This document shows, piece by piece, positions 1 through 48,497 of a stretch of 48,497 bases of DNA. The translations under genes were made by a program, and so were the position numbers. Below the pieces are notes generated by a model. It saw only the letters and a list, made by a program, of their open reading frames with translations, was not told where the DNA came from and made no database searches. Each line of letters begins with the position of its first letter. Within the stretch, counting starts at the first letter, position 1. This DNA is from Candidatus Bathyarchaeia archaeon (lineage in GTDB: Archaea; Thermoproteota; Bathyarchaeia; Bathyarchaeales; Bathycorpusculaceae): the NCBI GenBank assembly GCA_038883715.1, contig JAVZLS010000012.1, positions 1-48,497 of the forward strand, written 5' to 3'.

Positions 1-1283
1 GCCTTTTCCGGGCTTTTCCTCAATTTTTTCCCAATTCCGAAAAAAACGCCTCCGAGAAGCCTGTTTAAGCGAAAAAGAAACGTGAACCATTTCGCCCTTG
101 CTCTATTGAGTAGGCTTTGCTTTGTTGCCTTCTTTTCCTCTTCTTCTGTAGCTTCCTTTTTAGCCCAAAATATTGCTTTTCCTTTGAGAAATTTCCTTTT
201 CTTAATCTCTTCCTGGGTTGTTTCCCCCTTTTTCTCGAACTCAAAAACTTTCTTGAGGTTGGCCGTGAAGACCTCTCTAATCTCTTCTGGTGATGCGGGT
301 TCTAGGAATCCCCCCTCCCTTGTTCTGTGGCTTAGGGCAAGCTCAGCAGCCACCAAAACATCATTCATCGTTACCTCTGTCCTATTTTCAAAGGCTGCCA
401 AGGCAGCGGCTGCTTTTGCAATAACGATGTCTGGGCGTAAACCGTCAACTTTAAGTTCCAAGCATGCCTTGCATATTCCCTCTAAAACCTTGTCTGGGAT
501 GACAACCTTTTCAAGGATTTTTCTAGCTTGAAGTATCCTCTCACGAAGTTCCTCTTGTGATGGCTTGTATTTTTCATAAAACTTTTCCGGGTCTGCCTCA
601 AATTCCAAATTTCTTTTAACTATTTCCATCCGGTCTTCAACAGAAGTTATTCTCTCAACGGTTACGGATAATGGAAACCTATCCAAAAGTTGTGGTCTCA
701 ACTCTCCCTCTTCAGGATTCATAGTTCCCACAAATATGAATCGGGATGGATGTTGAACAGATATCCCTTCCCTTTCAACAACATTCCACCCTGTGGCAGC
801 GGCATCAAGCAGATCGTCAGCTATGTGATCCGGTAGTAGGTTCACCTCATCCACGTAGAGGATGTTCTGGTTTGCCTCCGCAAGGATTCCGGGTTCAAGC
901 GCTTCTATGCCGTACTTTATAGCTTTTTCCACGTCTAAACTTCCAACAACCCTATCCTCTGTTGAGCCGAGGGGCAAGTCGACAACAACCATGTCCCGCT
1001 CTTCCACTGGCAGATTTTCACCATTTCTCCATCTTTCACTACATTTTGGACACATGTTAGAGGGATCATAAGGATTACAGTTGAATGGGCAGTCCTTAAC
1101 AACACTTATTTTTGGAAGAATGTCAGCCAAAGCCCTCACAATAGTGCTTTTCCCGGAACCCTTCGGCCCCCTAATCAGCAATCCACCAATCTTAGGGTTT
1201 ATTGCATTAAGCAATATCGCCAGTTTAAGCTTGTCTAAGCCCACAATGGCCGAGAAGGGGAAAACAAGTCTCTTCCTTTCCAC
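1..1283 (-). CDS. Mg-chelatase ChlI/ChlD-like AAA+ ATPase (3' end runs off the window)
   Basis: Hand translation from GTG at 1283: VFPFSAIVG, Walker [28 protein letters not shown], Walker [28 protein letters not shown]. The frame is open to the left edge, so it is missing from the ORF track. Confidence 0.9.
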
Positions 1284-1557
1284 ACTAGTGCACAGCCCAC
1301 TGTGAAATATAAAATTCTGTTCTAACCTATTAGTTTTAACCAGTAGGCCGATTGTGCAGAGTTCAAGTTGACCAGCGGTGCACTAAAACTTTTACAAAAT
1401 GGAAGGATTCAAAAGGAAATTCCCGTCGCTGAGCTGCAATGTCCATACTGCGGTTCTAAGCAAGATTAGCTTACAGCATTTTTGGCGGCGGATACCAACA
1501 AGATTTTAGCGATTAGAGAGTGGTGGAAAGAAGAGGTAAGGTTGAAAAGTTGTTTAA

Positions 1558-1881
1558 CTAGCCTTCTTCGCTGTTTTCCTCTTCCCGCACGGGTTTTGTT
1601 GAAATCTCCCGTATGAGAGGCTCTTGTCTTCCGCCTTCGATTTCTATTTGCGCTCCCGGATACTGCTGTTGAAGCCTTCTTTTTAAGGCGTTTACGTCAA
1701 CATCCTTTCCAACCTTAGCTTTGACTTTTATGCCTTCCGGCGTTTGGGTCACACTTATCGAGTAACCGCTGGTGATTTCGTCTTCCGGAAATTCTTTGAA
1801 TATTTCATCCATTTCGTCGAATATGGAGCCTCCGAAAAGCTCGTCTATGATGCTTCTTCTCCGCCTTTTCTTAGACTGCAT
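1558..1881 (-). CDS. Hypothetical protein resembling the N-terminal arm of archaeal small heat-shock proteins
   Basis: 107 aa; IIDELFGGSIFDEMDEIFKEF, GYSISVTQTPEG and PLIREI; no full alpha-crystallin domain recognisable. Confidence 0.55.
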   Translation of the reverse strand: MQSKKRRRRSIIDELFGGSIFDEMDEIFKEFPEDEITSGYSISVTQTPEGIKVKAKVGKDVDVNALKRRLQQQYPGAQIEIEGGRQEPLIREISTKPVREEENSEEG

Positions 1882-1966
1882 GAAGTCTCACCCTCAAATT
1901 TTAAGCGTGAAAGGGGCTGCTTAAAAATTTAATTAGCCTCCGCGGGCTATTTATGGACAACGAAGC

Positions 1967-2461
1967 GTGTGGATAGAATTGGCGGGAAAAGTTGTTGTAA
2001 TCATGGGTTCTGAGCGGGACTTGGAATTCGCCAAGGAAATAGCCAAACACTTGAAGGCTTTTGGTTTAGATTTTAGGCTTCGGGTGGCTTCAGCCCATAA
2101 AACCCCTGAAAAAGTCCTCGAAATTTTAAAGGAGTATGAAAGCGAAAATGTTGTTTACATAGCAGTGGCGGGTAGGTCTAACGCCCTAAGCGCCTTCGTG
2201 GACGCCCACACCACAAAACCCGTCATTGCTTGTCCGCCCTACTCTGAAAAGTTTGCCGGTGCAGACATTTACTCTTCCCTGCGGGTACCGAGTGGCATAG
2301 GCTCTGTTGTAACCATTGAGGCTGAAGGTGCAGCCATAGCGGCGGCAAAAATCTTAGCCTTAGAAGATAAGAAGCTTGAAGAACGCATAAGAGCCTACCA
2401 AAAAGAGAAAAGGGGAGAGATTGAAAGGGCAGATGATTCTATTAAAAAATTGAAGATATAG
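1967..2461 (+). CDS. purE: N5-CAIR mutase / AIR carboxylase
   Basis: IMGSERD, VASAHKTPE, AGRSNAL, PVIACPP; adjacent to purC. Start may be TTG at 1979. Confidence 0.93.
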   Translation: MWIELAGKVVVIMGSERDLEFAKEIAKHLKAFGLDFRLRVASAHKTPEKVLEILKEYESENVVYIAVAGRSNALSAFVDAHTTKPVIACPPYSEKFAGADIYSSLRVPSGIGSVVTIEAEGAAIAAAKILALEDKKLEERIRAYQKEKRGEIERADDSIKKLKI

Positions 2462-2484
2462 GCGTGTAAGGGGCGTGCGCTGTT

Positions 2485-3528
2485 ATGGGCAGCGTTAAAG
2501 ACCTTGAGGTGGTGAAAAAGCCGACGAAAACGCGGATGGGGATTGGCAGATTCCACTTTTCAGACCGCTACTCAGTTTTTGATTGGGGTGAAATGCCAGA
2601 CCACATTGACGGAAAGGGCGCAGCCCTATGCTTGATGGGAGCTTACTGTTTTGAAAGGCTTGAAGAAAAGGGCATAAGAACCCATTATCGTGGACTCGTG
2701 GACGAAAAGGGCAAGGTTGTGCATTTTGACGAGTTGGAAAAGCCAACAAACGTTATGGAATTTCACCTAGTGAACGTTTATAAGCCGAAAGCCTACGTGG
2801 AAGGCGGCAAACTAAAATACGATTACAGCATTTACACGCCTAGGCTCCGGAACTTCCTAATCCCATTAGAGATTATTTATCGAAACGGCTTGCCGGAAGG
2901 CTCATCGGTTTTTAAAAGGCTTGAGCAGGGCTTAGTGACGCTTGAAGATTTGGGATTGGACCACTATCCAGAACCGGGCAAGAGGCTACCCAAGCCTATC
3001 TTTGATGTTAGCACAAAGTTTGAGGAGAGCGACCGCTACCTAACATGGCGGGAAGCCCAACAACTGACAAGCTTAACAGACAGCGAACTAGAGGAGGTTA
3101 AGGCTATACTCCTAAAAGTTGACGAGACAATTACGGAGATTGCCGCCAAAGCCAACCTAGTAAACGAAGATGGAAAAATAGAGTTAGCCTTCGACGAGGA
3201 AAGGAGGCTTATGGTGGCAGACGTGGTTGGCACGTTGGACGAGTGTAGATTCACATATCAAGGATTGCATGTCAGTAAGGAAATAGCCCGCATATATTAT
3301 AGACAGACGGAATGGGCAAAAGAAGTGGAACAAGCAAAACAGAAAGCCAAAGAGCAAGGCGTACAAGACTGGAGAACACTGGTGAAAAACCAACCGCCAA
3401 AACTGGAACAAAAACTGAAAACGCTAATAAGCCAGATGTATATGGCGGCGGCAAACGAAATAACGGGTAAAAAATTGTTTGATATACCAAGCCTCGCTGA
3501 AATAATGAAAAATTTTATGAAAGCTTAA
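2485..3528 (+). CDS. purC: SAICAR synthetase
   Basis: GSVKD, FSDRYSVFD, IPLEIIYRN, STKFE, DGKIE, DVVGTLDECRF. Confidence 0.92.
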   Translation: MGSVKDLEVVKKPTKTRMGIGRFHFSDRYSVFDWGEMPDHIDGKGAALCLMGAYCFERLEEKGIRTHYRGLVDEKGKVVHFDELEKPTNVMEFHLVNVYKPKAYVEGGKLKYDYSIYTPRLRNFLIPLEIIYRNGLPEGSSVFKRLEQGLVTLEDLGLDHYPEPGKRLPKPIFDVSTKFEESDRYLTWREAQQLTSLTDSELEEVKAILLKVDETITEIAAKANLVNEDGKIELAFDEERRLMVADVVGTLDECRFTYQGLHVSKEIARIYYRQTEWAKEVEQAKQKAKEQGVQDWRTLVKNQPPKLEQKLKTLISQMYMAAANEITGKKLFDIPSLAEIMKNFMKA

Positions 3529-3533
3529 GCCTT

Positions 3534-4967
3534 CTATGTTACTATTTCGTGGAGTTGTTTTGTTTTCCATGCCCGCCTTATTTCTAGGGCTATGCGGTCT
3601 CCTGTGCTCATGGGCTTCTTGTATTTGGCATTAGCGTATTGGGAGCCTAAGCCCATGTGGATGTTTGTTCCTCCGCCATGGCGTAGCGCCACATCTTGCG
3701 TTACTGGTATGTGCATGTATGGGTCTCGTTCTTCTGGAACATCGTATAAGCCGTAGTCTGCGGCTGTTTTGGCTTCTATGCCGCTTGTGTAGTCCAGCTT
3801 AACCATTGGTTTAAGCTCGTATCTTGATACGCGGTCCCATGTGATAAGCGTCTGAAGGCACCATGCGCCGATTATGCCTGGCGGTTCGTGTTCTCTACAC
3901 GCTAACAGAAAGCGGTCTGCATAGCGTTGCACATCCTTTAGGAGGGACTCTCTCAAGCTTAGCATGGCATGAGCCGTAACCTCAAAGGATGGAACACGTT
4001 TAAGCTTCTGCTGAACTTCCAATGGAAGTCTTTTCACGCCGTCTAGGATTGTTTCTCTGCGCTCGTCTATGGATAGGAACTGGTTGGCTAGGCATATTCT
4101 AGCCTCTTCAATTGCTACGTTGTAGAGTTTGGAGAACCAGTCGTCAACGTCGCCCCAGTCGCTTTTTGCATCTAGTGGCGAGAAGAAGAAGTTGAAGTTG
4201 GCGTGGGGACCAAGAACAATCTGCTCAACGCGTGCGTTGCGCAAAGACTCTTCGTTTAAGTTTCCAGCCTTAACCTCCTTTTCGACCTTCTCCTCCAAAT
4301 CTTTTGAGTCTGCGGCGAATATGAATTCCCTTTCAAATTTTCTGTGGGCGTGCTCAGCCTTCAAAAGCATGGGCTCGTCAATAAACTCTTTGAACCGTAA
4401 TCCGCCCCTTCTAACCTCAAACTTGTAGGACTTTGGATAGGGGATGCCAGCCTGCTCCGCAAACCAGTAATAGTCCTTCTCAATTTCGCCACGGTTCTCA
4501 ATTTTTAGGAGAGCCCTTGAGCCAACTATTGGGACTGCAAACTGGTTTTCGATTACACTGCAATATTCGTCTCCGCCAACATAAACGGAGAAAGCCCTAT
4601 TCGGAATTTGCAAACACTCCAAATCCACAAGCTCATCCACATACTTAACAATGTCAGAGTAGCGGTCAAGAATTAGGATTACGCTTTTCCAGTCGCCATT
4701 TTTCTTAATGTCCTTCGGATCGTTTACAACGCGAATATCCCGCCTGACAAGGCTTGGCAAATCTTCCACAGGTTCGTCTGGCTTCCCAACCATCGGGTTC
4801 TGAAGGTATATGCGTGCCCTTCCAGGCGTAGTATAAATTATGCTTCTTAGGCCGTAGTTGCGCTGTCCCTGCCAAGCATCTAAAGCCGAATGTGAACCCA
4901 AATTTAGCCCTATAGGTTCTTTGTATTTTTTGGCTATTTCTTGCATCTCTTCTCTGCTTATAACCAT
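3534..4967 (-). CDS. purP: PurP-family ATP-grasp formate ligase (long form)
   Basis: LGSHSALD, IPNRAF, SIDERRE, SLRESLL, PPGIIGAWCLQ, C-terminal MSTGDRIALEI...LHEIVT; next to purE/purC. Confidence 0.8.
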   Translation of the reverse strand: MVISREEMQEIAKKYKEPIGLNLGSHSALDAWQGQRNYGLRSIIYTTPGRARIYLQNPMVGKPDEPVEDLPSLVRRDIRVVNDPKDIKKNGDWKSVILILDRYSDIVKYVDELVDLECLQIPNRAFSVYVGGDEYCSVIENQFAVPIVGSRALLKIENRGEIEKDYYWFAEQAGIPYPKSYKFEVRRGGLRFKEFIDEPMLLKAEHAHRKFEREFIFAADSKDLEEKVEKEVKAGNLNEESLRNARVEQIVLGPHANFNFFFSPLDAKSDWGDVDDWFSKLYNVAIEEARICLANQFLSIDERRETILDGVKRLPLEVQQKLKRVPSFEVTAHAMLSLRESLLKDVQRYADRFLLACREHEPPGIIGAWCLQTLITWDRVSRYELKPMVKLDYTSGIEAKTAADYGLYDVPEERDPYMHIPVTQDVALRHGGGTNIHMGLGSQYANAKYKKPMSTGDRIALEIRRAWKTKQLHEIVT

Positions 4968-5070
4968 TTGAACACCGTGGCTAAAATCCAGAAAAGCCAG
5001 TTTTAAACCTTTTCAACAAGACCATTAAAATTGTACATGCGCTCTTTTCTTCTAGAAGATTTTTCCATAC

Positions 5071-5331
5071 ATGGTTATAAAATGGTCAGCCTCTCTTTCA
5101 ATTGGGGATGGGGAGAAGGGAGAGAAACATTTGGCTGAGGCTTACGGCTGGCTTTTCGTTGACTTTGTTCCGCTTCTTTACGAGAAGCGACGGGTTGCCC
5201 GACAGCTCCAAGTGGAGACTTGGCTGGATTTAACCCAGCTTCTGAACGAGTTAAAACTTGAATTGATAAATGATGGAGGAAGAATCGAGCAAAACGCAAA
5301 TGCCAAATCTAAGGTTGACTACATCGCCTAG
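5071..5331 (+). CDS. Small hypothetical protein
   Basis: 86-aa ORF filling the gap between purP and the kinase; no motif recognised, start uncertain. Confidence 0.4.
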   Translation: MVIKWSASLSIGDGEKGEKHLAEAYGWLFVDFVPLLYEKRRVARQLQVETWLDLTQLLNELKLELINDGGRIEQNANAKSKVDYIA

Positions 5332-6089
5332 AGACCGCAAACCGACAAAAGTGCCTCAAAATTTTGGCGGCTTCCGTCAGCTTTATAACGCCTTAAAGCC
5401 TCAATAATGGCTTTTTTATCCTTTTCATCAAGTTTTCGGCTTATTTTCTCCGCTACAACACCGCTTATGAAGAGGAACTGCGCAATCGAGGTGACGTTTG
5501 ATGGTTTACGGTTTAGGCTGGCGGTTTCAAAGTCCACTATGAAGGGCTTGTCTTGGCCGTCCACAATTATGTGTTTTGGGGCGTGGCTTAACTCGCCATG
5601 ATCCAATCCAGCACGGTCAAGGCGCCAACACTGCTCCAAAATGTCTCTCAAAACATTTTTTAGGCGTTTTTTGCTTAAGCGTTTTTCCAGCCATTCTGGA
5701 AGCAGTAAGCCCTCCACAAACTGCATCAGCAGAAAGTTTTTGCTCACACCTAAAAGCCTCGGTCCAACATTAACAGAGTTTGCTATTCCAATCATTTCAG
5801 CCTCATGCAACATTGTAGCGCGGTCAGCATCCACCCTCCGAATTTTTAAGGCTACCGCCTCATTGCCCCTATAGGCTTTCACAACTATGCCAACGCATCC
5901 CTTACCCAAAACTTTCAAGTTTGAAACTTGTTTTTCTCCGCAAAATTCCAGTGCTGTCACTCCCAATTTTTCTAGCTCTTTTATACGTTTTTCTAGCTCG
6001 GCTTTAGCTGGTTTTGGATAGCACAATATTGAGGCGAACGGCTCTTCATGAAGGCGTATTAAAGAAACCTTTAGGCTTCCAGCTTCCAT
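5328..6089 (-). CDS. RIO/Bud32-like Ser/Thr protein kinase
   Basis: LGKGCVGIV Gly loop, VALKIRR, HGELS catalytic loop, IVDFE. Confidence 0.85.
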   Translation of the reverse strand: MEAGSLKVSLIRLHEEPFASILCYPKPAKAELEKRIKELEKLGVTALEFCGEKQVSNLKVLGKGCVGIVVKAYRGNEAVALKIRRVDADRATMLHEAEMIGIANSVNVGPRLLGVSKNFLLMQFVEGLLLPEWLEKRLSKKRLKNVLRDILEQCWRLDRAGLDHGELSHAPKHIIVDGQDKPFIVDFETASLNRKPSNVTSIAQFLFISGVVAEKISRKLDEKDKKAIIEALRRYKADGSRQNFEALLSVCGL

Positions 6090-6160
6090 TTCACCCTTAA
6101 ATGCTATGCGGAACGCTTAAAAGGCTATGCCAAAAATTTGGAAGAGAAATAAGAAGCGCT

Positions 6161-8380
6161 TTACTCTTCTTCGCAGAACTCTTCTGGTCTTGGCGGTGTT
6201 GGCGGCAAGCCTTTACGTTCTCTTATTTGCCTTATGACCTCTGCCTGCATCGATTCAGGCACTGGTGCCCATCGGCTGAACTGAGTTGCCCAGAAAGCTC
6301 TTCCCTGCGTTGAGGAGCGGAGTTCATCGGCTATTCCGAAGGACTCTGCCACTGGCAGCTCCGCCTTCACAATGACCATATCCTCTTCGTTGACCATGTC
6401 CAAGATTTTGCCCCGACGCTTCTGCAAAAGCGTAATGACAGGGCTTACGAAGTCGTTGGGGACCTTGCATTCGAAGCTTAGGATGGGCTCTAGAAGTTTT
6501 GGTTCGCTTAAGAGGAAGGAGCCCCAAATTGGACGCCAGGTCATGGGCAGAATCTGGGCTGGTCCGCGGTGAACTGGATCCTCATGGATGAGGATGTCTT
6601 CAAGGTTTACTTTTAGCCCGTACATGGGTTCCTTCGCCAAGACACCGGTGGCAACGGCATCTCTAAAGCCAGACCGCACATGGTCTAGCACTTCTTCCAC
6701 ATACTGCCTACCCTTAATCCTGTTAACCAATATGTTTGTGCCTTCTATGGCAATTACGTTGCGGGCGTCTTCAGTCGACCAGCCGAACTCCTTCATTAAA
6801 ATTTTCTGGCGTTCATCACGGGTTTGCATCTCATTAATCTTGCCCGTCTTAATAGCCTCTATAACTTCTGGCTGAAGCCTCTCAACCGTCACCCAAAGCC
6901 TATTATGCTTGTTGGGGCTTTTGCCCATAACTGGCGGACCCTTATAATCGCGGCTTATAGTTTCACGGTAAATCACTATGGGCTTACTCATCCTAACCTT
7001 TAGGCCGGCCTCCTGCATGCGGTAGGCTGTAACCTCCAAGTGGAGTTCTCCCATGCCGCTGAGCAAGTACTGCCCACTTTCCTTGTCTATCTTAAAGTGC
7101 AAGTTTGGATCTTCAAGCGTAAGCTTATGAATGACTTTATCGAATAATGGAAGATCTTTAACGTCTTCCGGCTCAACAGCCACTGTGACAACTGGGTCTG
7201 AAACATACTTTAGGGCTTCGAAGGGTGCTGTTTCAACGCCCTCTTCAGCTATTGTTTCGCCCACGTGGATGGATGGCAAACCAGAAAGAGCTGCAATGTT
7301 TCCAGCTGGAATTCTCTCAACTATGACTCTGTCTGTTGCCATGCTCATGTAAACCTGTTGTATGCTTCCTTTCTGGCGGCTTGTCACGAGGCGGACAGTT
7401 TTACCCTTCTCAACAGTGCCGCTGAAAACCCTACCGATGGCAACAACACCACTGTGAGGGTCAACCTCAATGAAGGTTATACACATCAAAAGCGGCCCGT
7501 TCGGATCAACCTTAGCCATAGCCTTGCCAACAGGGCTGTTTATGTCGCCGGGCCATATTTGGCTCTGCCTGTAGGGTTGCGCCTCGATGGGGCTTGGGAG
7601 GTGCTCGCAGAACATGTCCAAAACTGGCTCGTAGACGGGTATGCGTTTGCTTAGGGCTTCCACCTTTCGCCCGATTTCTTCAGGCTCGCCGGTATAAGCG
7701 TCAATAATGTCTTTAAAGGTTATGCCCTTAGCCTTCATGTGGGGTAGGTTTAAGCCCCACTTGTGGAGGGCGGAGCCAAAAGCGACACGTCCGTCTTCAA
7801 CCTTAACTTGCCAGTCCTTCTTATGTTCTGGCGGCGCATACTTTTCAATTATGCTGTTAATTCTCGTGATTATTCTCGCAAATTTCTTCTGAATCTCTTC
7901 TGGGGTTAGCTTCAACTCCCGGATTAGACGGTCAACCTTATTAATGAATAGTATTGGCTTCACACGTTCACGGAGGGCTTGCATCAAAACAGTTTCAGTC
8001 TGGGTCATGGGACCTTCAACAGCATCCACAACAACCAAAGCGCCGTCAACAGCCCTTAGGCTTCTTGTCACGTTTCCGCTGAAGTCTATGTGCCCCGGCG
8101 TGTCTATGAGGTTTATGAGGTAGTCAACGCCCTTAAAAGTGTGGACTAGGCTTATGTTAGAGGCGAAAACCGTCATCTGCCTCTTCTGTTCAAGCTCCCA
8201 AGAGTCAAGGAAAAGCTTCTGTCCAGCCACTTGCTCGCTTATTATGCCAGCAGCCGCCAAGAGACTATCTGAAAGTGTCGTCTTGCCATGGTCAACATGC
8301 GCAATTATGCTCGTGTTCCTTATCCTCTCAGTGTTATTCATAAGTTTAACTATATCTTCTATCTGCCTATAACGACCCAT
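6161..8380 (-). CDS. Elongation factor 2 paralogue (aEF-2p-like)
   Basis: AHVDHGKTT, DTPGH, NKVD, GSAL, GMGELHLE, HEDPVHRGPAQI; switch I reads RQMTV instead of RGITI. Confidence 0.9.
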   Translation of the reverse strand: MGRYRQIEDIVKLMNNTERIRNTSIIAHVDHGKTTLSDSLLAAAGIISEQVAGQKLFLDSWELEQKRQMTVFASNISLVHTFKGVDYLINLIDTPGHIDFSGNVTRSLRAVDGALVVVDAVEGPMTQTETVLMQALRERVKPILFINKVDRLIRELKLTPEEIQKKFARIITRINSIIEKYAPPEHKKDWQVKVEDGRVAFGSALHKWGLNLPHMKAKGITFKDIIDAYTGEPEEIGRKVEALSKRIPVYEPVLDMFCEHLPSPIEAQPYRQSQIWPGDINSPVGKAMAKVDPNGPLLMCITFIEVDPHSGVVAIGRVFSGTVEKGKTVRLVTSRQKGSIQQVYMSMATDRVIVERIPAGNIAALSGLPSIHVGETIAEEGVETAPFEALKYVSDPVVTVAVEPEDVKDLPLFDKVIHKLTLEDPNLHFKIDKESGQYLLSGMGELHLEVTAYRMQEAGLKVRMSKPIVIYRETISRDYKGPPVMGKSPNKHNRLWVTVERLQPEVIEAIKTGKINEMQTRDERQKILMKEFGWSTEDARNVIAIEGTNILVNRIKGRQYVEEVLDHVRSGFRDAVATGVLAKEPMYGLKVNLEDILIHEDPVHRGPAQILPMTWRPIWGSFLLSEPKLLEPILSFECKVPNDFVSPVITLLQKRRGKILDMVNEEDMVIVKAELPVAESFGIADELRSSTQGRAFWATQFSRWAPVPESMQAEVIRQIRERKGLPPTPPRPEEFCEEE

Positions 8381-8603
8381 AGCTAAACATACCCCACACT
8401 AACCAAAAGCTTGAAAACTGGATGTTGCCTGCATAGTTTCCAGCAAACATTACTGTCCACTGCCAGAGTTAGGCTACATGCAAATGAAAACTGAACCATA
8501 TTAACTTTTTGCATGAAATCCACAAGACTTTTAAGACCACGAGAAACCCTTGTTTCTTGAAACTTGTAAGTTATTTGAAAGTCCAGCGTCCGGGGATTCT
8601 GTC

Positions 8604-10814
8604 TTGCCAAGGTTTAGGCAAACCAGCGAAATTCTCAAGCTTATGCATAGAAAGGAGGATATCCGCAACATTGGCATAATAGCCCACATAGACCATGGAA
8701 AAACAACTATGACGGATTCTCTTTTGGCTGAGGCTGGCTTACTTTCGCCCAGAATAGCCGGAGAGGCCCGGGCTTTGGACTATTTGGAGGAGGAACAGAA
8801 GCGTGGAATTACAATTAAGACGGCTAATATTTCGCTTTTGCATGAGATTGGCGGACGCCCATACGTCATAAACTTGGTTGATACGCCGGGGCATGTGGAC
8901 TTTACTGGTAAGGTTACGAGGGCTTTGAGGGCCATTGACGGTGCAGTGGTTGTCGTGGATGCTGTGGAGGAGGTTATGGTTCAAACAGAGACCGTGACGA
9001 GGCAAGCCTTAGAAGAGAGGGTTCGCCCAGTTCTATTCATTAACAAGGTTGACCGCTTAGTAAAGGAGTTAAGGCTTACCCAAAGCGAGATTCAGGACAA
9101 GTTTACGCGGATTATCAGAGACTTCAACAACCTAATAGAGCTTTATGGAGAGCCAGACTTCAAGGAAAAGTGGAAGGTTGACCCTCAAAAGGAGACGGTG
9201 GCTTTTGGTTCTGCGTTGCACCGTTGGGGCTTTACACTAAAAATTGCACAGGAGAAGAACATCAAAATCAGCGACGTAATGGAGGCTTACATGCGAGGCG
9301 AACACCAAAAACTTGCACAGCTGATTCCGCTTCATAACGCCATTCTAGACATGGTGGTGAAAAACATTCCAAACCCCATAGAAGCCCAAAGGTATAGGCT
9401 GCCCAAAATATGGAAAGGCGACTTAACGTCTGAAATTGGGCAAGCCATGCTGAACTGCGACGACAACGGACCAACAGTCATGTGCATAACAATGGCGCAA
9501 ATGGACCCCCACGCTGGTTTGGTGGCAACTGGAAGGCTTTTCTCAGGTTCTGTTAAGGAGGGGGACCAGGTTTATCTGGTGGGTGCGCGCAAAGACTACC
9601 GCGTTCAGCAGGTTTCCATGTATATGGGCGCCTTCAGAGAAGTCGTTGACAAGATAGCGGCTGGGAATATTGCGGCGCTTTTGGGATTGGATTTGGCTAG
9701 GGCTGGGGAAACCCTTGTGGATTTAGCCCACAAAGACGTCATGGTTTCCTTTGAACGTATAAAGTATGTTTCAGAACCCGTCATAACAATTGCCATTGAA
9801 CCAAAACACCCAAAGGATTTGCCGCGTCTAGTGGACGCCATGAACAGACTCTCCATTGAAGACCCAAACCTTATAACCACCATAAACAGGGAAACGGGCG
9901 AGTATTTGCTGAGCGGAATGGGCGAGCTTCACCTCGAAATTGCCGTGAAATTCCTTCGGGATTATGGCGGCGGACTGGAAATCATAACCTCAACGCCAAT
10001 AGTGGTTTACCGGGAAAGCGTTGTCGGCAGAGGCGTAGTAGCCATGGCCAAAAGCCCCAACAAACACAACAGGTTCTGGGTTCAAGTTGAACCGCTGGAG
10101 GAGAGGGTTATAAACCTAATAGAGGCTGGTGAAATAGCCGAAGAAATGGGGAGAAAACAGATTGGAAACATACTCTTCAAGGAGGCTGGATGGCCAGCCG
10201 AGGAGGCGCGAAACATTCTGGCTATAGACGAGCACCGTAACATACTCATAGACGCGACAAAAGGCGTCCAATACCTAGGAGAAGCTAGAGAAATGATTAT
10301 TGCCGGTTTTAGGTGGGCTTGCAGGGCTGGACCACTGTGCGAGGAACCCATCCGAGGAGTGAAAGTCAAGCTTATGGACGCCCAACTCCACGAGGATCCA
10401 GTTCACCGCGGACCAGCACAAATTATGCCAGCCATTCGCCGTGCAATCTTAGGCTCTTTTTTGACGGCTAAACCAGTGCTTCTGGAACCCGTTTATAAGA
10501 TTGGAGTTTCTGTTCCAGCTCAATGGGTTGGGGATTGCATAAGCATAATAACCCGGAAAAGGGGGAAAATACTGGCTTCGGAGCAGAGGGGCATCCTAAC
10601 GATGATTGCTGGTTATATTCCAGTGGCTGAAACCTTTGGATTGTCGGCTGAGATGCGCTCAGCCACTTCTGGGCATGCTTTTTGGCAATGCACTTTCGAC
10701 CATTGGGAAAGGGTTCCAGAAAACATAGCCTCAGAAGTTGTTAGGCGAATACGCGAAAGAAAGGGGCTATCACCAGAAAAGCCGACGCCGGACATGTTCA
10801 TAGACGAAGAATAA
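8604..10814 (+). CDS. fusA: Translation elongation factor 2 (canonical type)
   Basis: AHIDHGKTT, EEEQKRGITI, DTPGHVDF, NKVD, diphthamide loop HEDPVHRGPAQI. TTG at 8604 (MPRFRQ...) chosen because it aligns with the paralogue's MGRYRQ. Confidence 0.93.
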   Translation: MPRFRQTSEILKLMHRKEDIRNIGIIAHIDHGKTTMTDSLLAEAGLLSPRIAGEARALDYLEEEQKRGITIKTANISLLHEIGGRPYVINLVDTPGHVDFTGKVTRALRAIDGAVVVVDAVEEVMVQTETVTRQALEERVRPVLFINKVDRLVKELRLTQSEIQDKFTRIIRDFNNLIELYGEPDFKEKWKVDPQKETVAFGSALHRWGFTLKIAQEKNIKISDVMEAYMRGEHQKLAQLIPLHNAILDMVVKNIPNPIEAQRYRLPKIWKGDLTSEIGQAMLNCDDNGPTVMCITMAQMDPHAGLVATGRLFSGSVKEGDQVYLVGARKDYRVQQVSMYMGAFREVVDKIAAGNIAALLGLDLARAGETLVDLAHKDVMVSFERIKYVSEPVITIAIEPKHPKDLPRLVDAMNRLSIEDPNLITTINRETGEYLLSGMGELHLEIAVKFLRDYGGGLEIITSTPIVVYRESVVGRGVVAMAKSPNKHNRFWVQVEPLEERVINLIEAGEIAEEMGRKQIGNILFKEAGWPAEEARNILAIDEHRNILIDATKGVQYLGEAREMIIAGFRWACRAGPLCEEPIRGVKVKLMDAQLHEDPVHRGPAQIMPAIRRAILGSFLTAKPVLLEPVYKIGVSVPAQWVGDCISIITRKRGKILASEQRGILTMIAGYIPVAETFGLSAEMRSATSGHAFWQCTFDHWERVPENIASEVVRRIRERKGLSPEKPTPDMFIDEE

Positions 10815-10838
10815 TGCGCTTATGTGAAGTGAAAGCTT

Positions 10839-11726
10839 ATGGAGATTGTTTTGAAGCCTTGGCAGCCTTTCAATTTAGATTTGACACTGTGTTGTGGTCA
10901 AGCCTTTAGATGGGAAAAGGTCGGCGAGTGGTGGTATGGCATGATTAAAGACGCCCCATTAAAGGTTAGGCAAACTGGCAATACGCTTAAGTTTGAAGGC
11001 GCTAACTCCAGCCTTGTCAAAACCTATTTTGGGCTTGACGACGATTTGCCCCTAATTTTATCAGAAGTAGCAAAAGACAAGCACATCGGAGAAGCTGTTA
11101 AGGCTCTTAAAGGCTTGCGGATTTTGCGCCAAGACCCTTGGGAGTGCCTTATCTCTTACATATGCGCCACCTACAAGAACATACCAGCCATAAAAAGGAT
11201 GCTTGACAATCTCTCCAAACGTTTCGGAGAAAAAACGTGGCTGAATGGCTGCACCATGTATGCTTTCCCAACAGCAGAAAAACTTGCAAAAGCAAGTCCC
11301 ACGCAGCTAGCCGAGTGCGGTTTAGGCTACAGAGCCAAGTACGTCCATGAAGCCGCCAAAAAAGTTGCCGACGGCGAACTTGAAATCGAAGAGCTTAAAA
11401 AAGAAGACTATGAAAGCGCCAGAGAAAGGTTGCTGGCTTTGAAGGGCGTAGGCTTAAAAGTGGCGGACTGCGTGGCGCTTTTCTCCCTAGAAAAGCTTGA
11501 GGCTTTTCCAGTGGACGTTTGGATGAAACGTGTAATGGTAAGGCATTACGCAAACCACTTTGAAAAAGAGTTCATTGAGAAAATTTCACTTAAAAAGTCA
11601 TTGACAAGGGCGGATTATGAAAGGCTTAGCCTTTTTGGACGGAGATATTTCGGAGCTTATGCTGGCTACGCCCAAGAATATCTATTCCATTTTGAAAGAA
11701 TAACGGCGAGGCAGACCATAAGCTAG
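10839..11726 (+). CDS. ogg: 8-oxoguanine DNA glycosylase (OGG_N + HhH-GPD)
   Basis: TLCCGQAFRW, LRILRQDPWECLISYI, GLGYRAKY, LKGVGLKVADCV, AFPVDVW, YAGYAQEYLF. Confidence 0.9.
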   Translation: MEIVLKPWQPFNLDLTLCCGQAFRWEKVGEWWYGMIKDAPLKVRQTGNTLKFEGANSSLVKTYFGLDDDLPLILSEVAKDKHIGEAVKALKGLRILRQDPWECLISYICATYKNIPAIKRMLDNLSKRFGEKTWLNGCTMYAFPTAEKLAKASPTQLAECGLGYRAKYVHEAAKKVADGELEIEELKKEDYESARERLLALKGVGLKVADCVALFSLEKLEAFPVDVWMKRVMVRHYANHFEKEFIEKISLKKSLTRADYERLSLFGRRYFGAYAGYAQEYLFHFERITARQTIS

Positions 11727-12098
11727 CTAGATAAGGTTTTTCTCTTTGAGGGTTTGCGCTGCCCAGCTTCCATGAGTCGTCGCCATGGATATGGCTTCTG
11801 AAATAAACCTCTGAACAACTGTGTAGTTGTGCTGCCTCACTTGTTCGGCGGCTTTTTGAAGTTTTGAAGCTATATCCCTAAAACCCTCCACTTGGGAGGC
11901 ATTAGCCGCAATGTTAACCTCAACAATTAAGGCGTTAAGATAAGCTGCCAATAGTTTTTCAGCGCCGGTGGCTTCCGCTTCATCCTTTATTCCGCCTAAA
12001 AGCTCTAGTAGGCTTGAAGCCATGATAAGGCTTGTTTTAATCTTCTCCACATAATTGAAGACCGTTAAAGCCTTTTTAGCATCCTCCAAAGTCTTCAT
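11727..12098 (-). CDS. Helical hypothetical protein coupled to the thioredoxin-like gene
   Basis: ATG at 12098 overlaps the upstream TGA (ATGA overlap). Confidence 0.65.
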   Translation of the reverse strand: MKTLEDAKKALTVFNYVEKIKTSLIMASSLLELLGGIKDEAEATGAEKLLAAYLNALIVEVNIAANASQVEGFRDIASKLQKAAEQVRQHNYTVVQRFISEAISMATTHGSWAAQTLKEKNLI

Positions 12099-12409
12099 CT
12101 CTTTATTTCCGAAAAGGCTCTGGCACGCCACTTCTCCAGTCTTTTACGGACTTCATCCTCAAGTCTCTCCTTAGAGATGAGGTGCCCAATTACTATGACT
12201 TCGTCGCCCAAAACTATGCTCGGAGTGCTCATGATTTGGTAGGCGAGCCCCTCAGCTAAGCCTTCTTGGGTGTTCATATCCACTTCACGATACGGTAAGC
12301 CAAGCTTTTGGGCAACTTCAATAGCTATTTGCCTTGCCACTGAACAACTTGAGCATGTTGGCATCGTGAAAACTTTAAGTTCTGGAGCCTTAACACCAAA
12401 GCCTTCCAT
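12095..12409 (-). CDS. Thioredoxin/glutaredoxin-like protein
   Basis: VFTMPTCSSC (CxxC) and IMSTPSIV cis-Pro motif. Confidence 0.85.
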   Translation of the reverse strand: MEGFGVKAPELKVFTMPTCSSCSVARQIAIEVAQKLGLPYREVDMNTQEGLAEGLAYQIMSTPSIVLGDEVIVIGHLISKERLEDEVRKRLEKWRARAFSEIKR

Positions 12410-12555
12410 AATTCTAAATTAGCGGTGCAGCATCCTTAAAATTGTTTTGACGCTCTTGCCATAAACACGTTAAAAGGATTCCCGCCTAAGGCATAGTTTT
12501 AACCGTAAAACTTTCATAATGGCAAAACAAATTCTATTTTCAACCGAAAAGCAAG

Positions 12556-12630
12556 GGGCCCGTAGCTCAGCTAGGTTAGAGCGACAGGCTCATAACCTGT
12601 TGGTCGCCGGTTCAAATCCGGCCGGGCCCA
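12556..12630 (+). tRNA. tRNA with CAU anticodon, most likely tRNA-Ile2; intronless, CCA not encoded
   Basis: Acceptor stem GGGCCCG/CGGGCCC, anticodon arm ACAGG-CTCATAA-CCTGT (CAT at 12591-12593), T loop TTCAAAT, discriminator A. The GGGCCC acceptor stem is typical of archaeal Ile rather than Met tRNAs. Confidence 0.93.
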
Positions 12631-12647
12631 CTACACCACACAAAATT

Positions 12648-13127
12648 TTAAGCCTTTAGCTTCTTGACCAGAGTGGCTGTTCTTTTTCCAAGTTCGCGGC
12701 AATACTCAAGCTCTTCTTTGCCGGGTTTTTCCACCGCCGCCGCGCCATAGTGTTTGTCGTTTGCTCTTCCTTGAACGATCATCCCATGAATTAGCATGGC
12801 ATTTATTATGGACAAGAGTGTTGTTTCGGCGCCTGTGGCTGTTCCTCCAGAACTTGTGAAGGCTGCGCCAACTTTTCCTTCAAGTTTTCCATGAATTTTC
12901 ACGGACTCGTCTATCAGCGCCTTGAGCTTGGCTGACATCTGCCCATAATATGTTGGAGAGCCCATTATTATGCCGTCCGCTGCCAACAAGTCTTCAAGGC
13001 TTGTTTGGTCAACCTTCTTGACATTAACCTTAACGTCTTCAACCCGTCTTGCGCCCTCAGCTACGGCATAAGCCATTTTCTCAGTATTCCCAGTTTTAGA
13101 ATCGTAAACAATAAGGATTTTCGCCAT
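12648..13127 (-). CDS. Flavodoxin / WrbA-like NAD(P)H-dependent oxidoreductase
   Basis: YDSKTGNTEKMA FMN loop, GSPTYYG, GKVGAAFTSSGG. Confidence 0.9.
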   Translation of the reverse strand: MAKILIVYDSKTGNTEKMAYAVAEGARRVEDVKVNVKKVDQTSLEDLLAADGIIMGSPTYYGQMSAKLKALIDESVKIHGKLEGKVGAAFTSSGGTATGAETTLLSIINAMLIHGMIVQGRANDKHYGAAAVEKPGKEELEYCRELGKRTATLVKKLKA

Positions 13128-13274
13128 ACCAACACCACCAGCCTTTTAGGGACAAACTCTCATTTGAAAAGGCTTCAGCTTTAAATTTTGCCCTTTCTCC
13201 AATGCTTTTGGCGGCTGACGCGCGAATAGAAGATTCTTCCATAAGCTATAAGAGGCTAAAATGTGCTAAATTTC

Positions 13275-13350
13275 TGGGGAGAATGGTGGAGCCTTTTTAG
13301 AGGGGAGAAAGGAGAGAAGGGAGAAAATCCGAACACCACCATTCTCCCCA
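13275..13350. repeat. Perfect 15-bp inverted repeat enclosing a strongly purine/pyrimidine-biased 46-nt loop
   Basis: TGGGGAGAATGGTGG (13275-13289) and CCACCATTCTCCCCA (13336-13350) are exact reverse complements. Confidence 0.85.
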
Positions 13351-13421
13351 TCATCCTTCCATGCGTATCTCTAATGTTGCTTTTAAACTTTTCCTTCCAT
13401 TTCTAATTAAACCCAACCCAA

Positions 13422-14249
13422 TTAAGGTGTCCCATATGCCGCCTGCCTAATTTCAGCCTTAAACATTTCTGTGTCTATGAAGAAGGTGTGGATTGGCTTG
13501 GCGTTCACAATAAGCCACCAGTTTCCCCGCTTTATTGATTCCTCAGGCTTTTCCCACTCGTTTATCATCTCAATTCTTATGTTAGGCAATATCTCCCTAA
13601 TCATCGCCTCTATCTTTTTCGCAAATGGATAGGAAAACTGACACTTTTGATCATAAAATATTATTGCTTTACTGGTATCCTCCAGCGGCTCATATTTCGC
13701 TTTTGGAACTGGTTCGTATTCGCCCTCTATGGGAAGATACATCATGCTTCCTTGGGCACCCGTTGCCATAAAAGCATATTCACCCGTCGCGATAAAACCA
13801 TATTTCATGTAAAAATCGGGCATGGGGAGGAGCTCGCAGTGTTGAAGGCGTTTGCCAAAATAAACTCGCATGGTTTATTGCCAAGACATGATTTTCTCTC
13901 CTTGACATCCTTAATAACGCCTTGCAACAACATCCTGCCCAGTCCTAGCCTCTGCGCTTCCAATGTTGGGTTGTAAATGCAGTTTATGACGAGGACGCCT
14001 TCACGCCTAAACGCCTTTGCTTTATCAGCCACTTCTGGATAGTAGAGGATTTGGGCTGCCGATTTATCGTTGTAGTAGGCGACTTTTGCACAAGAACCAT
14101 AATTGTCAAGCATTTCCTTAAGCCAAAGCCCTCTTAAGCCCAACACCTTCTTGATGGACAGGGTCGCCGAGCCTCTGAGAAGAGCAGACATGGATTACGT
14201 CGTCCATGTTTGAGTCTTGAAGGTTTTCAATTTTCAGTTTATTTTGCAT
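13422..14249 (-). pseudogene. GNAT acetyltransferase with YoaP-like C-terminus, broken by two frameshifts
   Basis: ATG at 14249 gives MQNKLKIENL..VC..KR and stops at TAA 14118-14120; WLKEML..VLVINCIY..GLGRMLL continues in another frame; ELLPMPDFYMKYGF..YDQKCQF returns to the original frame. Confidence 0.8.
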
Positions 14250-14254
14250 GGCCT

Positions 14255-14833
14255 TTACCTTGTTTTCGGCTTTTCGCCCATCTCCCCTATAATCTCGTCA
14301 ACGGTCATTATTTTCGCATTATAAACGTACTCCAAGTACTTTAAACCCTGTTCGTGGTCCTCTTGCGTGAAGGATTCCACGCCATCCCTTGCCACAATTA
14401 TTTTGTAGCCTCTGAAGAATGCGTCCGCAGCCGTGTGCCGCACGCAAATGTGAGTATGCAAACCGCCCAAAACAACGGTTCTCACGCCCTCGCCGTTGTA
14501 TAGGCTTCTTAAAAGCGGGTCCAAGCCAGTCTCGTAAAAACCGCTGTAGGTTCGCTTCTCCACAACAAAATCCTTGTCGGTAGGCTTAAGCTCTGGAATA
14601 ACCTCGGCGCCCCTGGTGCCTTTTATAGCATGTTTGCCCCAGCGGTGGACAACCTCAAAATCGTTAGGATAATGCGCATCATTACTGTAGATTACGGGAA
14701 CACCATATTTGCGGGCAGCCTCAACAAGCCTCTTAAGATTTGGAATTATGCGCTGAGCCCTTTCACACTTTAAATCGCCAGTGACAAAGTCATTGAGCAT
14801 GTCAATTATTATTACACACATCCTTTCTTGCAT
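14255..14833 (-). CDS. Isochorismatase-family cysteine hydrolase (nicotinamidase-like)
   Basis: IIDMLNDF, EKRTYSGF, GLHTHICVRHTA (D-K-C triad). Confidence 0.9.
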   Translation of the reverse strand: MQERMCVIIIDMLNDFVTGDLKCERAQRIIPNLKRLVEAARKYGVPVIYSNDAHYPNDFEVVHRWGKHAIKGTRGAEVIPELKPTDKDFVVEKRTYSGFYETGLDPLLRSLYNGEGVRTVVLGGLHTHICVRHTAADAFFRGYKIIVARDGVESFTQEDHEQGLKYLEYVYNAKIMTVDEIIGEMGEKPKTR

Positions 14834-14912
14834 GATTCAATATTTTTGGCTTTATGAATTTATCACTTACGTTTCAACAAATCTAGCATAAAAAATGGAA
14901 AGGGTTCAAGAC

Positions 14913-15614
14913 CTAGGTTGGCAATGATGGTGGCGGGGCGTTCGGCGCCGTTGGAGTTTTCCTTCTACACATTATTATAAGGGCGACAACGGCAACAACA
15001 ATCATAATAGCCAAAATGATTATTATAAAAGGCAGCCAATCTAAACCGAGAATAAACATATTTGTATTAGTCGCCTTTATATTAACTGTGGCATATCCAG
15101 TTTCATATGAAGCTGAACCTTTCATTTCTAAGAGTACTCCGGTGGCTTGGTCCCAATAAACTTCCAAATTCATATACTTGGACTTCAAGGCTCTTCTGCC
15201 ATGCCAATCTACTGTCTCTTGCACGGTCATGTCTGTTTCTGGAATAGATTTCCCAGCATCCAAATTCGATGGAATCAGTAAGGAGAAAAACATGCCGGAA
15301 CTTGTCCAAGATGGAATGTGAATGGAAAAGGATTTTAAGCCCGGAGAAATCGGCGGGGTGTCGGGAGGGGAGCCAGAAGTTGTGCCGACAACTTCTATGA
15401 CTCCTGAAATGCTCACGCTGGTGACTTCTTGAATTGTCATATTTATTGTACCCTTAAAAGAATACGTTGAAGATTGATATGAAAATGAAACATCAGCGTC
15501 GTATTTTATCCAGTCTCCGCTTTTAACACCTGTTGTGTATTGTGCCATTGCCGGGAACATCACAGTAAAAGCAAGGCAAACCGACAAAATTAGCGGCACC
15601 AATCGTTCCAACAT
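14913..15614 (-). CDS. Secreted membrane-anchored protein, paralogue 1 (Pro-rich tail)
   Basis: Signal peptide ending AMA, QYTTGVKSGDWIKYD, YWDQATGVLLE, C-terminal TM, RRK and Pro-rich tail; start chosen by alignment with paralogue 2. Confidence 0.8.
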   Translation of the reverse strand: MLERLVPLILSVCLAFTVMFPAMAQYTTGVKSGDWIKYDADVSFSYQSSTYSFKGTINMTIQEVTSVSISGVIEVVGTTSGSPPDTPPISPGLKSFSIHIPSWTSSGMFFSLLIPSNLDAGKSIPETDMTVQETVDWHGRRALKSKYMNLEVYWDQATGVLLEMKGSASYETGYATVNIKATNTNMFILGLDWLPFIIIILAIMIVVAVVALIIMCRRKTPTAPNAPPPSLPT

Positions 15615-15785
15615 TTCCAAATTTTCCCCTTCTCTTGGCGCATTTTCCTTTTCATCCACTTTTAAGGTTTATTATGTAAGTTGAATTGTTTAGCACATAA
15701 CCATGATATCAGATTTGTTTTATACCTTTAAGTTTTCTAGCATAAGAAACAAAAAAGGGAGTGGATAAAAGGCGTTTAAGGATTG

Positions 15786-16469
15786 TTATGTTGGCGGTGG
15801 AGGAGGCGGAGGCGCTGGTTGAACTGGAGACGGTGGCGCTGCCGGAGGTTTCTTTCTCCGCAGTAATATAACAGCTACAACGGCAACAACAGCCACGACA
15901 ACCACAATGATAATCACCCAGAGAAACCAGCCCAAACCGAGACTAAACATGTTAGTGTCAGTTGCCTTTATACTCATTGTAGCAGACCCATAAGGAGTAG
16001 ACATTGAACCTTTTAATTCTAGAAGCACTCCGGTAGCTTGATCCCAGTAAACTTCCACCGGAAAACCGGTAAAACCGGTATTTGCCTTGTATGCTTTTCT
16101 ACCTTGCCAATCCGCTATTGCTTGTACAGTTGCACCTACTCCTGGAATATAATCTCCAACGTTCAAATTTGTGGGAACTATAAAGAAGCTTCCACCACTC
16201 CACGTTGCGATATCGATATAAAATGACGTACCAGGTGGAGTCCCTGGAAAATTGCCTGTCAATTCTACGGTTCCAGAAATAGTTGTGCTAGTAACGGATT
16301 GTATTGTGATCTTTATTGTTCCTTTATAGGACATACCCATATATGAAATGTCAAAGTCGTATTTTATCCAGTCTCCGCTTTTAACTCCAGTGGTATATTG
16401 CGCCATTGCTGGAAGCGCCATGGAAGCAAGGCAACCCAACAAGATAAGTAGTGACAATTGCTTTAACAT
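15786..16469 (-). CDS. Secreted membrane-anchored protein, paralogue 2 (polyproline tail)
   Basis: Same AMAQYTTGVKSGDWIKYD and YWDQATGVLLE blocks; TM then RRKKPPAAPPSPVQPAPPPPPPPT. Confidence 0.82.
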   Translation of the reverse strand: MLKQLSLLILLGCLASMALPAMAQYTTGVKSGDWIKYDFDISYMGMSYKGTIKITIQSVTSTTISGTVELTGNFPGTPPGTSFYIDIATWSGGSFFIVPTNLNVGDYIPGVGATVQAIADWQGRKAYKANTGFTGFPVEVYWDQATGVLLELKGSMSTPYGSATMSIKATDTNMFSLGLGWFLWVIIIVVVVAVVAVVAVILLRRKKPPAAPPSPVQPAPPPPPPPT

Positions 16470-16597
16470 TTTCAAATTTTCTCCTTTCTTAGCGCAGATA
16501 CTTTCTGCACATTTGTTTTTAAAGTTTGTGTCACATTGAATTATTTCGGGTGGTTATGATTGATAGCGAAATCTTAAGTTTCAGAAAACGTTTATCT

Positions 16598-17677
16598 CTA
16601 AATTTTGCTGTTTGCTTCTAGGGTGTACCATCTGTCTGTTAATTTCTCCATGCCGTGGTCTTTAACGTGTACTGTGTCCTCTATTCGGATGCCACCGAAG
16701 CCCACAATATATATACCTGGCTCAACTGTTACAACGTTGCCGACCATTAGCTTATCTTTGCTGTGTTGTCCAAGGACTGGTGGTTCATGCACTTCTAAAC
16801 CTACGCCATGGCCTAGGCTGTGGACAAAGTATTCGCCGTATCCGGCTTCTTCAATGACTTTTCTTGCCACTGTGTCTATGTCTTTTGCTTTTGCCTTCGC
16901 TTTTATGGTTTGAACCGCTTTTTGCTGGGCTGTTTTTACAATTTCGTAGAGGCGTTTCTGTTTTTCTGAAGGTTTTCCAGCCACAAGTGTTCTTGTCATG
17001 TCTGAGCGATAATAGCGATAAGAAGCGCCAATATCCACCACAACCAAGTCGCCTTCGCGGATTATCTTGTCTGTGCAGCCTCCGTGGGGGTAGGCTGAGC
17101 GTACGCCGGAAGCCACTATGGTTTCGAAGGCTGTTCCCCATGAGCCTTTCTTTCTCATGGCGTATTCTATTTCGGCTGCAGCCTCATACTCGCGGATGCC
17201 AGGCCTTATAACCTCATAGGCTGTCTTCATCCCTTCACATGTGAGTTCTCCTGCTTTGCGCATCAGCTCAAGCTCTTCTGGAGTTTTCACTTTTCGGAGT
17301 TCCCAGACAAGTTTGCCTTGGGGCTTAAGCTTGGCCTTGCCTCGCAGAAACTTTGTTAATCCCCGATATGTTTCATAGGTTAATGTGTCGAAAACTAGCT
17401 TTTTTATGCCTAAATCCTTTATTTTTGCGGCAACCTTCGCCGCTAAGTTTTCGTCGCGTTTAACAAGTTCAACAGTAAAGCTTTTACCTTCGGCCTTTGC
17501 CTGCTCATAGTTGACGCCGTAAACATAGAGCATATTTTCACCATTTTTGGGAAATAGTAGGCATGTGGCTCCGGGAAAGCCGGCAAAATAGAGCATGTTA
17601 GCCTCGTTTGTTATTAGGAAGCCGTCAAAATCCTTCTCTTCAAAAGCCTTCCTCTTTAGGGCTTCTATCCTCTTCAA
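16598..17677 (-). CDS. Xaa-Pro aminopeptidase/prolidase (M24B)
   Basis: LRKVKTPEELELMRKA, DIGA..YRSDMTRT, HSLGHGVGLEVHE, TVEPGIY, GGIRIED. Confidence 0.93.
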   Translation of the reverse strand: MKRIEALKRKAFEEKDFDGFLITNEANMLYFAGFPGATCLLFPKNGENMLYVYGVNYEQAKAEGKSFTVELVKRDENLAAKVAAKIKDLGIKKLVFDTLTYETYRGLTKFLRGKAKLKPQGKLVWELRKVKTPEELELMRKAGELTCEGMKTAYEVIRPGIREYEAAAEIEYAMRKKGSWGTAFETIVASGVRSAYPHGGCTDKIIREGDLVVVDIGASYRYYRSDMTRTLVAGKPSEKQKRLYEIVKTAQQKAVQTIKAKAKAKDIDTVARKVIEEAGYGEYFVHSLGHGVGLEVHEPPVLGQHSKDKLMVGNVVTVEPGIYIVGFGGIRIEDTVHVKDHGMEKLTDRWYTLEANSKI

Positions 17678-17757
17678 GGCATTTCACCTTTCAGAAAGGA
17701 GATGTGCTGCGTGTTTGGCTTATAAAATTGTTCTACAATTTTGAGGGAAAAGGATTT

Positions 17758-18051
17758 TTAGCCGCCGCTGACAATGGACATTAAAATTACGTGGTCTCCA
17801 TGTTTGAGTTTTGTTTCCACGCCGCTGCTAAGCTGGTTTAGCAAGTAGCCGTTAACCGTTATTATGAAGCTTTGTTTCACATCTGAGCCGCCGGGTTCGT
17901 AGACGGCTTTGCGGAAGGGCTCGCCATATTTCTCTGCAAGCATGGAAAGTAAATCTGCAAGGGAGGCGCCCTCAGAGATTTCTAGCTCTTCTTCTCTCCC
18001 GCTGCGGATTATCTCCTTAATGTGGCCAATGTATTCAACTTTAACCCTCAA
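17758..18051 (-). CDS. MoaD/ThiS/SAMP ubiquitin-like sulfur carrier
   Basis: ITVNG, LKHGDHV and C-terminal VSGG. Confidence 0.88.
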   Translation of the reverse strand: MRVKVEYIGHIKEIIRSGREEELEISEGASLADLLSMLAEKYGEPFRKAVYEPGGSDVKQSFIITVNGYLLNQLSSGVETKLKHGDHVILMSIVSGG

Positions 18052-18145
18052 TCTTTGTCGGCCCTCTCTATAAAATATACAGATACGGATTTTCTTATAT
18101 CTTTAGTCCTTAAAACCGCTAGATTCCCGTTTATTTTATGCAATT

Positions 18146-18922
18146 TTAGGGTGGAACTACAAATTTTATGGCTTTGTTCGGGCATTCTTCAACGCAGATA
18201 CCGCATTTTATGCACTCGGTTGATTTTTTGAGTTTTATTATTTCGATTTGCATGGGGCATATTTTTTCGCACATGCCACATCCATTACATTTTTCTTGAT
18301 TTACTTCAACGTGCATTAGGCTAACTTTGTTGAAGACCGCCAACCAAGCTCCAAATGGACATAGGTATCTGCACCAAAATCTTGTTATCGCAATCATTAA
18401 TAAAATTAAGAATCCGAATATCAATATTCTTGTTGCGAAAAGTGTTGTAAATGTTGTTTCATGCTGGAGGTGGTAGGGTATGGCTGCTTCTATTGTTGCT
18501 GCTGGGCATATTTTGCAGAAAAGAACGTCTGAAACCATCCAAGCAAGTAAAAGAGTGAGGGAAAGAACTACAAACTTTACGAGTATAGCCTTTTTATGAG
18601 CTCTTTTGCTAATAGTCACTTTCCTTTTAGTAATTTTGTCCAGTAAATCTTGAAGCAATCCGAATGGACATGCCCAGCCGCAGAATAACCTTCCAAGCGT
18701 GATCCCATACAATGCTATTGAGCCAAGTGGATACCATGGAATTTCGCCGAGGGCGATGAAGCGTTGCATTATGCCTATGGGACATGCGGCTGTGGCGAGG
18801 GGGCAAGCATAACAGTGCAAGAATGGGTAGATTATGTGCATTGCTGTTATTCCTAGGAAGCCTCCACAGGCTAAGGTTAAGGAAATGAGTTGTGAGATTC
18901 TGCGTAGTTTTCCCAGATTCAT
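18146..18922 (-). CDS. Membrane polyferredoxin (NapH/MauN-like)
   Basis: CYACP..ACP, GRLFCGWACPFG, FCKICP, RFWCRYLCPFG, two C-terminal ferredoxin Cys clusters, several TM segments. Confidence 0.88.
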   Translation of the reverse strand: MNLGKLRRISQLISLTLACGGFLGITAMHIIYPFLHCYACPLATAACPIGIMQRFIALGEIPWYPLGSIALYGITLGRLFCGWACPFGLLQDLLDKITKRKVTISKRAHKKAILVKFVVLSLTLLLAWMVSDVLFCKICPAATIEAAIPYHLQHETTFTTLFATRILIFGFLILLMIAITRFWCRYLCPFGAWLAVFNKVSLMHVEVNQEKCNGCGMCEKICPMQIEIIKLKKSTECIKCGICVEECPNKAIKFVVPP

Positions 18923-18923
18923 T

Positions 18924-19376
18924 TTACTTCCTCGAAAATTCTATGATTGTGCTGATTAATTCGTCGCGGATGGCTTTTAATCCCTCTAATTTTTTGTCTC
19001 CAACAACAACTGTTGGAACATATCTGATACCATAATATTCAACCATGGACTGGTTTTCTAAAACATCTATTTCAGAATAAGAAACCTTTCCACTTGATGC
19101 CCCACAAACTGATTCGATATAGTCGTGAGCCTCGTAACAATCTATGCATCCCTTCATTGTGAAGAGGAGGACGTGGACGGGCTTCTCAACTTTGGTCAGT
19201 TCAGCTTTTTCACGGAAAGTTAACTCGGGTGCTATTTCCTCGATACCCAAACATGAAGTGCATATAACCGATGAGTAAACACGTGTAACGTCAAGCTGAC
19301 CTTTTATAAGGATACCATAGCATATCAAAAGAACCGCAATGGAGGCGCCTGATAATGACAAAATTCTTGTATTCAT
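18924..19376 (-). CDS. Membrane-anchored thioredoxin-like protein with an extra N-terminal CxxC
   Basis: N-terminal TM, ICTSCLGI, then thioredoxin fold with GCIDC and YVPTVV. Confidence 0.8.
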   Translation of the reverse strand: MNTRILSLSGASIAVLLICYGILIKGQLDVTRVYSSVICTSCLGIEEIAPELTFREKAELTKVEKPVHVLLFTMKGCIDCYEAHDYIESVCGASSGKVSYSEIDVLENQSMVEYYGIRYVPTVVVGDKKLEGLKAIRDELISTIIEFSRK

Positions 19377-19453
19377 TCATTAACCCCTCATGAGAATAGA
19401 TTATTAAAATTTATATCACCTAAAAAGGATTTAGATTAATAGGAGGCTACTTT

Positions 19454-20161
19454 ACGCTAAAGAAATCATCTTTAACGTTTTCAACATCATTAATCTTAGC
19501 GGCTAATTTGCTGGTTCTTGTATTAATTCCTAACGTAAAAGGTGTTTTGAACGTGGGCGTACCCGCACCCAATTTTACGTTGGTCGACGCTATAAGTGGT
19601 AACCCAATTAGTTTGTCTGGCTGTGCTGGCAAAATAGTGGTTATCGACTTTTTTGCAACCTGGTGCATGCCATGTAGACAAGCGATTGATTCTGAGCTTG
19701 TACCATTGTACAACCAATATTATGCCAATAACCCAAATGTTGTTTTCCTATCTATAGACATTTGGGAACCATCTATCACTCGCCAACAACTCATACAGTT
19801 TGCCGATGAACATAACATTGGCTGGCCTATTCTCATGGGGTCAAATTCAAATATAGACCGTGACTATAACATTGAGGGAGTGCCAACATTATACGTTGTA
19901 GATGGCAATGGAATAATTAGATGGTGTCATGTAGGGGCAACTCCAGGACTGGGTGAGGCTTTAAGAAGTCAAATCGAAAGTCTATTAGGGTCTTCAACGG
20001 GCGGCGATAGAGGTGGTGGTGTTGATTGGCGAATTTTAACAGTCGTTATTGTTATCATCGTGATTGTGGTTGTTGCAACTCTAATAGTGCTGCGTAAAAG
20101 AGTAAAGGCGCCCGCTCCAGCTCAGCTTCCGCCGCCTCCACCCCCTCCTCCGCCACCCTAA
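19454..20161 (+). CDS. TlpA/ResA-like thiol-disulfide oxidoreductase, exported, C-terminal TM and polyproline tail
   Basis: APNFTL, GKIVVIDFFATWCMPC, GVPTLYVVDGNG. Start placed at ACG 19454 behind AGGAGG; first standard start is TTG 19508. Confidence 0.85.
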   Translation, partial: TLKKSSLTFSTSLILAANLLVLVLIPNVKGVLNVGVPAPNFTLVDAISGNPISLSGCAGKIVVIDFFATWCMPCRQAIDSELVPLYNQYYANNPNVVFLSIDIWEPSITRQQLIQFADEHNIGWPILMGSNSNIDRDYNIEGVPTLYVVDGNGIIRWCHVGATPGLGEALRSQIESLLGSSTGGDRGGGVDWRILTVVIVIIVIVVVATLIVLRKRVKAPAPAQLPPPPPPPPPP

Positions 20162-20243
20162 CGAAAGCAAATTAAAAATCTGCCAGCTTCTTAACAACCA
20201 TTTATATGCCCTTTTTGTAATGATGTAGTTTTGGTGTATCCGC

Positions 20244-21923
20244 TTGTTTGACATGGAAATACTGGAAAGGGTTAGGCGTGAAAAGGAGCGCTGGGAAAGG
20301 GAGACTGTGGCTAAAAGCCTTGAGAGACTTCCGGAGCGGGGCGAATTTTTAACAAGCTCTGACATACCAGTAAGCCGCCTCTACACACCAGCAGACATCG
20401 CCAATCTAGACTATTTTGGGGATTTAGGTTTTCCTGGCGAGTATCCCTTCACTCGTGGCGTTTATCCAACCATGTACCGTGCTCGTTTTTGGACTATGAG
20501 GCAGTATGCTGGCTTTGGCACCGCTGAGCAGACAAACCAGCGTTTCAAATACTTGTTAAGCCAAGGTCAGACAGGGTTAAGCGTGGCTTTTGACTTTCCA
20601 ACGCAGGTGGGTTATGATTGCGACCATCCCATGGCAAGGGGCGAAGTTGGCAAGGCTGGCGTGAGCGTTAGCACTTTGCGGGATATGGAAATAGTTTTTG
20701 AAGGCATACCCTTGGACAAAATTACAACTTCTATGACTATTAATGCGCCGGCGGCGGTTCTGCTCGCCATGTATATTGTTGTGGGCGAGAAGCATGGCGT
20801 TCCGCAGAGCGTGCTTGATGGCACTGTGCAGAATGACATTTTGAAGGAGTATGTTGCCAGAGGCATGTATATCTTTCCACCTAAGCCTTCCATGCGCCTA
20901 GTCACAGACATTTTCGAATATTGTGCCAAAAACGTGCCAAAGTGGAACACCATAAGCATAAGCGGCTACCACATCCGAGAGGCTGGAGCCACGGCGGTTC
21001 AAGAAATAGCCTTCACATTCGCCAATGCCATAGCCTATGTGCAAGCCGCCATAGACAGAGGTTTAGACGTTGACAAATTCGCTGGTAGGCTCTCGTTTTT
21101 CTTTGCGGCGCACAACAACTTGTTTGAGGAGGTTGCCAAGTTTAGGGCTGCTAGGCGTTTGTGGGCTAAAATAATGAGGGAACGTTTCGGTGCCAAAAAC
21201 CCGACCTCTTGGATGCTGCGCTTTCACACGCAGACTTCTGGGGTTTCGCTTACAGCCCAGCAGCCTCTAAACAATATTATCCGCGTAACCATTCAAGCCT
21301 TGGCAGCAGTTTTAGGTGGAACCCAGTCGCTGCATACAAACTCTTTTGATGAGGCTTATGCTTTGCCCAGCGAGCAAGCCGTAACCATAGCGCTTAGAAC
21401 CCAGCAGATAATAGCCTATGAGAGCGGTGTTGCAGACACTATAGACCCGCTTGGCGGCTCCTATTACGTGGAGTACTTGACAAACCAGATTGAGGAGAAA
21501 GCCACAAAATACATTGAGCAGATAGATGAGATGGGAGGGGCTGTTGCCGCCATAGAGAAGGGCTTCATGCAGAGGGAAATAATGGAAAGCGCCTACCACT
21601 ACCAGAAGGAGGTGGAAAGCAAAAAGCGCATAGTGGTCGGCATCAACGAGTTCATAAGCGAGGAGAAAACCCCAATCAAAATTTTGCGAATAAACCCAGA
21701 AATTGAAAAAACACTGATTAAACGCTTACAAGAGGTGAAAAGCCAAAGAAACAATGCCAAAGTCAGGGAAGCCCTAGACAGTTTGCGAAAAGCAGCAGAA
21801 AAGGAAAATGTAAACCTTATGCCCTTCATAATTCAAGCCGTCAAGGAATACGCCACCCTAGGCGAGATATGCGACACCCTCCGCCAAGTTTTCGGAGAGT
21901 ACAAGCCCCCATCCATATTCTAA
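20244..21923 (+). CDS. mcmA: Methylmalonyl-CoA mutase, large (substrate-binding) subunit
   Basis: [56 protein letters not shown]; no B12-binding domain (split type). Confidence 0.93.
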
Positions 21924-21925
21924 CT

Positions 21926-22486
21926 TTAGCCAATAACAAACAAGGGGTCGCCCTCATTCACGGAGGCGCCCTCTGAAACTAGAATCTCGCGGACTGTCCC
22001 AGCCACCGGCGCCGTAATCTCGTTTTCCATCTTCATGGCTTCCAAAATGCACAATACCTGCCCAGCCTTAACTTGTTCGCCCCTCCCAACCTTTATGGAT
22101 ATTATTTTTCCAGTCATGGGCGCCGTAACAGTCCCAGAAACCACTTGTTTAGGCTTCGGCACTCTCAGCGTCGGCGCTTGAAGGGCTTGTTCCATGACTG
22201 GTGAAACAGCCAACCGCGTCAAAGTGGGCGTTTTCAGCTCCGCTTTAAAAGATGCCCCTTCAACCTTAACCGTGAAAGGTTTTGTCTTGCTAATTTCCTG
22301 TAGAATCACGGCGTACATCTTATCGCCAATTTTTAATTGAAGTTGCTTTTCGGGATGAAGCTTGCCTTCTGGAACCTCAACATTGAAGGATTTTTCTCCA
22401 AGCTTGACCGTGAAGGTTTTTTCGTTAATTTTTGAAACTTCGACTCGCCATGGTTTTCCGTTTATGAAAATTTCGTAGGTTGACAT
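21926..22486 (-). CDS. Biotin carboxyl carrier protein 1
   Basis: APMTG, LEAMKMENE biotinylation motif; starts 1 bp after the carboxyltransferase stop. Confidence 0.92.
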   Translation of the reverse strand: MSTYEIFINGKPWRVEVSKINEKTFTVKLGEKSFNVEVPEGKLHPEKQLQLKIGDKMYAVILQEISKTKPFTVKVEGASFKAELKTPTLTRLAVSPVMEQALQAPTLRVPKPKQVVSGTVTAPMTGKIISIKVGRGEQVKAGQVLCILEAMKMENEITAPVAGTVREILVSEGASVNEGDPLFVIG

Positions 22487-22487
22487 T

Positions 22488-24032
22488 TTAAACACCATGC
22501 TCGGCTAGACTTTGCCTTCCAGCAAGAACCCAAGGCGAAACTCCACGCCTCACCCTTTGCAAGGTTAAGGCTTTAACCTCGCTTAAGCTTGCCATGTAAG
22601 CGGCTATTGCGGCGGAAACGGCTGCCACCTGCTCAAGCTCCGCCATTTTTTCTGGCGGTATGCTTGTTTTCGCTTCTTCTCTTTTGGCTTTCCTTTTCTT
22701 GAAGAATTCTGGGGCTATGGCTGGAAACAAGGCATACGTGAGCATGTCCTCCTCGCTTTCAATGTAGGGTTTAACATCCTCCGGAATCTTGTCCATGGCT
22801 GGTTCAAGAAGATCTGCTGGGCGGCAAGTTATGGGTTCCTCATCGCCAATAATCAGCCGCTTAACTTCCTCGTCTATTGGGGCTGGTGGGCGTCCATAAA
22901 ACCCTTTAACATAGTCTTTTATTTCCTTTGGCACTATGCTATAGCGTTTTCCAGACAGAACGTTGAGCACGGCTTGGATGCCAACGAGCTGACTTGTGGG
23001 TGTCACTAGCGGCGGGTAGCCAAGCTCTTTTCGAACCCTTGGAACCTCCTCTAGAACCTCCTTAAGCCTATGAACAGCGTTCTGCTCCCTTAACTGTTCG
23101 AGAAGGTTGGAGAACATTCCGCCGGGAATTTGGTGAACCATTATGGATGGGTCGACCTTTTCGGCTTTGGGGTCTATGAGCCCCAACGGGTCATAGTATT
23201 TTTCTCTAAGTTCTCTGAAGTATTCTGCAATCTCTTGGAGAAGTTCCATGTCAAGTCCTGGGTCGTAAGGCGTACCCTTCAGAGCAGCCACTACGGATTC
23301 TACTGGCGGCTGGGATGTGCCCCATGCCAATGGTGAGAAGGCGGTGTCTATTATGTCTACTCCGGCTTCGCATGCCCGCAGATATGTCATCATAGCCATC
23401 CCGCTGGTGCAGTGGCAATGCAGGTGCACTGGCAAGCCCACCTCTTTTTTTAGGGCGGTTATTAGTTCGTAGGCTGGTTGTGGCGCCAGCATTCCAGCCA
23501 TGTCCTTTATGCATATGGAGTCGCAGTCAAGCTCAGCCAGCTTCTTGGCGACATTCACGTAATATTCTATTGTGTGGACTGGGCTTATGGTGTAGCATAT
23601 AGTGCCCTGCGCGTGTTTGCCCACTTTTTTGACGGTTTTTATGGCGACTTCCATGTTGCGAACATCGTTTAAGGCGTCGAATACTCGGAATATGTCTATG
23701 CCGTTTTCAGCGGCTTTTTCAACAAATTTTATGACAACATCATCTGGGTAGTTCCTATAACCAACAACATTCTGTCCCCTTAAAAGCATCTGCAGTGGCG
23801 TGCGCTTTATGTGGCGTTTTAATTGGCGGATTCTTTCCCAAGGGTCTTCAGCCAAATAGCGTATGCAGACGTCGAAGGTGGCGCCTCCCCAAACCTCCAT
23901 GGAGAAAAAGCCAACACTGTCCATCTTTTCGGCTATGGGAAGCATTGATTCAGTGCGCATCCTAGTCGCCATCAACGACTGATGAGCGTCTCGAAACGTG
24001 GTGTCCGTAATCTTAACGGGTTTAGATGCCAT
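22488..24032 (-). CDS. Pyruvate/oxaloacetate carboxyltransferase (OadA / PycB / transcarboxylase 5S-like) without a fused biotinyl domain
   Basis: RDAHQSL, EVWGGATFD, LQMLLRGQN, IKDMAG, HCH, HQIPGGM, PPLVTPTSQ. Confidence 0.92.
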   Translation of the reverse strand: MASKPVKITDTTFRDAHQSLMATRMRTESMLPIAEKMDSVGFFSMEVWGGATFDVCIRYLAEDPWERIRQLKRHIKRTPLQMLLRGQNVVGYRNYPDDVVIKFVEKAAENGIDIFRVFDALNDVRNMEVAIKTVKKVGKHAQGTICYTISPVHTIEYYVNVAKKLAELDCDSICIKDMAGMLAPQPAYELITALKKEVGLPVHLHCHCTSGMAMMTYLRACEAGVDIIDTAFSPLAWGTSQPPVESVVAALKGTPYDPGLDMELLQEIAEYFRELREKYYDPLGLIDPKAEKVDPSIMVHQIPGGMFSNLLEQLREQNAVHRLKEVLEEVPRVRKELGYPPLVTPTSQLVGIQAVLNVLSGKRYSIVPKEIKDYVKGFYGRPPAPIDEEVKRLIIGDEEPITCRPADLLEPAMDKIPEDVKPYIESEEDMLTYALFPAIAPEFFKKRKAKREEAKTSIPPEKMAELEQVAAVSAAIAAYMASLSEVKALTLQRVRRGVSPWVLAGRQSLAEHGV

Positions 24033-24103
24033 AAACCGTTGCCTCTCGAGGATTTTGAAGAATTGTTAAGCCACTATTAATCTGTAATGGTCTGTTTCAC
24101 GGA

Positions 24104-24948
24104 TTATTTGCATCCATATTTCCTTTCAAGCCATCGCACAGCGAATTCGACAAAGTCTGCAGCATCGAAAAGGTAAGATTGAGCCTCTCCAACCTTTCCG
24201 ATGCGTCCCCTGCTAGAGGCGAAATATTCCCTTGGTATAGCCTCAAAATATTCACGCGCGTTCGGCAGAACATACCCACAAGTGTCAAATTCCTCAACTT
24301 CAACCCAAACTTTTTTACCTTACCTTCTTGCAAAATTGGCACTTTGTAGCGTATGACCAGTTTGTTAGGCACTTTGGCCAAGTGTTCCGCGTAATGCAAA
24401 AGCGTAATCGAGCCGAAAGGCGCCCCGAGAAGCAGAACCTTGCCCTTAGCCTCGCATAGCTTGGCGAATGGCGAACCCGGCCCGTAACCATATTGGAGTG
24501 GATGGTTTTCCGTGAGCCACTTTGCCTTTGCTCCGACAGCCACACATGAAGCCTCTGGATTGCCACTTCTGTAAGCGCCCGGCCATGTGCGCAAATATTC
24601 AGTTAGTATGCTCCACCTTCTGTGCGCCCGAGAAGTGGCTGGGTTAAAGGGAGGAAACTCCTCGAGGTATGCCCTTTGCCACTCCTCTGGCCATTCTTTG
24701 AACACGTATGGTGCTTCCCAAGGGGAGTCTTCCCAGCCCACATACATCATCAAAGTTCCCTCCTCGCCTAGAACTTCCAGCAAGGCTTGGATGACAACGT
24801 CTGGGCCGCCCACAACCCACCCCACAGCCTTAACAGAGGCATGAAGCATCAACGTGTCTCCTGAGGCAACTCCCAGCCTTTTCAAGTCAGCCACTAGTCT
24901 GCTCTTTGTTATTGGAGGGATTCCGCTTTTTACTGGCTGCTCTCCCAT
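24104..24948 (-). pseudogene. AAC(3)/YokD-family N-acetyltransferase, frameshifted by a 5-bp duplication
   Basis: GDTLMLHASVKAVG, GKVLLLGA, ITLLHYAE. Removing one ACCTT of the tandem at 24317-24326 restores KKVWVEVEEFD...GKVGEAQSYLFDA...WLE to TAA at 24104-24106. Confidence 0.82.
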
Positions 24949-24959
24949 CTTTCAACACT

Positions 24960-26528
24960 TTATAACGGGATGTTTGCATGCTTTTTGGACGGCCTAGCCT
25001 CGCGTTTTGTCATAAGCATTTCAAGAGCGCTAATCAGTTTTGGCCTTGTTTCAGCCGGCTCTATAACCTCGTCAATGTAGCCTTTCTGGGCAGCCACATA
25101 TGGGTTGGCAAACTTCCGCCGGTAATCACTAACGAGTTCTAGACGCTTCTGCTCCGGGTCTGGGGCTTCGGCGATTTCCTTCCGGAAGATTATGTTTATG
25201 GCGCCTTGCGGTCCCATGACGGCTATTTCGGCTGTTGGCCAAGCATAGTTTATGTCTCCGCCAGAATGCTTCGAGCCCATAACGTCGTAGGCTCCGCCAT
25301 AAGCCTTGCGGAGTATAACTGTTATTTTTGGGACTGTGGCTTCGCAGTAAGCGTACAACAGTTTTGAGCCGTGGCGTATTATTCCGCCGTGTTCCTGCTC
25401 TATGCCCGGCAAGAAGCCCGGCACATCCACGAAGGTTATTATTGGTATGTTGAAGCAGTCGCAGAAGCGAACGAATCTTCCGGCTTTAGTAGAGGAGTTT
25501 ATGTCAAGCGCCCCAGCATAATAGGCGGGCTGGTTTGCCACTATACCAACAGAATGCCCATTCAACCTTGCGAAGCCTACGACTATGTTTGGCGCCCATA
25601 AGGGCTGAACTTCAAAGAATTCGCCGTTGTCCACGATGCGGTGGATTATCTCTTTAACGTCGTAGGGTTTGTCTGGGTCATCTGGCATTATGCGGGATAG
25701 CTCCTCTTCTGTGCGGTTTGGGTCGTCACCGGTCTCCACATAGGGCGGGTCTTCAAGGTAGTTGCTGGGCAAATAGCTCAAAAGCCTCTTAATTATTTGG
25801 ATGCAGTGCTCCTCGTCCTTGGCTATGAAGTGGGCTACGCCGCTGGTTTGGCTATGCACCATGGCTCCGCCAAGCTCTTCAAAGGTAACTTCTTGTCCAA
25901 GCACTGTTTTGACAACATCTGGCCCGGTTATGAACATGTAGCTTGTCTTATCCACCATGATTATGAAGTCTGTTAGGGCTGGCGAATACACGGCGCCGCC
26001 TGCACATGGTCCCATAATGGCTGATATTTGTGGTATGACACCGGAAGCCATCACGTTGCGGAAGAATATGTCGCCATAGCCCGCAAGGCTTGCAACGCCC
26101 TCTTGGATACGTGCCCCACCTGAATCGTTTAAGCCTATAACTGGCGCGCCTGTTTTCATCGCTAAGTCCATAAGTTTGCAGACTTTCCTTGCGAACATTT
26201 CACCCAATGAGCCGCCAAAAACTGTAAAATCTTGCGAGAAGACGAAGACTAGTCTTCCGTCTATTGTTCCGTAGCCCGTTACGACGCCGTCGCCCAAATA
26301 TTTGCGTTCAGCCATGCCGAAGTCTGTGCACTGGTGAACCACAAACTGGTCAAGCTCGTTGAAGCTTCCCGGGTCTAGGAGGAGGTCTATGCGTTCTCTT
26401 GCAGTCAGTTTACCCTTAGCGTGCTGCTCCTCGATTCTTTTTAGTCCGCCGCCAAGTTTGGCTTGCTCCCTCATTTCCCTTAAGCGTCTAATCTTCTCCT
26501 CAACAGTTGGCTCCCTAACCTCAACCAT
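24960..26528 (-). CDS. pccB: Acyl-CoA carboxyltransferase (PccB / MmdA / transcarboxylase 12S-like)
   Basis: [70 protein letters not shown]; likely ATG at 26528. Confidence 0.92.
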
Positions 26529-26657
26529 AACTAAACACCTTCCAGTCTGCTGGAATATGTAGGCGCAATCAGTATTTAGGATATATGCAGCCACTCTTTG
26601 GAAAACTATATCCCCTTTGACAACCATTAATCAAGAGTCGAAAAGGAACGTGCATAA

Positions 26658-27431
26658 ATGATAGAGCAAAACCCTGTTATCCAGACGCTGCTAAGCCACA
26701 AGTCCATAAGAAAGTATAGGGCGGAAATGCCACCAGAAAATGTTATACGCACAATCGTTAGGGCTGGACAGCAGGCGCCTTTCGCTTCACAAGCCTACAG
26801 CATACTATTGTCGCGGAATAGGGAGCACCACCCATACAAGGCGCCGCTGCTTTTCACCATATGCGTCGACTACCACAAGTTCGAGAGGATTATGGAGAAG
26901 CGGGGCTGGAAAATAGTGACCAACGATTTGGCGCTGCTATTTTTCGGGATTCAAGACGTCGCCCTAATGGCAGAAAACATGGTTATAGCCGCCAGAAGCC
27001 TAGGCTTGGGAAGCTGCTTCCTAGGAAGCGCCATGTTCCAAGCAGAAAAAATAGCAGAAGAATACCACTTGCCGAAAAGGGTTTTCCCACTTGTGCAGCT
27101 TGTTATGGGCTACCCGGCTGAAGATCCCCTGCCAAGACCCAGATACCCAATAGAATTCACACTTTTCGAGGGCAAATATCCGGAACTGACAGACGAAATG
27201 GTTTCAGAAGCCATGAGGGTTATGGATGAAGGCTACTTGGCACAAGACTATTATAGGAGGTTAAAGGCGAAAATTCCGCTGGAAGATGGGCGTCCAGACC
27301 CATACACCTACGAAAATTATAGTTGGACAGAGCACATATGCAGAAAATGGGGACAATGGTTCCCGGACCCGAAAGGACTTTTAGAACAGCTGGAAAAACG
27401 CGGATTCCGAATCACGGGAAAGAAAGACTAA
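26658..27431 (+). CDS. Nitroreductase-family flavoprotein (NfsA-like)
   Basis: HKSIRKY, AGQQAP, AARSLGLGSCFLG, MGYP, RPR. Confidence 0.85.
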   Translation: MIEQNPVIQTLLSHKSIRKYRAEMPPENVIRTIVRAGQQAPFASQAYSILLSRNREHHPYKAPLLFTICVDYHKFERIMEKRGWKIVTNDLALLFFGIQDVALMAENMVIAARSLGLGSCFLGSAMFQAEKIAEEYHLPKRVFPLVQLVMGYPAEDPLPRPRYPIEFTLFEGKYPELTDEMVSEAMRVMDEGYLAQDYYRRLKAKIPLEDGRPDPYTYENYSWTEHICRKWGQWFPDPKGLLEQLEKRGFRITGKKD

Positions 27432-27478
27432 TGACATTTAATAGCTTCATATAGAATGTCTGATTGGGAGGGGAATTG

Positions 27479-28213
27479 ATGTGGTATAGGGATTTGTTTA
27501 GAGACAGATGGGCGAAATTCTGGGTAGAGGAATACCTTTCTGAGTTGATGGAAGATACGATGGATGATATAGAATTTCTTAGAACTGCCTTAAGGAAAGG
27601 AGTTACGTTGGATATGTGCTGTGGTCCCGGAAGACATTCAATACCCTTAAGTTCATATATGGATGTTGTAAGCTTCGATTTGAGCAGGGATTTCCTTTTG
27701 GCTATTAAAGATAGAAGTGGCGACAAGTCTCTACATCTGGTTCAAGGGGATATGAGGAAGCTACCTTTTAAAGACGAGTCCTTTGATAATGTGATAAACA
27801 TGCATACAAGTTTCGGCTACTTCTCTGATAAGGAAAACAAGCTCGTTCTGCAAGAGGTTTCTAGAATACTGAAGCCTGAAGGGCTCTTCATATTAGATAT
27901 TGCGAACGCCAAGTGGTTTCTTGGGAATTTTCGGGAAAGAGGATGGGACGAATCTGATAGCTTCTATGTTTTAGAGAAGCGTAATTTAGACTGGGAAACT
28001 AGAAGAATGGTGAGCCGATGGATTCTTATAGACAAGAAAGGAGGAAGCATAGACGAGTTGGTGGTTGACCATAGGCTTTACGATCTGAACGAGTTAAAGA
28101 ACCTGTTAGCACAGGTAAACCTTGAAATACTCAACGTTTTCGGCTCCTCTAAAAAGGAAAGATTCCATGAAATATTATCTAGGAGAATATTAATTATAGC
28201 CAAAAAACACTAA
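27479..28213 (+). CDS. Class I SAM-dependent methyltransferase
   Basis: LDMCCGPGRH, QGDMRKLPF..FDNVINMHTSFGYF, LKPEG. Confidence 0.9.
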   Translation: MWYRDLFRDRWAKFWVEEYLSELMEDTMDDIEFLRTALRKGVTLDMCCGPGRHSIPLSSYMDVVSFDLSRDFLLAIKDRSGDKSLHLVQGDMRKLPFKDESFDNVINMHTSFGYFSDKENKLVLQEVSRILKPEGLFILDIANAKWFLGNFRERGWDESDSFYVLEKRNLDWETRRMVSRWILIDKKGGSIDELVVDHRLYDLNELKNLLAQVNLEILNVFGSSKKERFHEILSRRILIIAKKH

Positions 28214-28275
28214 TTCGGATAAAAAAGGCAAAAAGGCACTTGCGAAAAGAAAGACAAGTTCTAAAACAGCCATTT

Positions 28276-29076
28276 TTAACGCCTCAATTTTATGGAGAGA
28301 TCTCCAACAAAAACACGTTTGACAGAGCCATTTTCAAGCTTTAAAACTAGAGCGCCGTCACGATCAACATCGGAGGCTATGCCTTCAAATCTTTCACCAT
28401 CACCACAAACTTCCACTCGGCAGCCTAGAAAATATGCGAAGCTTTTCCATTCCTTCAAAATTGGCGTGAATCCTTCTTTAAGGAAGATTTGATAAAGGTT
28501 GTCCATTTTCTCCAGCAAAGCCTTGAAAAGCTCTTCTAGGGAGATTTTTCTGCCTAAGGCTTTTTGGATGGAGGTTGCTGTTTCGCTAAGCTCTCTTGGA
28601 AATTCTTTTTCAACGTCTATGTTGGCGTTTACGCCTACGCCAATTATTGTGTAATCAACTTTTTCGCCTATGGTTTTCATTTCTGAGAGGATGCCGCAAA
28701 CCTTCCGCCCATTCACTAGGACATCGTTGGGCCATTTTGTTTCAACCTTTAAGCCAAATAATTCTCGTAGGGTTTCTGCAACGGCTAAGCCTGCCAAAAA
28801 CACGAGTTTGATGGTTTCCGGTGGCTTAAGCTTTGGCTTAAGAATTATTGAGAACCATAAGCCTCCTTTTGGCGAGAGCCATTTTCTGCCGGGTCTGCCG
28901 CGCCCAGAGGTTTGGGTTTCGGCTACGGCAACTGTGCCCTCTGGGGCGCCGAGTTCTGCCAGCTCCTTAGCCCAATCGTTGGTTGAGCCAACTTCATGGG
29001 CAAAGAAAATGTATTTCCCAATAAGCCTCGTTTTCAGCCCTTCTTGAAGCTTTTCCACTTTTATGTTTGTTGGCAA
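28276..29076 (-). CDS. birA: Biotin-protein ligase (no N-terminal HTH)
   Basis: STND, AETQTSGRGR, KWPND, KVCGIL, GVGVN. Start taken as TTG 29076, just after the MFS stop; the longer ORF-track N-terminus overlaps the MFS gene. Confidence 0.92.
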   Translation of the reverse strand: MPTNIKVEKLQEGLKTRLIGKYIFFAHEVGSTNDWAKELAELGAPEGTVAVAETQTSGRGRPGRKWLSPKGGLWFSIILKPKLKPPETIKLVFLAGLAVAETLRELFGLKVETKWPNDVLVNGRKVCGILSEMKTIGEKVDYTIIGVGVNANIDVEKEFPRELSETATSIQKALGRKISLEELFKALLEKMDNLYQIFLKEGFTPILKEWKSFAYFLGCRVEVCGDGERFEGIASDVDRDGALVLKLENGSVKRVFVGDLSIKLRR

Positions 29077-29078
29077 GG

Positions 29079-30200
29079 CTATTTCTCCCCATACAATGCG
29101 AAGGCGCCGATGTAGAAGACTGCGTATATTGTGGCTGCCAGAACAAAGGACGCTGTGAAGCCCCAGTTGGCGATTAGTATGCCGCTTAGGGCTAGGCTCG
29201 CCGACTCGCCCAAGTGGAGCCCCATCATAAGCAGGCCGATGTCGGTCCCATAAGACTCCTTTTCGCAAATTTTTGATAGTATTCCCTCTTGTCCCACACT
29301 GTTCATCCCCTCGGCGAAGCCAACAGCCACCACGAGGACGGCGGCGAGAATAGCGGGGGAAAACCCTAGGGGGATTAAAAGAGCCGAATAGATTATTCCG
29401 CTTGTTAGAATGAGTCTTTTCACGTCGCGATATTTGGAGAAGATGTACGAGGACAAGCCTGCCGTAAAAATCATGGTGCCAAAAACCAGTCCAACATTTT
29501 CTGGGGAAAAGCCAACATTGTTTAGGAAACATGGTATGACATATCCGGAGCGGAAGCCAAAGGCCAAGCCCATTGTAAAGAATAGGAATAGGAAAATTTT
29601 GAACTTTCGCCCCTTCTTCCTAAAGTCAAGGAAACGTAAGGCTTGTCCCGTGGTGAATTCGCCCTTCCTTTCATCAGTTAATGTGAAGGAGAGGAGAAAT
29701 CCCAGAACGCCTAAAAGGGCGCATAAAATCATCGTCCCCTCATATAGGACTAGTGCCGCTAGAAATCCGGCTATGAGGCTGCCGACGGCGTAGGCAACAT
29801 AAACAACCGTTCTTAGGTTGACAAGGATCCTCCAGTTCCCCTTGCTTCTTTCTAGAATATAGGCCCTATTTACAGCCCATATGGCGCCCTCCTTTGTTCC
29901 CTCTGCAACTTTTCCGAAGAGGAACTCCATTGGAGTGTGGGCAAAATAGTAGATGAGGCTTGATATGGTGCCTAAGAATCCGTTCGCCATGAAGAAGGGC
30001 TTCCTTCCAAAAAAGTCTGAAAGGGTGGCGAAGAACATTCTGCCAAGCTGCATTATTAGGGGCATAGCTGCGAAAACAAAGCCTATAAGGACTATGTCTA
30101 TGCGTCTCTCCTCCATTATTAAGGGGATTACGACTCCTAGGATGCCGCTGGTAAAGGAGTGGAAAGACTGGATGACGAGAACCGTTTTTAAGGGACGCAG
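29079..30200 (-). CDS. MFS transporter
   Basis: Multiple TM segments, LSDFFGRK motif A; the frame extends upstream of ATG 30116 through a TM1-like stretch to CTG at 30200. Confidence 0.82.
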   Translation of the reverse strand: MRPLKTVLVIQSFHSFTSGILGVVIPLIMEERRIDIVLIGFVFAAMPLIMQLGRMFFATLSDFFGRKPFFMANGFLGTISSLIYYFAHTPMEFLFGKVAEGTKEGAIWAVNRAYILERSKGNWRILVNLRTVVYVAYAVGSLIAGFLAALVLYEGTMILCALLGVLGFLLSFTLTDERKGEFTTGQALRFLDFRKKGRKFKIFLFLFFTMGLAFGFRSGYVIPCFLNNVGFSPENVGLVFGTMIFTAGLSSYIFSKYRDVKRLILTSGIIYSALLIPLGFSPAILAAVLVVAVGFAEGMNSVGQEGILSKICEKESYGTDIGLLMMGLHLGESASLALSGILIANWGFTASFVLAATIYAVFYIGAFALYGEK

Positions 30201-30249
30201 AAGGCTTCAGCCCCCGACAAGTGCCCAGTGAAACTTCGATTTGTGCGCT

Positions 30250-30663
30250 TTAAACCATCACAAGTTCCAATAGAACACCCTTTGTGCTTTTCGGGTGGAC
30301 GAAGGCTATCTTCTTCCCTTCAGCACCAGTTCTAGGCTTTTCATCAACAAGCATAACGCCCTTATTTTTAAGCTCCTCTAAAGCCCTTTTGATATCATCC
30401 ACTTTTACGGCTATGTGGTGGATTCCTTCACCTCGGCTTTCAAGGAATTTTGCAACTGGACTATCGCTGCCCAAAGGTTCTAAAAGCTCAATTTGGGTTT
30501 CGCCACCAGCGGATAGGAAGGCCACCTTAACCTTCCGCTCTGGTAGGACGTGAACGCTTAAAAGCTTGAAGCCAAGGATATCACGGTAAACGCTAATAGC
30601 CTCATCCAGATTTTTAACAGCCACGCCAACATGGTCCATACCAGTAAACATGCGCCATCCCAA
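30250..30663 (-). CDS. mce: Methylmalonyl-CoA epimerase
   Basis: [36 protein letters not shown]; cluster context. Confidence 0.92.
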
Positions 30664-30718
30664 CTCCAGCTCGCTGCTTGAGGGTTAAATGCAATTGCCC
30701 CTCATTATAAAAAAGTTT

Positions 30719-31258
30719 CTAGGCGATAACTGCCAAAACATCTCCCTTGTTCACAACAGCCCCTTCAGAGACTAGGACTTCCTTAACAACACCGTCTTTT
30801 GGCGCTGCAACCTCATTCGCCATCTTCATAGCTTCCAAAATGCATACGCAATCTCCTTTGGAGACTTTCTGTCCAACGCCAACCTTTAATGCTATAACTC
30901 TTCCTGCTATGGGAGCTAAAACGGCATCCTTCCCAACGATAAGGCTAATGGCAGGCTTTTTAGAAAGTGCCGGAAGCGGCTCAATTTTTGAAGCTTCCGG
31001 TTTAAAGGTTGGGGTGGGATATTGAACTTCGAAGGTTTTCCCGCCAATTTTAACCTGCATAATGCTTCGGGGAAGCTTCAAAAGTTCTGCCGAAAATTTT
31101 TCGCCGTTTATCTCTAATGAAAATTTTCCACCGCCAGAGTTGGCAAATTTAACCTCAACTGTTTTTCCGTTAACATCAACTAGGAAAGTGTTATTCTCCC
31201 TTTTCAAAACCTTAACATTGTACGCTTTATTGTTCACTAAAACTTCGTGGATCTTCAA
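30719..31258 (-). CDS. Biotin carboxyl carrier protein 2
   Basis: APIAG, LEAMKMANE; 4-bp overlap with the biotin carboxylase stop. Confidence 0.92.
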   Translation of the reverse strand: MKIHEVLVNNKAYNVKVLKRENNTFLVDVNGKTVEVKFANSGGGKFSLEINGEKFSAELLKLPRSIMQVKIGGKTFEVQYPTPTFKPEASKIEPLPALSKKPAISLIVGKDAVLAPIAGRVIALKVGVGQKVSKGDCVCILEAMKMANEVAAPKDGVVKEVLVSEGAVVNKGDVLAVIA

Positions 31259-32766
31259 AGGGTTCGCCTCAGCCCCCTACCTCTGCCGGCAAGCTTCCAA
31301 AGGGAAACTCTCCCTTGTTCACGTCTTGGAATTAGTGCCTTAACTTTGGCTTCAGCTGTTTGATTTGCCAGAAAAGCGGTAAGGGCGGCTATCTCCTCAT
31401 CCGTTAAGGCTTTCTTTGGAAGAAGCTTTTCAATCCTTTCGTCGACAAAGTTTATGTGGATATCTCCTCTTAAGAAATCTTCATCCTCCATTATCCTCTT
31501 ATGCAGTGGGATTGTGGTTTTAACTCCCTCTATCACAAATTCGTCTAAGGCGTTACGCGCCCTCTTTATGGCTTCTAAGCGGCTTAAACCCCAGACAGCA
31601 AGCTTGGCAATCAAGGGGTCATAGAAGACTGACACCGTGTAGCCAGCGTAAAGGTGGGTGTCAACCCTAACTCCAGGACCGCCTGGCAAACGCAAGTTTG
31701 TGACTGTTCCCGGTGATGGCGCAAAGTTTTCGTAGGGGTCTTCAGCGTTTATGCGGCAGTTTATGGCATGTCCACGGATTTTCACGTCCCTCTGGCTGTA
31801 GGCAAGTTTTTCGCCAGCCGCAATTCTTATTTGCTCTTTGACTATGTCTATGCCCGTCACCATTTCAGTTATCAAGTGCTCCACTTGAAGCCTAGTGTTC
31901 ATCTCGAGAAAGTAGTAGTTGCCGTTTTGGTCTACAAGGAACTCAACAGTTCCAGCATTAACATAGTTTATGGCTTTCACAATGTTTATGGCTGAGGCGC
32001 CCATCTCTTTCCGCAGTTCCGCAGTCACGAAGGGCAAAGGCGTCTCCTCAATGAGTTTCTGGTATCGCCTTTGGATTGAGCATTCCCTTTCGCCTAGGTG
32101 AATGACCCTTCCCTTCTTATCTGCTAGTATTTGGAATTCTATGTGCCTAGCCCTTGGGAGAAACTTTTCAACGTAGATTTCGCGGCTTCCGAAGGAGGAT
32201 TCCGCCTCCAAGGCGGCGGTTTCTAAAACTTGGAGCATCTCACCATCGTTTTTTACAAAGCGCATGCCCTTCCCGCCGCCCCCGTAAACAGCCTTAACCA
32301 AAACTGGATAACCAACCTTCTCGGCTATTTCTAAGGCTTCTTCCGGGCTTTTGGCGGGTTTTAGGCTTCCGGGGATAACTGGCACTCCAGCTTCCGCCGC
32401 AGCCTTTCGAGCCTCAACCTTATTCCCCATCCGCCTCAAAACTTCGGCTGGAGGGCCAACAAACTCTAAACCATTTTTTGCACATGCTTCTGCAAAGGCT
32501 GGAATTTGGGATAGAAAGCCATATCCTGGATGGATGGCTTCACAACCAGATTTTTTGGCTATTTCAATTATTTTCTCTATGTTTAGGTAGCTTTGGCTAG
32601 GCTCTGCTGCGCCTATAAAATAGCATTCATCGGCGTATTGAACATGAAGCGAGTCAGCGTCAGCCTCCGAGTAGACAGCAACCGTCTTAACACCGAGTTC
32701 CCGGCATGCCCTAATAACCCTTAAAGCGATTTCTCCCCTATTGGCAACTAGAACCTTGTTAAACAT
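31255..32766 (-). CDS. accC: Biotin carboxylase
   Basis: KVLVANRGEIA, IHPGYGFLS, GGGGKGMR, ERECSIQRR, EMNTRLQVEH, RINAED, PGGPGVRVD. Confidence 0.94.
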   Translation of the reverse strand: MFNKVLVANRGEIALRVIRACRELGVKTVAVYSEADADSLHVQYADECYFIGAAEPSQSYLNIEKIIEIAKKSGCEAIHPGYGFLSQIPAFAEACAKNGLEFVGPPAEVLRRMGNKVEARKAAAEAGVPVIPGSLKPAKSPEEALEIAEKVGYPVLVKAVYGGGGKGMRFVKNDGEMLQVLETAALEAESSFGSREIYVEKFLPRARHIEFQILADKKGRVIHLGERECSIQRRYQKLIEETPLPFVTAELRKEMGASAINIVKAINYVNAGTVEFLVDQNGNYYFLEMNTRLQVEHLITEMVTGIDIVKEQIRIAAGEKLAYSQRDVKIRGHAINCRINAEDPYENFAPSPGTVTNLRLPGGPGVRVDTHLYAGYTVSVFYDPLIAKLAVWGLSRLEAIKRARNALDEFVIEGVKTTIPLHKRIMEDEDFLRGDIHINFVDERIEKLLPKKALTDEEIAALTAFLANQTAEAKVKALIPRREQGRVSLWKLAGRGRGLRRTL

Positions 32767-32901
32767 TTCCCGCCCTTTTACTAGCCAAGTGTGGCTTTTA
32801 ACAATTTATTGGCTTCGCCTTAAAATAAGTTTAAACATCCAAGGTTGTTCTGGAAAAATATAAAGGTTAGAAGATTAAACTAGGGTATTCCTTAAAATTG
32901 G

Positions 32902-34614
32902 ATGGTATCATTAATGGAGAAGCACACCCATGACATAGTCATTATTGGCGCAGGCTTGGCTGGTTTGAGGGCTGCCGTTGCAGCCGCAGAGTTCAACAGC
33001 AAACTGGACATAGCGGTTATTTCAAAGCTTCACCCTTTGAGGTCGCATTCTGTTTGTGCGCAAGGTGGAACAGCTGCTGCCATGCGAGAAAAGGACTCCT
33101 TTGATCTGCACGCCTTTGACACCGTGAAAGGCGCCGATTATCTAGCAGACCAAGATGTCGTGGAATTCTTTGTTAGGCAAGCTCCCAAAGAAATTATTTT
33201 GATGGAGCATTGGGGTTGTCCATGGAGCCGCACACTAGACGGGAAAATAGACCAGCGCCCCTTTGGCGGGCACACATATCCAAGGGCTTGCTTCGCGGCT
33301 GACATGACTGGTTTTCACGAGATGCACACGCTTTATGGGAAAGCCACAACCTACGATAACGTGAAGTTTTATGACGAATGGTTTGTCACATCGCTAATAG
33401 TTGAAGATGATGCCGTAGTGGGCTTAACAGCCATAGAGCTGAAAACAGGCGAGATGCACGCCTTTAAGGCTAAGGCTGTTGTGATGGCTACTGGCGGACA
33501 CGAGCGCATATACGAGTTTACTACCTTCTCCCACACAACGACGGGCGACGGCATGGCGATGGCTTACCGGGCTGGCGCGCCCCTTGAAGATATGGAGTTT
33601 GTTCAGTTCCACCCAACAGGTTTGGTGCCGTCGGGCGTGCTGATCACCGAGGGCGCGCGGGGTGAGGGCGGCTACCTATATAATGCCCTTGGAGAGCGCT
33701 TCATGAAGCGCTATGCCCCGGAAAAGATGGAGTTGGCTCCCCGCGACGTGGTTTCAAGGGCTGAGCAAACAGAAATCCTCGAAGGAAGAGCCTTCCAAGG
33801 CCCTTATGGACCATACATTGCTTTGGACCTTAGACACTTGGGCGAGGAGAAGATTAACGAGAGGCTGCCGCTCATAAGGGATGTTGCCATAAAGCTTGGC
33901 GGAGTCGACCCCGTCAAGGAGCCTATACCGATTCGTCCGGCAGCCCATTATTCGATGGGCGGGATTAGAGCCAACATAAGGACCGAAACATCCATTAAGG
34001 GTTTGTATGCCGCTGGCGAATGTTCATGTTTAAGCCTCCACGGCGCCAACAGACTTGGAACAAATTCTACGGCTGAATGTCTAGTTTTTGGAGCCGTCGC
34101 CGGGGAGGAAGCGGCAAAGTACGCCATGTCTGCCAGTTTCCATGAATTTCCAGAGGGGAAGGCTTTAGCCGAAGAGAAGCGGGTTTTTGATGGAATCCTT
34201 GGAAGCGAAGGCAGCGAGAGAGTCCCGCAGCTGAGGGATGAGATGAGGAGGCTTATGAACACCAAAGTTTGGATTTTCAGAACAGGCGAAGAGCTGAAAA
34301 GCGCCTTAAAAGAGATTAGAACGCTCAAGGAACGCTTTAAACACATAAAGGTTGAGGATAAGGGCAAAACCTTCAACACAGGGTTTACGGCTGCCCTCCA
34401 GCTTGACTTTATGTTGGACTTGGCTGAAGTCACAATTATAAGCGCGCTGGCAAGAACAGAGTCACGGGGTGCCCATTCAAGGCTTGACTATCCAAACCGC
34501 GACGACGAGAAGTGGCTTGTCCACACGCTGGCATATTATACCGTGGATGGACCGAGACTAGACTACATTCCAGTTACGATTACGAAGTGGCAGCCCACCG
34601 CCAGAAAGTATTAG
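32902..34614 (+). CDS. sdhA: Succinate dehydrogenase / fumarate reductase flavoprotein
   Basis: [16 protein letters not shown] (FAD-linking His), [46 protein letters not shown]. Confidence 0.92.
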
Positions 34615-34620
34615 GAGGGT

Positions 34621-36192
34621 TTGCGCATGAATGGAGAAGTTGTTAAGGTTGTTGAATTCAGAATTCGCAGATACAACCCAGACACGAATAGGAGTTACAT
34701 TTCCACGTTTAAGGTGCCAATTCGCCGTGGAACAACAATCCTAGACGTGCTTAACTATGTTAAGGAGAATTTTGATGAGACCCTTACTTTTAGGCACTCT
34801 TGCAGAATGGGAATCTGCGGAAGCTGCGCAGTAAATGTTAATGGCAAGCCGATGCTGGCGTGTTACACGCAGGTTTTAGATTTAAACGCCGACACAGTAA
34901 CCATCGAGCCTCTGTCAAATCTTCCAGTCATTAAGGATTTGGTGGTTGACATACAGCCCTTCTTCCAAAACTTCAGAAAAATCAAAACAGTGCTCATCAA
35001 GCCGGCGGAAGCCTTCAAAAAGCCCGTAGAGTTTACACAGTCGCCTGAAGACCTTAAAAAGTACTGGGATTTGACACTTTGCACAAAATGTTCAATTTGT
35101 TATTCTGCTTGTCCAGCAGCCATTGACGAGAGGTTTCTTGGGCCTTCGGCTTTGACAGCCAATTACAGGTTTGTTGCTGATTCGCGGGATGAGGGCTTGG
35201 ATGAAAGGCTTAAGCCTATGGCGGATAATGTTTGGCTCTGCACTTCATGCAATTCTTGCACGCTTTTCTGTCCAAAACTCGTTAACTGTGCGAACTCTGT
35301 GGTTGAGGACCGCAGTCTCTTGGTAGAAATGGGAGCCATCCCAAGAACAGTTAAGGATGTTCTTGAAAGTGTTATGAAATATCACAATCCAATGGGAACT
35401 CATCAGAGCAGACGGATGGCTTGGGCTGAAGGTTTAAACGTTAAAACCTATCCAAATGTTACAAGGGCTGATGTTCTATTTTTTGTGTGCTGTTCAACCG
35501 CCTATGACGTTAGGAATAGGGAAATAGCCAGAACGATGGCAACAATTTTTGACAGGCTTGGCGTTGATTATGCCACTTTAGGCGAGGAGGAGTGGTGCTG
35601 TGGAGACCACATACTACGAATGGGCGAGAAGGGTTTGTTTGAAATGCTTGCAGAACATAATGTGGCGGTGTTCCAGAAGTTTAATGCAGACGGCATTGTG
35701 ACGGTTTCGCCCCACTGCTACAATGCCTTCAAAAACGACAAGCCCTACAAGGATTTAGCGCTAAACATTCAGCACTATACGCAATTTTTGGCTGAAGCCC
35801 TAGAAAAGGGCAAACTTAAACCCACAAAACCCTATAACAAGAGGGTTGTCTACCACGACCCATGCTTCTTGGGCAAACGAAACCAAATCTACGAAGAGCC
35901 GAGGCAAATTCTACAATCAATAAAAGGTTTAGAGCTTATCGAGATGAAGCGCACGAGGGAAGCCAGCTTCTGCTGCGGCGGCGGAGCCGGAAGAGTCTGG
36001 ACAGAGGAAGCCGAACCGGAAAAGAGGCCATGTGTAAACCGTGTTAAAGAGGCTTTAGAACTTGGTGCAGACGTGATAGCTGTGGCTTGTCCTTTCTGTG
36101 TGACAACCCTTGAAGACGCCACAAAAGTTTTGGAAGCGGAAGAAAAAGTAGCCGTCAGAGACATCCTCGAAATCTTAAGAGAAACTCTCTAG
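34621..36192 (+). CDS. SdhB/FrdB Fe-S subunit fused to two CCG domains (TfrB/HdrD-like)
   Basis: SCRMGICGSC, CTKCSICYSAC, CTSCNSCTLFC, then WCCGD..SPHC and YHDPC..FCCGGG..ACPFC. Confidence 0.88.
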   Translation: MRMNGEVVKVVEFRIRRYNPDTNRSYISTFKVPIRRGTTILDVLNYVKENFDETLTFRHSCRMGICGSCAVNVNGKPMLACYTQVLDLNADTVTIEPLSNLPVIKDLVVDIQPFFQNFRKIKTVLIKPAEAFKKPVEFTQSPEDLKKYWDLTLCTKCSICYSACPAAIDERFLGPSALTANYRFVADSRDEGLDERLKPMADNVWLCTSCNSCTLFCPKLVNCANSVVEDRSLLVEMGAIPRTVKDVLESVMKYHNPMGTHQSRRMAWAEGLNVKTYPNVTRADVLFFVCCSTAYDVRNREIARTMATIFDRLGVDYATLGEEEWCCGDHILRMGEKGLFEMLAEHNVAVFQKFNADGIVTVSPHCYNAFKNDKPYKDLALNIQHYTQFLAEALEKGKLKPTKPYNKRVVYHDPCFLGKRNQIYEEPRQILQSIKGLELIEMKRTREASFCCGGGAGRVWTEEAEPEKRPCVNRVKEALELGADVIAVACPFCVTTLEDATKVLEAEEKVAVRDILEILRETL

Positions 36193-36218
36193 AACCCTTT
36201 TTCCTTCCTTTAATCTTT

Positions 36219-36446
36219 TTAGCATCTGCAGCGGCTCGTCATGTGACAGTGGCATTTTGTCTCCTCAACCGTGAAGGTTAAGTCTATTAGGATTTCTTCA
36301 AGCTCTCTTGCAAGGTTTTGGTTGCCCCTAGCCTTTATTTCAGTTAGAAGTTTTTCCGCCTCTGCTTTTAGGGCAAGGGGGTCTCCGCTTCCATCCTTTA
36401 AGAAGCGTTTGTATTTGGCTTTGAAGCTTGCAAGCTTATCTTCCAT
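36219..36446 (-). CDS. Small helical protein with a Cys/His-rich C-terminus
   Basis: Ends in KCHCHMTSRCRC; ATG at 36446 or 36458. Confidence 0.6.
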   Translation of the reverse strand: MEDKLASFKAKYKRFLKDGSGDPLALKAEAEKLLTEIKARGNQNLARELEEILIDLTFTVEETKCHCHMTSRCRC

Positions 36447-36638
36447 TGCGACGACCATCCGCGAGAGACCAATGTCAATCTTGGAGATTAGCCTTTTCGT
36501 TCGGCGAGGACGTCCTCTATAACTGTAGCCGTATTTAATGTTTTGGAGTCTGAAAGGTTGATAGATACCTTAATATATTAACTTCATAGGTTATTTAATT
36601 CTCATTAGAAGTAATTGAGGTTTGGAGGAAAGGTTGCA

Positions 36639-38501
36639 TTGTACGGCTATGCTGGAAGAATTCTCCACGTGGACTTAACAACTGGAAAAACACACACGGA
36701 GCCATTAAACGAGGATTATGCCAAAAAATACATTGGCGGCATAGGCCTAGGGATGCGCTTGTGGCTTGACAATTCTAAGGCTGGAGTTGACCCCTTCAGC
36801 CCAGAAAACCCGCTTGTCCTCGCGACAGGCCCAACTTCTGGCACCATTTGGCCAACTGGCGGTAATGGCCACGCCTTTGTTTCCAAGTCTCCGCAGAGTT
36901 ATGGCATAGCTGAAGCGAAGTCCCATGGAAGTTTCGGCACAGAACTGAAGAGGGCTGGTTACGACGCTGTTATTTTCCATGGAAAAGCTGAAAAGCCCGT
37001 CTATGTTTGGATTGACGACGACTCTGTACAAATTTTGGATGCTTCTCACTTGTGGGGTAAATCGCCGGCTGAAACTGAGGATATGATTAAGGAGGAGCTG
37101 GGTGACTACTACATCCGCGTTGCAGCTATTGGTCCTGCTGGAGAAAAACTTGTACGGATAGCATGCATAATCAACGAGAAGTCAAGAGCTGCTGGCAGAT
37201 GCGGACTTGGCGCCGTTATGGGTTCAAAGAATTTGAAGGCAATCGCCATCCGCGGAACCCACGACGTAACGGTGGCGAAGCCAGACGAGTTCCTTGAATT
37301 CGTTAAGGAGTTCCATGAGAGGATGAAGGGCCCAGCCACAAAGAAGTACCGAACACTGGGCACACCGGAAAATGTTTTGGTGCATAATGCTTTGCATTGT
37401 ATGCCAACTCGGAACTATAATAATGCACATTTTGAGGCTGCTGAGAAGGTTAGCGGCGAATACTTGAACGAGAGGTATGTTGCCAAAATCATTGGCTGCA
37501 GCTCCTGCGCCATGAGATGCGAACACGTGTGTGTTGTCACTGAAGGCCCCTACAAGGGGGCTATGGCTAGAGTTGAATACGAGCCTTTGTGGGCTATGGG
37601 ACCCTACTGTGGAGTTGACCGCCTAGACGCCATTATTAAGGGTAGCGAGCTCTGTAACTATTATGGAATAGACTCCATCAGTGCTGGTGTGATTGTTGGT
37701 TTCGCCATGGACTGCTTTGAAAACGGCATATTAACTGCTAAAGACATGGACGGCATTGAAGCCCGCTTCGGCAACCATGAAGCATTAGTGAGGCTTATTG
37801 AGAAAATTGGCAAACGTGAGGGGATAGGCAACATTCTGGCTGAGGGTGTCAAGTTCGCCGCTGAGAAAATTGGCAAAGGCGCCGAGAAACTAGCCCAACA
37901 CATAAAGGGTGTTGAGGTTACTGGTTACGACTTAAGATGCCTCAAAACGGCGGCTTTGGGCTTCGCTGTTTCCTTCCGTGGAGCTGACCACAACAGGCAT
38001 GGAGCCTACGCCTTCGACGTTAAGGGCAAGTTTAACAGGCTGAAGTACGAGAAGGGAAGGGCGAAAGCTGTGAAAGACATCGAAGACGTCTACACAATAA
38101 TTGACTCGCTGATAATCTGCAAGTTCTCCAGAGGCACATACTACAAGGAGTTTGAGGACTTGGCTAAGCTTTACACTCTTGTGACTGGTTGGGAGACAAC
38201 GCCTGAAGAGATGCGTGTGAAGGGCGAACGCATAAACAACCTCGCCAGAGTCATAAACGTGAGGGAAGGCTTAGGCCGGAAAGACGACACGCTTCCATGG
38301 AAGGTTATGAATGCGCCAATTCCAGACGAGGGTCCGTCTAAGGGTGCCTATGTGACGCAGGAGGAACTTGAAATGATGTTGGACGACTACTACGAGGCGC
38401 GGGGCTGGACAAGGGATGGCATACCAACTCCTGAGAAGCTTAAGGCTTTGGGCATGGACGACCTAATCCCGATTGTGGAGGCGAAGCTCCGAAAAGCCTA
38501 G
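36639..38501 (+). CDS. aor: Tungsten aldehyde:ferredoxin oxidoreductase family protein
   Basis: YGYAGRILHVDL, GAVMGSKNLKAI, CSSCAMRC, EYE, GIDSISAG, DSLIICKF, YYEARGW; likely TTG at 36639 after GGAGG. Confidence 0.92.
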   Translation: MYGYAGRILHVDLTTGKTHTEPLNEDYAKKYIGGIGLGMRLWLDNSKAGVDPFSPENPLVLATGPTSGTIWPTGGNGHAFVSKSPQSYGIAEAKSHGSFGTELKRAGYDAVIFHGKAEKPVYVWIDDDSVQILDASHLWGKSPAETEDMIKEELGDYYIRVAAIGPAGEKLVRIACIINEKSRAAGRCGLGAVMGSKNLKAIAIRGTHDVTVAKPDEFLEFVKEFHERMKGPATKKYRTLGTPENVLVHNALHCMPTRNYNNAHFEAAEKVSGEYLNERYVAKIIGCSSCAMRCEHVCVVTEGPYKGAMARVEYEPLWAMGPYCGVDRLDAIIKGSELCNYYGIDSISAGVIVGFAMDCFENGILTAKDMDGIEARFGNHEALVRLIEKIGKREGIGNILAEGVKFAAEKIGKGAEKLAQHIKGVEVTGYDLRCLKTAALGFAVSFRGADHNRHGAYAFDVKGKFNRLKYEKGRAKAVKDIEDVYTIIDSLIICKFSRGTYYKEFEDLAKLYTLVTGWETTPEEMRVKGERINNLARVINVREGLGRKDDTLPWKVMNAPIPDEGPSKGAYVTQEELEMMLDDYYEARGWTRDGIPTPEKLKALGMDDLIPIVEAKLRKA

Positions 38502-38520
38502 CAGAATGGAGGTATGGTGA

Positions 38521-39030
38521 ATGGTTAAGATTCATGAGAGAAAATTTGTTTCAGCCGATCCTGACAAGTGTGTTGGCTGCCAGGTCTGCGAGTACATTTG
38601 CGCTTGGACCAAGGAGAAGGCTTTCAACCCGTTAAAGTCACGGATACGGGTTGTTAGGCTTAACCCGCTGGTGAACATTTCTATTACTTGTAGACTTTGT
38701 GAGGACCCGCCTTGTGTTGCCGCTTGCCCAAGGGACGCCTTAACCCAGTCTGAGGAGAATGGCACAATAATCGTGGATGAGGATAAGTGCAATGGCTGCG
38801 GATGGTGCATTGAGGCTTGCGATTATGGGGCGGTTTCGCTTCATCCTGAGAAAAAGGTGGTTTTTATCTGCGACTTGTGCAAGGACAAGCCTGACGGGCC
38901 CCAGTGTGTTAAGTGGTGTCCAGAGGAAGCCTTAGACCTTGTCACGGCTGATGTTTTGGCTCAGAAAGCCCGTATAACTGCTACTAAGAAGCTTTTCCAA
39001 GAAGCCTTGAAAGTGGCTCCGCCGGCTTAA
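38521..39030 (+). CDS. 4x[4Fe-4S] ferredoxin-like subunit (AOR partner)
   Basis: CVGCQVCEYIC, CRLCEDPPCVAACP, CNGCGWCIEAC, CDLC..PQCVKWCP. Confidence 0.92.
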   Translation: MVKIHERKFVSADPDKCVGCQVCEYICAWTKEKAFNPLKSRIRVVRLNPLVNISITCRLCEDPPCVAACPRDALTQSEENGTIIVDEDKCNGCGWCIEACDYGAVSLHPEKKVVFICDLCKDKPDGPQCVKWCPEEALDLVTADVLAQKARITATKKLFQEALKVAPPA

Positions 39031-39151
39031 ACCATCCACCCTTTTTATTCTTTTATGGTTTTCCCTTCGGGGTTATTGAAGGGTTAGTCTTATTAGTGGC
39101 TTTGTTATTATTTTGTATTGTCTGATTTGGATTCTGAGCTTGTGGTTTGCT

Positions 39152-39433
39152 ATGGCGGGGTATGGAGGGGGAAGGCGTAGGCGGAGTCGGGTTGAGGTTA
39201 TCATTGAGATTTTGAGTGAGGCTTTGAATGGTGCTAATAAGACTAGGCTTATGTATCGTTGTAATTTGAATTTTGGGCGTTTTAACCGTTATTTGAAGGA
39301 GTTGTTAGACGCCGGCTTGCTGGAGCAAGTGGCTACCAATCCGGAGACGGGACTGATTTTGTACAGGACTACTGCTAAGGGGCGGGAGCTTCTAAAAATT
39401 TTGGAGATGGCTGGCGAGTTTCTTTCCGTTTAG
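39152..39433 (+). CDS. Archaeal winged-helix transcription regulator
   Basis: RRSRVEVIIEIL, KTRLMYRCNLN, YLKELLDAGLL, YRTTAKGRELL. Confidence 0.88.
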   Translation: MAGYGGGRRRRSRVEVIIEILSEALNGANKTRLMYRCNLNFGRFNRYLKELLDAGLLEQVATNPETGLILYRTTAKGRELLKILEMAGEFLSV

Positions 39434-39439
39434 CCTATT

Positions 39440-39850
39440 TTAGTGAATTTTGTTTATTGCTATTTCGTTTAGTTTTTTGTTTATTCGGATTTCTAGTTCT
39501 AGGCTTGTGTCTGTTAGGTTTGTTATGCGGGTGCATTGGATTATTAGGGATTTTTGGGGTGGGATTATTATGGTGCCTATGGCTGTGGCTGCTGGTGCGG
39601 TTTCTTGCTGTGTCTGTGCTTGTGCTGTGTTTGGTGTTTCTTTTTGGTTTATTATTAGGGTTTTCCAGTTTTGGTTTAGTTTTATCTGGTTTGTTGTGGG
39701 GTTGTGTTGTATCATGTCTGCCTCTGTTAGGAACTCCACTATTTTTTGGGCTTTTTCTGGTGGAATTTGGAGGGTTTCCGCGACTTCTTTTATGTTGTGC
39801 CATAAGTTGTCGTCAAGTAGGGCTAACAGTTTTTCCAGTTTTGTTGACAA
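39440..39850 (-). CDS. Winged-helix protein with a small C-terminal beta domain
   Basis: LLALLDDNLWHNIKEVAETLQIPPEKAQKIVEFLTEADMI HTH pattern; divergent from the fibre operon. Confidence 0.7.
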   Translation of the reverse strand: MSTKLEKLLALLDDNLWHNIKEVAETLQIPPEKAQKIVEFLTEADMIQHNPTTNQIKLNQNWKTLIINQKETPNTAQAQTQQETAPAATAIGTIIIPPQKSLIIQCTRITNLTDTSLELEIRINKKLNEIAINKIH

Positions 39851-39894
39851 ATGTTTTGCCTTCTTGACTTGGCGTTAAGATGGTTAAAGGTTTG

Positions 39895-40025
39895 TTGTTT
39901 ATAAACGGTTAAGGTCTTTTAGGCTAGACTATTAGTCTGGTTTTAGGTTTTTGTTCGTATGGTTTTGTTATAGTCTTTTGGTCTAGATTATTGTTTCATG
40001 GGGATTTATATGGAGTGACGTCAAA
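39895..40025. promoter_or_regulatory. Divergent promoter region with TATA boxes and palindromes
   Basis: TTTATAAA near 39898-39905, AGACT-att-AGTCT at 39926-39938, TTTATA at 40005-40010, TGACGTCA at 40016-40023. Confidence 0.5.
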
Positions 40026-40144
40026 CATTTGTTTGGTTAGGCGTTCTGGCCGGCTATATACTGGTTGGGCCGCGCGGCCTAGCCCGTGCCGAGGGAGGGG
40101 CACGTTAAATATACCCAAATGAGGAGAAGGAGAGTGAAAGGAAG

Positions 40145-40819
40145 ATGGATAAGAAAGTAATGGCAACGTTTGCATTGTTGATTGTGGCTTTGAGTGTTAT
40201 AGGATTTGCGTATGCCCATTGGAGTGGTCAACTTTATATTGAAGGCACCGTGAATATGGGTGAGCTTATCTTTGGATTTACAACATGCGGACCGTGCGGC
40301 GATGGCAAGATGGTGGATGGTAGAATTGTGACGCCGGAACCCAAAGACATTGGAGAAATCACTTGTAATCTGTTGGAACCTGAAACAAGTGTGCATTTGC
40401 CACAGCCAAAGACTGTGTATAAGAAGTTGAACATCACTATTACTAAGGCTTATCCGGAGTACGTAGCCTGGTGCAATTTCACACTTGACAACGGCGGAAC
40501 CATACCATTAGACGTGTACATGTACTGCGTGACAGTAAACACTGGCGATGGGCTTAGGTGGCACTGGAAATGGGTCGATGGATTGGGATGGATGATAGAA
40601 GGTTTCAAGGATTTAAATGAGAACGGTGAATGGGACGAAGGCGAACCAATTCTGATCAACATTTGGTTTGAGCCGATGTTCTTTGGACAAATTGACCCAT
40701 GCGAATCGAAGAACAGTAGAATATACATTCACATCAAAGAGCCAGCGGAACCATGCCACACCTACAAGTTCGAAATAAGCATCACAGCCTATCAGTGGAA
40801 CTGGGAAAATCTCGATTAA
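40145..40819 (+). CDS. Secreted TasA/CalY-like fibre subunit 1 with SipW-type signal peptide
   Basis: MDKK-hydrophobic-GFAYA|HWSGQLYIEGTVNMG; ITKAYPEY..FTLDNGGTIP; IHIKEPAEPCHTYKFEISI; no TM anchor. Confidence 0.75.
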   Translation: MDKKVMATFALLIVALSVIGFAYAHWSGQLYIEGTVNMGELIFGFTTCGPCGDGKMVDGRIVTPEPKDIGEITCNLLEPETSVHLPQPKTVYKKLNITITKAYPEYVAWCNFTLDNGGTIPLDVYMYCVTVNTGDGLRWHWKWVDGLGWMIEGFKDLNENGEWDEGEPILINIWFEPMFFGQIDPCESKNSRIYIHIKEPAEPCHTYKFEISITAYQWNWENLD

Positions 40820-40833
40820 GGAGGATGATTGAT

Positions 40834-41481
40834 ATGCATGCAAGTAAAAAGTTGATTGCCTTACCGCTTCTCTTTGCAATAGCACTATCCATAGCTGGCT
40901 TCGCATACGCTACTTGGTCGGACAAAATTTACATTAACGGAAGGATTGAAATGTGCGGCTTTAGTGTAGGCTTTGATTATGCGGAAACACCGTCTCCAGT
41001 TGAAAAGTACTGGGACAAGACGCTAAAACAATGGATGCCAGGCGAAGCAGAAGGAAAAGACGTCGGGAAAGTGGCTGCCTATTATGATCCTGAATCCCTG
41101 TACATAGACAAGCACACAGGAAAACAGGGATACAAAAAGATGATTGTCGAATTAACTAACGCATATCCATGCTACGCAGCCTTCGTCACCTTCAAAATAA
41201 ACAACACAGGACAATTAGCAGTTGACGTAACTGGCTACACAGTATCCGACCCAACAGGAACTCTCACCTTCACATACAACGCAGCTTCGGGGTGGTGGGA
41301 AGGAAGAGACGCTGACGGAAAACTGGTGTTAACCGTTAGAGTGGTAAACAATATTCCATTCCAGCTTGACGCTTGCCACGCTGAAAAGATGGAGATAGAC
41401 ATCCACGTAGAACAGAACGCATTAGAGTGCCACACCTACAAGTTCAGCGTTACCATAAACTACGAACAATACGACCCATAA
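40834..41481 (+). CDS. Secreted TasA/CalY-like fibre subunit 2
   Basis: AGGAGG then ATG 40834; GFAYA|TWSDKIYINGRIEM; LTNAYPCY..FKINNTG; IHVEQNALECHTYKFSVTI. Confidence 0.75.
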   Translation: MHASKKLIALPLLFAIALSIAGFAYATWSDKIYINGRIEMCGFSVGFDYAETPSPVEKYWDKTLKQWMPGEAEGKDVGKVAAYYDPESLYIDKHTGKQGYKKMIVELTNAYPCYAAFVTFKINNTGQLAVDVTGYTVSDPTGTLTFTYNAASGWWEGRDADGKLVLTVRVVNNIPFQLDACHAEKMEIDIHVEQNALECHTYKFSVTINYEQYDP

Positions 41482-41511
41482 TCAAACGAAAACAGCACCA
41501 GCAATAACAAA

Positions 41512-41530
41512 CCTCCCCCATTTTTTGGGA
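41512..41530 (+). terminator. Candidate intra-operon terminator after subunit 2
   Basis: CCTCCCCCATTTTTTGGGA pyrimidine/T6 tract in the 83-bp gap before the peptidase. Confidence 0.4.
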
Positions 41531-41564
41531 ATTCAAAGTCTAAAATAAATTAGGAAAATAGAAT

Positions 41565-42887
41565 ATGTCCCGTAACACGATAACAGTATTAACCGTGCTC
41601 TTATCAGTATTCATAATTCTAAACATATACCAACCGGGCGGATTGACGGCTTATATTCTCCCATCCATCTGCTGGGCAACTGTAGCCATAACCACGTTAT
41701 ACATGTGCCGTTTTGAAAAAATCCGTTCATGGACAAATAAGCGGATAACCTTCATGGCACTGCTTGTGGCATTCTTTCAAATATTCATATTTATAGATGC
41801 TGGGCTAATAAACAGATTTGGAAGAAGCCCGTTACTATTTACACCAAGCGCACTAGCCTTAAACCTAACACTGGTAACGACAACCCTTCTTGGAATAGAA
41901 CTGTCAAGGGGATACCTAACAAAAAACCTAAACAACAGAAAACCGACACTAACGCTTTTAGCCATAACACTCTTGTACACCTTCATGAGCATATCCATAC
42001 TCGCCCTAATCAATTTCCAAGACCCCCTAGCTTGTACAAAATTCATAGGAGAAACCTTCCTACCGACCCTTGCTGAAAACCTATTAGCCACATACCTAGC
42101 CCTATTAAGCGGACCAGTGGCATCCCTAGCCTACCGAATACCACTACAAGCATTCTGGTGGTTCTCCCCAATCCTACCAGACCTCCCATGGGGCTACAAA
42201 TCCCTAATAGGCGTAATGACACCAACAATAGGCTTTATAGCCATAAACATGGCGACAAACCATAGAGACCTAAGAAAGGCAGGAATACCAAAACAGAGAA
42301 AACTAACAATAGAAAAGATAAAAAGCCGAAAATCCATCAAAGGCTGGCTAGCCATATCCGTTTTCCTCGTCCTAGCCGTCTGGACATCAACAGGCTTATT
42401 GGGTTTCACGCCCACAATAATCGCCAGCGGAAGCATGCAGCCAACGCTTAATCCAGGCGACATAGCCATAGTTATATCCACACCACCAAAAGCCATCCGA
42501 GTAGGCGACATAATCCAGTACAGAACTGCCCAAAGCCAAGAGCCAACCGTCCACCGCGTCATAGACAAATACGAGGCTGGAGGCATAACATGGTTCATAA
42601 CCCAAGGCGACGCCAACAACGCCCCAGACAACCCGATAAGCGAACAACAAGTGGTTGGCAAAGTAATATTTACAATCCCAAAGCTGGGCTGGGTAAGCAT
42701 ATACCTAAAAGAGTGCGCCGCCAACGCCTACAATTTCCTAACGGTAACGCTTCCAAAAGCCCTGACAGAAGGCGGCAAATTCATATTGACAAACAGCATC
42801 CCAATAACAGCCGCCCTAACCCTAACCGCATACACTTACCTCTTACTCACATATCATAAAACAACAAGAAAGGAGGAAAAAACATGA
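41565..42887 (+). CDS. sipW: SipW/Sec11-type signal peptidase I fused to an N-terminal multi-TM domain
   Basis: IASGSMQPTLNPGD (Ser), VGDIIQY, TVHRV (His), TQGDANNAPD, VVGKVIFTIPKLGW, preceded by about 280 aa of hydrophobic helices. Confidence 0.85.
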   Translation: MSRNTITVLTVLLSVFIILNIYQPGGLTAYILPSICWATVAITTLYMCRFEKIRSWTNKRITFMALLVAFFQIFIFIDAGLINRFGRSPLLFTPSALALNLTLVTTTLLGIELSRGYLTKNLNNRKPTLTLLAITLLYTFMSISILALINFQDPLACTKFIGETFLPTLAENLLATYLALLSGPVASLAYRIPLQAFWWFSPILPDLPWGYKSLIGVMTPTIGFIAINMATNHRDLRKAGIPKQRKLTIEKIKSRKSIKGWLAISVFLVLAVWTSTGLLGFTPTIIASGSMQPTLNPGDIAIVISTPPKAIRVGDIIQYRTAQSQEPTVHRVIDKYEAGGITWFITQGDANNAPDNPISEQQVVGKVIFTIPKLGWVSIYLKECAANAYNFLTVTLPKALTEGGKFILTNSIPITAALTLTAYTYLLLTYHKTTRKEEKT

Positions 42888-43765
42888 AAAAATTGCTAAC
42901 AGCGCTAGCCCTAACAATATTGACGCTAATGGTAATAAGTTACAGTTACGCATGCTTGAACGGCGGAATCCAAATAAACTGCTACTGCAACTGCGACGTC
43001 AAATTCACAAAAGTAACAACAAGCGACAACGAAATAGAAAAAAATGTAGCCACAACAACAGCCATAATAGAAGGATGCGACGCCGACACGATAAAAGTTT
43101 ACATAACAAACGGCTACCCATGCTATGAGGCTTACATAAACTACACAATCAAAAATGTAGGCTCCAGACCCGTACATTTTGACGGCCTAACAATAATAAA
43201 CCCAAACCCAGAAGCCCTAGAAATAACAACAACAAACCACACATGCATATGGCTTTCACCATGCGAAAAAATAAGCGGACTAACAAGAGTTCACATCCTT
43301 CAAACAGCAGAAGAATGCCATACATACACCTTCAAAATAAAAATAGGCTTAACATGCCAAAAATACTATCCACGCACAATAGGCTTCTGGAAAAACCAAT
43401 TCGACAAAGCCCTATCCAAAGCAGGCAAACCACAAATAGACCTAGACAGCCTTGAAAGCTTCCTAGACCAAATAAGCGCCCAATCACCAATCTACGAGTT
43501 CACAGGCACACGCAGAGAAAAATTCCAACAGGCTCTAAATATCCTCAGCCCGCCATGGTACTCAAACATGGAAGCAAAACTCAAAGCTCAACTTTTGGCG
43601 TTGTGGCTAAACTACGTGGCAGGGTGGACTGAAGGCTACACGTACAAAGGCATGACAGCATGGCAAATAATTCAAGGCTCAGAAAACGCCCTACTGAACA
43701 AGCAAACCTGGCGCTACGAATACTGGAAAAACATGTGCGACGGATTTAACAACCTAGGAGGATGA
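42884..43765 (+). CDS. Secreted minor subunit: TasA-like domain plus C-terminal helical domain
   Basis: SYSYA signal; ITNGYPCYEAYINYTIKNVG; VHILQTAEECHTYTFKI; then RTIGFWKN..AQLLALWLN..DGFNN; ATGA overlap with the peptidase. Confidence 0.72.
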   Translation: MKKLLTALALTILTLMVISYSYACLNGGIQINCYCNCDVKFTKVTTSDNEIEKNVATTTAIIEGCDADTIKVYITNGYPCYEAYINYTIKNVGSRPVHFDGLTIINPNPEALEITTTNHTCIWLSPCEKISGLTRVHILQTAEECHTYTFKIKIGLTCQKYYPRTIGFWKNQFDKALSKAGKPQIDLDSLESFLDQISAQSPIYEFTGTRREKFQQALNILSPPWYSNMEAKLKAQLLALWLNYVAGWTEGYTYKGMTAWQIIQGSENALLNKQTWRYEYWKNMCDGFNNLGG

Positions 43766-44520
43766 AGGAAATGAAAAGGTATAGGAGAAAAACTTCAATC
43801 AATAAAGCAGTAAGCCTTTGCTCCCTAACATTGCTGGTCGCCCTGGCAATAGTAGGCTACAGCTACTCCCACTGGACAGAAAACATCCACATACAAGGAA
43901 CAATAACAACAGCCAAACAAAAAATCGCAAGCGTCCGCATAATGAAAACCCTAAACGGCTCCTTCACAAACCCATACACAGGAAACGACACATCAACACC
44001 AACAAACCTAATCCACGTTGGAACTGAAACGAGTCCAGGATGGCCAACAAAATTCCAGTTAATAATCACCGTGGAAAACAATGGCACAGTGCCAATAACC
44101 GACGCCGTATTCGACGTAATTGAAAACACTGTTGAACCAATAAACGCCACACCTAGCAAAGGCACAATAGAATGGTACTACAACCACACCACAGGCGGCG
44201 AATACGTCCAAAACTTCCTAAAATGGACCATTGGAACACTAGCACCAAATGAAGTGGCAACGCTTGAAATATGGATACAAACCCTACGCAACCCCTCAGG
44301 AAAATACGAACCCACAAGCGAAAACCAACCCCTCGAAATCAACAGAGGCGCCAACATAACAGCCACCTCAGAATTAGGAAATCTCTTTGCACAAACAGGA
44401 AACATAACTCTCATAATCGTAGACGATGGCATTCCAGACAACAATCTAGCGGTAATAACACCATCATTGCCATATTCCACTCCATGGGCAAGCGATGCAA
44501 TAAAAGAATACACGCCTTAA
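43762..44520 (+). CDS. Secreted minor subunit with SipW-type N-terminus and DUF11/Ig-like body
   Basis: GYSYS|HWTENIHIQGTITTA; IITVENNG..VFDVI; LKWTIGTLAPNEVATLEI; ATGA overlap. Confidence 0.7.
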   Translation: MKEMKRYRRKTSINKAVSLCSLTLLVALAIVGYSYSHWTENIHIQGTITTAKQKIASVRIMKTLNGSFTNPYTGNDTSTPTNLIHVGTETSPGWPTKFQLIITVENNGTVPITDAVFDVIENTVEPINATPSKGTIEWYYNHTTGGEYVQNFLKWTIGTLAPNEVATLEIWIQTLRNPSGKYEPTSENQPLEINRGANITATSELGNLFAQTGNITLIIVDDGIPDNNLAVITPSLPYSTPWASDAIKEYTP

Positions 44521-44668
44521 AACACACAATCACCCTTACGACAAACCGTTTTTTAAAATCTCAATTTAGAGTATGCGTGCTAATACCAATTTTTAAACCT
44601 AAAAACTAGAGGGGGGCTATCAATTTTGCAGTTCGACACTAACAACAAAATTGACAATCTACAGCCTC

Positions 44669-45160
44669 TCATGAGAGGACAGCCAACAAAACCTCCACAA
44701 TTTTCTGCGCTGCAGCCTCAACCTCCCCAGACAAGCCTTCCCCAAAATCCGTTTCTTTAGGCTCTATCAATAACAAAGCTATTTTTGCGCCTAACATTGT
44801 GGCAAGATATTCACAGAAAACCCGAAGGGGAAGCATATGCGTCGAAATAGCCGGAAAAACTCGAAGGTGCTCGGGCTTAACAAGCCTACACTCGCCGGGC
44901 TCCAAACCCATGACGGCGGCGTCGATAAGCAGCACATGTGAAGGCTTAAAGTCAGCTATTTCCTGAAGATAACTTTCAGGAACAGTTTCACACTCAATCA
45001 GCAAAACCTTGTCAGAAACTTTCCCTTGCAAGTCGCGGACAACTTTCACGCCGACAAAATCATCCATACGGATAGGGCTGCCAATACCAGCAACAACAAC
45101 CCTCACAGCGCCGGAAAACCAATCCCTCAACTTCTTCTCAAAAGAACTTTCCAACGACAA
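44669..45160 (-). CDS. hycI: [NiFe]-hydrogenase maturation endopeptidase (HycI-like)
   Basis: GIGSPIRMDDFVG, ETVPE, IDAA, STH; downstream of mvhA. Confidence 0.9.
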   Translation of the reverse strand: MSLESSFEKKLRDWFSGAVRVVVAGIGSPIRMDDFVGVKVVRDLQGKVSDKVLLIECETVPESYLQEIADFKPSHVLLIDAAVMGLEPGECRLVKPEHLRVFPAISTHMLPLRVFCEYLATMLGAKIALLLIEPKETDFGEGLSGEVEAAAQKIVEVLLAVLS

Positions 45161-45201
45161 AAGCTCTTCTCCAAAAATAGAAAGGAAGGGAAGTTAAGGC
45201 T

Positions 45202-46656
45202 TTACCTCTGCACCGTCTTAACGAGTTTCCCTTCACTGTCGTAGATTTCCACAGTCAATGGCAATTGCCCAACAGCAAAGTGGGTGGCGCAACCAAAACA
45301 TGGGTCATAAGCCCTAAAAGCCATCTCCACCATGTTAAGCAATCCCTGATCAACTTTGCCTCCTTGAATCAAGCCCTTAGCCGCGTTCCTAACCGACATA
45401 TTAATTGAAGGAGCATTATTAACAGTAGCCACAATCAGGTTGACATCCTTGATTAAGGCGTTCTCATCCAAGACGTAATGGTGAATCAACGTGCCCCTAG
45501 CAGCCTCAACAACGCCGACGCCCTCGCCGGGTTTGCCAGGCTTATTCCTCACATTGGTGCTTGTTATTTCGGGGTCTTTAACAAGCTCAACAGCCCTTTC
45601 AGCCGCGTACAGAAGTTCGATGAGCCTAGCCCAATGGTAAGCTAAAGTGGAGTGCACTGGTTTTCCGCCTAACGTCTTATACATGAGCTCATATTCCTCT
45701 TGGGCTAACGGCGTAGCCATGCCATCAGCAGCATTAAGCCTCCCCAAAGGACCAACACGGTAAATGCCACTACCAGGACCGTCAACAAAGCCCTTCCAGC
45801 CAACCTTCCTTAAGTACGGCTGCTTCACATAGGTCCATGGCTCCACCCGTTCGGCTATGTGCTCCAAATAATCCTTAGCCTCAAACTTTGCAAACTCCTT
45901 GCTGTTCGGGTCTACAACCCGTATTTTTCCGTCGTAAAAGTTCACCTTGTTATGCTCATCTACCAGACCCATATAATAGGTGCGCAGCGTGTAGGCGTCG
46001 CTCTTAATCAGCTCCACATACTTGGTGTTCTTCAAAACAATGTCATGGAAAAGCTTCAAAGAAAACCTTGCAAAATCAACAGCTGAAGTAACCATCTTTT
46101 CAATTTCTTGGCGGTTATCCTCGCTTAAAGGCTTAGATACCCCGCCCGGCAGCCCACAGACCGGATGAGTGGCTTTTCCACCAATCAGCTCCACTATCCT
46201 CTGACCATAAGCCCTATGCTTAATAACCTCCTTGGCAACGTCCAAGCCAGCCTTCTCAATAACCCCCAAAATATTGCGCTTTTCGGGCGGCGCGTTCGGA
46301 CCAACAACAAAGTCTGGACCGCCCAAATAATAGAAGTGTAGTGTGTGGTCGTAAATGTAGTAGCCACAATACATGAGTTCACGAAGCTTTTTAGCTGCTG
46401 ACGGTGGCTCCACATTAAAGGCAGCATCCAAAGCCTTTGTCCCAGCCATATGATGCGCAACCGGACAGACACCGCAGATTCTGCTTGTCAAAAGAGGCAT
46501 GTCCTCGGCCTTCCTCCCAATACAGAACCTTTCAAAACCGCGCAGTTCCGGGATTTGTAGGTAGGCGTTTTCCACCTCGCCAGCGTCGTTTAGGAATATG
46601 GCTATTTTCCCGTGACCTTCAAGCCTTGTTATTGGGTCAATTATTATCTCTTTCAT
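45202..46656 (-). CDS. mvhA: Group 3c [NiFe]-hydrogenase large subunit
   Basis: IDPITRLEGH, RICGVC (L1), RAYDPCFGCATH (L2) with a cleavable C-terminal extension. Confidence 0.92.
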   Translation of the reverse strand: MKEIIIDPITRLEGHGKIAIFLNDAGEVENAYLQIPELRGFERFCIGRKAEDMPLLTSRICGVCPVAHHMAGTKALDAAFNVEPPSAAKKLRELMYCGYYIYDHTLHFYYLGGPDFVVGPNAPPEKRNILGVIEKAGLDVAKEVIKHRAYGQRIVELIGGKATHPVCGLPGGVSKPLSEDNRQEIEKMVTSAVDFARFSLKLFHDIVLKNTKYVELIKSDAYTLRTYYMGLVDEHNKVNFYDGKIRVVDPNSKEFAKFEAKDYLEHIAERVEPWTYVKQPYLRKVGWKGFVDGPGSGIYRVGPLGRLNAADGMATPLAQEEYELMYKTLGGKPVHSTLAYHWARLIELLYAAERAVELVKDPEITSTNVRNKPGKPGEGVGVVEAARGTLIHHYVLDENALIKDVNLIVATVNNAPSINMSVRNAAKGLIQGGKVDQGLLNMVEMAFRAYDPCFGCATHFAVGQLPLTVEIYDSEGKLVKTVQR

Positions 46657-47636
46657 TTGCGAATCACCTTCCTCCGCAAAATTGAAGCTGGCAAACCATA
46701 CATGTAGAAGGTTCCAACAGGGTCCTTAATCTGGTCTATAAGCTTTTCAACCTCCTCCTCAGTGTATTTCTCCTTCTCCTCCTCCAAGCCAAGAATCGAA
46801 GCCAAAGCGCTAATCATGGCAGCGCCTTGCTCCGGAGCATTTGGACATGGACCGCCACAGCCGGTGCAGGGCATATCAGCCTTCAAGCATCTGGCGCTAC
46901 AACCGCCTCTTGTGGCTGGTCCCATGCATATAATGCCCTGCTCCAGTAGGCACCTTTCCGTGTCTAGAACCTTCTCGTAGACACGGTATATCCTCGATAT
47001 CTTCTTATTCTCCTTCTTTTTTGGACACTCGTCGCAAACAGACTTTAAAGGCGCCAAAACAGAGCCTTTTGGCGGCAGCTCGCCCTTGGCTATGGCTTCT
47101 AAGGCGAATATTGTGCGCTCCACTGCCGGCGGACAGCCAGGCACGTAATAGTCAACATCCACTGTTTGGTCTAGGGTTCGCACGGTGTCATAGAACTTTG
47201 GAATTTCTAGCTCGCCTTCTTTAACATGCACTTTCGGCTGTGGAAAAACTTTGTTGGGGTTGTCTGTTGAAAATGTTTTGGCGTAAACTTGCTCGAAGAT
47301 TTCCTCTTTATTATGGAGGTTAGCCAGCCCGGGAACGCCGCCGAGATGGGCACAAGCACCATAAGCCACAAGAATCTTTGACTTCTGCCTTAAAAGTTTA
47401 GCCATATACTCTTGTTCGCTGTTTCGGATTCCACCATTAAAGAAGCAAACATCAATGTATTTGTCTGGCATGGCTTCAACATCTTTATACTTTATATCCA
47501 TGGCAACAGGCCAAAACACAATGTCCGCGATTTGCACCACATCCAAAATTTTTTCGTTGATGTCTAAGACGGCGATTTCGCAGCCGCCACAACTTGCCGC
47601 CCAGTAAAAGGCGAACTTCAATTTTTGTTTCGCCAT
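46653..47636 (-). CDS. mvhG: [NiFe]-hydrogenase small subunit
   Basis: ASCGGC, GACA..GG, PGCPP, VCDEC, CLLEQGIICMGPATRGGC..C..PCTGC. Confidence 0.92.
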   Translation of the reverse strand: MAKQKLKFAFYWAASCGGCEIAVLDINEKILDVVQIADIVFWPVAMDIKYKDVEAMPDKYIDVCFFNGGIRNSEQEYMAKLLRQKSKILVAYGACAHLGGVPGLANLHNKEEIFEQVYAKTFSTDNPNKVFPQPKVHVKEGELEIPKFYDTVRTLDQTVDVDYYVPGCPPAVERTIFALEAIAKGELPPKGSVLAPLKSVCDECPKKKENKKISRIYRVYEKVLDTERCLLEQGIICMGPATRGGCSARCLKADMPCTGCGGPCPNAPEQGAAMISALASILGLEEEKEKYTEEEVEKLIDQIKDPVGTFYMYGLPASILRRKVIRK

Positions 47637-47649
47637 ATTCGTATCCCAC

Positions 47650-48497
47650 CTACTTAATTTGGCTCAATAATTCTGTTGGTTTTACCCTAAGCTCGTTTAG
47701 GGCTAGCTCTTCAGGTGAAAAGCCCATGGCTAATCCCAATAGCTGTGGGTAGTGGAGGACTGGCAAATTGAATTTTTCGTTGAAGGCTCTCTCTATGCGG
47801 GGCTGGTTTAGGTCGAACATTATGTGACAGAAGGGACAAACAGTAATAAGTGCCTGAGCGCCCACAGCCCTCACGTGGTCAAGTTTCTCTTTAGCCATTT
47901 GGAAGGGCACATCCTCATTTACGCCTATTATCGGGTTTCCGCAGCACTCAGTCTCATCCATATAGTCTAGGCATTCGGCGCCTGTCAGTCTAATCAACTC
48001 TTTAAGGGTTGTTGGGTTTTCTGGGTCGTCCCGTCCCACATATTTGCGGGGTCTTAAAACGTGGCACCCGCTGTGTTGAGCTACACGGATACCAACCAGA
48101 GGCTTTTTGACGGCATTCTTTATCTTCTCGTAGCCAACGTCCTCTGAAAGCACGTAGATTAGGTGTTTAACTTCTATTGTGCCCTTAAACTCCATGCCAA
48201 CCTCTTTTAAATAGCCGTTAATCTTCTCCCGGAGCTTCTTGTCCTCTTTTAGGATTTTGTTGGTTTCATTTAGGCTGCAGAAGCACCCGTTGCACAGCGT
48301 CATTATAGGTAAGCCCACCTTTTCCGCTATGCAGAGGTTTCTCGCCGCCAAAGTCAACATCAGATCGTGGTTTATAACGTCCATTGGGTAGCCGCAGCAG
48401 TTGTATTCTGGCATTTCAACAATTTCAACGCCAAGTTTTGCGAGAACTTTCCTGGCGGAAATTTCGTAGCTTGAAAGCCTATAGGGGATTACACAGC
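47650..48497 (-). CDS. hdrB: Heterodisulfide reductase subunit B (5' end runs off the window)
   Basis: Frame open to the right edge: CVIPY..YNCCG..LCNGC and HSGCH..ECCG..VCPFC, PVLHYPQLLGLAMG. Confidence 0.92.
   Translation of the reverse strand, partial: CVIPYRLSSYEISARKVLAKLGVEIVEMPEYNCCGYPMDVINHDLMLTLAARNLCIAEKVGLPIMTLCNGCFCSLNETNKILKEDKKLREKINGYLKEVGMEFKGTIEVKHLIYVLSEDVGYEKIKNAVKKPLVGIRVAQHSGCHVLRPRKYVGRDDPENPTTLKELIRLTGAECLDYMDETECCGNPIIGVNEDVPFQMAKEKLDHVRAVGAQALITVCPFCHIMFDLNQPRIERAFNEKFNLPVLHYPQLLGLAMGFSPEELALNELRVKPTELLSQIK

Follow-up and report, generated by a model that had tools for sequence, protein, structure and literature searches.

Homologous adaptor tails on a 5S-like carboxyltransferase and a biotin carboxylase of a Bathyarchaeia archaeon, with a possible transcarboxylase built on split BT-like domains

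Two different biotin-dependent enzymes encoded in one gene cluster of a Bathyarchaeia archaeon, a 5S/OadA/PycB-like pyruvate:oxaloacetate carboxyltransferase and an AccC biotin carboxylase, end in homologous adaptor tails. The cluster lies in a stretch of 48,497 nucleotides (the window) of an assembly of 41 contigs that is 90.3% complete (G000). It would represent a full biotin-enzyme set: two carrier modules, formed by the 5S-like subunit with BCCP1 and by AccC with BCCP2, and one acyl-CoA carboxyltransferase, PccB. In our proposal, the Ala-rich helix of each tail would insert into the eight-stranded barrel of the cognate BCCP's duplicated N-domain, rebuilding from two polypeptides the domain (BT, BT-like or association) by which biotin enzymes are held together, while the segment after the helix (a short helix, an invariant Trp and LAGR) is a candidate for the contact with the PccB hexamer. 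Together with PccB, module 1 would then form an ATP-independent methylmalonyl-CoA:pyruvate transcarboxylase and module 2 with PccB an ATP-dependent propionyl/acetyl-CoA carboxylase, both serving the mutase-epimerase-fumarate reductase route encoded around the cluster. We regard this proposal, taken whole, as moderately probable. Its two contacts and the enzyme activities are what we infer, the helix-in-barrel contact by homology to other systems.

The 5S-like gene (22488..24032, minus strand) encodes 514 aa without a fused BCCP and matches the Pfam families HMGL-like and PYC_OADA. It overlaps by 11 nt with BCCP1 (21926..22498, minus strand; an ORF of 190 aa, the start being probably at 22486), in which a linker joins a long N-domain to a biotinyl domain (Biotin_lipoyl, 85 bits). 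AccC (31255..32766, minus strand; 503 aa with Biotin_carb_N, CPSase_L_D2 and Biotin_carb_C) scores 652.7 bits against the NCBIfam model TIGR00514 accC (cut-off 626.5) and overlaps by 4 nt with BCCP2 (30719..31258, minus strand; 179 aa), a BCCP1 paralogue with the same long N-domain. These overlaps bear out the preliminary description, in which each tail-bearing gene was immediately followed by its own BCCP. PccB, of the PccB/MmdA/12S type (24960..26528, minus strand; Carboxyl_trans, PF01039, 702.8 bits), comprises 522 aa from Met34 of the ORF 24960-26627, relatives' proteins aligning from ORF residue 34/35 on; it reaches 884.6 bits against the NCBIfam model TIGR01117 mmdA, under the cut-off of 998.8. 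By tblastn the whole assembly holds one PccB-type carboxyltransferase, one AccC, one 5S-like gene and two BCCPs, and a profile search for OAD_beta (OadB; PF03977) found none in the window or the whole assembly. The earlier claim of a single acyl-CoA carboxyltransferase and no OadB/MmdB in the window was thus upheld, for the assembly as well.

Just downstream of BCCP2 lies a gene for a methylmalonyl-CoA epimerase-like protein of the glyoxalase fold (30250..30663, minus strand; Glyoxalase_4, 96.6 bits), and the biotin protein ligase BirA is encoded at 28276..29532 (minus strand). In the 418-aa BirA ORF, BPL_LplA_LipB and BPL_C match residues 183-411, and the true gene is probably shorter at its 5' end. 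The methylmalonyl-CoA mutase large subunit (20244..21923, plus strand; MM_CoA_mutase, 795.5 bits) is convergent with BCCP1. Divergent from AccC is a fumarate reductase pair (32902..36192, plus strand), comprising a TfrA-like flavoprotein (NCBIfam subfamily model, 899.6 bits) and a TfrB-like Fe-S/CCG subunit (TfrB model, 325.5 bits, under the cut-off of 385). Much of this arrangement recurs in relatives: the order AccC-BCCP2-epimerase-BirA is kept, PccB, 5S-like and BCCP1 genes are neighbours (G000, G184, G124, G062 and G118 have PccB upstream of the 5S-like gene), and the mutase gene adjoins the 5S-like/BCCP1 pair. AccC and BCCP2 are either both there or both missing.

The adaptor tails occupy the C-termini of the 5S-like subunit (~22491..22664, minus strand) and of AccC (~31258..31431, minus strand), and occur only in these two copies in the window and the whole assembly. 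Over about 50 residues they share 20 of 47 identities (43%) with one gap (E 2e-7; BLASTP, single comparison), which agrees with the homology proposed in the preliminary description. The likeness is not a matter of chance, since relatives keep it in both protein families: the 5S-like tail is kept in ten of them and the AccC tail in related AccC proteins. An alignment of 17 tails from both families shows three invariant residues, a Trp, an Ala and an Arg; at least 90% of the rows also have a further Ala, a Glu and the closing Arg of W.LAGR. The 5S-like tail reads as an Ala-rich helix, a loop and a short helix with SPWVLAGRQ; modelled alone with AF2 (pLDDT 77.8), it has predicted helices at residues 4-29 and 44-56.

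The same motif is found elsewhere on free proteins of 49-90 aa, encoded between PccB-like and 5S-like or BCCP genes. These free forms match the 5S tails in hhalign (97.2% probability, E 4.4e-11). In L063, a free 49-aa ORF lies between PccB and BCCP-AccC. Among eight metagenome loci inspected out of 17 returned, six have the order PccB-small-5S-like and one PccB-small-BCCP-5S-like. In other Thermoproteota, the adaptor forms the soluble end of membrane-anchored OadG-like proteins whose genes adjoin BCCP and OadB, and in L064 and L012 TM-anchored forms are followed by BCCP. The archaeal membrane-anchored and free forms have the core motif of the tails. Both catalytic subunits here would close with a fused version of an element that other organisms have as a separate small protein or, in membrane-anchored OadG/MmdD-like subunits, as the soluble end, and the comparisons support the tail as a fused copy of the small adaptor of biotin-enzyme complexes.

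Curated families capture this relation less well. The preliminary description had assigned the tails to an epsilon/delta/PccX-type signature and suggested comparing them to epsilon, delta and OadG models; the kinship with small adaptor subunits was supported, the family assignment as worded was not. The AccC tail reaches 24.2 bits (E 5.3e-5) against ACC_epsilon (PF13822), under the gathering cut-off of 25, and this model matches only one of the 17 tails at E<=0.01, missing the other 16. Against OAD_gamma (PF04277) a tail scores 16.6 bits (cut-off 27), and the cut-off of NF003004 (OadG) is likewise missed. The free forms match only positions 58-83 of 86 of the OadG model, its last ~25 (E about 0.01). 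The likeness is weak but directional, and Pfam and NCBIfam hold no family that covers the adaptor tail at curated cut-offs.

The preliminary description had overlooked the N-domains of the BCCPs, which by sequence comparison are BT-barrel homologues. BCCP1 and BCCP2 share 35% identity along their whole length, including the N-domain. The N-domain of BCCP1 (22202..22486, minus strand) is composed of two tandem four-strand, BT-barrel-like units, an internal repeat recovered by hhalign (97.4%, E 1.5e-11). Against PCC_BT (PF18140; cut-off 23.5), the BCCP2 N-domain alone scores 24.5 bits at profile positions 35-114 of 126 and that of BCCP1 19.0 bits, under the cut-off, at positions 33-119. BCCP2 can also be aligned with AccA3 and human PCC alpha over their BT+BCCP region. 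An AF2 model of the BCCP1 N-domain predicts eight strands at low confidence (pLDDT 47.9), and a PDB profile search with this domain gave no significant match. In PCC alpha, the BT domain lies between the catalytic domain and BCCP and is made up of a helix, a hook that connects it, and a barrel of eight strands (PMC5059739); the hook and a small helix touch the N-CT domain of the beta subunit (PMC10148081). From this published domain order, we take the unmatched first ~34 PCC_BT positions to be the helix and hook. Unlike in PCC alpha, the BT domain would here be split over two genes after the helix/hook part, and would attach once to a biotin carboxylase and once to a 5S-type carboxyltransferase.

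Of the possible direct partners of the tail helix, the BCCP N-domain barrel is, by analogy, the most likely. In the M. flagellatus two-subunit pyruvate carboxylase (5ks8), an Ala-rich helix likewise stands at the C-terminal end of a catalytic subunit. This PC alpha helix fills a barrel of two four-stranded sheets that precede BCCP, and its deletion abolishes the holoenzyme (PMC5059739). The helix is there on the biotin carboxylase only, whereas here it is on both this enzyme and the carboxyltransferase; two beta subunits there contribute one sheet each (alpha1:beta2), whereas here each BCCP chain carries two units; and the tail here runs on into the conserved W.LAGR helix. In OadG/MmdD (gamma/delta subunits of Na+ decarboxylases) and AccE/PccE (epsilon subunits of acyl-CoA carboxylases in actinobacteria), too, a short Ala-rich helix binds the strand domain beside BCCP and another part binds a partner subunit, although these are separate proteins and not the C-terminus of two different enzymes. 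The C-terminal helix of OadG binds to the association domain of OadA (PMC7274780), and the AccE5 helix inserts into the AccA3 barrel while the C-terminus of AccE5 binds the CT hexamer (PMC13612425).

Such precedents may be read more narrowly. If the published partner of Ala-rich helices is the strand domain beside BCCP, and the BCCP N-domains are BT-barrel homologues that lack a helix, the tails may merely tether each enzyme to its own, translationally coupled BCCP as a split BT/association domain. A shared PccB core would then not be implied, and PccB would be reached by swinging biotinyl domains or via other surfaces. We consider this possible but rather doubtful. No part of the tail is better conserved than the Trp-LAGR segment behind the helix, and the enterobacterial OadG model, whose last element is the helix, lacks it; free adaptor genes directly follow PccB-like genes in eight loci (L063 and seven of the eight inspected metagenome loci); and in AccE5 an adaptor of two parts that binds the CT hexamer too is already known.

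The best NCBIfam model of the 5S-like subunit is the PycB domain (818.6 bits, cut-off 402), while the 5S equivalog NF008984 gives 583.4 bits, under its cut-off of 827. Among its PDB matches are 5ks8 PC beta (E 1.4e-169), 2nx9 OadA and 1rqb transcarboxylase 5S (E 8.8e-145). We compared ten related Bathyarchaeia genomes with a 5S tail, all MAGs, 94-100% complete, and kin rather than independent samples. In three of the ten (G072, G184 and G118; 97-100% complete), PccB, the 5S-like gene with an intact tail and one BCCP are present, and neither a protein query nor PF02785 found a biotin carboxylase. OAD_beta was found in none of ten genomes (G000 and nine relatives) by a search that was positive in four of five other Thermoproteota and in control genomes, such a search of the genome for oadB/mmdB having been suggested in the preliminary description. 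Because the three genes persist without a biotin carboxylase in three genomes, and OadB is absent from all ten, the gene content of these MAGs supports the transcarboxylase role proposed earlier for the 5S-like subunit and BCCP1 with PccB.

Among the closest known parallels is the methylmalonyl-CoA carboxytransferase (transcarboxylase, EC 2.1.3.1; 12S/5S/1.3S) of Propionibacterium freudenreichii, in which a 12S-type and a 5S-type carboxyltransferase and a biotin carrier are likewise encoded together, no biotin carboxylase is needed, and the setting is a mutase/epimerase/fumarate reductase pathway. Its 5S C-terminus gives no meaningful alignment with the 5S tail; the adaptor here is fused to the 5S-like subunit; and its 1.3S carrier is much shorter than the 190 aa with a duplicated barrel domain found here. 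The enzyme has also been assigned to syntrophic propionate oxidisers and is therefore no propionibacterial speciality, whereas the preliminary description had called it known mainly from propionibacteria. The P. freudenreichii operon also contains a small fourth CDS, which carries the annotation of a C-terminal portion of 12S (PMC2909200).

The top match to PycB raises the alternative that AccC pairs with the 5S-like subunit mainly as a two-subunit pyruvate carboxylase of the archaeal PycA/PycB type, with PccB and AccC an ordinary acyl-CoA carboxylase and no transcarboxylase. The known Ala-rich helix at the end of PC alpha would fit, the extension of archaeal PycA being longer (PMC5059739), as would the failure to find archaeal-type PEP carboxylase or GTP-PEPCK in G000. 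We nevertheless think this unlikely. A two-subunit pyruvate carboxylase is difficult to reconcile with the three genomes that keep the 5S-like gene but lack any biotin carboxylase, with a BCCP that is not fused to the carboxyltransferase, and with linkage of the 5S-like gene to PccB and mutase, not AccC. Moreover, the 5S-like subunit has its own helix and BCCP, and the AccC helix is therefore not needed. Since neither PEP carboxylase nor GTP-PEPCK was found, AccC feeding the 5S-like subunit, as a pyruvate carboxylase activity, may also be needed in G000. That the 5S-like subunit and PccB are the soluble parts of Na+-pumping oxaloacetate/methylmalonyl-CoA decarboxylases whose membrane beta subunit was overlooked is very improbable: the tail and the soluble end of the OadG-like proteins encoded beside OadB are homologous, but the OAD_beta searches above and the lack of a membrane segment in both tails (maximum 19-residue hydropathy 1.3 and 0.74, against 2.6 in anchored forms) argue against it.

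Relatives that have no ATP-dependent biotin carboxylase are a pointer to a transcarboxylase that works without ATP and whose architecture had not been described before. A bolder version of our proposal, which we hold to be improbable as it stands, has both kinds of module docked to one PccB hexamer by the tail/BCCP-barrel device, with the adaptor (helix and W.LAGR) as a general 12S-docking element. If true, one particle would combine propionyl-CoA carboxylase, methylmalonyl-CoA:pyruvate transcarboxylase and pyruvate carboxylase, the last through carboxybiotin passed from AccC to the 5S-like site, and the direction of carbon flow would be set by the ratio of the modules. The adaptor would then also dock 12S in bacterial and archaeal transcarboxylases and methylmalonyl-CoA decarboxylases.

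The biotin-dependent enzymes of the window are encoded on the minus strand in two parts. The first comprises the biotin carrier BCCP1 (21926-22498), a 5S/OadA/PycB-like carboxyltransferase (CT) of 514 aa without a fused BCCP (22488-24032), and the 12S-type acyl-CoA carboxyltransferase PccB (24960-26528), while the second comprises BCCP2 (30719-31258) and the biotin carboxylase (BC) AccC (31255-32766). The start of each BCCP gene is overlapped by its partner, either the 5S-like gene or the AccC gene. Besides the two BCCPs, these proteins occur as single copies in the genome assembly (41 contigs, 90.3% complete). The minus-strand group also includes BirA (within 28276-29532), a partial-looking MFS gene (29079-30116), and a methylmalonyl-CoA epimerase-like gene (30250-30663), and is flanked by plus-strand genes for a methylmalonyl-CoA mutase large subunit (20244-21923) and a TfrA/TfrB-like fumarate reductase pair (32902-36192). 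A second paralogue of the mutase large subunit, 66% identical to the window copy, lies at 16998-18662 of contig C16.

Between PccB and the 5S-like gene is an aminoglycoside 3-N-acetyltransferase-like ORF (24097-24948, minus strand; Antibiotic_NAT, 198 bits), which covers this profile only to position 176 of 232. Its last ~70 residues look unrelated, so a frame disturbance close to the 3' end is possible. The gap between PccB and the 5S-like gene itself differs between relatives, from about 350 nt in one genome (G124) to about 1.7 kb in another (G184). The first ~180 residues of the BirA ORF have no family match and overlap the MFS ORF; the real BirA start is probably further downstream. The profile match of the MFS ORF begins only at position 27, and this gene may be truncated. 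Elsewhere in the window, two adjacent, divergent, full-length EF-2/EF-G-type GTPase genes (6164-8380, minus; 8550-10811, plus) encode proteins of 739 and 754 aa with identical five-domain make-up. An AhpC/TSA-thioredoxin-like protein (19508-20161, plus) has a hydrophobic segment near its C-terminus and ten terminal prolines. Also present are an aldehyde:ferredoxin oxidoreductase with a ferredoxin (36615-39027) and, at the window end (44672-48495, minus), a hydrogenase maturation protease, NiFe hydrogenase large and small subunits, and a CCG-domain (Hdr-like) protein.

The 5S-like protein and AccC end in ~50-residue tails that share 43% identity across a 47-residue alignment containing one gap (E 2e-7), and exactly two copies of this tail occur in the assembly. 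The likeness noted in the preliminary description is thus confirmed. When 17 tails of related 5S-like and AccC proteins are aligned, one common core emerges, running from an acidic residue through an Ala-rich amphipathic stretch (..AA[LIV]xxA[LIV]Axx..) and a basic loop, often KAVIPxR, to SxWx[LV][AS]GR. Chance similarity was discarded given the E-value and the retention of this core across all 17 tails. In the AF2 model built from the tail alignment (mean pLDDT 77.8), residues 4-29 form a helix (pLDDT about 90) that a loop connects to a short helix at 44-56, which holds the Trp-LAGR motif, the best-conserved part of the tail.

Strong tail matches were found in 10 of the 201 Bathyarchaeia genomes sampled, all 10 belonging to the same taxonomic order as the window's genome. 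Outside the class, a 401-genome sample of the phylum yielded four weak matches only: a free form (G451), a membrane-anchored form (G344) and two AccC forms (G235, G484). Scanning genome contigs with the narrow pattern SPWVLAGR[QK], which says nothing on diverged tails outside the class, returned 31 loci, 29 of them in Bathyarchaeia and one on a 2.3-kb contig binned as Krumholzibacteriaceae. A match to this pattern in an Acidimicrobiaceae contig was out-of-frame and dismissed as chance. Word-indexed protein searches with the tails matched only close Bathyarchaeia relatives or fragments. The full-length 5S-like protein had at least 120 matches at 80% identity or more and, among the matches listed, every organism-bearing source name was of Bathyarchaeia type. 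Near-identical proteins bear source names that put the organism in this class. An HMM search of a representative library with a two-tail profile gave 14 matches, mainly gene fragments, and the top score of an ESM Atlas search (0.78) is a lead only.

The tail core also occurs outside the two fusions seen in the window. At one locus (L063), where PccB, a short BCCP and AccC come in that order, the core is a free ORF of 49 aa that separates PccB from the BCCP. Free tail-core proteins in metagenome contigs measure 62-90 aa; of 17 loci returned, eight were inspected, with the order PccB-like, small protein, 5S-like in six, PccB, small protein, BCCP, 5S-like in one, and the tail fused to the 5S-like protein, as in the window, in one. 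The free-protein and 5S-tail profiles match each other at a probability of 97.2% (E 4.4e-11, hhalign). Two of the inspected loci, L094 and L095, encode 5S-like proteins of 627-663 aa after a PccB-like gene and a free adaptor. A Pfam scan covering L095 alone placed a C-terminal Biotin_lipoyl domain in its 663-aa protein. Both loci look like bacterial-type transcarboxylase operons, and their small protein is without annotation in Pfam and NCBIfam. In a membrane-anchored form, found in proteins of 108 and 117 aa (L064/L101 and L012), a membrane helix occupies the N-terminus and the core makes up the soluble C-terminal portion; each of these genes has a short BCCP and OadB downstream. Lastly, AccC is also tailed in another family of the phylum, in operons ordered AccC-BCCP-PccB (L065, L066).

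The preliminary description likened the tail to small epsilon- and delta-type subunits. The likeness stood and the membership did not: ACC_epsilon scored 24.2 bits against the AccC tail (cut-off 25) and reached E≤0.01 with 1 of 17 tails, OAD_gamma scored 16.6 bits against 27 with the 5S-like protein, and the OadG model met the free proteins over its last ~25 positions only (E about 0.01), so that the tail is not assignable to these families. The enterobacterial OadG model stops at the Ala-rich helix, to which the weak matches of the free proteins are confined, and the W.LAGR segment therefore has no counterpart in that model. The tail appears to function as the epsilon/gamma/delta adaptors do, and its kinship with archaeal OadG-like proteins is plain. 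Against the PDB, the AccC tail gave insignificant matches only; an alignment of the 5S tail with the propionibacterial 5S C-terminus was rejected, as it was carried by the preceding conserved helix.

Which reactions these subunits catalyse may be approached through gene content. PccB, the 5S-like gene, BCCP1 and the mutase gene adjoin each other in relatives. Both tails occur in 7 of the 10 tail-bearing genomes and the 5S tail only in the other three (G072, G184, G118), the ten being MAGs of related lineages and not independent. The three genomes, 97-100% complete, contain PccB and one BCCP adjoining the 5S-like gene, and neither the AccC protein query nor the Biotin_carb_C family detected a BC in them. 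Where 5S-type and 12S-type carboxyltransferases share one carrier without carboxylase or pump, carboxyl transfer between methylmalonyl-CoA and pyruvate is the only known biotin chemistry left. This supports assigning the 5S-like protein, BCCP1 and PccB as a putative methylmalonyl-CoA:pyruvate transcarboxylase, as had been suggested. AccC and BCCP2, present or absent together among tail-bearing genomes, would be a second, facultative module, forming with PccB an ordinary archaeal acyl-CoA carboxylase. In one relative, G008 (locus L019, C4:22689-25538), the AccC frame is interrupted, with two pieces corresponding to residues 51-363 and 385-501, and the frame left open around the tail spans only 161 aa. 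Either the BC gene is decaying or the assembly is at fault; a genuine interruption would mark a fourth lineage losing the BC module.

Neither archaeal-type PEP carboxylase nor GTP-PEPCK was found in the genome of the window, so that AccC may in addition drive pyruvate carboxylation there by way of the 5S-like site. Pyruvate carboxylase as the sole function is ruled out by the retention of the 5S-like protein, PccB and BCCP without BC in the three genomes named. A Na+ pump was rejected, as OAD_beta, the family of OadB, is absent from all ten tail-bearing genomes, the window's assembly (41 contigs, 90.3% complete) among them, the same search being positive in 4 of 5 other Thermoproteota; the absence of OadB first noted in the window is upheld.

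A candidate partner for the tail lies in the carrier proteins. BCCP1 and BCCP2 are paralogues along their whole length (35% identity), both owing their length (179-190 aa) to an N-domain. When the N-domains were scanned by themselves, that of BCCP2 reached the PCC_BT gathering score (24.5 bits against 23.5) and that of BCCP1 fell below it (19.0 bits). Both cover profile positions ~33-119 of 126 only, presumably the barrel strands given the published domain order, with the leading helix and hook absent. Within the N-domain a four-strand unit occurs twice, as an internal duplication (halves compared: 97.4%, E 1.5e-11, hhalign). AF2 gave eight strands for the BCCP1 N-domain alone at a pLDDT of 47.9, too poor for a fold search, and a PDB profile search returned chance matches only (E at least 0.08). 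Short BCCPs of other lineages align from about residue 45-71 of the long ones (45-55 in 7 of 8), and one four-strand unit is therefore expected in them.

Published structures suggest how these parts may meet. For two-subunit pyruvate carboxylase, a barrel is described in which two CT-BCCP subunits supply a pair of four-stranded sheets and the BC subunit fills the inside with its Ala-rich helix at the C-terminus; removal of this helix, or a charge added to it, is described as abolishing the holoenzyme (PMC5059739). The BT domain of PCC comprises helix, hook and barrel (PMC5059739); the hook and a small helix contact the beta subunit (PMC10148081). The association domain of OadA is bound by the OadG C-terminal helix (PMC7274780), and AccE5 places its helix inside a barrel built from AccA3 hairpins while its C-terminal part binds the CT hexamer (PMC13612425). 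From these precedents we infer that each tail helix would serve as the plug of its cognate BCCP barrel, one helix per barrel (1:1), the gene boundary falling at the position equivalent to the hook/barrel junction of PCC alpha. The preliminary description had named PccB as the partner and overlooked the PCC_BT-like N-domain; its observation stood, and its interpretation held in part, the transcarboxylase being supported by gene content. Three-part predictions of PccB, the BCCP1 N-domain with linker, and the 5S tail scored 0.68, 0.74 and 0.74 for the tail as partner, and 0.00 and 0.00 with the tail swapped for unrelated proteins. Swapping PccB for an unrelated protein still gave 0.67, so the score is not specific to PccB and is no evidence for or against binding. 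Circumstantially, the Trp-LAGR helix is a candidate PccB contact, since it is the best conserved and absent from the enterobacterial OadG model, free adaptor genes come directly after PccB-like genes, and AccE5 offers a precedent for a two-ended adaptor.

To our knowledge, the means by which transcarboxylase keeps its 12S, 5S and carrier subunits together are poorly defined. The literature searched, with subscription journals outside its scope, gave nothing pertinent on the structure of a transcarboxylase holoenzyme, nor did it describe such an enzyme in Bathyarchaeia. The chemistry of transcarboxylase and of propionyl/acetyl-CoA carboxylase is already known. Relative to the literature found, three features are new: one adaptor on two catalytic subunits per genome, including a 5S-type carboxyltransferase; carrier proteins with an apparently duplicated, complete barrel domain; and a free small-protein family in PccB/5S-like operons, unnamed in Pfam and NCBIfam. 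In the transcarboxylase operon of P. freudenreichii, the fourth CDS is small and its annotation reads C-terminal part of 12S (PMC2909200); this CDS may be the same element as the tail.

The adaptor is now known in four forms (free, membrane-anchored, BC-fused, and fused to a 5S-type CT) and unites the OadG/MmdD, AccE and BT-domain cases under one assembly principle. It also provides a sequence handle for annotating complexes whose 5S-like subunit currently goes by the source names 'oxaloacetate decarboxylase alpha' and 'pyruvate carboxylase B' in these genomes. We consider these results of moderate to good interest to workers on biotin enzymes and Bathyarchaeia metabolism. Bathyarchaeia are abundant sediment archaea for which we know of no cultured model, and for them the findings argue for a succinate/propionate route of Wood-Werkman type, in which carboxyl transfer needs no ATP.

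Follow-up and report, generated by a model that had tools for sequence, protein, structure and literature searches.

We found that a five-gene locus in a Bathyarchaeia metagenome-assembled genome probably encodes an extracellular fibre of the AbpX type, within the TasA superfamily. The locus occupies positions 40145-44520 of the DNA that we analysed (48,497 nucleotides of contig JAVZLS010000012.1, hereafter the window) and consists of five co-oriented open reading frames, A to E, on the + strand (Table 1). Consistent with a first-pass annotation made from the sequence alone, which had proposed a SipW/TasA-like fibre operon with secreted proteins placed around their own Ser/His signal peptidase, four of the products (A, B, D and E) are secreted, each with a single N-terminal hydrophobic segment and no further one as an anchor, and C is an archaeal signal peptidase I. 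As that annotation also described, the last genes are coupled by ATGA overlaps, which we located at C/D and D/E; the A/B gap is 5 bases and the B/C spacer 83 nt. The longest frame of B opens at 40753, yet GGAGG lies just upstream of the ATG at 40825, and database copies of E begin at an ATG 9 bases downstream of the start given here, yielding 249 aa. The labels of the nearest named homologues agree with the proposed bathyarchaeal origin. The host is a hot-spring archaeon.

Table 1 Features of the fibre locus and its upstream flank (window positions)
Feature	Position	Strand	Description
R1	39113..39433	+	small winged-helix DNA-binding protein, Sso10a family / HTH_45
R2	39440..39850	-	136 aa; divergent from gene A; weak winged-helix signal
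26-nt direct repeat, two copies	39908-39933 and 39967-39992		R2/A intergenic; each with GTCT-N8-AGAC
A	40145-40819	+	224 aa; AbpX-like fibre subunit precursor (predicted)
B	40825-41481	+	218 aa; second, paralogous AbpX-like subunit precursor (predicted)
T6 tract	41521..41526	+	in B/C spacer; read from sequence
C	41565-42887	+	440 aa; dedicated polytopic signal peptidase I
D	42884-43765	+	293 aa; subunit-like beta-sandwich plus six-helix C-terminal domain
E	43762-44520	+	252 aa; DUF11 beta-sandwich protein

The fibre of AbpX of Pyrodictium abyssi has been solved (PDB 9sj2/9rhp). Traits that define the AbpX family include a jelly-roll beta-sandwich whose groove takes up the strand of a neighbour, and polymerisation through strand donation that depends on calcium. 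In profile searches of PDB sequences, AbpX was the sole match of the A family (E 2.1e-6) and of the B orthologues (E 9.3e-7 over 83 positions), and the best match of the D family (E 7.7e-4). The similarity spans 65-83 of the 163 residues of AbpX, and A as a single sequence reached only E 0.05. The A, B and D families share with AbpX the block I-t-I-x-(K/N)-A-Y-P..(F)-T-L-x-N-x-G-T-I-P, and the mature N terminus of AbpX, QWSETLSLSATISTGSL, aligns with hWsDevyiegtvemgsl. None of A, B, D and E matched PF12389 (Peptidase_M73, TasA/camelysin) at E <= 1, and 2 of 24 A-family members reached a sub-threshold E of 0.011. What stands of the SipW/TasA-like proposal is a set of subunit-like proteins that are secreted, lack an anchor, come with their own peptidase and are relatives of a solved donor-strand fibre protein, but their closest family is AbpX and not TasA/CalY proper. 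When the entire genome was searched in six frames, PF12389 was found on contig C15 only; weak profile similarity to this protein (48%, E 1.8e-4) extends across the signal peptide, the donor strand and the NxG motif. On another contig, the same genome also has a classical TasA/SipW-type locus, separate from the present one.

The motifs noticed on first inspection were borne out. The SipW-substrate-type pattern is present in A (FAYA↓HWSGQLYIEGTV), B (FAYA↓TWSDKIYINGRI) and E (YSYS↓HWTENIHIQGTI; arrows mark predicted cleavage), and its counterpart in D is SYA↓CLNGGIQINC, so that the mature proteins would start with HWSG, TWSD, HWTE and CLNG in A, B, E and D, respectively. The I/LT(N/K)(A/G)YPxY block recurs in A (ITKAYPEY..FTLDNGG), B (LTNAYPCY..FKINNTG) and D (ITNGYPCY..YTIKNVG), and HIxxxAxxCHTY(K/T)F is common to the same three proteins. 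The whole 1.33-Mb genome contains 3808 stop-free frames that reach 80 aa or more, and scanning these for [AGSV][YF][AS][HTAC][WL][STKFMN] after a hydrophobic 18-mer returned four occurrences, A, B, D and E; the pattern was derived from these four proteins themselves, and its informative part is the zero occurrences elsewhere. Mature position 2 was Trp in all 24 rows of the A-family alignment and position 4 was Asp in 20 of them, A itself having a non-acidic Gly there. These are the two positions of the amphipathic AbpX donor strand that a January 2026 preprint (bioRxiv 10.64898/2026.01.04.697558) describes as critical, the first being aromatic and the second acidic.

The A precursor comprises a signal peptide (1-24), a predicted cleavage site (AYA↓H25), a putative donor strand (~25-42) and a beta-sandwich (43-217), and its AF2 model (pLDDT 84.9) is all-beta, with residues 25-42 unpaired. 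None of its 33 homologues is named. B, with predicted cleavage at AYA↓T30 directly before its putative donor strand, is 35% identical to A, and the B-type clade was supported at 97/93 in a tree of 35 subunits. The precursors have pI values of 4.69 (A, 13.4% D+E) and 5.09 (B, 12.4% D+E). The description of the filament as Cys-rich suits A and D of this genome, but not the family at large, as the A family has a single conserved Cys pair (C186 invariant, C204 nearly so). The A family occurs patchily: of 301 genomes sampled from the class, 9 have it, which makes it an accessory rather than a lineage trait. RNA-seq library contigs near-identical to A and B span 40337-41274, within these two genes, a weak hint of their expression.

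Linkage with the peptidase, which had been put forward as a check of the fibre proposal, was conserved: among 21 related loci, most of them from Bathyarchaeia genomes, 18 have the subunit pair together with C, which lies next to the subunit genes, and the three lacking the full set are cut by contig ends. A-type and B-type subunits lie side by side in most loci.

Fold searches of the locus proteins returned generic Ig/PapD-like sandwiches and carbohydrate-binding modules and nothing more specific. One possible explanation is that these are secreted surface or matrix proteins, such as monomeric envelope adhesins or binding proteins, that need a dedicated signal peptidase but form no strand-donation polymer; a sub-threshold Cbm74 match in B and the DUF11 body of E, a domain frequent in non-fibre surface proteins, would fit as well. 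We consider this unlikely, because the strand directly after the cleavage site, with its invariant Trp, is conserved and unpaired in the monomer model and so has the appearance of a donor strand, because AbpX chains, which include an entry of a fibre assembly, are the only PDB sequence relatives of A and B, and because several paralogous subunits with one N-terminal motif, in those 18 loci, are typical of fibre systems.

The mature N-terminal His of A and E, near-invariant as His25 in the A family, could alternatively form a histidine brace with the Cys-His of CHTY (C204-H205, conserved), as expected of secreted metalloproteases that resemble camelysin or of redox proteins that bind metal. In line with this, Pfam names the TasA family a peptidase, two of the 24 A-family members match PF12389 below threshold, and E had a chance-level match to AA9 (E 0.54). 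However, position 1 is Thr or Ala in several B-type orthologues, most D orthologues have NWQY in place of CHTY, no protease or LPMO family was matched at a useful threshold, and the N-terminal segment of A is not packed on the sandwich in the AF2 model, all of which makes an enzymatic or redox role very improbable.

C scored 97.9 bits against the archaeal signal peptidase I model TIGR02228 (cut-off 51.85). C is not a SipW equivalog (NF046067), for which it scored 53.5 bits where 190 would be needed; the earlier label of a SipW-like peptidase is right about a Ser/His signal peptidase, but the enzyme is a polytopic archaeal one. Its N-terminal membrane domain (~250 aa, ~7 helices) has no Pfam family and is followed by a signal-anchor helix (262-281), the Ser/His/Asp peptidase domain (264-387) and a C-terminal helix (~403-425). 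By a 17-sequence hydropathy profile C has ~9-10 helices in total, of which ~7+1+1 are clearly hydrophobic, and the segment SPILPDLPW is conserved as well. Invariant among the 17 aligned homologues were the catalytic residues (GSMxP Ser290, His330-Arg331 and Gly348-Asp349) and, in the N-domain, E112/S114/R115/W199-W209. With three genes for SPase I in this genome, C is an extra one. Seven of ten long C homologues have the peptidase fused in frame to a substrate-like module, with consistent topology.

D consists of a subunit-like sandwich (~39-158) and a six-helix C-terminal domain (166-289) without a detected relative, and has a Cys at +1 of its predicted cleavage site. It aligned with the A family over D 1-157 (hhalign, 99.8%, E 1.5e-27); its fold searches, based on an AF2 model with pLDDT 85.5, found nothing specific. 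There are 221 homologues, the best 120 of which are 57-82% identical (non-self rows). We regard D as a candidate tip or base subunit. Two of those best 120 bear the JGI name 'archaellum component FlaG', and D weakly matched the UpsA model NF046073 (23 bits, E 6.8e-5), as might be seen if the locus encoded type IV pilus-like or archaellum accessory proteins. We regard such a role as extremely unlikely: the UpsA score is far under the cut-off of 130, the signal peptides have their terminal (A/S)-Y-(A/S) behind the hydrophobic core, as in SPase I sites, whereas a class III site would precede the core, the linked enzyme is an SPase I and not a prepilin peptidase, and there is no ATPase or platform gene within the locus.

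E, with 73 homologues, matched DUF11 (PF01345; 28.9 bits, cut-off 24.6), which is also assigned in the database records of many of these homologues, and its PDB sequence search gave no match. Its alignment with the A family (hhalign, 98.2%, E 4.5e-14) peaked in the signal peptide and the donor strand, and its predicted cleavage site is SYS↓H. Judged by sequence, these two elements are all that E has in common with the A family, the body being DUF11, which makes E a candidate strand-donating cap or nucleator.

We propose that A and B, given their signal peptides, would be exported by Sec and cut by C after A-Y-A, as suggested by the exclusivity of the motif, the conserved linkage and the natural enzyme-substrate fusions. 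The N-terminal strand that this cut releases, x-W-(S/T)-(D/E)-x-I-x-I-x-G-x-V, would then enter the open beta-sandwich of the next subunit by donor-strand complementation, a step that we infer because A and B are homologous to AbpX, and repeated insertion would build a thin matrix or adhesion fibre. D and E, bearing the same export and cleavage signal, may be added as minor components, D with its sandwich and helical domain as a tip or base piece and E, a donor strand on a DUF11 sandwich, as a TapA-like cap or nucleator. A more elaborate and rather unlikely possibility is that cleavage and assembly are coupled. The seven-helix domain of C, with its membrane-embedded Glu-x-Ser-Arg and SPILPDLPW, would be a platform holding the fibre base during cutting and strand insertion; A-type and B-type subunits, a pair older than the split of these lineages, would polymerise into an obligate mixed fibre; D, through its near-invariant +1 Cys, would be a lipid- or disulfide-linked base; and the peptidase-substrate fusions would be self-priming machines.

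The first-pass annotation, which knew of no characterised example in this lineage, over-rated the novelty of the locus. The preprint already describes AbpX-like loci in which a ten-TM SPase I is accompanied by minor subunits, tip proteins and transcription factors, and PMC12518558 foreshadows them; A to E are a further instance of the kind of biofilm-matrix system reported from other archaea in 2025-2026. The name Bathyarchaeia, the class of the present host, was not found in the three papers searched for it, PMC9245690 and PMC12518558 among them. Similar to AbpX, the locus combines an SPase I site that precedes an x-W-S-(D/E) donor strand, an AYP..TLxNxGTIP block, a Cys pair (in the A family), an adjacent TIGR02228 peptidase of about ten helices (~9-10 in C, 'ten TM' in the preprint) and further genes for subunit-like proteins, putative tip proteins and transcription factors. 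By contrast, mature A and B are ~35-40 residues longer (~189-200 aa versus 163) and bear a DxNxNG-type acidic loop, and their similarity covers under half of AbpX. The A and B precursors, with a pI of 4.7-5.1 and 12-13% Asp+Glu, are acidic but milder than AbpX, for which a pI of ~4 and ~15% are reported. Paralogous A-type and B-type subunits are retained together in most loci of the present type, the helical domain of D and the DUF11 body of E are absent from the accessible description of abpX loci, and DUF5305, which is frequent there, is absent here.

Among more distant systems, tapA-sipW-tasA of Bacillus subtilis (TasA fibre, PDB 8aur) likewise pairs a secreted subunit with a dedicated signal peptidase and has an accessory protein, TapA, that carries the donor strand of the subunit, as E does; TasA undergoes donor-strand polymerisation, as described in PMC9674648 and PMC10151520. 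It differs in that A, B, D and E fall below PF12389 and that C, below the SipW cut-off, has the extra ~250-aa membrane domain. The AbpA bundling pili of Pyrobaculum calidifontis (PDB 7ueg) are donor-strand pili of the TasA superfamily from another Thermoproteota archaeon, with a TapA-like partner, but their operon has no dedicated signal peptidase nearby, according to the accessible text of PMC9245690, and AbpA gave no sequence or structure match to our proteins in the PDB profile and fold searches. Tafi pili of haloarchaea (PDB 9p0a; PMC12337348) are another of the closest known systems.

Upstream of A, R1 matched NF053610 (73.5 bits, cut-off 60) and PF14947 (70.6 bits), and R1-like genes lie near subunit genes in L005, L006, L007, L008, L009, L012, L016, L018, L020, L023 and L025; R1 is likely a regulator or chromatin protein retained beside the locus. 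R2, which had sub-threshold DUF4423/TrmB/Rrf2 matches only, has homologues in the equivalent position in 7 of 21 loci (L005, L006, L007, L008, L016 (weak), L020 and L023), that in L008 being 96% identical, and is a candidate local regulator. The two repeat copies between R2 and A are 81% alike. Their 16-nt core occurs three times in the window at up to two mismatches, versus 0.55 expected, and is also found in the equivalent intergenic region of L008, making the repeat a candidate operator. R1, R2 and this repeated motif probably regulate the operon, and the T6 tract, to go by its sequence, may be a partial terminator that separates the subunit genes from C-D-E.

The five co-oriented genes at 40145-44520 of the window form a genuine and complete AbpX-type fibre locus, in which A and B encode fibre subunit precursors, C a polytopic signal peptidase I (SPase I), and D and E putative minor secreted proteins. 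A and B lie 5 bases apart, and overlaps seen in the sequence at C/D and D/E bear out the ATGA coupling of the last three genes described in the first-pass annotation. That annotation was also right that the secreted proteins lack a membrane anchor, as every one of A, B, D and E has a single N-terminal hydrophobic segment and none further, and all of the motifs that it listed were found in the locus proteins. Across the whole 1.33-Mb genome, the cleavage/donor motif, when preceded by a hydrophobic stretch, matched 4 of 3808 frames, which were A, B, D and E; the pattern was derived from these four proteins, and thus only its absence elsewhere in the genome is informative. Between R2, a candidate regulator gene divergent from A, and A itself lies a candidate operator, a 26-nt direct repeat in two copies whose core reads GTCT-N8-AGAC; L008, the closest related locus, has this core in its corresponding spacer too.

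Coordinates of the locus genes and of other features mentioned in the text (window positions unless a locus is named)
Feature	Position	Remark
A	40145-40819	co-oriented with B-E
B	40825-41481	co-oriented; GGAGG before ATG
C	41565-42887	co-oriented
D	42884-43765	co-oriented
E	43762-44520	co-oriented
26-nt direct repeat, two copies	39908-39992	between R2 and A
Acidic loop of A	40607-40645	A residues 155-167
Peptidase-substrate fusion, L015	1242-3113	Hadesarchaea locus
Peptidase-substrate fusion, L016	3902-5818	Hadesarchaea locus
Peptidase-substrate fusions, P0229, P0232, P0233, P0234, P0236		five cluster representatives
Classical TasA/SipW-type locus, L028	4055-6584 (-)	same genome (G000), contig C15
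Decayed D fragment, L038	8022-8513	same-genus genome G280, contig C7
EF-2/EF-G paralogue	6161-8380 (-)	full length
EF-2/EF-G paralogue	8550-10814 (+)	full length

The subunits had been described as SipW/TasA-like. A, B, D and E all fell below the Pfam TasA/camelysin model (PF12389), and the PDB match of the A, B and D profiles was AbpX, the donor-strand fibre protein of Pyrodictium abyssi. A has 33 homologues, which all come from metagenomes and have neither a name nor a Pfam family. An alignment of 23 A homologues with B conserved the signal peptide, AYA|HW(S/T)D and an alternating I-x-I-x-G-x-V strand, together with NAYPEY, LDNGGTIP, QIDPC and AEECHTYxF. When the profile of this alignment was searched against 177,635 distinct PDB sequences, AbpX was the sole match (9sj2_C, E 2.1e-6; 9rhp_A, 8.6e-6), as it was for a 15-sequence B-type profile that combined 14 orthologues with the window's B (E 9.3e-7 over 83 positions); in the latter search, the mature N-terminus of AbpX, QWSETLSLSATISTGSL, aligned with the donor-strand motif. 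AbpX was also the best PDB match of the D profile (E 7.7e-4), and the E profile gave chance matches only. D shows homology to the A family over residues 1-157 (hhalign 99.8%, E 1.5e-27), and E has the signal peptide and donor strand in common with it (98.2%, E 4.5e-14), followed by a DUF11 body (28.9 bits; cut-off 24.6). A six-frame search of the whole genome with PF12389 gave matches on another contig only, and when the A and B profiles were aligned by hhalign with the two proteins found there, the probabilities of 48% and 17% were too weak to use. We set aside a rival reading of the mature His1 as a histidine brace. The SYA|C of D might alternatively be read as a lipobox.

An acidic loop, DxNxNG..D, is conserved in A and in the B-type orthologues, where it reads EDVNGNGxVD, and is mostly lost from the window's own B. 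The loop is similar to calcium-binding loops, and weak FG-GAP or TSP_3 matches came from individual members of the family.

The AlphaFold2 model of A (pLDDT 84.9) is all-beta, with residues 25-42 modelled as coil, as is expected of a strand that needs a partner. That of D (pLDDT 85.5) combines a sandwich (39-158) with a confident six-helix domain (166-289), for which no relative was detected in the PDB. Foldseek searches of both models against the PDB gave no match at E <= 1e-3, and no AbpX chain was among the matches listed in the fold searches. Because these searches do not settle membership, kinship with AbpX rests on sequence profiles and locus architecture rather than on fold. Prediction of a complex of mature A and mature B with alignments gave a median score of 0.52, compared with 0.48 for a control in which chain 1 was replaced, and so favours neither binding nor its absence. 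In further genomes from the class, the six-helix domain of D also recurs within frames that are far longer (390-809 aa).

The claim that the locus carries its own Ser/His signal peptidase held up, as C scored 97.9 bits with the archaeal SPase I model TIGR02228 (cut-off 51.85). On the SipW equivalog, it scored only 53.5 against a cut-off of 190. The catalytic residues Ser290, His330 and Asp349 do not vary among 17 homologues. With approximately seven helices, then the usual signal-anchor helix, the catalytic domain and one helix after it, C is comparable to the dedicated SPase I of AbpX loci, which has ten TM helices according to the available text of a 2026 preprint (bioRxiv 10.64898/2026.01.04.697558). 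No Pfam family was found for the C N-domain, whose invariant residues include E112, S114, R115 and W199-SPILPDLPW209 and which has 595 representatives at E <= 1e-3. Among the 35 representatives covered by a Pfam scan, most of those of 376-569 aa pair the N-domain with Peptidase_S26, some long forms adding DUF11, SdrD_B, CBM96, DUF5305 or LysM; all ten of 217-300 aa had no Pfam family and are too short for a peptidase domain. Look-alikes of the N-domain in the ESM Atlas were unnamed membrane proteins, both fused and stand-alone, and in addition a CPBP/Rce1-like cluster (TM 0.64). We rejected a CPBP-type protease reading because the N-domain has no invariant His, and kept the resemblance as a fold lead only.

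Linkage of the subunit genes with the peptidase, anticipated in the first-pass annotation, was found across related loci. We fetched 21, mostly from Bathyarchaeota/Bathyarchaeia metagenome-assembled genomes, the remaining labels being Hadesarchaea (3), Culexmicrobium, Thermoprotei, Thermoproteales, Nitrososphaerota, Archaeoglobales, Thermoplasmata and Dehalococcoidia (one). A C homologue with both halves adjoins the subunit genes in 18 of them; in the other three (L019, L020 and L022), the contig breaks off inside the second subunit gene or no more than 0.7 kb downstream. A was the best match of the first gene and B that of the second in 11 loci, and a tree of 35 subunits supported a B-type clade (97/93) and an A-type clade (86/85), with L021, L023 and L024 as a separate group. 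Homologues of R2 lie upstream in 7 loci, full-length D is present in L008, L023 and L024, and full-length E in L024 and L010. The A-type and B-type genes of the contig labelled Dehalococcoidia bacterium (L009) nest within Bathyarchaeota rows of the tree, where their end branches measure 0.23-0.30 changes per site; this contig is either a mis-binned archaeal contig or a recent transfer to a bacterium.

Of 10 long C homologues examined, 7 run on in frame from the peptidase into a substrate-like module, in the order C-terminal helix, basic linker, hydrophobic segment, AY(S/A)|HWS(D/E/Q), donor strand and beta domain, a self-consistent topology. These look like self-processing enzyme-substrate proteins, of which we found no mention in the available text of the AbpX preprint. 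They provide independent support for the action of C-type peptidases on AY(S/A)|HWS-type signal peptides, a case in which natural fusions argue for an enzyme-substrate pairing without experiment. The subunits would be exported through Sec, cleaved by C at AYA|x and polymerized through the donor strand; D and E may be minor components, and R2 and the small winged-helix gene R1 putative regulators.

Mostly uncultured, Bathyarchaeia abound in sediments and hot springs, and to our knowledge nothing is known about their cell-surface structures. The locus offers a concrete candidate mechanism by which some of them adhere to each other or to surfaces. It brings into Bathyarchaeia the AbpX branch of the TasA superfamily, which was defined only recently, and adds two paralogous subunit types as well as D, a very well conserved minor protein whose helical domain has no detected relative; D is conserved far better than the major subunits (57-82% identity in 119 non-self homologues among the best 120 of 221). 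It does not overturn current views, as AbpX-type fibre loci as a kind were already published in 2025-2026. In the parts of these sources available, PMC12518558 is the source of the name AbpX, and the preprint reports the solved fibre and describes abpX-like loci with minor subunits, tip proteins, the ten-TM SPase I, DUF5305 and transcription factors; PMC9245690 describes AbpA without a dedicated peptidase, and PMC12337348 an analogous Tafi locus. The string 'Bathyarchae' is absent from the available text of PMC9245690, PMC12518558 and the preprint, whose Table S3/Data S1 may list such loci, and literature searches linking Bathyarchaeia to such fibres found nothing relevant among the papers listed.

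In a sample of 301 genomes from the class, the A profile matched 9 (5 of the 152 with high quality) and the D profile 13, and the trait is thus patchy and accessory. A same-genus genome (97% complete) retains only a decayed D fragment with five stops and 72-80% DNA identity; none of A, B, C and E was found near it, which suggests that a sister species has lost the locus. The fibre locus is not in any obvious mobile element. Its neighbours are core metabolic genes, those upstream for aldehyde ferredoxin oxidoreductase and a ferredoxin and those downstream for NiFe hydrogenase and a hydrogenase maturation protease. Hot-spring metagenomes of several studies contain nearly identical DNA. In one RNA-seq library, contigs with an almost exact match lie on 40337-41274 (A, B) and none on C, D or E, a gap that carries no weight as evidence; DNA carry-over is possible, and this is at most a weak hint of expression.

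The same genome has a second, classical TasA/SipW-type locus (L028), which encodes a pair of PF12389 proteins (200 aa, 47.6 bits; 199 aa, 33.3 bits), a secreted protein of 188 aa and a small SPase I of 215 aa (TIGR02228, 118 bits). Thus, two TasA-superfamily systems coexist in the genome, and each has a peptidase of its own; PF12389 members are scarce in the class (4 of 151 genomes). With a third SPase I gene on contig C1, C is not the sole SPase I of the genome. The single DUF5305 gene lies in an unrelated context on contig C10. Elsewhere in the window, two adjacent, divergent genes encode full-length EF-2/EF-G paralogues.

Follow-up and report, generated by a model that had tools for sequence, protein, structure and literature searches.

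An operon at 40145-44520 of the window (the whole stretch of 48,497 nucleotides from a Candidatus Bathyarchaeia archaeon genome analyzed here) is of the AbpX/TasA donor-strand pilus type, and its last two genes may supply the two ends of the encoded fiber. In order, the operon carries the genes for two pilins (S1 and S2), a multi-pass SipW-like signal peptidase, and two minor proteins that we call M3 and M4. We tentatively propose that M3 and M4 are one acceptor-only and one donor-only end-piece of a strand-swapped fiber, a reading to which we assign somewhat less than an even chance. This proposal rests on homologies, motif losses, gene pairing, and monomer models.

The proposed assembly would proceed as follows. 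The operon would encode a surface fiber of the AbpX/TasA superfamily that polymerizes by donor-strand complementation. Once exported, each subunit would be cut by the dedicated membrane signal peptidase behind the sequence [YF]-[AS]-Y-[AS]. The N-terminal strand freed in this way, of the pattern x-W-x-x-x-I-x-I-x-G-x-V, would be inserted into the next subunit to complete its beta sandwich. Each of S1 and S2 would both give and receive a strand, building the shaft. M4, or a protein termed M4b in other loci, appears to carry the pilin donor strand on a different and self-sufficient Ig-like body, and therefore could only give a strand. Like TapA with TasA, it would occupy the groove left open in the first pilin and thereby start or cap that end. 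At the other end, the strand left free on the last pilin would be taken up by the pilin-type body of M3. Because the strand of M3 is without the Trp clamp and the hinge Gly, nothing would be added behind it, and M3 would end the fiber and place its conserved helical head there. In this scheme we infer that the subunits bind at each step, that M4 has no groove, that M3 has a usable one, and how the fiber is oriented with respect to the cell. Complex prediction with mature M3 and mature M4, using family alignments, gave ipSAE values of 0.00 and 0.00 against a mark of 0.32, a result that counts neither for nor against binding.

The assignment of the shaft proteins is anchored by a solved structure. 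AbpX is a donor-strand fiber protein in which, according to the parts of the preprint drawn on here, W2 is the clamp of a W2-I12 donor strand and an acid at position 4 forms a calcium site (bioRxiv 10.64898/2026.01.04.697558). When PDB sequences were searched, a profile of the pilin family matched AbpX chain 9sj2 at E 5.1e-6 and a profile of the M3 family matched 9sj2 at E 5.4e-4, whereas single-sequence searches reached AbpX only at E about 0.05-0.08. Judged by this profile similarity, S1, S2, and the body of M3 are members of the AbpX-like/TasA superfamily. None of the four secreted proteins (S1, S2, M3, and M4) matches the TasA/camelysin family PF12389 named in PMC9245690 at E<=1, and so they are placed only in the wider superfamily, via AbpX. 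The donor-strand polymer frame suggested by an earlier, sequence-only reading of this DNA is thus upheld by the two profile matches and by the presence of a dedicated peptidase.

S1 (40145..40819, + strand) is an AbpX-like pilin with 33 homologues whose mature form begins with the canonical donor strand HWSGQLYIEGTV. S2 (40834..41481, + strand; a start at either 40825 or 40834 is possible) is a second such pilin, 34% identical to S1, with a mature N-terminus reading TWSDKIYINGRI. The tryptophan at position 2 is found in 31/31 aligned close homologues and in all 68 pilins from the wider set of loci. Position 4 is more variable: it is D in 26/31 close homologues, yet G in S1, and in the wider loci (n=68) it is K in 28, E in 25, and D in 13. 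Two pilin genes lie 5′ of the peptidase gene in 34/34 loci with enough upstream sequence. In a phylogenetic tree, pilins encoded first and pilins encoded second do not form two separate clades (3 changes are needed for each position), and the tree lends no support to a fixed division of S1 and S2 into a major and a minor subunit.

The processing enzyme (41565..42887, + strand, 440 aa) is a signal peptidase I with a SipW-like catalytic domain at residues about 264-387 (NCBIfam TIGR02228, 5e-28, 97.9 bits vs a cut-off of 51.85; Pfam Peptidase_S26) and a long polytopic N-terminal membrane domain, in which a crude hydropathy scan finds several hydrophobic segments across a long hydrophobic N-terminal part. 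The AbpX loci are described, in section 9 of the preprint, as having dedicated signal peptidase I enzymes with ten transmembrane segments (bioRxiv 10.64898/2026.01.04.697558). In the operon, the peptidase and M3 genes are coupled by an ATGA overlap. All four secreted proteins share the [YF]-[AS]-Y-[AS] motif at the end of the signal peptide. The M3 cleavage site was assigned from the A-x-A rule and from the place of the Trp, which falls second in the mature pilins as it does in AbpX. A lipoprotein-type lipobox can be read at SYA|C of M3, but was set aside because the shared motif suggests that one peptidase probably cuts all four proteins.

The surroundings of the operon are partly conserved as well. 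Upstream lies a gene for a small winged-helix protein of the HTH_45/Sso10a family (39113..39433, + strand; Pfam HTH_45 1.1e-19, NCBIfam Sso10a_fam 1e-20), a probable regulator or chromatin protein with homologues at the equivalent position in three related loci (L010, L011, and L013). Beside it and the operon, on the − strand, 39440..39850 encodes a second small winged-helix-like protein whose Pfam matches are weak and all below cut-off (DUF4423 6.1e-4, TrmB 0.012), and which is conserved in the same three loci at E 1e-59 to 1e-79. A run of six T residues 3′ of S2 (41521..41526, + strand), identified by direct reading, is a possible partial archaeal terminator between the pilin genes and the peptidase and minor genes, and another 3′ of M4 (44549..44554, + strand) could be the terminator that closes the operon. 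Of the raw RNA reads from one run, a single read could be placed, too few for an estimate of expression.

M3 (42884-43765, 293 aa) reads ...SYSYA|CLNGGIQINCYCNC across its cleavage site and belongs to a conserved family with 221 homologues at E<=1e-3, which bears out the earlier reading of this frame as a real gene. Its signal peptide (42884..42952, + strand), delimited by alignment, ends in SYSYA, the motif common to the other three secreted proteins. Next come an N-terminal tail, CLNGGIQINCYCNCD (42953..42997, + strand), which by position counts appears to be a Cys-rich and degenerate version of the donor strand, and a beta body (42998..43366, + strand) that is homologous to the pilin body, is modeled with eight strands, and is presumed to be the acceptor domain. 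A comparison of the pilin and M3 families with hhalign gave a probability of 99.7% and E 8.4e-26, a value that includes the signal-peptide columns. Fold searches with M3 returned only generic Ig-like matches (Z <=7.7), with neither AbpX nor TasA among the 50 matches listed, and they leave a fold link to these proteins neither supported nor refuted. Similarly, Foldseek comparisons of the M3 and M4 models with the PDB gave just weak, generic beta-sandwich matches.

M3 had been described as keeping the body motifs of the pilins while departing from their xWS..I.G N-terminus, and both statements hold in part. YPCY and ECHTY are indeed present in M3 itself, and YP.Y is retained across the family (YPCY in 24/30 aligned members). 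However, ECHTY occurs in only 3/30, most others having QNWQY-like residues, so CHTY is not a family feature. In the tail, W2 is retained in 14/79 M3 proteins across loci and an aromatic residue is found at position 2 in 11/30 aligned homologues, the acid at position 4 is seen in 0/30, and G10 has become C in 27/30. Yet the tail still aligns with the donor strand and remains hydrophobic at positions 6 and 8 (I6 and I8). Two M3 proteins (in L084 and L085) have the NGGIxI strand core deleted, and in the M3 model residues 1-11 of the tail have pLDDT <50. The pattern fits an acceptor with a disabled donor strand. On the other hand, the tail is well conserved (mean identity 69%; C1 in 77/79 and G4 in 77/79). 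This conservation and the retention of I6 and I8 imply some function, so the tail might be a specialized donor, which counts against the end-cap model.

The C-terminal part of M3 (43367..43762, + strand; PRTIGFWKNQ ... KAQLLALWLN) was correctly singled out beforehand as a helical domain. It is modeled as a head of six helices with pLDDT 86-99 and has no match in Pfam at E<=0.1. We collected 68 representative homologues of this head, which also occurs in many unrelated bacterial surface proteins, and an ESM Atlas search returned only unnamed clusters, with a best score of 0.90.

M4 is likewise a conserved gene product, with 73 homologues at E<=1e-3. Read from the ATG at 43762 it has 252 aa and runs ...YSYS|HWTENIHIQGTIT. 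That start had been adopted in the sequence-only reading, but a GGAGG sequence lies 8 nt upstream of the ATG at 43771 while it abuts the ATG at 43762, and the database cluster containing M4 has 249 aa. Translation from 43771 therefore seems more likely, which makes the 4-base overlap of the M3 and M4 genes doubtful. With this start (Shine-Dalgarno position and 249-aa cluster), the signal peptide spans 43771..43869 (+ strand) and is followed by a putative donor strand of pilin-like pattern, HWTENIHIQGTI (43870..43905, + strand), which is nearly identical to the strands of S1 and S2. Tryptophan occupies position 2 in 31/33 aligned homologues (22/26 in the loci), D or E position 4 in 21/33, and glycine position 10 in 33/33. 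M4b, the shorter protein filling the M4 role elsewhere, has W2 in 38/39. A pilin profile run against the same genome matches M4 only at 43822-43920, a segment made up of the signal peptide and N-terminal strand.

The rest of M4 (43906..44520, + strand) is an all-beta body that contains neither YPxY nor CHTY and ends in a conserved LPYSTPWA strand. Residues 96-185 match Pfam DUF11 (PF01345) at E 1.6e-6 (28.9 bits vs a cut-off of 24.6), and PF01345 is a precomputed match on many M4 homologues. M4 had been predicted to combine the N-terminal strand of a pilin with an Ig/DUF11-like body, and these data agree. In the model, which has pLDDT 89, the first 16 residues are unstructured and the N-terminal strand is free (pLDDT 59-77), and the body is confidently modeled without it, which suggests a body that is self-sufficient without a pilin-type fold. 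It resembles complete Ig-like domains of pilins and adhesins: the top structural match is 6to1, the Mfa5 tip pilin (Z 13.3, rmsd 3.8 Å, 139 residues aligned), followed at Z 8-10 by Gram-positive pilins and adhesins and by macroglobulin domains. M4 has 7 N-x-S/T sites. A hydropathy scan found no hydrophobic segment beyond the signal peptide in either M3 or M4, leaving M4 without a membrane anchor after cleavage. By analogy, M4 looks like a donor-only protein of the kind represented by the initiator TapA. The role of tip adhesin previously suggested for M3 is doubtful, given that M3 is the most conserved component across loci (57-78% identity vs 25-38% for the pilins) and that it is the M4 body that resembles tip pilins and adhesins.

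The two minor proteins also occur together, as expected from the suggestion that homologous operons carry one of each type. Exactly one donor-strand minor (M4 or M4b) adjoins M3 in 74 of 77 evaluable loci and two such minors in 0, although these loci are not independent because they include near-duplicate metagenome contigs (L050/L051, L074/L075, and L084/L085). The evaluable loci were drawn from 95 examined, of which 17 were not judgeable. The remaining three (L042, L083, and L099) have the peptidase-M3 pair without a donor minor beside M3.

Related proteins in Desulfurococcales complicate the polarity. P0303 of Aeropyrum camini, P0242, and genes in two loci (L110 and L117) carry an M3-type head (phmmer E 1e-13 to 1e-20), and here the head directly follows a canonical donor strand (LWSEDLNISV...) without a beta body. 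Their operons, like that of M3, contain two pilins and a multi-pass signal peptidase. These loci were found with an alignment query; a scan of genome contigs with the single A. camini protein as query gave no confirmed locus. Because these head proteins have no pilin body, they should have no groove and could only give a strand, whereas M3 looks like a receiver. A head borne on a donor strand would sit at the groove end of the fiber, opposite to the place of M3 in the opposite-ends model. Thus, while the donor features of M4 and the disabled donor features of M3 fit the earlier notion of an acceptor-only and a donor-only subunit at opposite ends, a head on a donor-only protein also allows both minors to lie at one end.

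One unlikely alternative is therefore that M3 and M4 form a complex at the same tip, in which the strand of M4 or M4b enters the groove of M3, the Cys-rich tail of M3 enters the first pilin (M4 into M3 into S...S), and M4 exists to fill the M3 groove. The adjacency of M3 to M4 or M4b in nearly all evaluable loci would follow, as would the selection on the M3 tail with its retained I6 and I8, and the Desulfurococcales heads at the groove end agree with it, since in L110 and L117 nothing resembling M4 is seen among the listed genes or immediately behind them. However, a tail that enters a pilin groove should retain the Trp clamp, which is universal in the pilins (68/68) and nearly so in M4b but is kept in a minority of M3 proteins, and two loci have lost the strand core of the tail altogether. 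Moreover, the L110 contig ends 78 nt past the peptidase gene, and therefore the absence of an M4-like gene is not established there.

The Desulfurococcales proteins can also be reconciled with the opposite-ends model, although we regard the following account as doubtful. One head module would cap opposite ends of homologous strand-swapped fibers in different archaeal lineages. In Desulfurococcales it would be attached to nothing more than a donor strand and lie at the groove end, while in Bathyarchaeia fusion of the neighboring pilin gene with the head gene would have produced a receive-only M3, leaving a bare groove end for which the give-only M4 or M4b was recruited. If true, this reading would explain the near-constant co-occurrence of M3 with a donor-only minor.

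It is quite improbable that M3 is a minor pilin built into the shaft itself, accepting one strand and donating another, such that helical heads are displayed at intervals along the shaft instead of capping it. Its pilin-like body, a tail alignable with the donor strand, and the persistence of W2 in some members are what such a protein would show. However, W2, the position-4 acid, and G10 are lost in most members, L084 and L085 are missing the strand core, and M3 is conserved far above the shaft pilins. We consider it similarly improbable that M4 is a transient chaperone or nucleator that lends its strand to new pilins or to M3 and is later displaced. TapA has been described, in the portion of the study drawn on here, as an initiator that resembles a chaperone and is present at a ratio of about 1:100 (PMC10151520), and M4 is without a membrane anchor after cleavage, but its large, conserved, and sequon-rich body suits an exposed structural role; the present data fit a transient and a stable cap alike. 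Equally improbable is that M3 is a separate surface protein outside the fiber, placed in the operon because it shares the dedicated peptidase: the occurrence of its head in many unrelated bacterial surface proteins would allow this, but its beta body shows homology to that of the pilins, its gene is the most conserved of the operon, and the ATGA overlap ties it tightly to the peptidase gene.

Bathyarchaeia are abundant and uncultured, and to our knowledge their cell surfaces are essentially uncharacterized. The locus predicts a complete and simple fiber kit, with two pilins for the shaft, one enzyme for processing, and two end-pieces, and this kit could be reconstituted in vitro. Should the two minors cap opposite ends, they would offer a handle on how chaperone-free strand-swapped fibers start, stop, and set their length, questions that still stand for TasA, AbpA, threads, and AbpX. 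The helical head, still unnamed and common to Desulfurococcales fiber loci and many bacterial surface proteins, merits a family of its own.

Subunits that give or receive only have precedents. In a polar strand-swapped polymer, receive-only and give-only subunits must occupy opposite ends, and in chaperone-usher pili FimH is the tip adhesin and PapH the terminator. The analogy with these pili drawn in the sequence-only reading survives in this polarity logic but not in the machinery: no chaperone or usher gene was found among the open reading frames and Pfam/NCBIfam matches of the operon, which consists of the pilins, the peptidase, M3, and M4. In addition, the extra domain of M3 is C-terminal and helical, in contrast to the N-terminal lectin of FimH-type proteins, and M3 does not qualify as one of these.

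The nearest relatives are the AbpX loci of Thermoproteota, exemplified by Pyrodictium abyssi, which share with the Bathyarchaeia operon the sequence similarity to S1/S2 and M3, the W2 donor strand, a multi-pass signal peptidase I, and DUF5305, the last in some loci related to the window's operon (L010). The P. abyssi locus differs in comprising only a pilin and a peptidase, and S1 differs in having G at position 4. According to the preprint, AbpX loci hold "AbpX-like minor subunits" and "predicted tip proteins," the latter without description in the main text, and its text, in the parts drawn on here, contains 0 occurrences of Bathyarchaeia (bioRxiv 10.64898/2026.01.04.697558).

For M4, the closest parallel is TapA of Bacillus subtilis, which by the account available combines a TasA-like N-terminus with a complete Ig fold and is found only at the filament start (PMC10151520). 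M4 similarly has an N-terminus resembling the donor strand of the major subunit, a different Ig-type body, and an operon with a signal peptidase, but the order tapA-sipW-tasA is different and the M4 body is of DUF11 type (PMC10151520). Searches of PDB sequences with M4 gave no TapA chain at E<=10, and M4 is thus an analogue of TapA, not a family member. Saci_0405 of Sulfolobus threads, another minor protein bearing a donor strand, was proposed to have no acceptor site and to cap one end, with the polarity left open by its authors, as reported in the sections used here (PMC9715654). It is like M4 as a donor-strand-bearing, putative one-end cap, but shares the fold of the major subunit and has no Sec signal (PMC9715654), whereas the body of M4 differs from that of the pilins and its signal peptide is cleavable. 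Finally, the Tafi pili of haloarchaea derive from a TasA-superfamily locus that includes a signal peptidase and DUF5305 together with proteins proposed as tip (TafC) and membrane anchor (TafF). Compared by description, TafF is reportedly anchored through a membrane helix (PMC12337348), whereas M3 and M4 have no hydrophobic segment past the signal peptide. Tip, minor, and cap subunits have already been proposed for the AbpX loci, TapA, Saci_0405, and Tafi, and the idea of end-pieces that we apply to M3 and M4 is not new.

The pilus operon consists of five genes on the forward strand. Two encode AbpX-like pilins, S1 (40145-40819) and S2 (40825 or 40834 to 41481, given two possible starts), and these are followed by ORFs for a 440-aa membrane protein (41565-42887) and for two minor subunits, M3 (42884-43765) and M4 (43762 or 43771 to 44520). 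An ATGA overlap joins the peptidase gene encoding the membrane protein to that of M3, and reading of the sequence finds two six-T runs, one 3′ of S2 and one 3′ of M4. In all four non-peptidase proteins the signal peptide is closed by [YF]-[AS]-Y-[AS], and, given cleavage after A-Y-A, the mature N-termini of S1, S2, and M4 read x-W. The motifs that the sequence-only reading reported in M3 and M4 are all found in the ORFs, and the M4 gene that it began at 43762 is borne out, although 43771 is the more probable start. CHTY, which it treated as a body motif of M3, is indeed found here but is not conserved in the family (ECHTY in 3 of 30 aligned M3 proteins).

This is the only pilin locus in its genome, which is 90% complete and is assigned to Bathyarchaeia by the names that source records give to homologues. 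It is bordered on one side by an aldehyde:ferredoxin oxidoreductase and its ferredoxin (36615-39030) and on the other by a [NiFe]-hydrogenase cluster and its maturation protease (44669-48414), and the hydrogenase side is syntenic in four related loci (L006, L010, L011, and L013). Elsewhere in the window, two EF-2/EF-G-type elongation factor genes, at 6161-8380 on the reverse strand and 8550-10814 on the forward strand, are adjoining and divergent; both are full-length (739 and 754 aa), with all five domains in each. One RNA-Seq library from another study (X3) yields assembled contigs over S1/S2 (40337-41274, 0-4 differences each) and over 44482-44693. None of its contigs lie over the peptidase, M3, or most of M4, but such contigs report presence only and gaps prove nothing. 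This coverage is compatible with the pilin genes being more strongly transcribed.

Built from 31 S-type sequences, the pilin profile matches AbpX, a fibre protein of Pyrodictium abyssi with a solved structure (9sj2), with an E value of 5.1e-6, as does the profile of M3 (E 5.4e-4). S1 and M3 match no family in a Pfam scan. According to the accessible part of a preprint, AbpX polymerizes via an N-terminal donor strand extending from W2 to I12, and its loci encode a dedicated signal peptidase I that crosses the membrane with ten helices (bioRxiv 10.64898/2026.01.04.697558). The 440-aa protein is likewise an archaeal signal peptidase I (TIGR02228, 5e-28, above the cut-off, residues 264-387); the SipW model matches it more weakly, below that model's cut-off. 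Its catalytic domain sits C-terminal to a long hydrophobic part, and the N-terminal membrane domain of ~260 residues (41565-42350) has no family match in Pfam and NCBIfam scans. The peptidase may have a role beyond proteolysis, such as serving as an assembly platform.

Among related loci whose visible sequence 5′ of the peptidase gene reaches 1500 nt or more, 34 of 34 have two pilin genes there, and in a tree the genes in first and second position do not separate into two clean clades. On one metagenome contig, a second pilin-pilin-peptidase set (L067:7810-10813) lies ~1.2 kb 3′ of a complete S-S-peptidase-M3-M4 operon, and the locus is therefore tandemly duplicated there. A gene for DUF5305, a proposed peptidase accessory, is found 3′ of M3 in locus L010, with a look-alike gene in the same position in L006. 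The only DUF5305 gene of the window's own genome (E 7.8e-13) is on another contig, outside the pilus operon (G000:C10:26309-26917, locus L018).

M3 joins a pilin-type beta body to a C-terminal helical head. The body spans mature residues 16-138 and is a homologue of the pilin body (hhalign 99.7%, E 8.4e-26, in an alignment that took in signal-peptide columns and spans YP.Y to the last strand). In the M3 model (mean pLDDT 89.2), residues 1-11 fall below 50, eight strands occupy residues 16-135, and the head forms six helices at residues 143-266 (pLDDT 86-99). Among the matches listed by fold searches with the beta body are only generic Ig-like ones (Z <=7.7). All 30 of 30 aligned M3 proteins share two cysteines, residue 135 where the beta body ends and residue 262 close to the last part of the head (window about 43355 and 43736). 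A disulfide between them may tie body to head. The family is patchy: of 201 genomes sampled from the class, 3 have it, own genome counted.

The N-terminal tail of M3 aligns with the donor strand but differs at its hallmark positions. Position 2 is aromatic in 11 of 30 aligned M3 proteins, and across loci it is Trp in 14 of 79, compared to 68 of 68 pilins. Position 4 is acidic in none of the 30 and Gly in 26 (77 of 79 across loci); pilins across loci are mixed there (K 28, E 25, and D 13 of 68). Position 10 is Cys in 27 of 30 aligned sequences and in 68 of 79 across loci, where 62 of 68 pilins carry Gly. The tail has cysteines at positions 1, 10, 12, and 14, while positions 6 and 8 are still hydrophobic. 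In two near-identical loci, L084 and L085, the NGGIxI core is missing altogether; the M3 ORFs there, which overlap the gene just before them, carry a shortened tail (C-R-T-T-C-Y-T-N-C...). That preceding gene encodes M4b, a shorter donor-strand minor subunit. M3 is predicted to receive a strand, and most members of the family are probably unable to give one.

M4 shows the reverse pattern. Its donor strand retains W2 in 31 of 33 aligned homologues (22 of 26 loci), an acidic residue at position 4 in 21 of 33, and G10 in all 33 (26 of 26 loci). In the own-genome search the pilin profile covers only the signal peptide and strand of M4 (43822-43920), which also contribute most of its hhalign match to the pilins (98.2%). 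The body matches DUF11 in Pfam. An AlphaFold2 model (mean pLDDT 89) leaves residues 1-16 unstructured (pLDDT 59-77) and builds the remainder as all-beta. In a structure search independent of Foldseek, its best match is the type V tip pilin Mfa5 (6to1, Z 13.3, rmsd 3.8 A over 139 residues), followed at Z 8-10 by Gram-positive tip and shaft pilins, MSCRAMM adhesins, and macroglobulin domains, all of them complete Ig-like domains. Neither M3 nor M4 is modelled as an N-terminally self-complemented monomer. The C-terminal sequence LPYSTPWA (44467-44490) hardly varies among M4 family members and forms a body strand in the model. In many related loci M4 is replaced by M4b, a protein of about 175-200 aa with W2 in 38 of 39 sequences and a body unlike that of M4.

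The expectation that such operons carry one minor subunit of each type holds well. We classified 95 loci (15 genome contigs and 80 metagenome contigs) using profiles of four families. Exactly one donor-strand minor adjoins M3 in 74 of 77 evaluable loci, counts that are not independent because some contigs are near-duplicates: M4 lies immediately 3′ of M3 in 26, M4b immediately 3′ in 11, and M4b immediately 5′ in 37. Donor minors flank M3 on both sides in 0 loci. The other three evaluable loci (L042, L083, and L099) have the peptidase-M3 pair, a downstream stretch of 700 nt or longer, and no donor minor; 17 loci were not evaluable, and one lacks an M3 ORF.

The helical head matches no Pfam family, and an all-against-all HMMER search gathered 68 representative proteins that carry it, 26 of which were covered by the Pfam scan. 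Among these, the longer proteins come from bacteria and are surface proteins of several domains, often with a type IX secretion tail. Their other domains include SdrD_B, DUF11, VWA with a GBS104-like tip-pilin Ig domain, and FG-GAP or PKD, and in those inspected the head is C-terminal or nearly so. The head also ends a secreted archaeal protein of 800 aa of the same class (L024:2020-4422, reverse strand, genome G030), for which Pfam gives no match at E<=1e-5. Unexpectedly, in short head proteins from Desulfurococcales MAGs and Aeropyrum camini the signal peptide leads into a canonical donor strand (e.g., LWSEDLNISVGV) and then directly into the head, without a beta body. One such A. camini protein (P0240 / P0303) is called "transcriptional regulator" in one source record, a name that looks wrong. 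In loci L110 and L117 the gene order is pilin, pilin, strand-plus-head, and multi-pass signal peptidase, and the second pilin of L110 is homologous to the window pilins (98.8%). Therefore, the head recurs in these fibre operons. The Desulfurococcales head can only occupy a site with an exposed groove.

In the arrangement we favor, S1 and S2 would form the shaft, each giving and receiving a strand, whereas M4 or M4b would only give one. In such a polar polymer, M4 would take the end whose groove would otherwise stay open, and M3 the end whose strand would otherwise stay free. This placement of a donor-only and an acceptor-only subunit at opposite ends, as the sequence-only reading proposed, is tentative. 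The main rival, which we consider unlikely, places both minors at one end, with M4 filling M3 and the altered tail of M3 entering the first pilin. This would leave the head at the end where it sits in Desulfurococcales and would account for M4 always accompanying M3. However, if the tail entered the usual pilin groove, its lack of the invariant Trp would be unexplained, and the loss of the M3 strand core in L084 and L085 also argues against it.

A further proposal, that M3 is the tip adhesin, is disfavored. Across eight loci M3 is the most conserved operon gene (57-78% identity to the window), compared to 40-67% for the peptidase, 38-84% for M4, and 25-38% over long alignments for the pilins, and it is the body of M4 that varies (from M4 to M4b) and resembles tip pilins. 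Across the same loci the shaft pilins (40145-41481) diverge far faster than M3. Either end of the fibre could be the distal one, a dilemma that also appears in the part available of a paper on Sulfolobus threads (PMC9715654).

No paper among those listed by full-text searches links Bathyarchaeia with these fibres. End-pieces have already been proposed among relatives, including AbpB and, from partial texts, TapA (PMC10151520), Saci_0405 (PMC9715654), and TafC and TafF (PMC12337348), while the preprint on AbpX, in its accessible part, proposes "tip and minor components" for AbpX loci (bioRxiv 10.64898/2026.01.04.697558). The pattern of M4 is that of TapA: in the portion of that report available, TapA begins with nearly the same residues as TasA and has an Ig fold that is complete in itself, and it is therefore placed only at the filament start (PMC10151520). 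M4 likewise carries the major-subunit donor strand on a separate Ig-type body. PDB sequence searches detected no relation between the two, and on paper M4 would be an analogue of TapA, not a member of its family. Compared with these systems, three features seem to be new. M3 has an architecture that puts a disabled, Cys-rich strand before a pilin body and a helical head after it; it is almost obligately paired with a minor that is donor-only; and its head recurs in another lineage attached to a bare donor strand.
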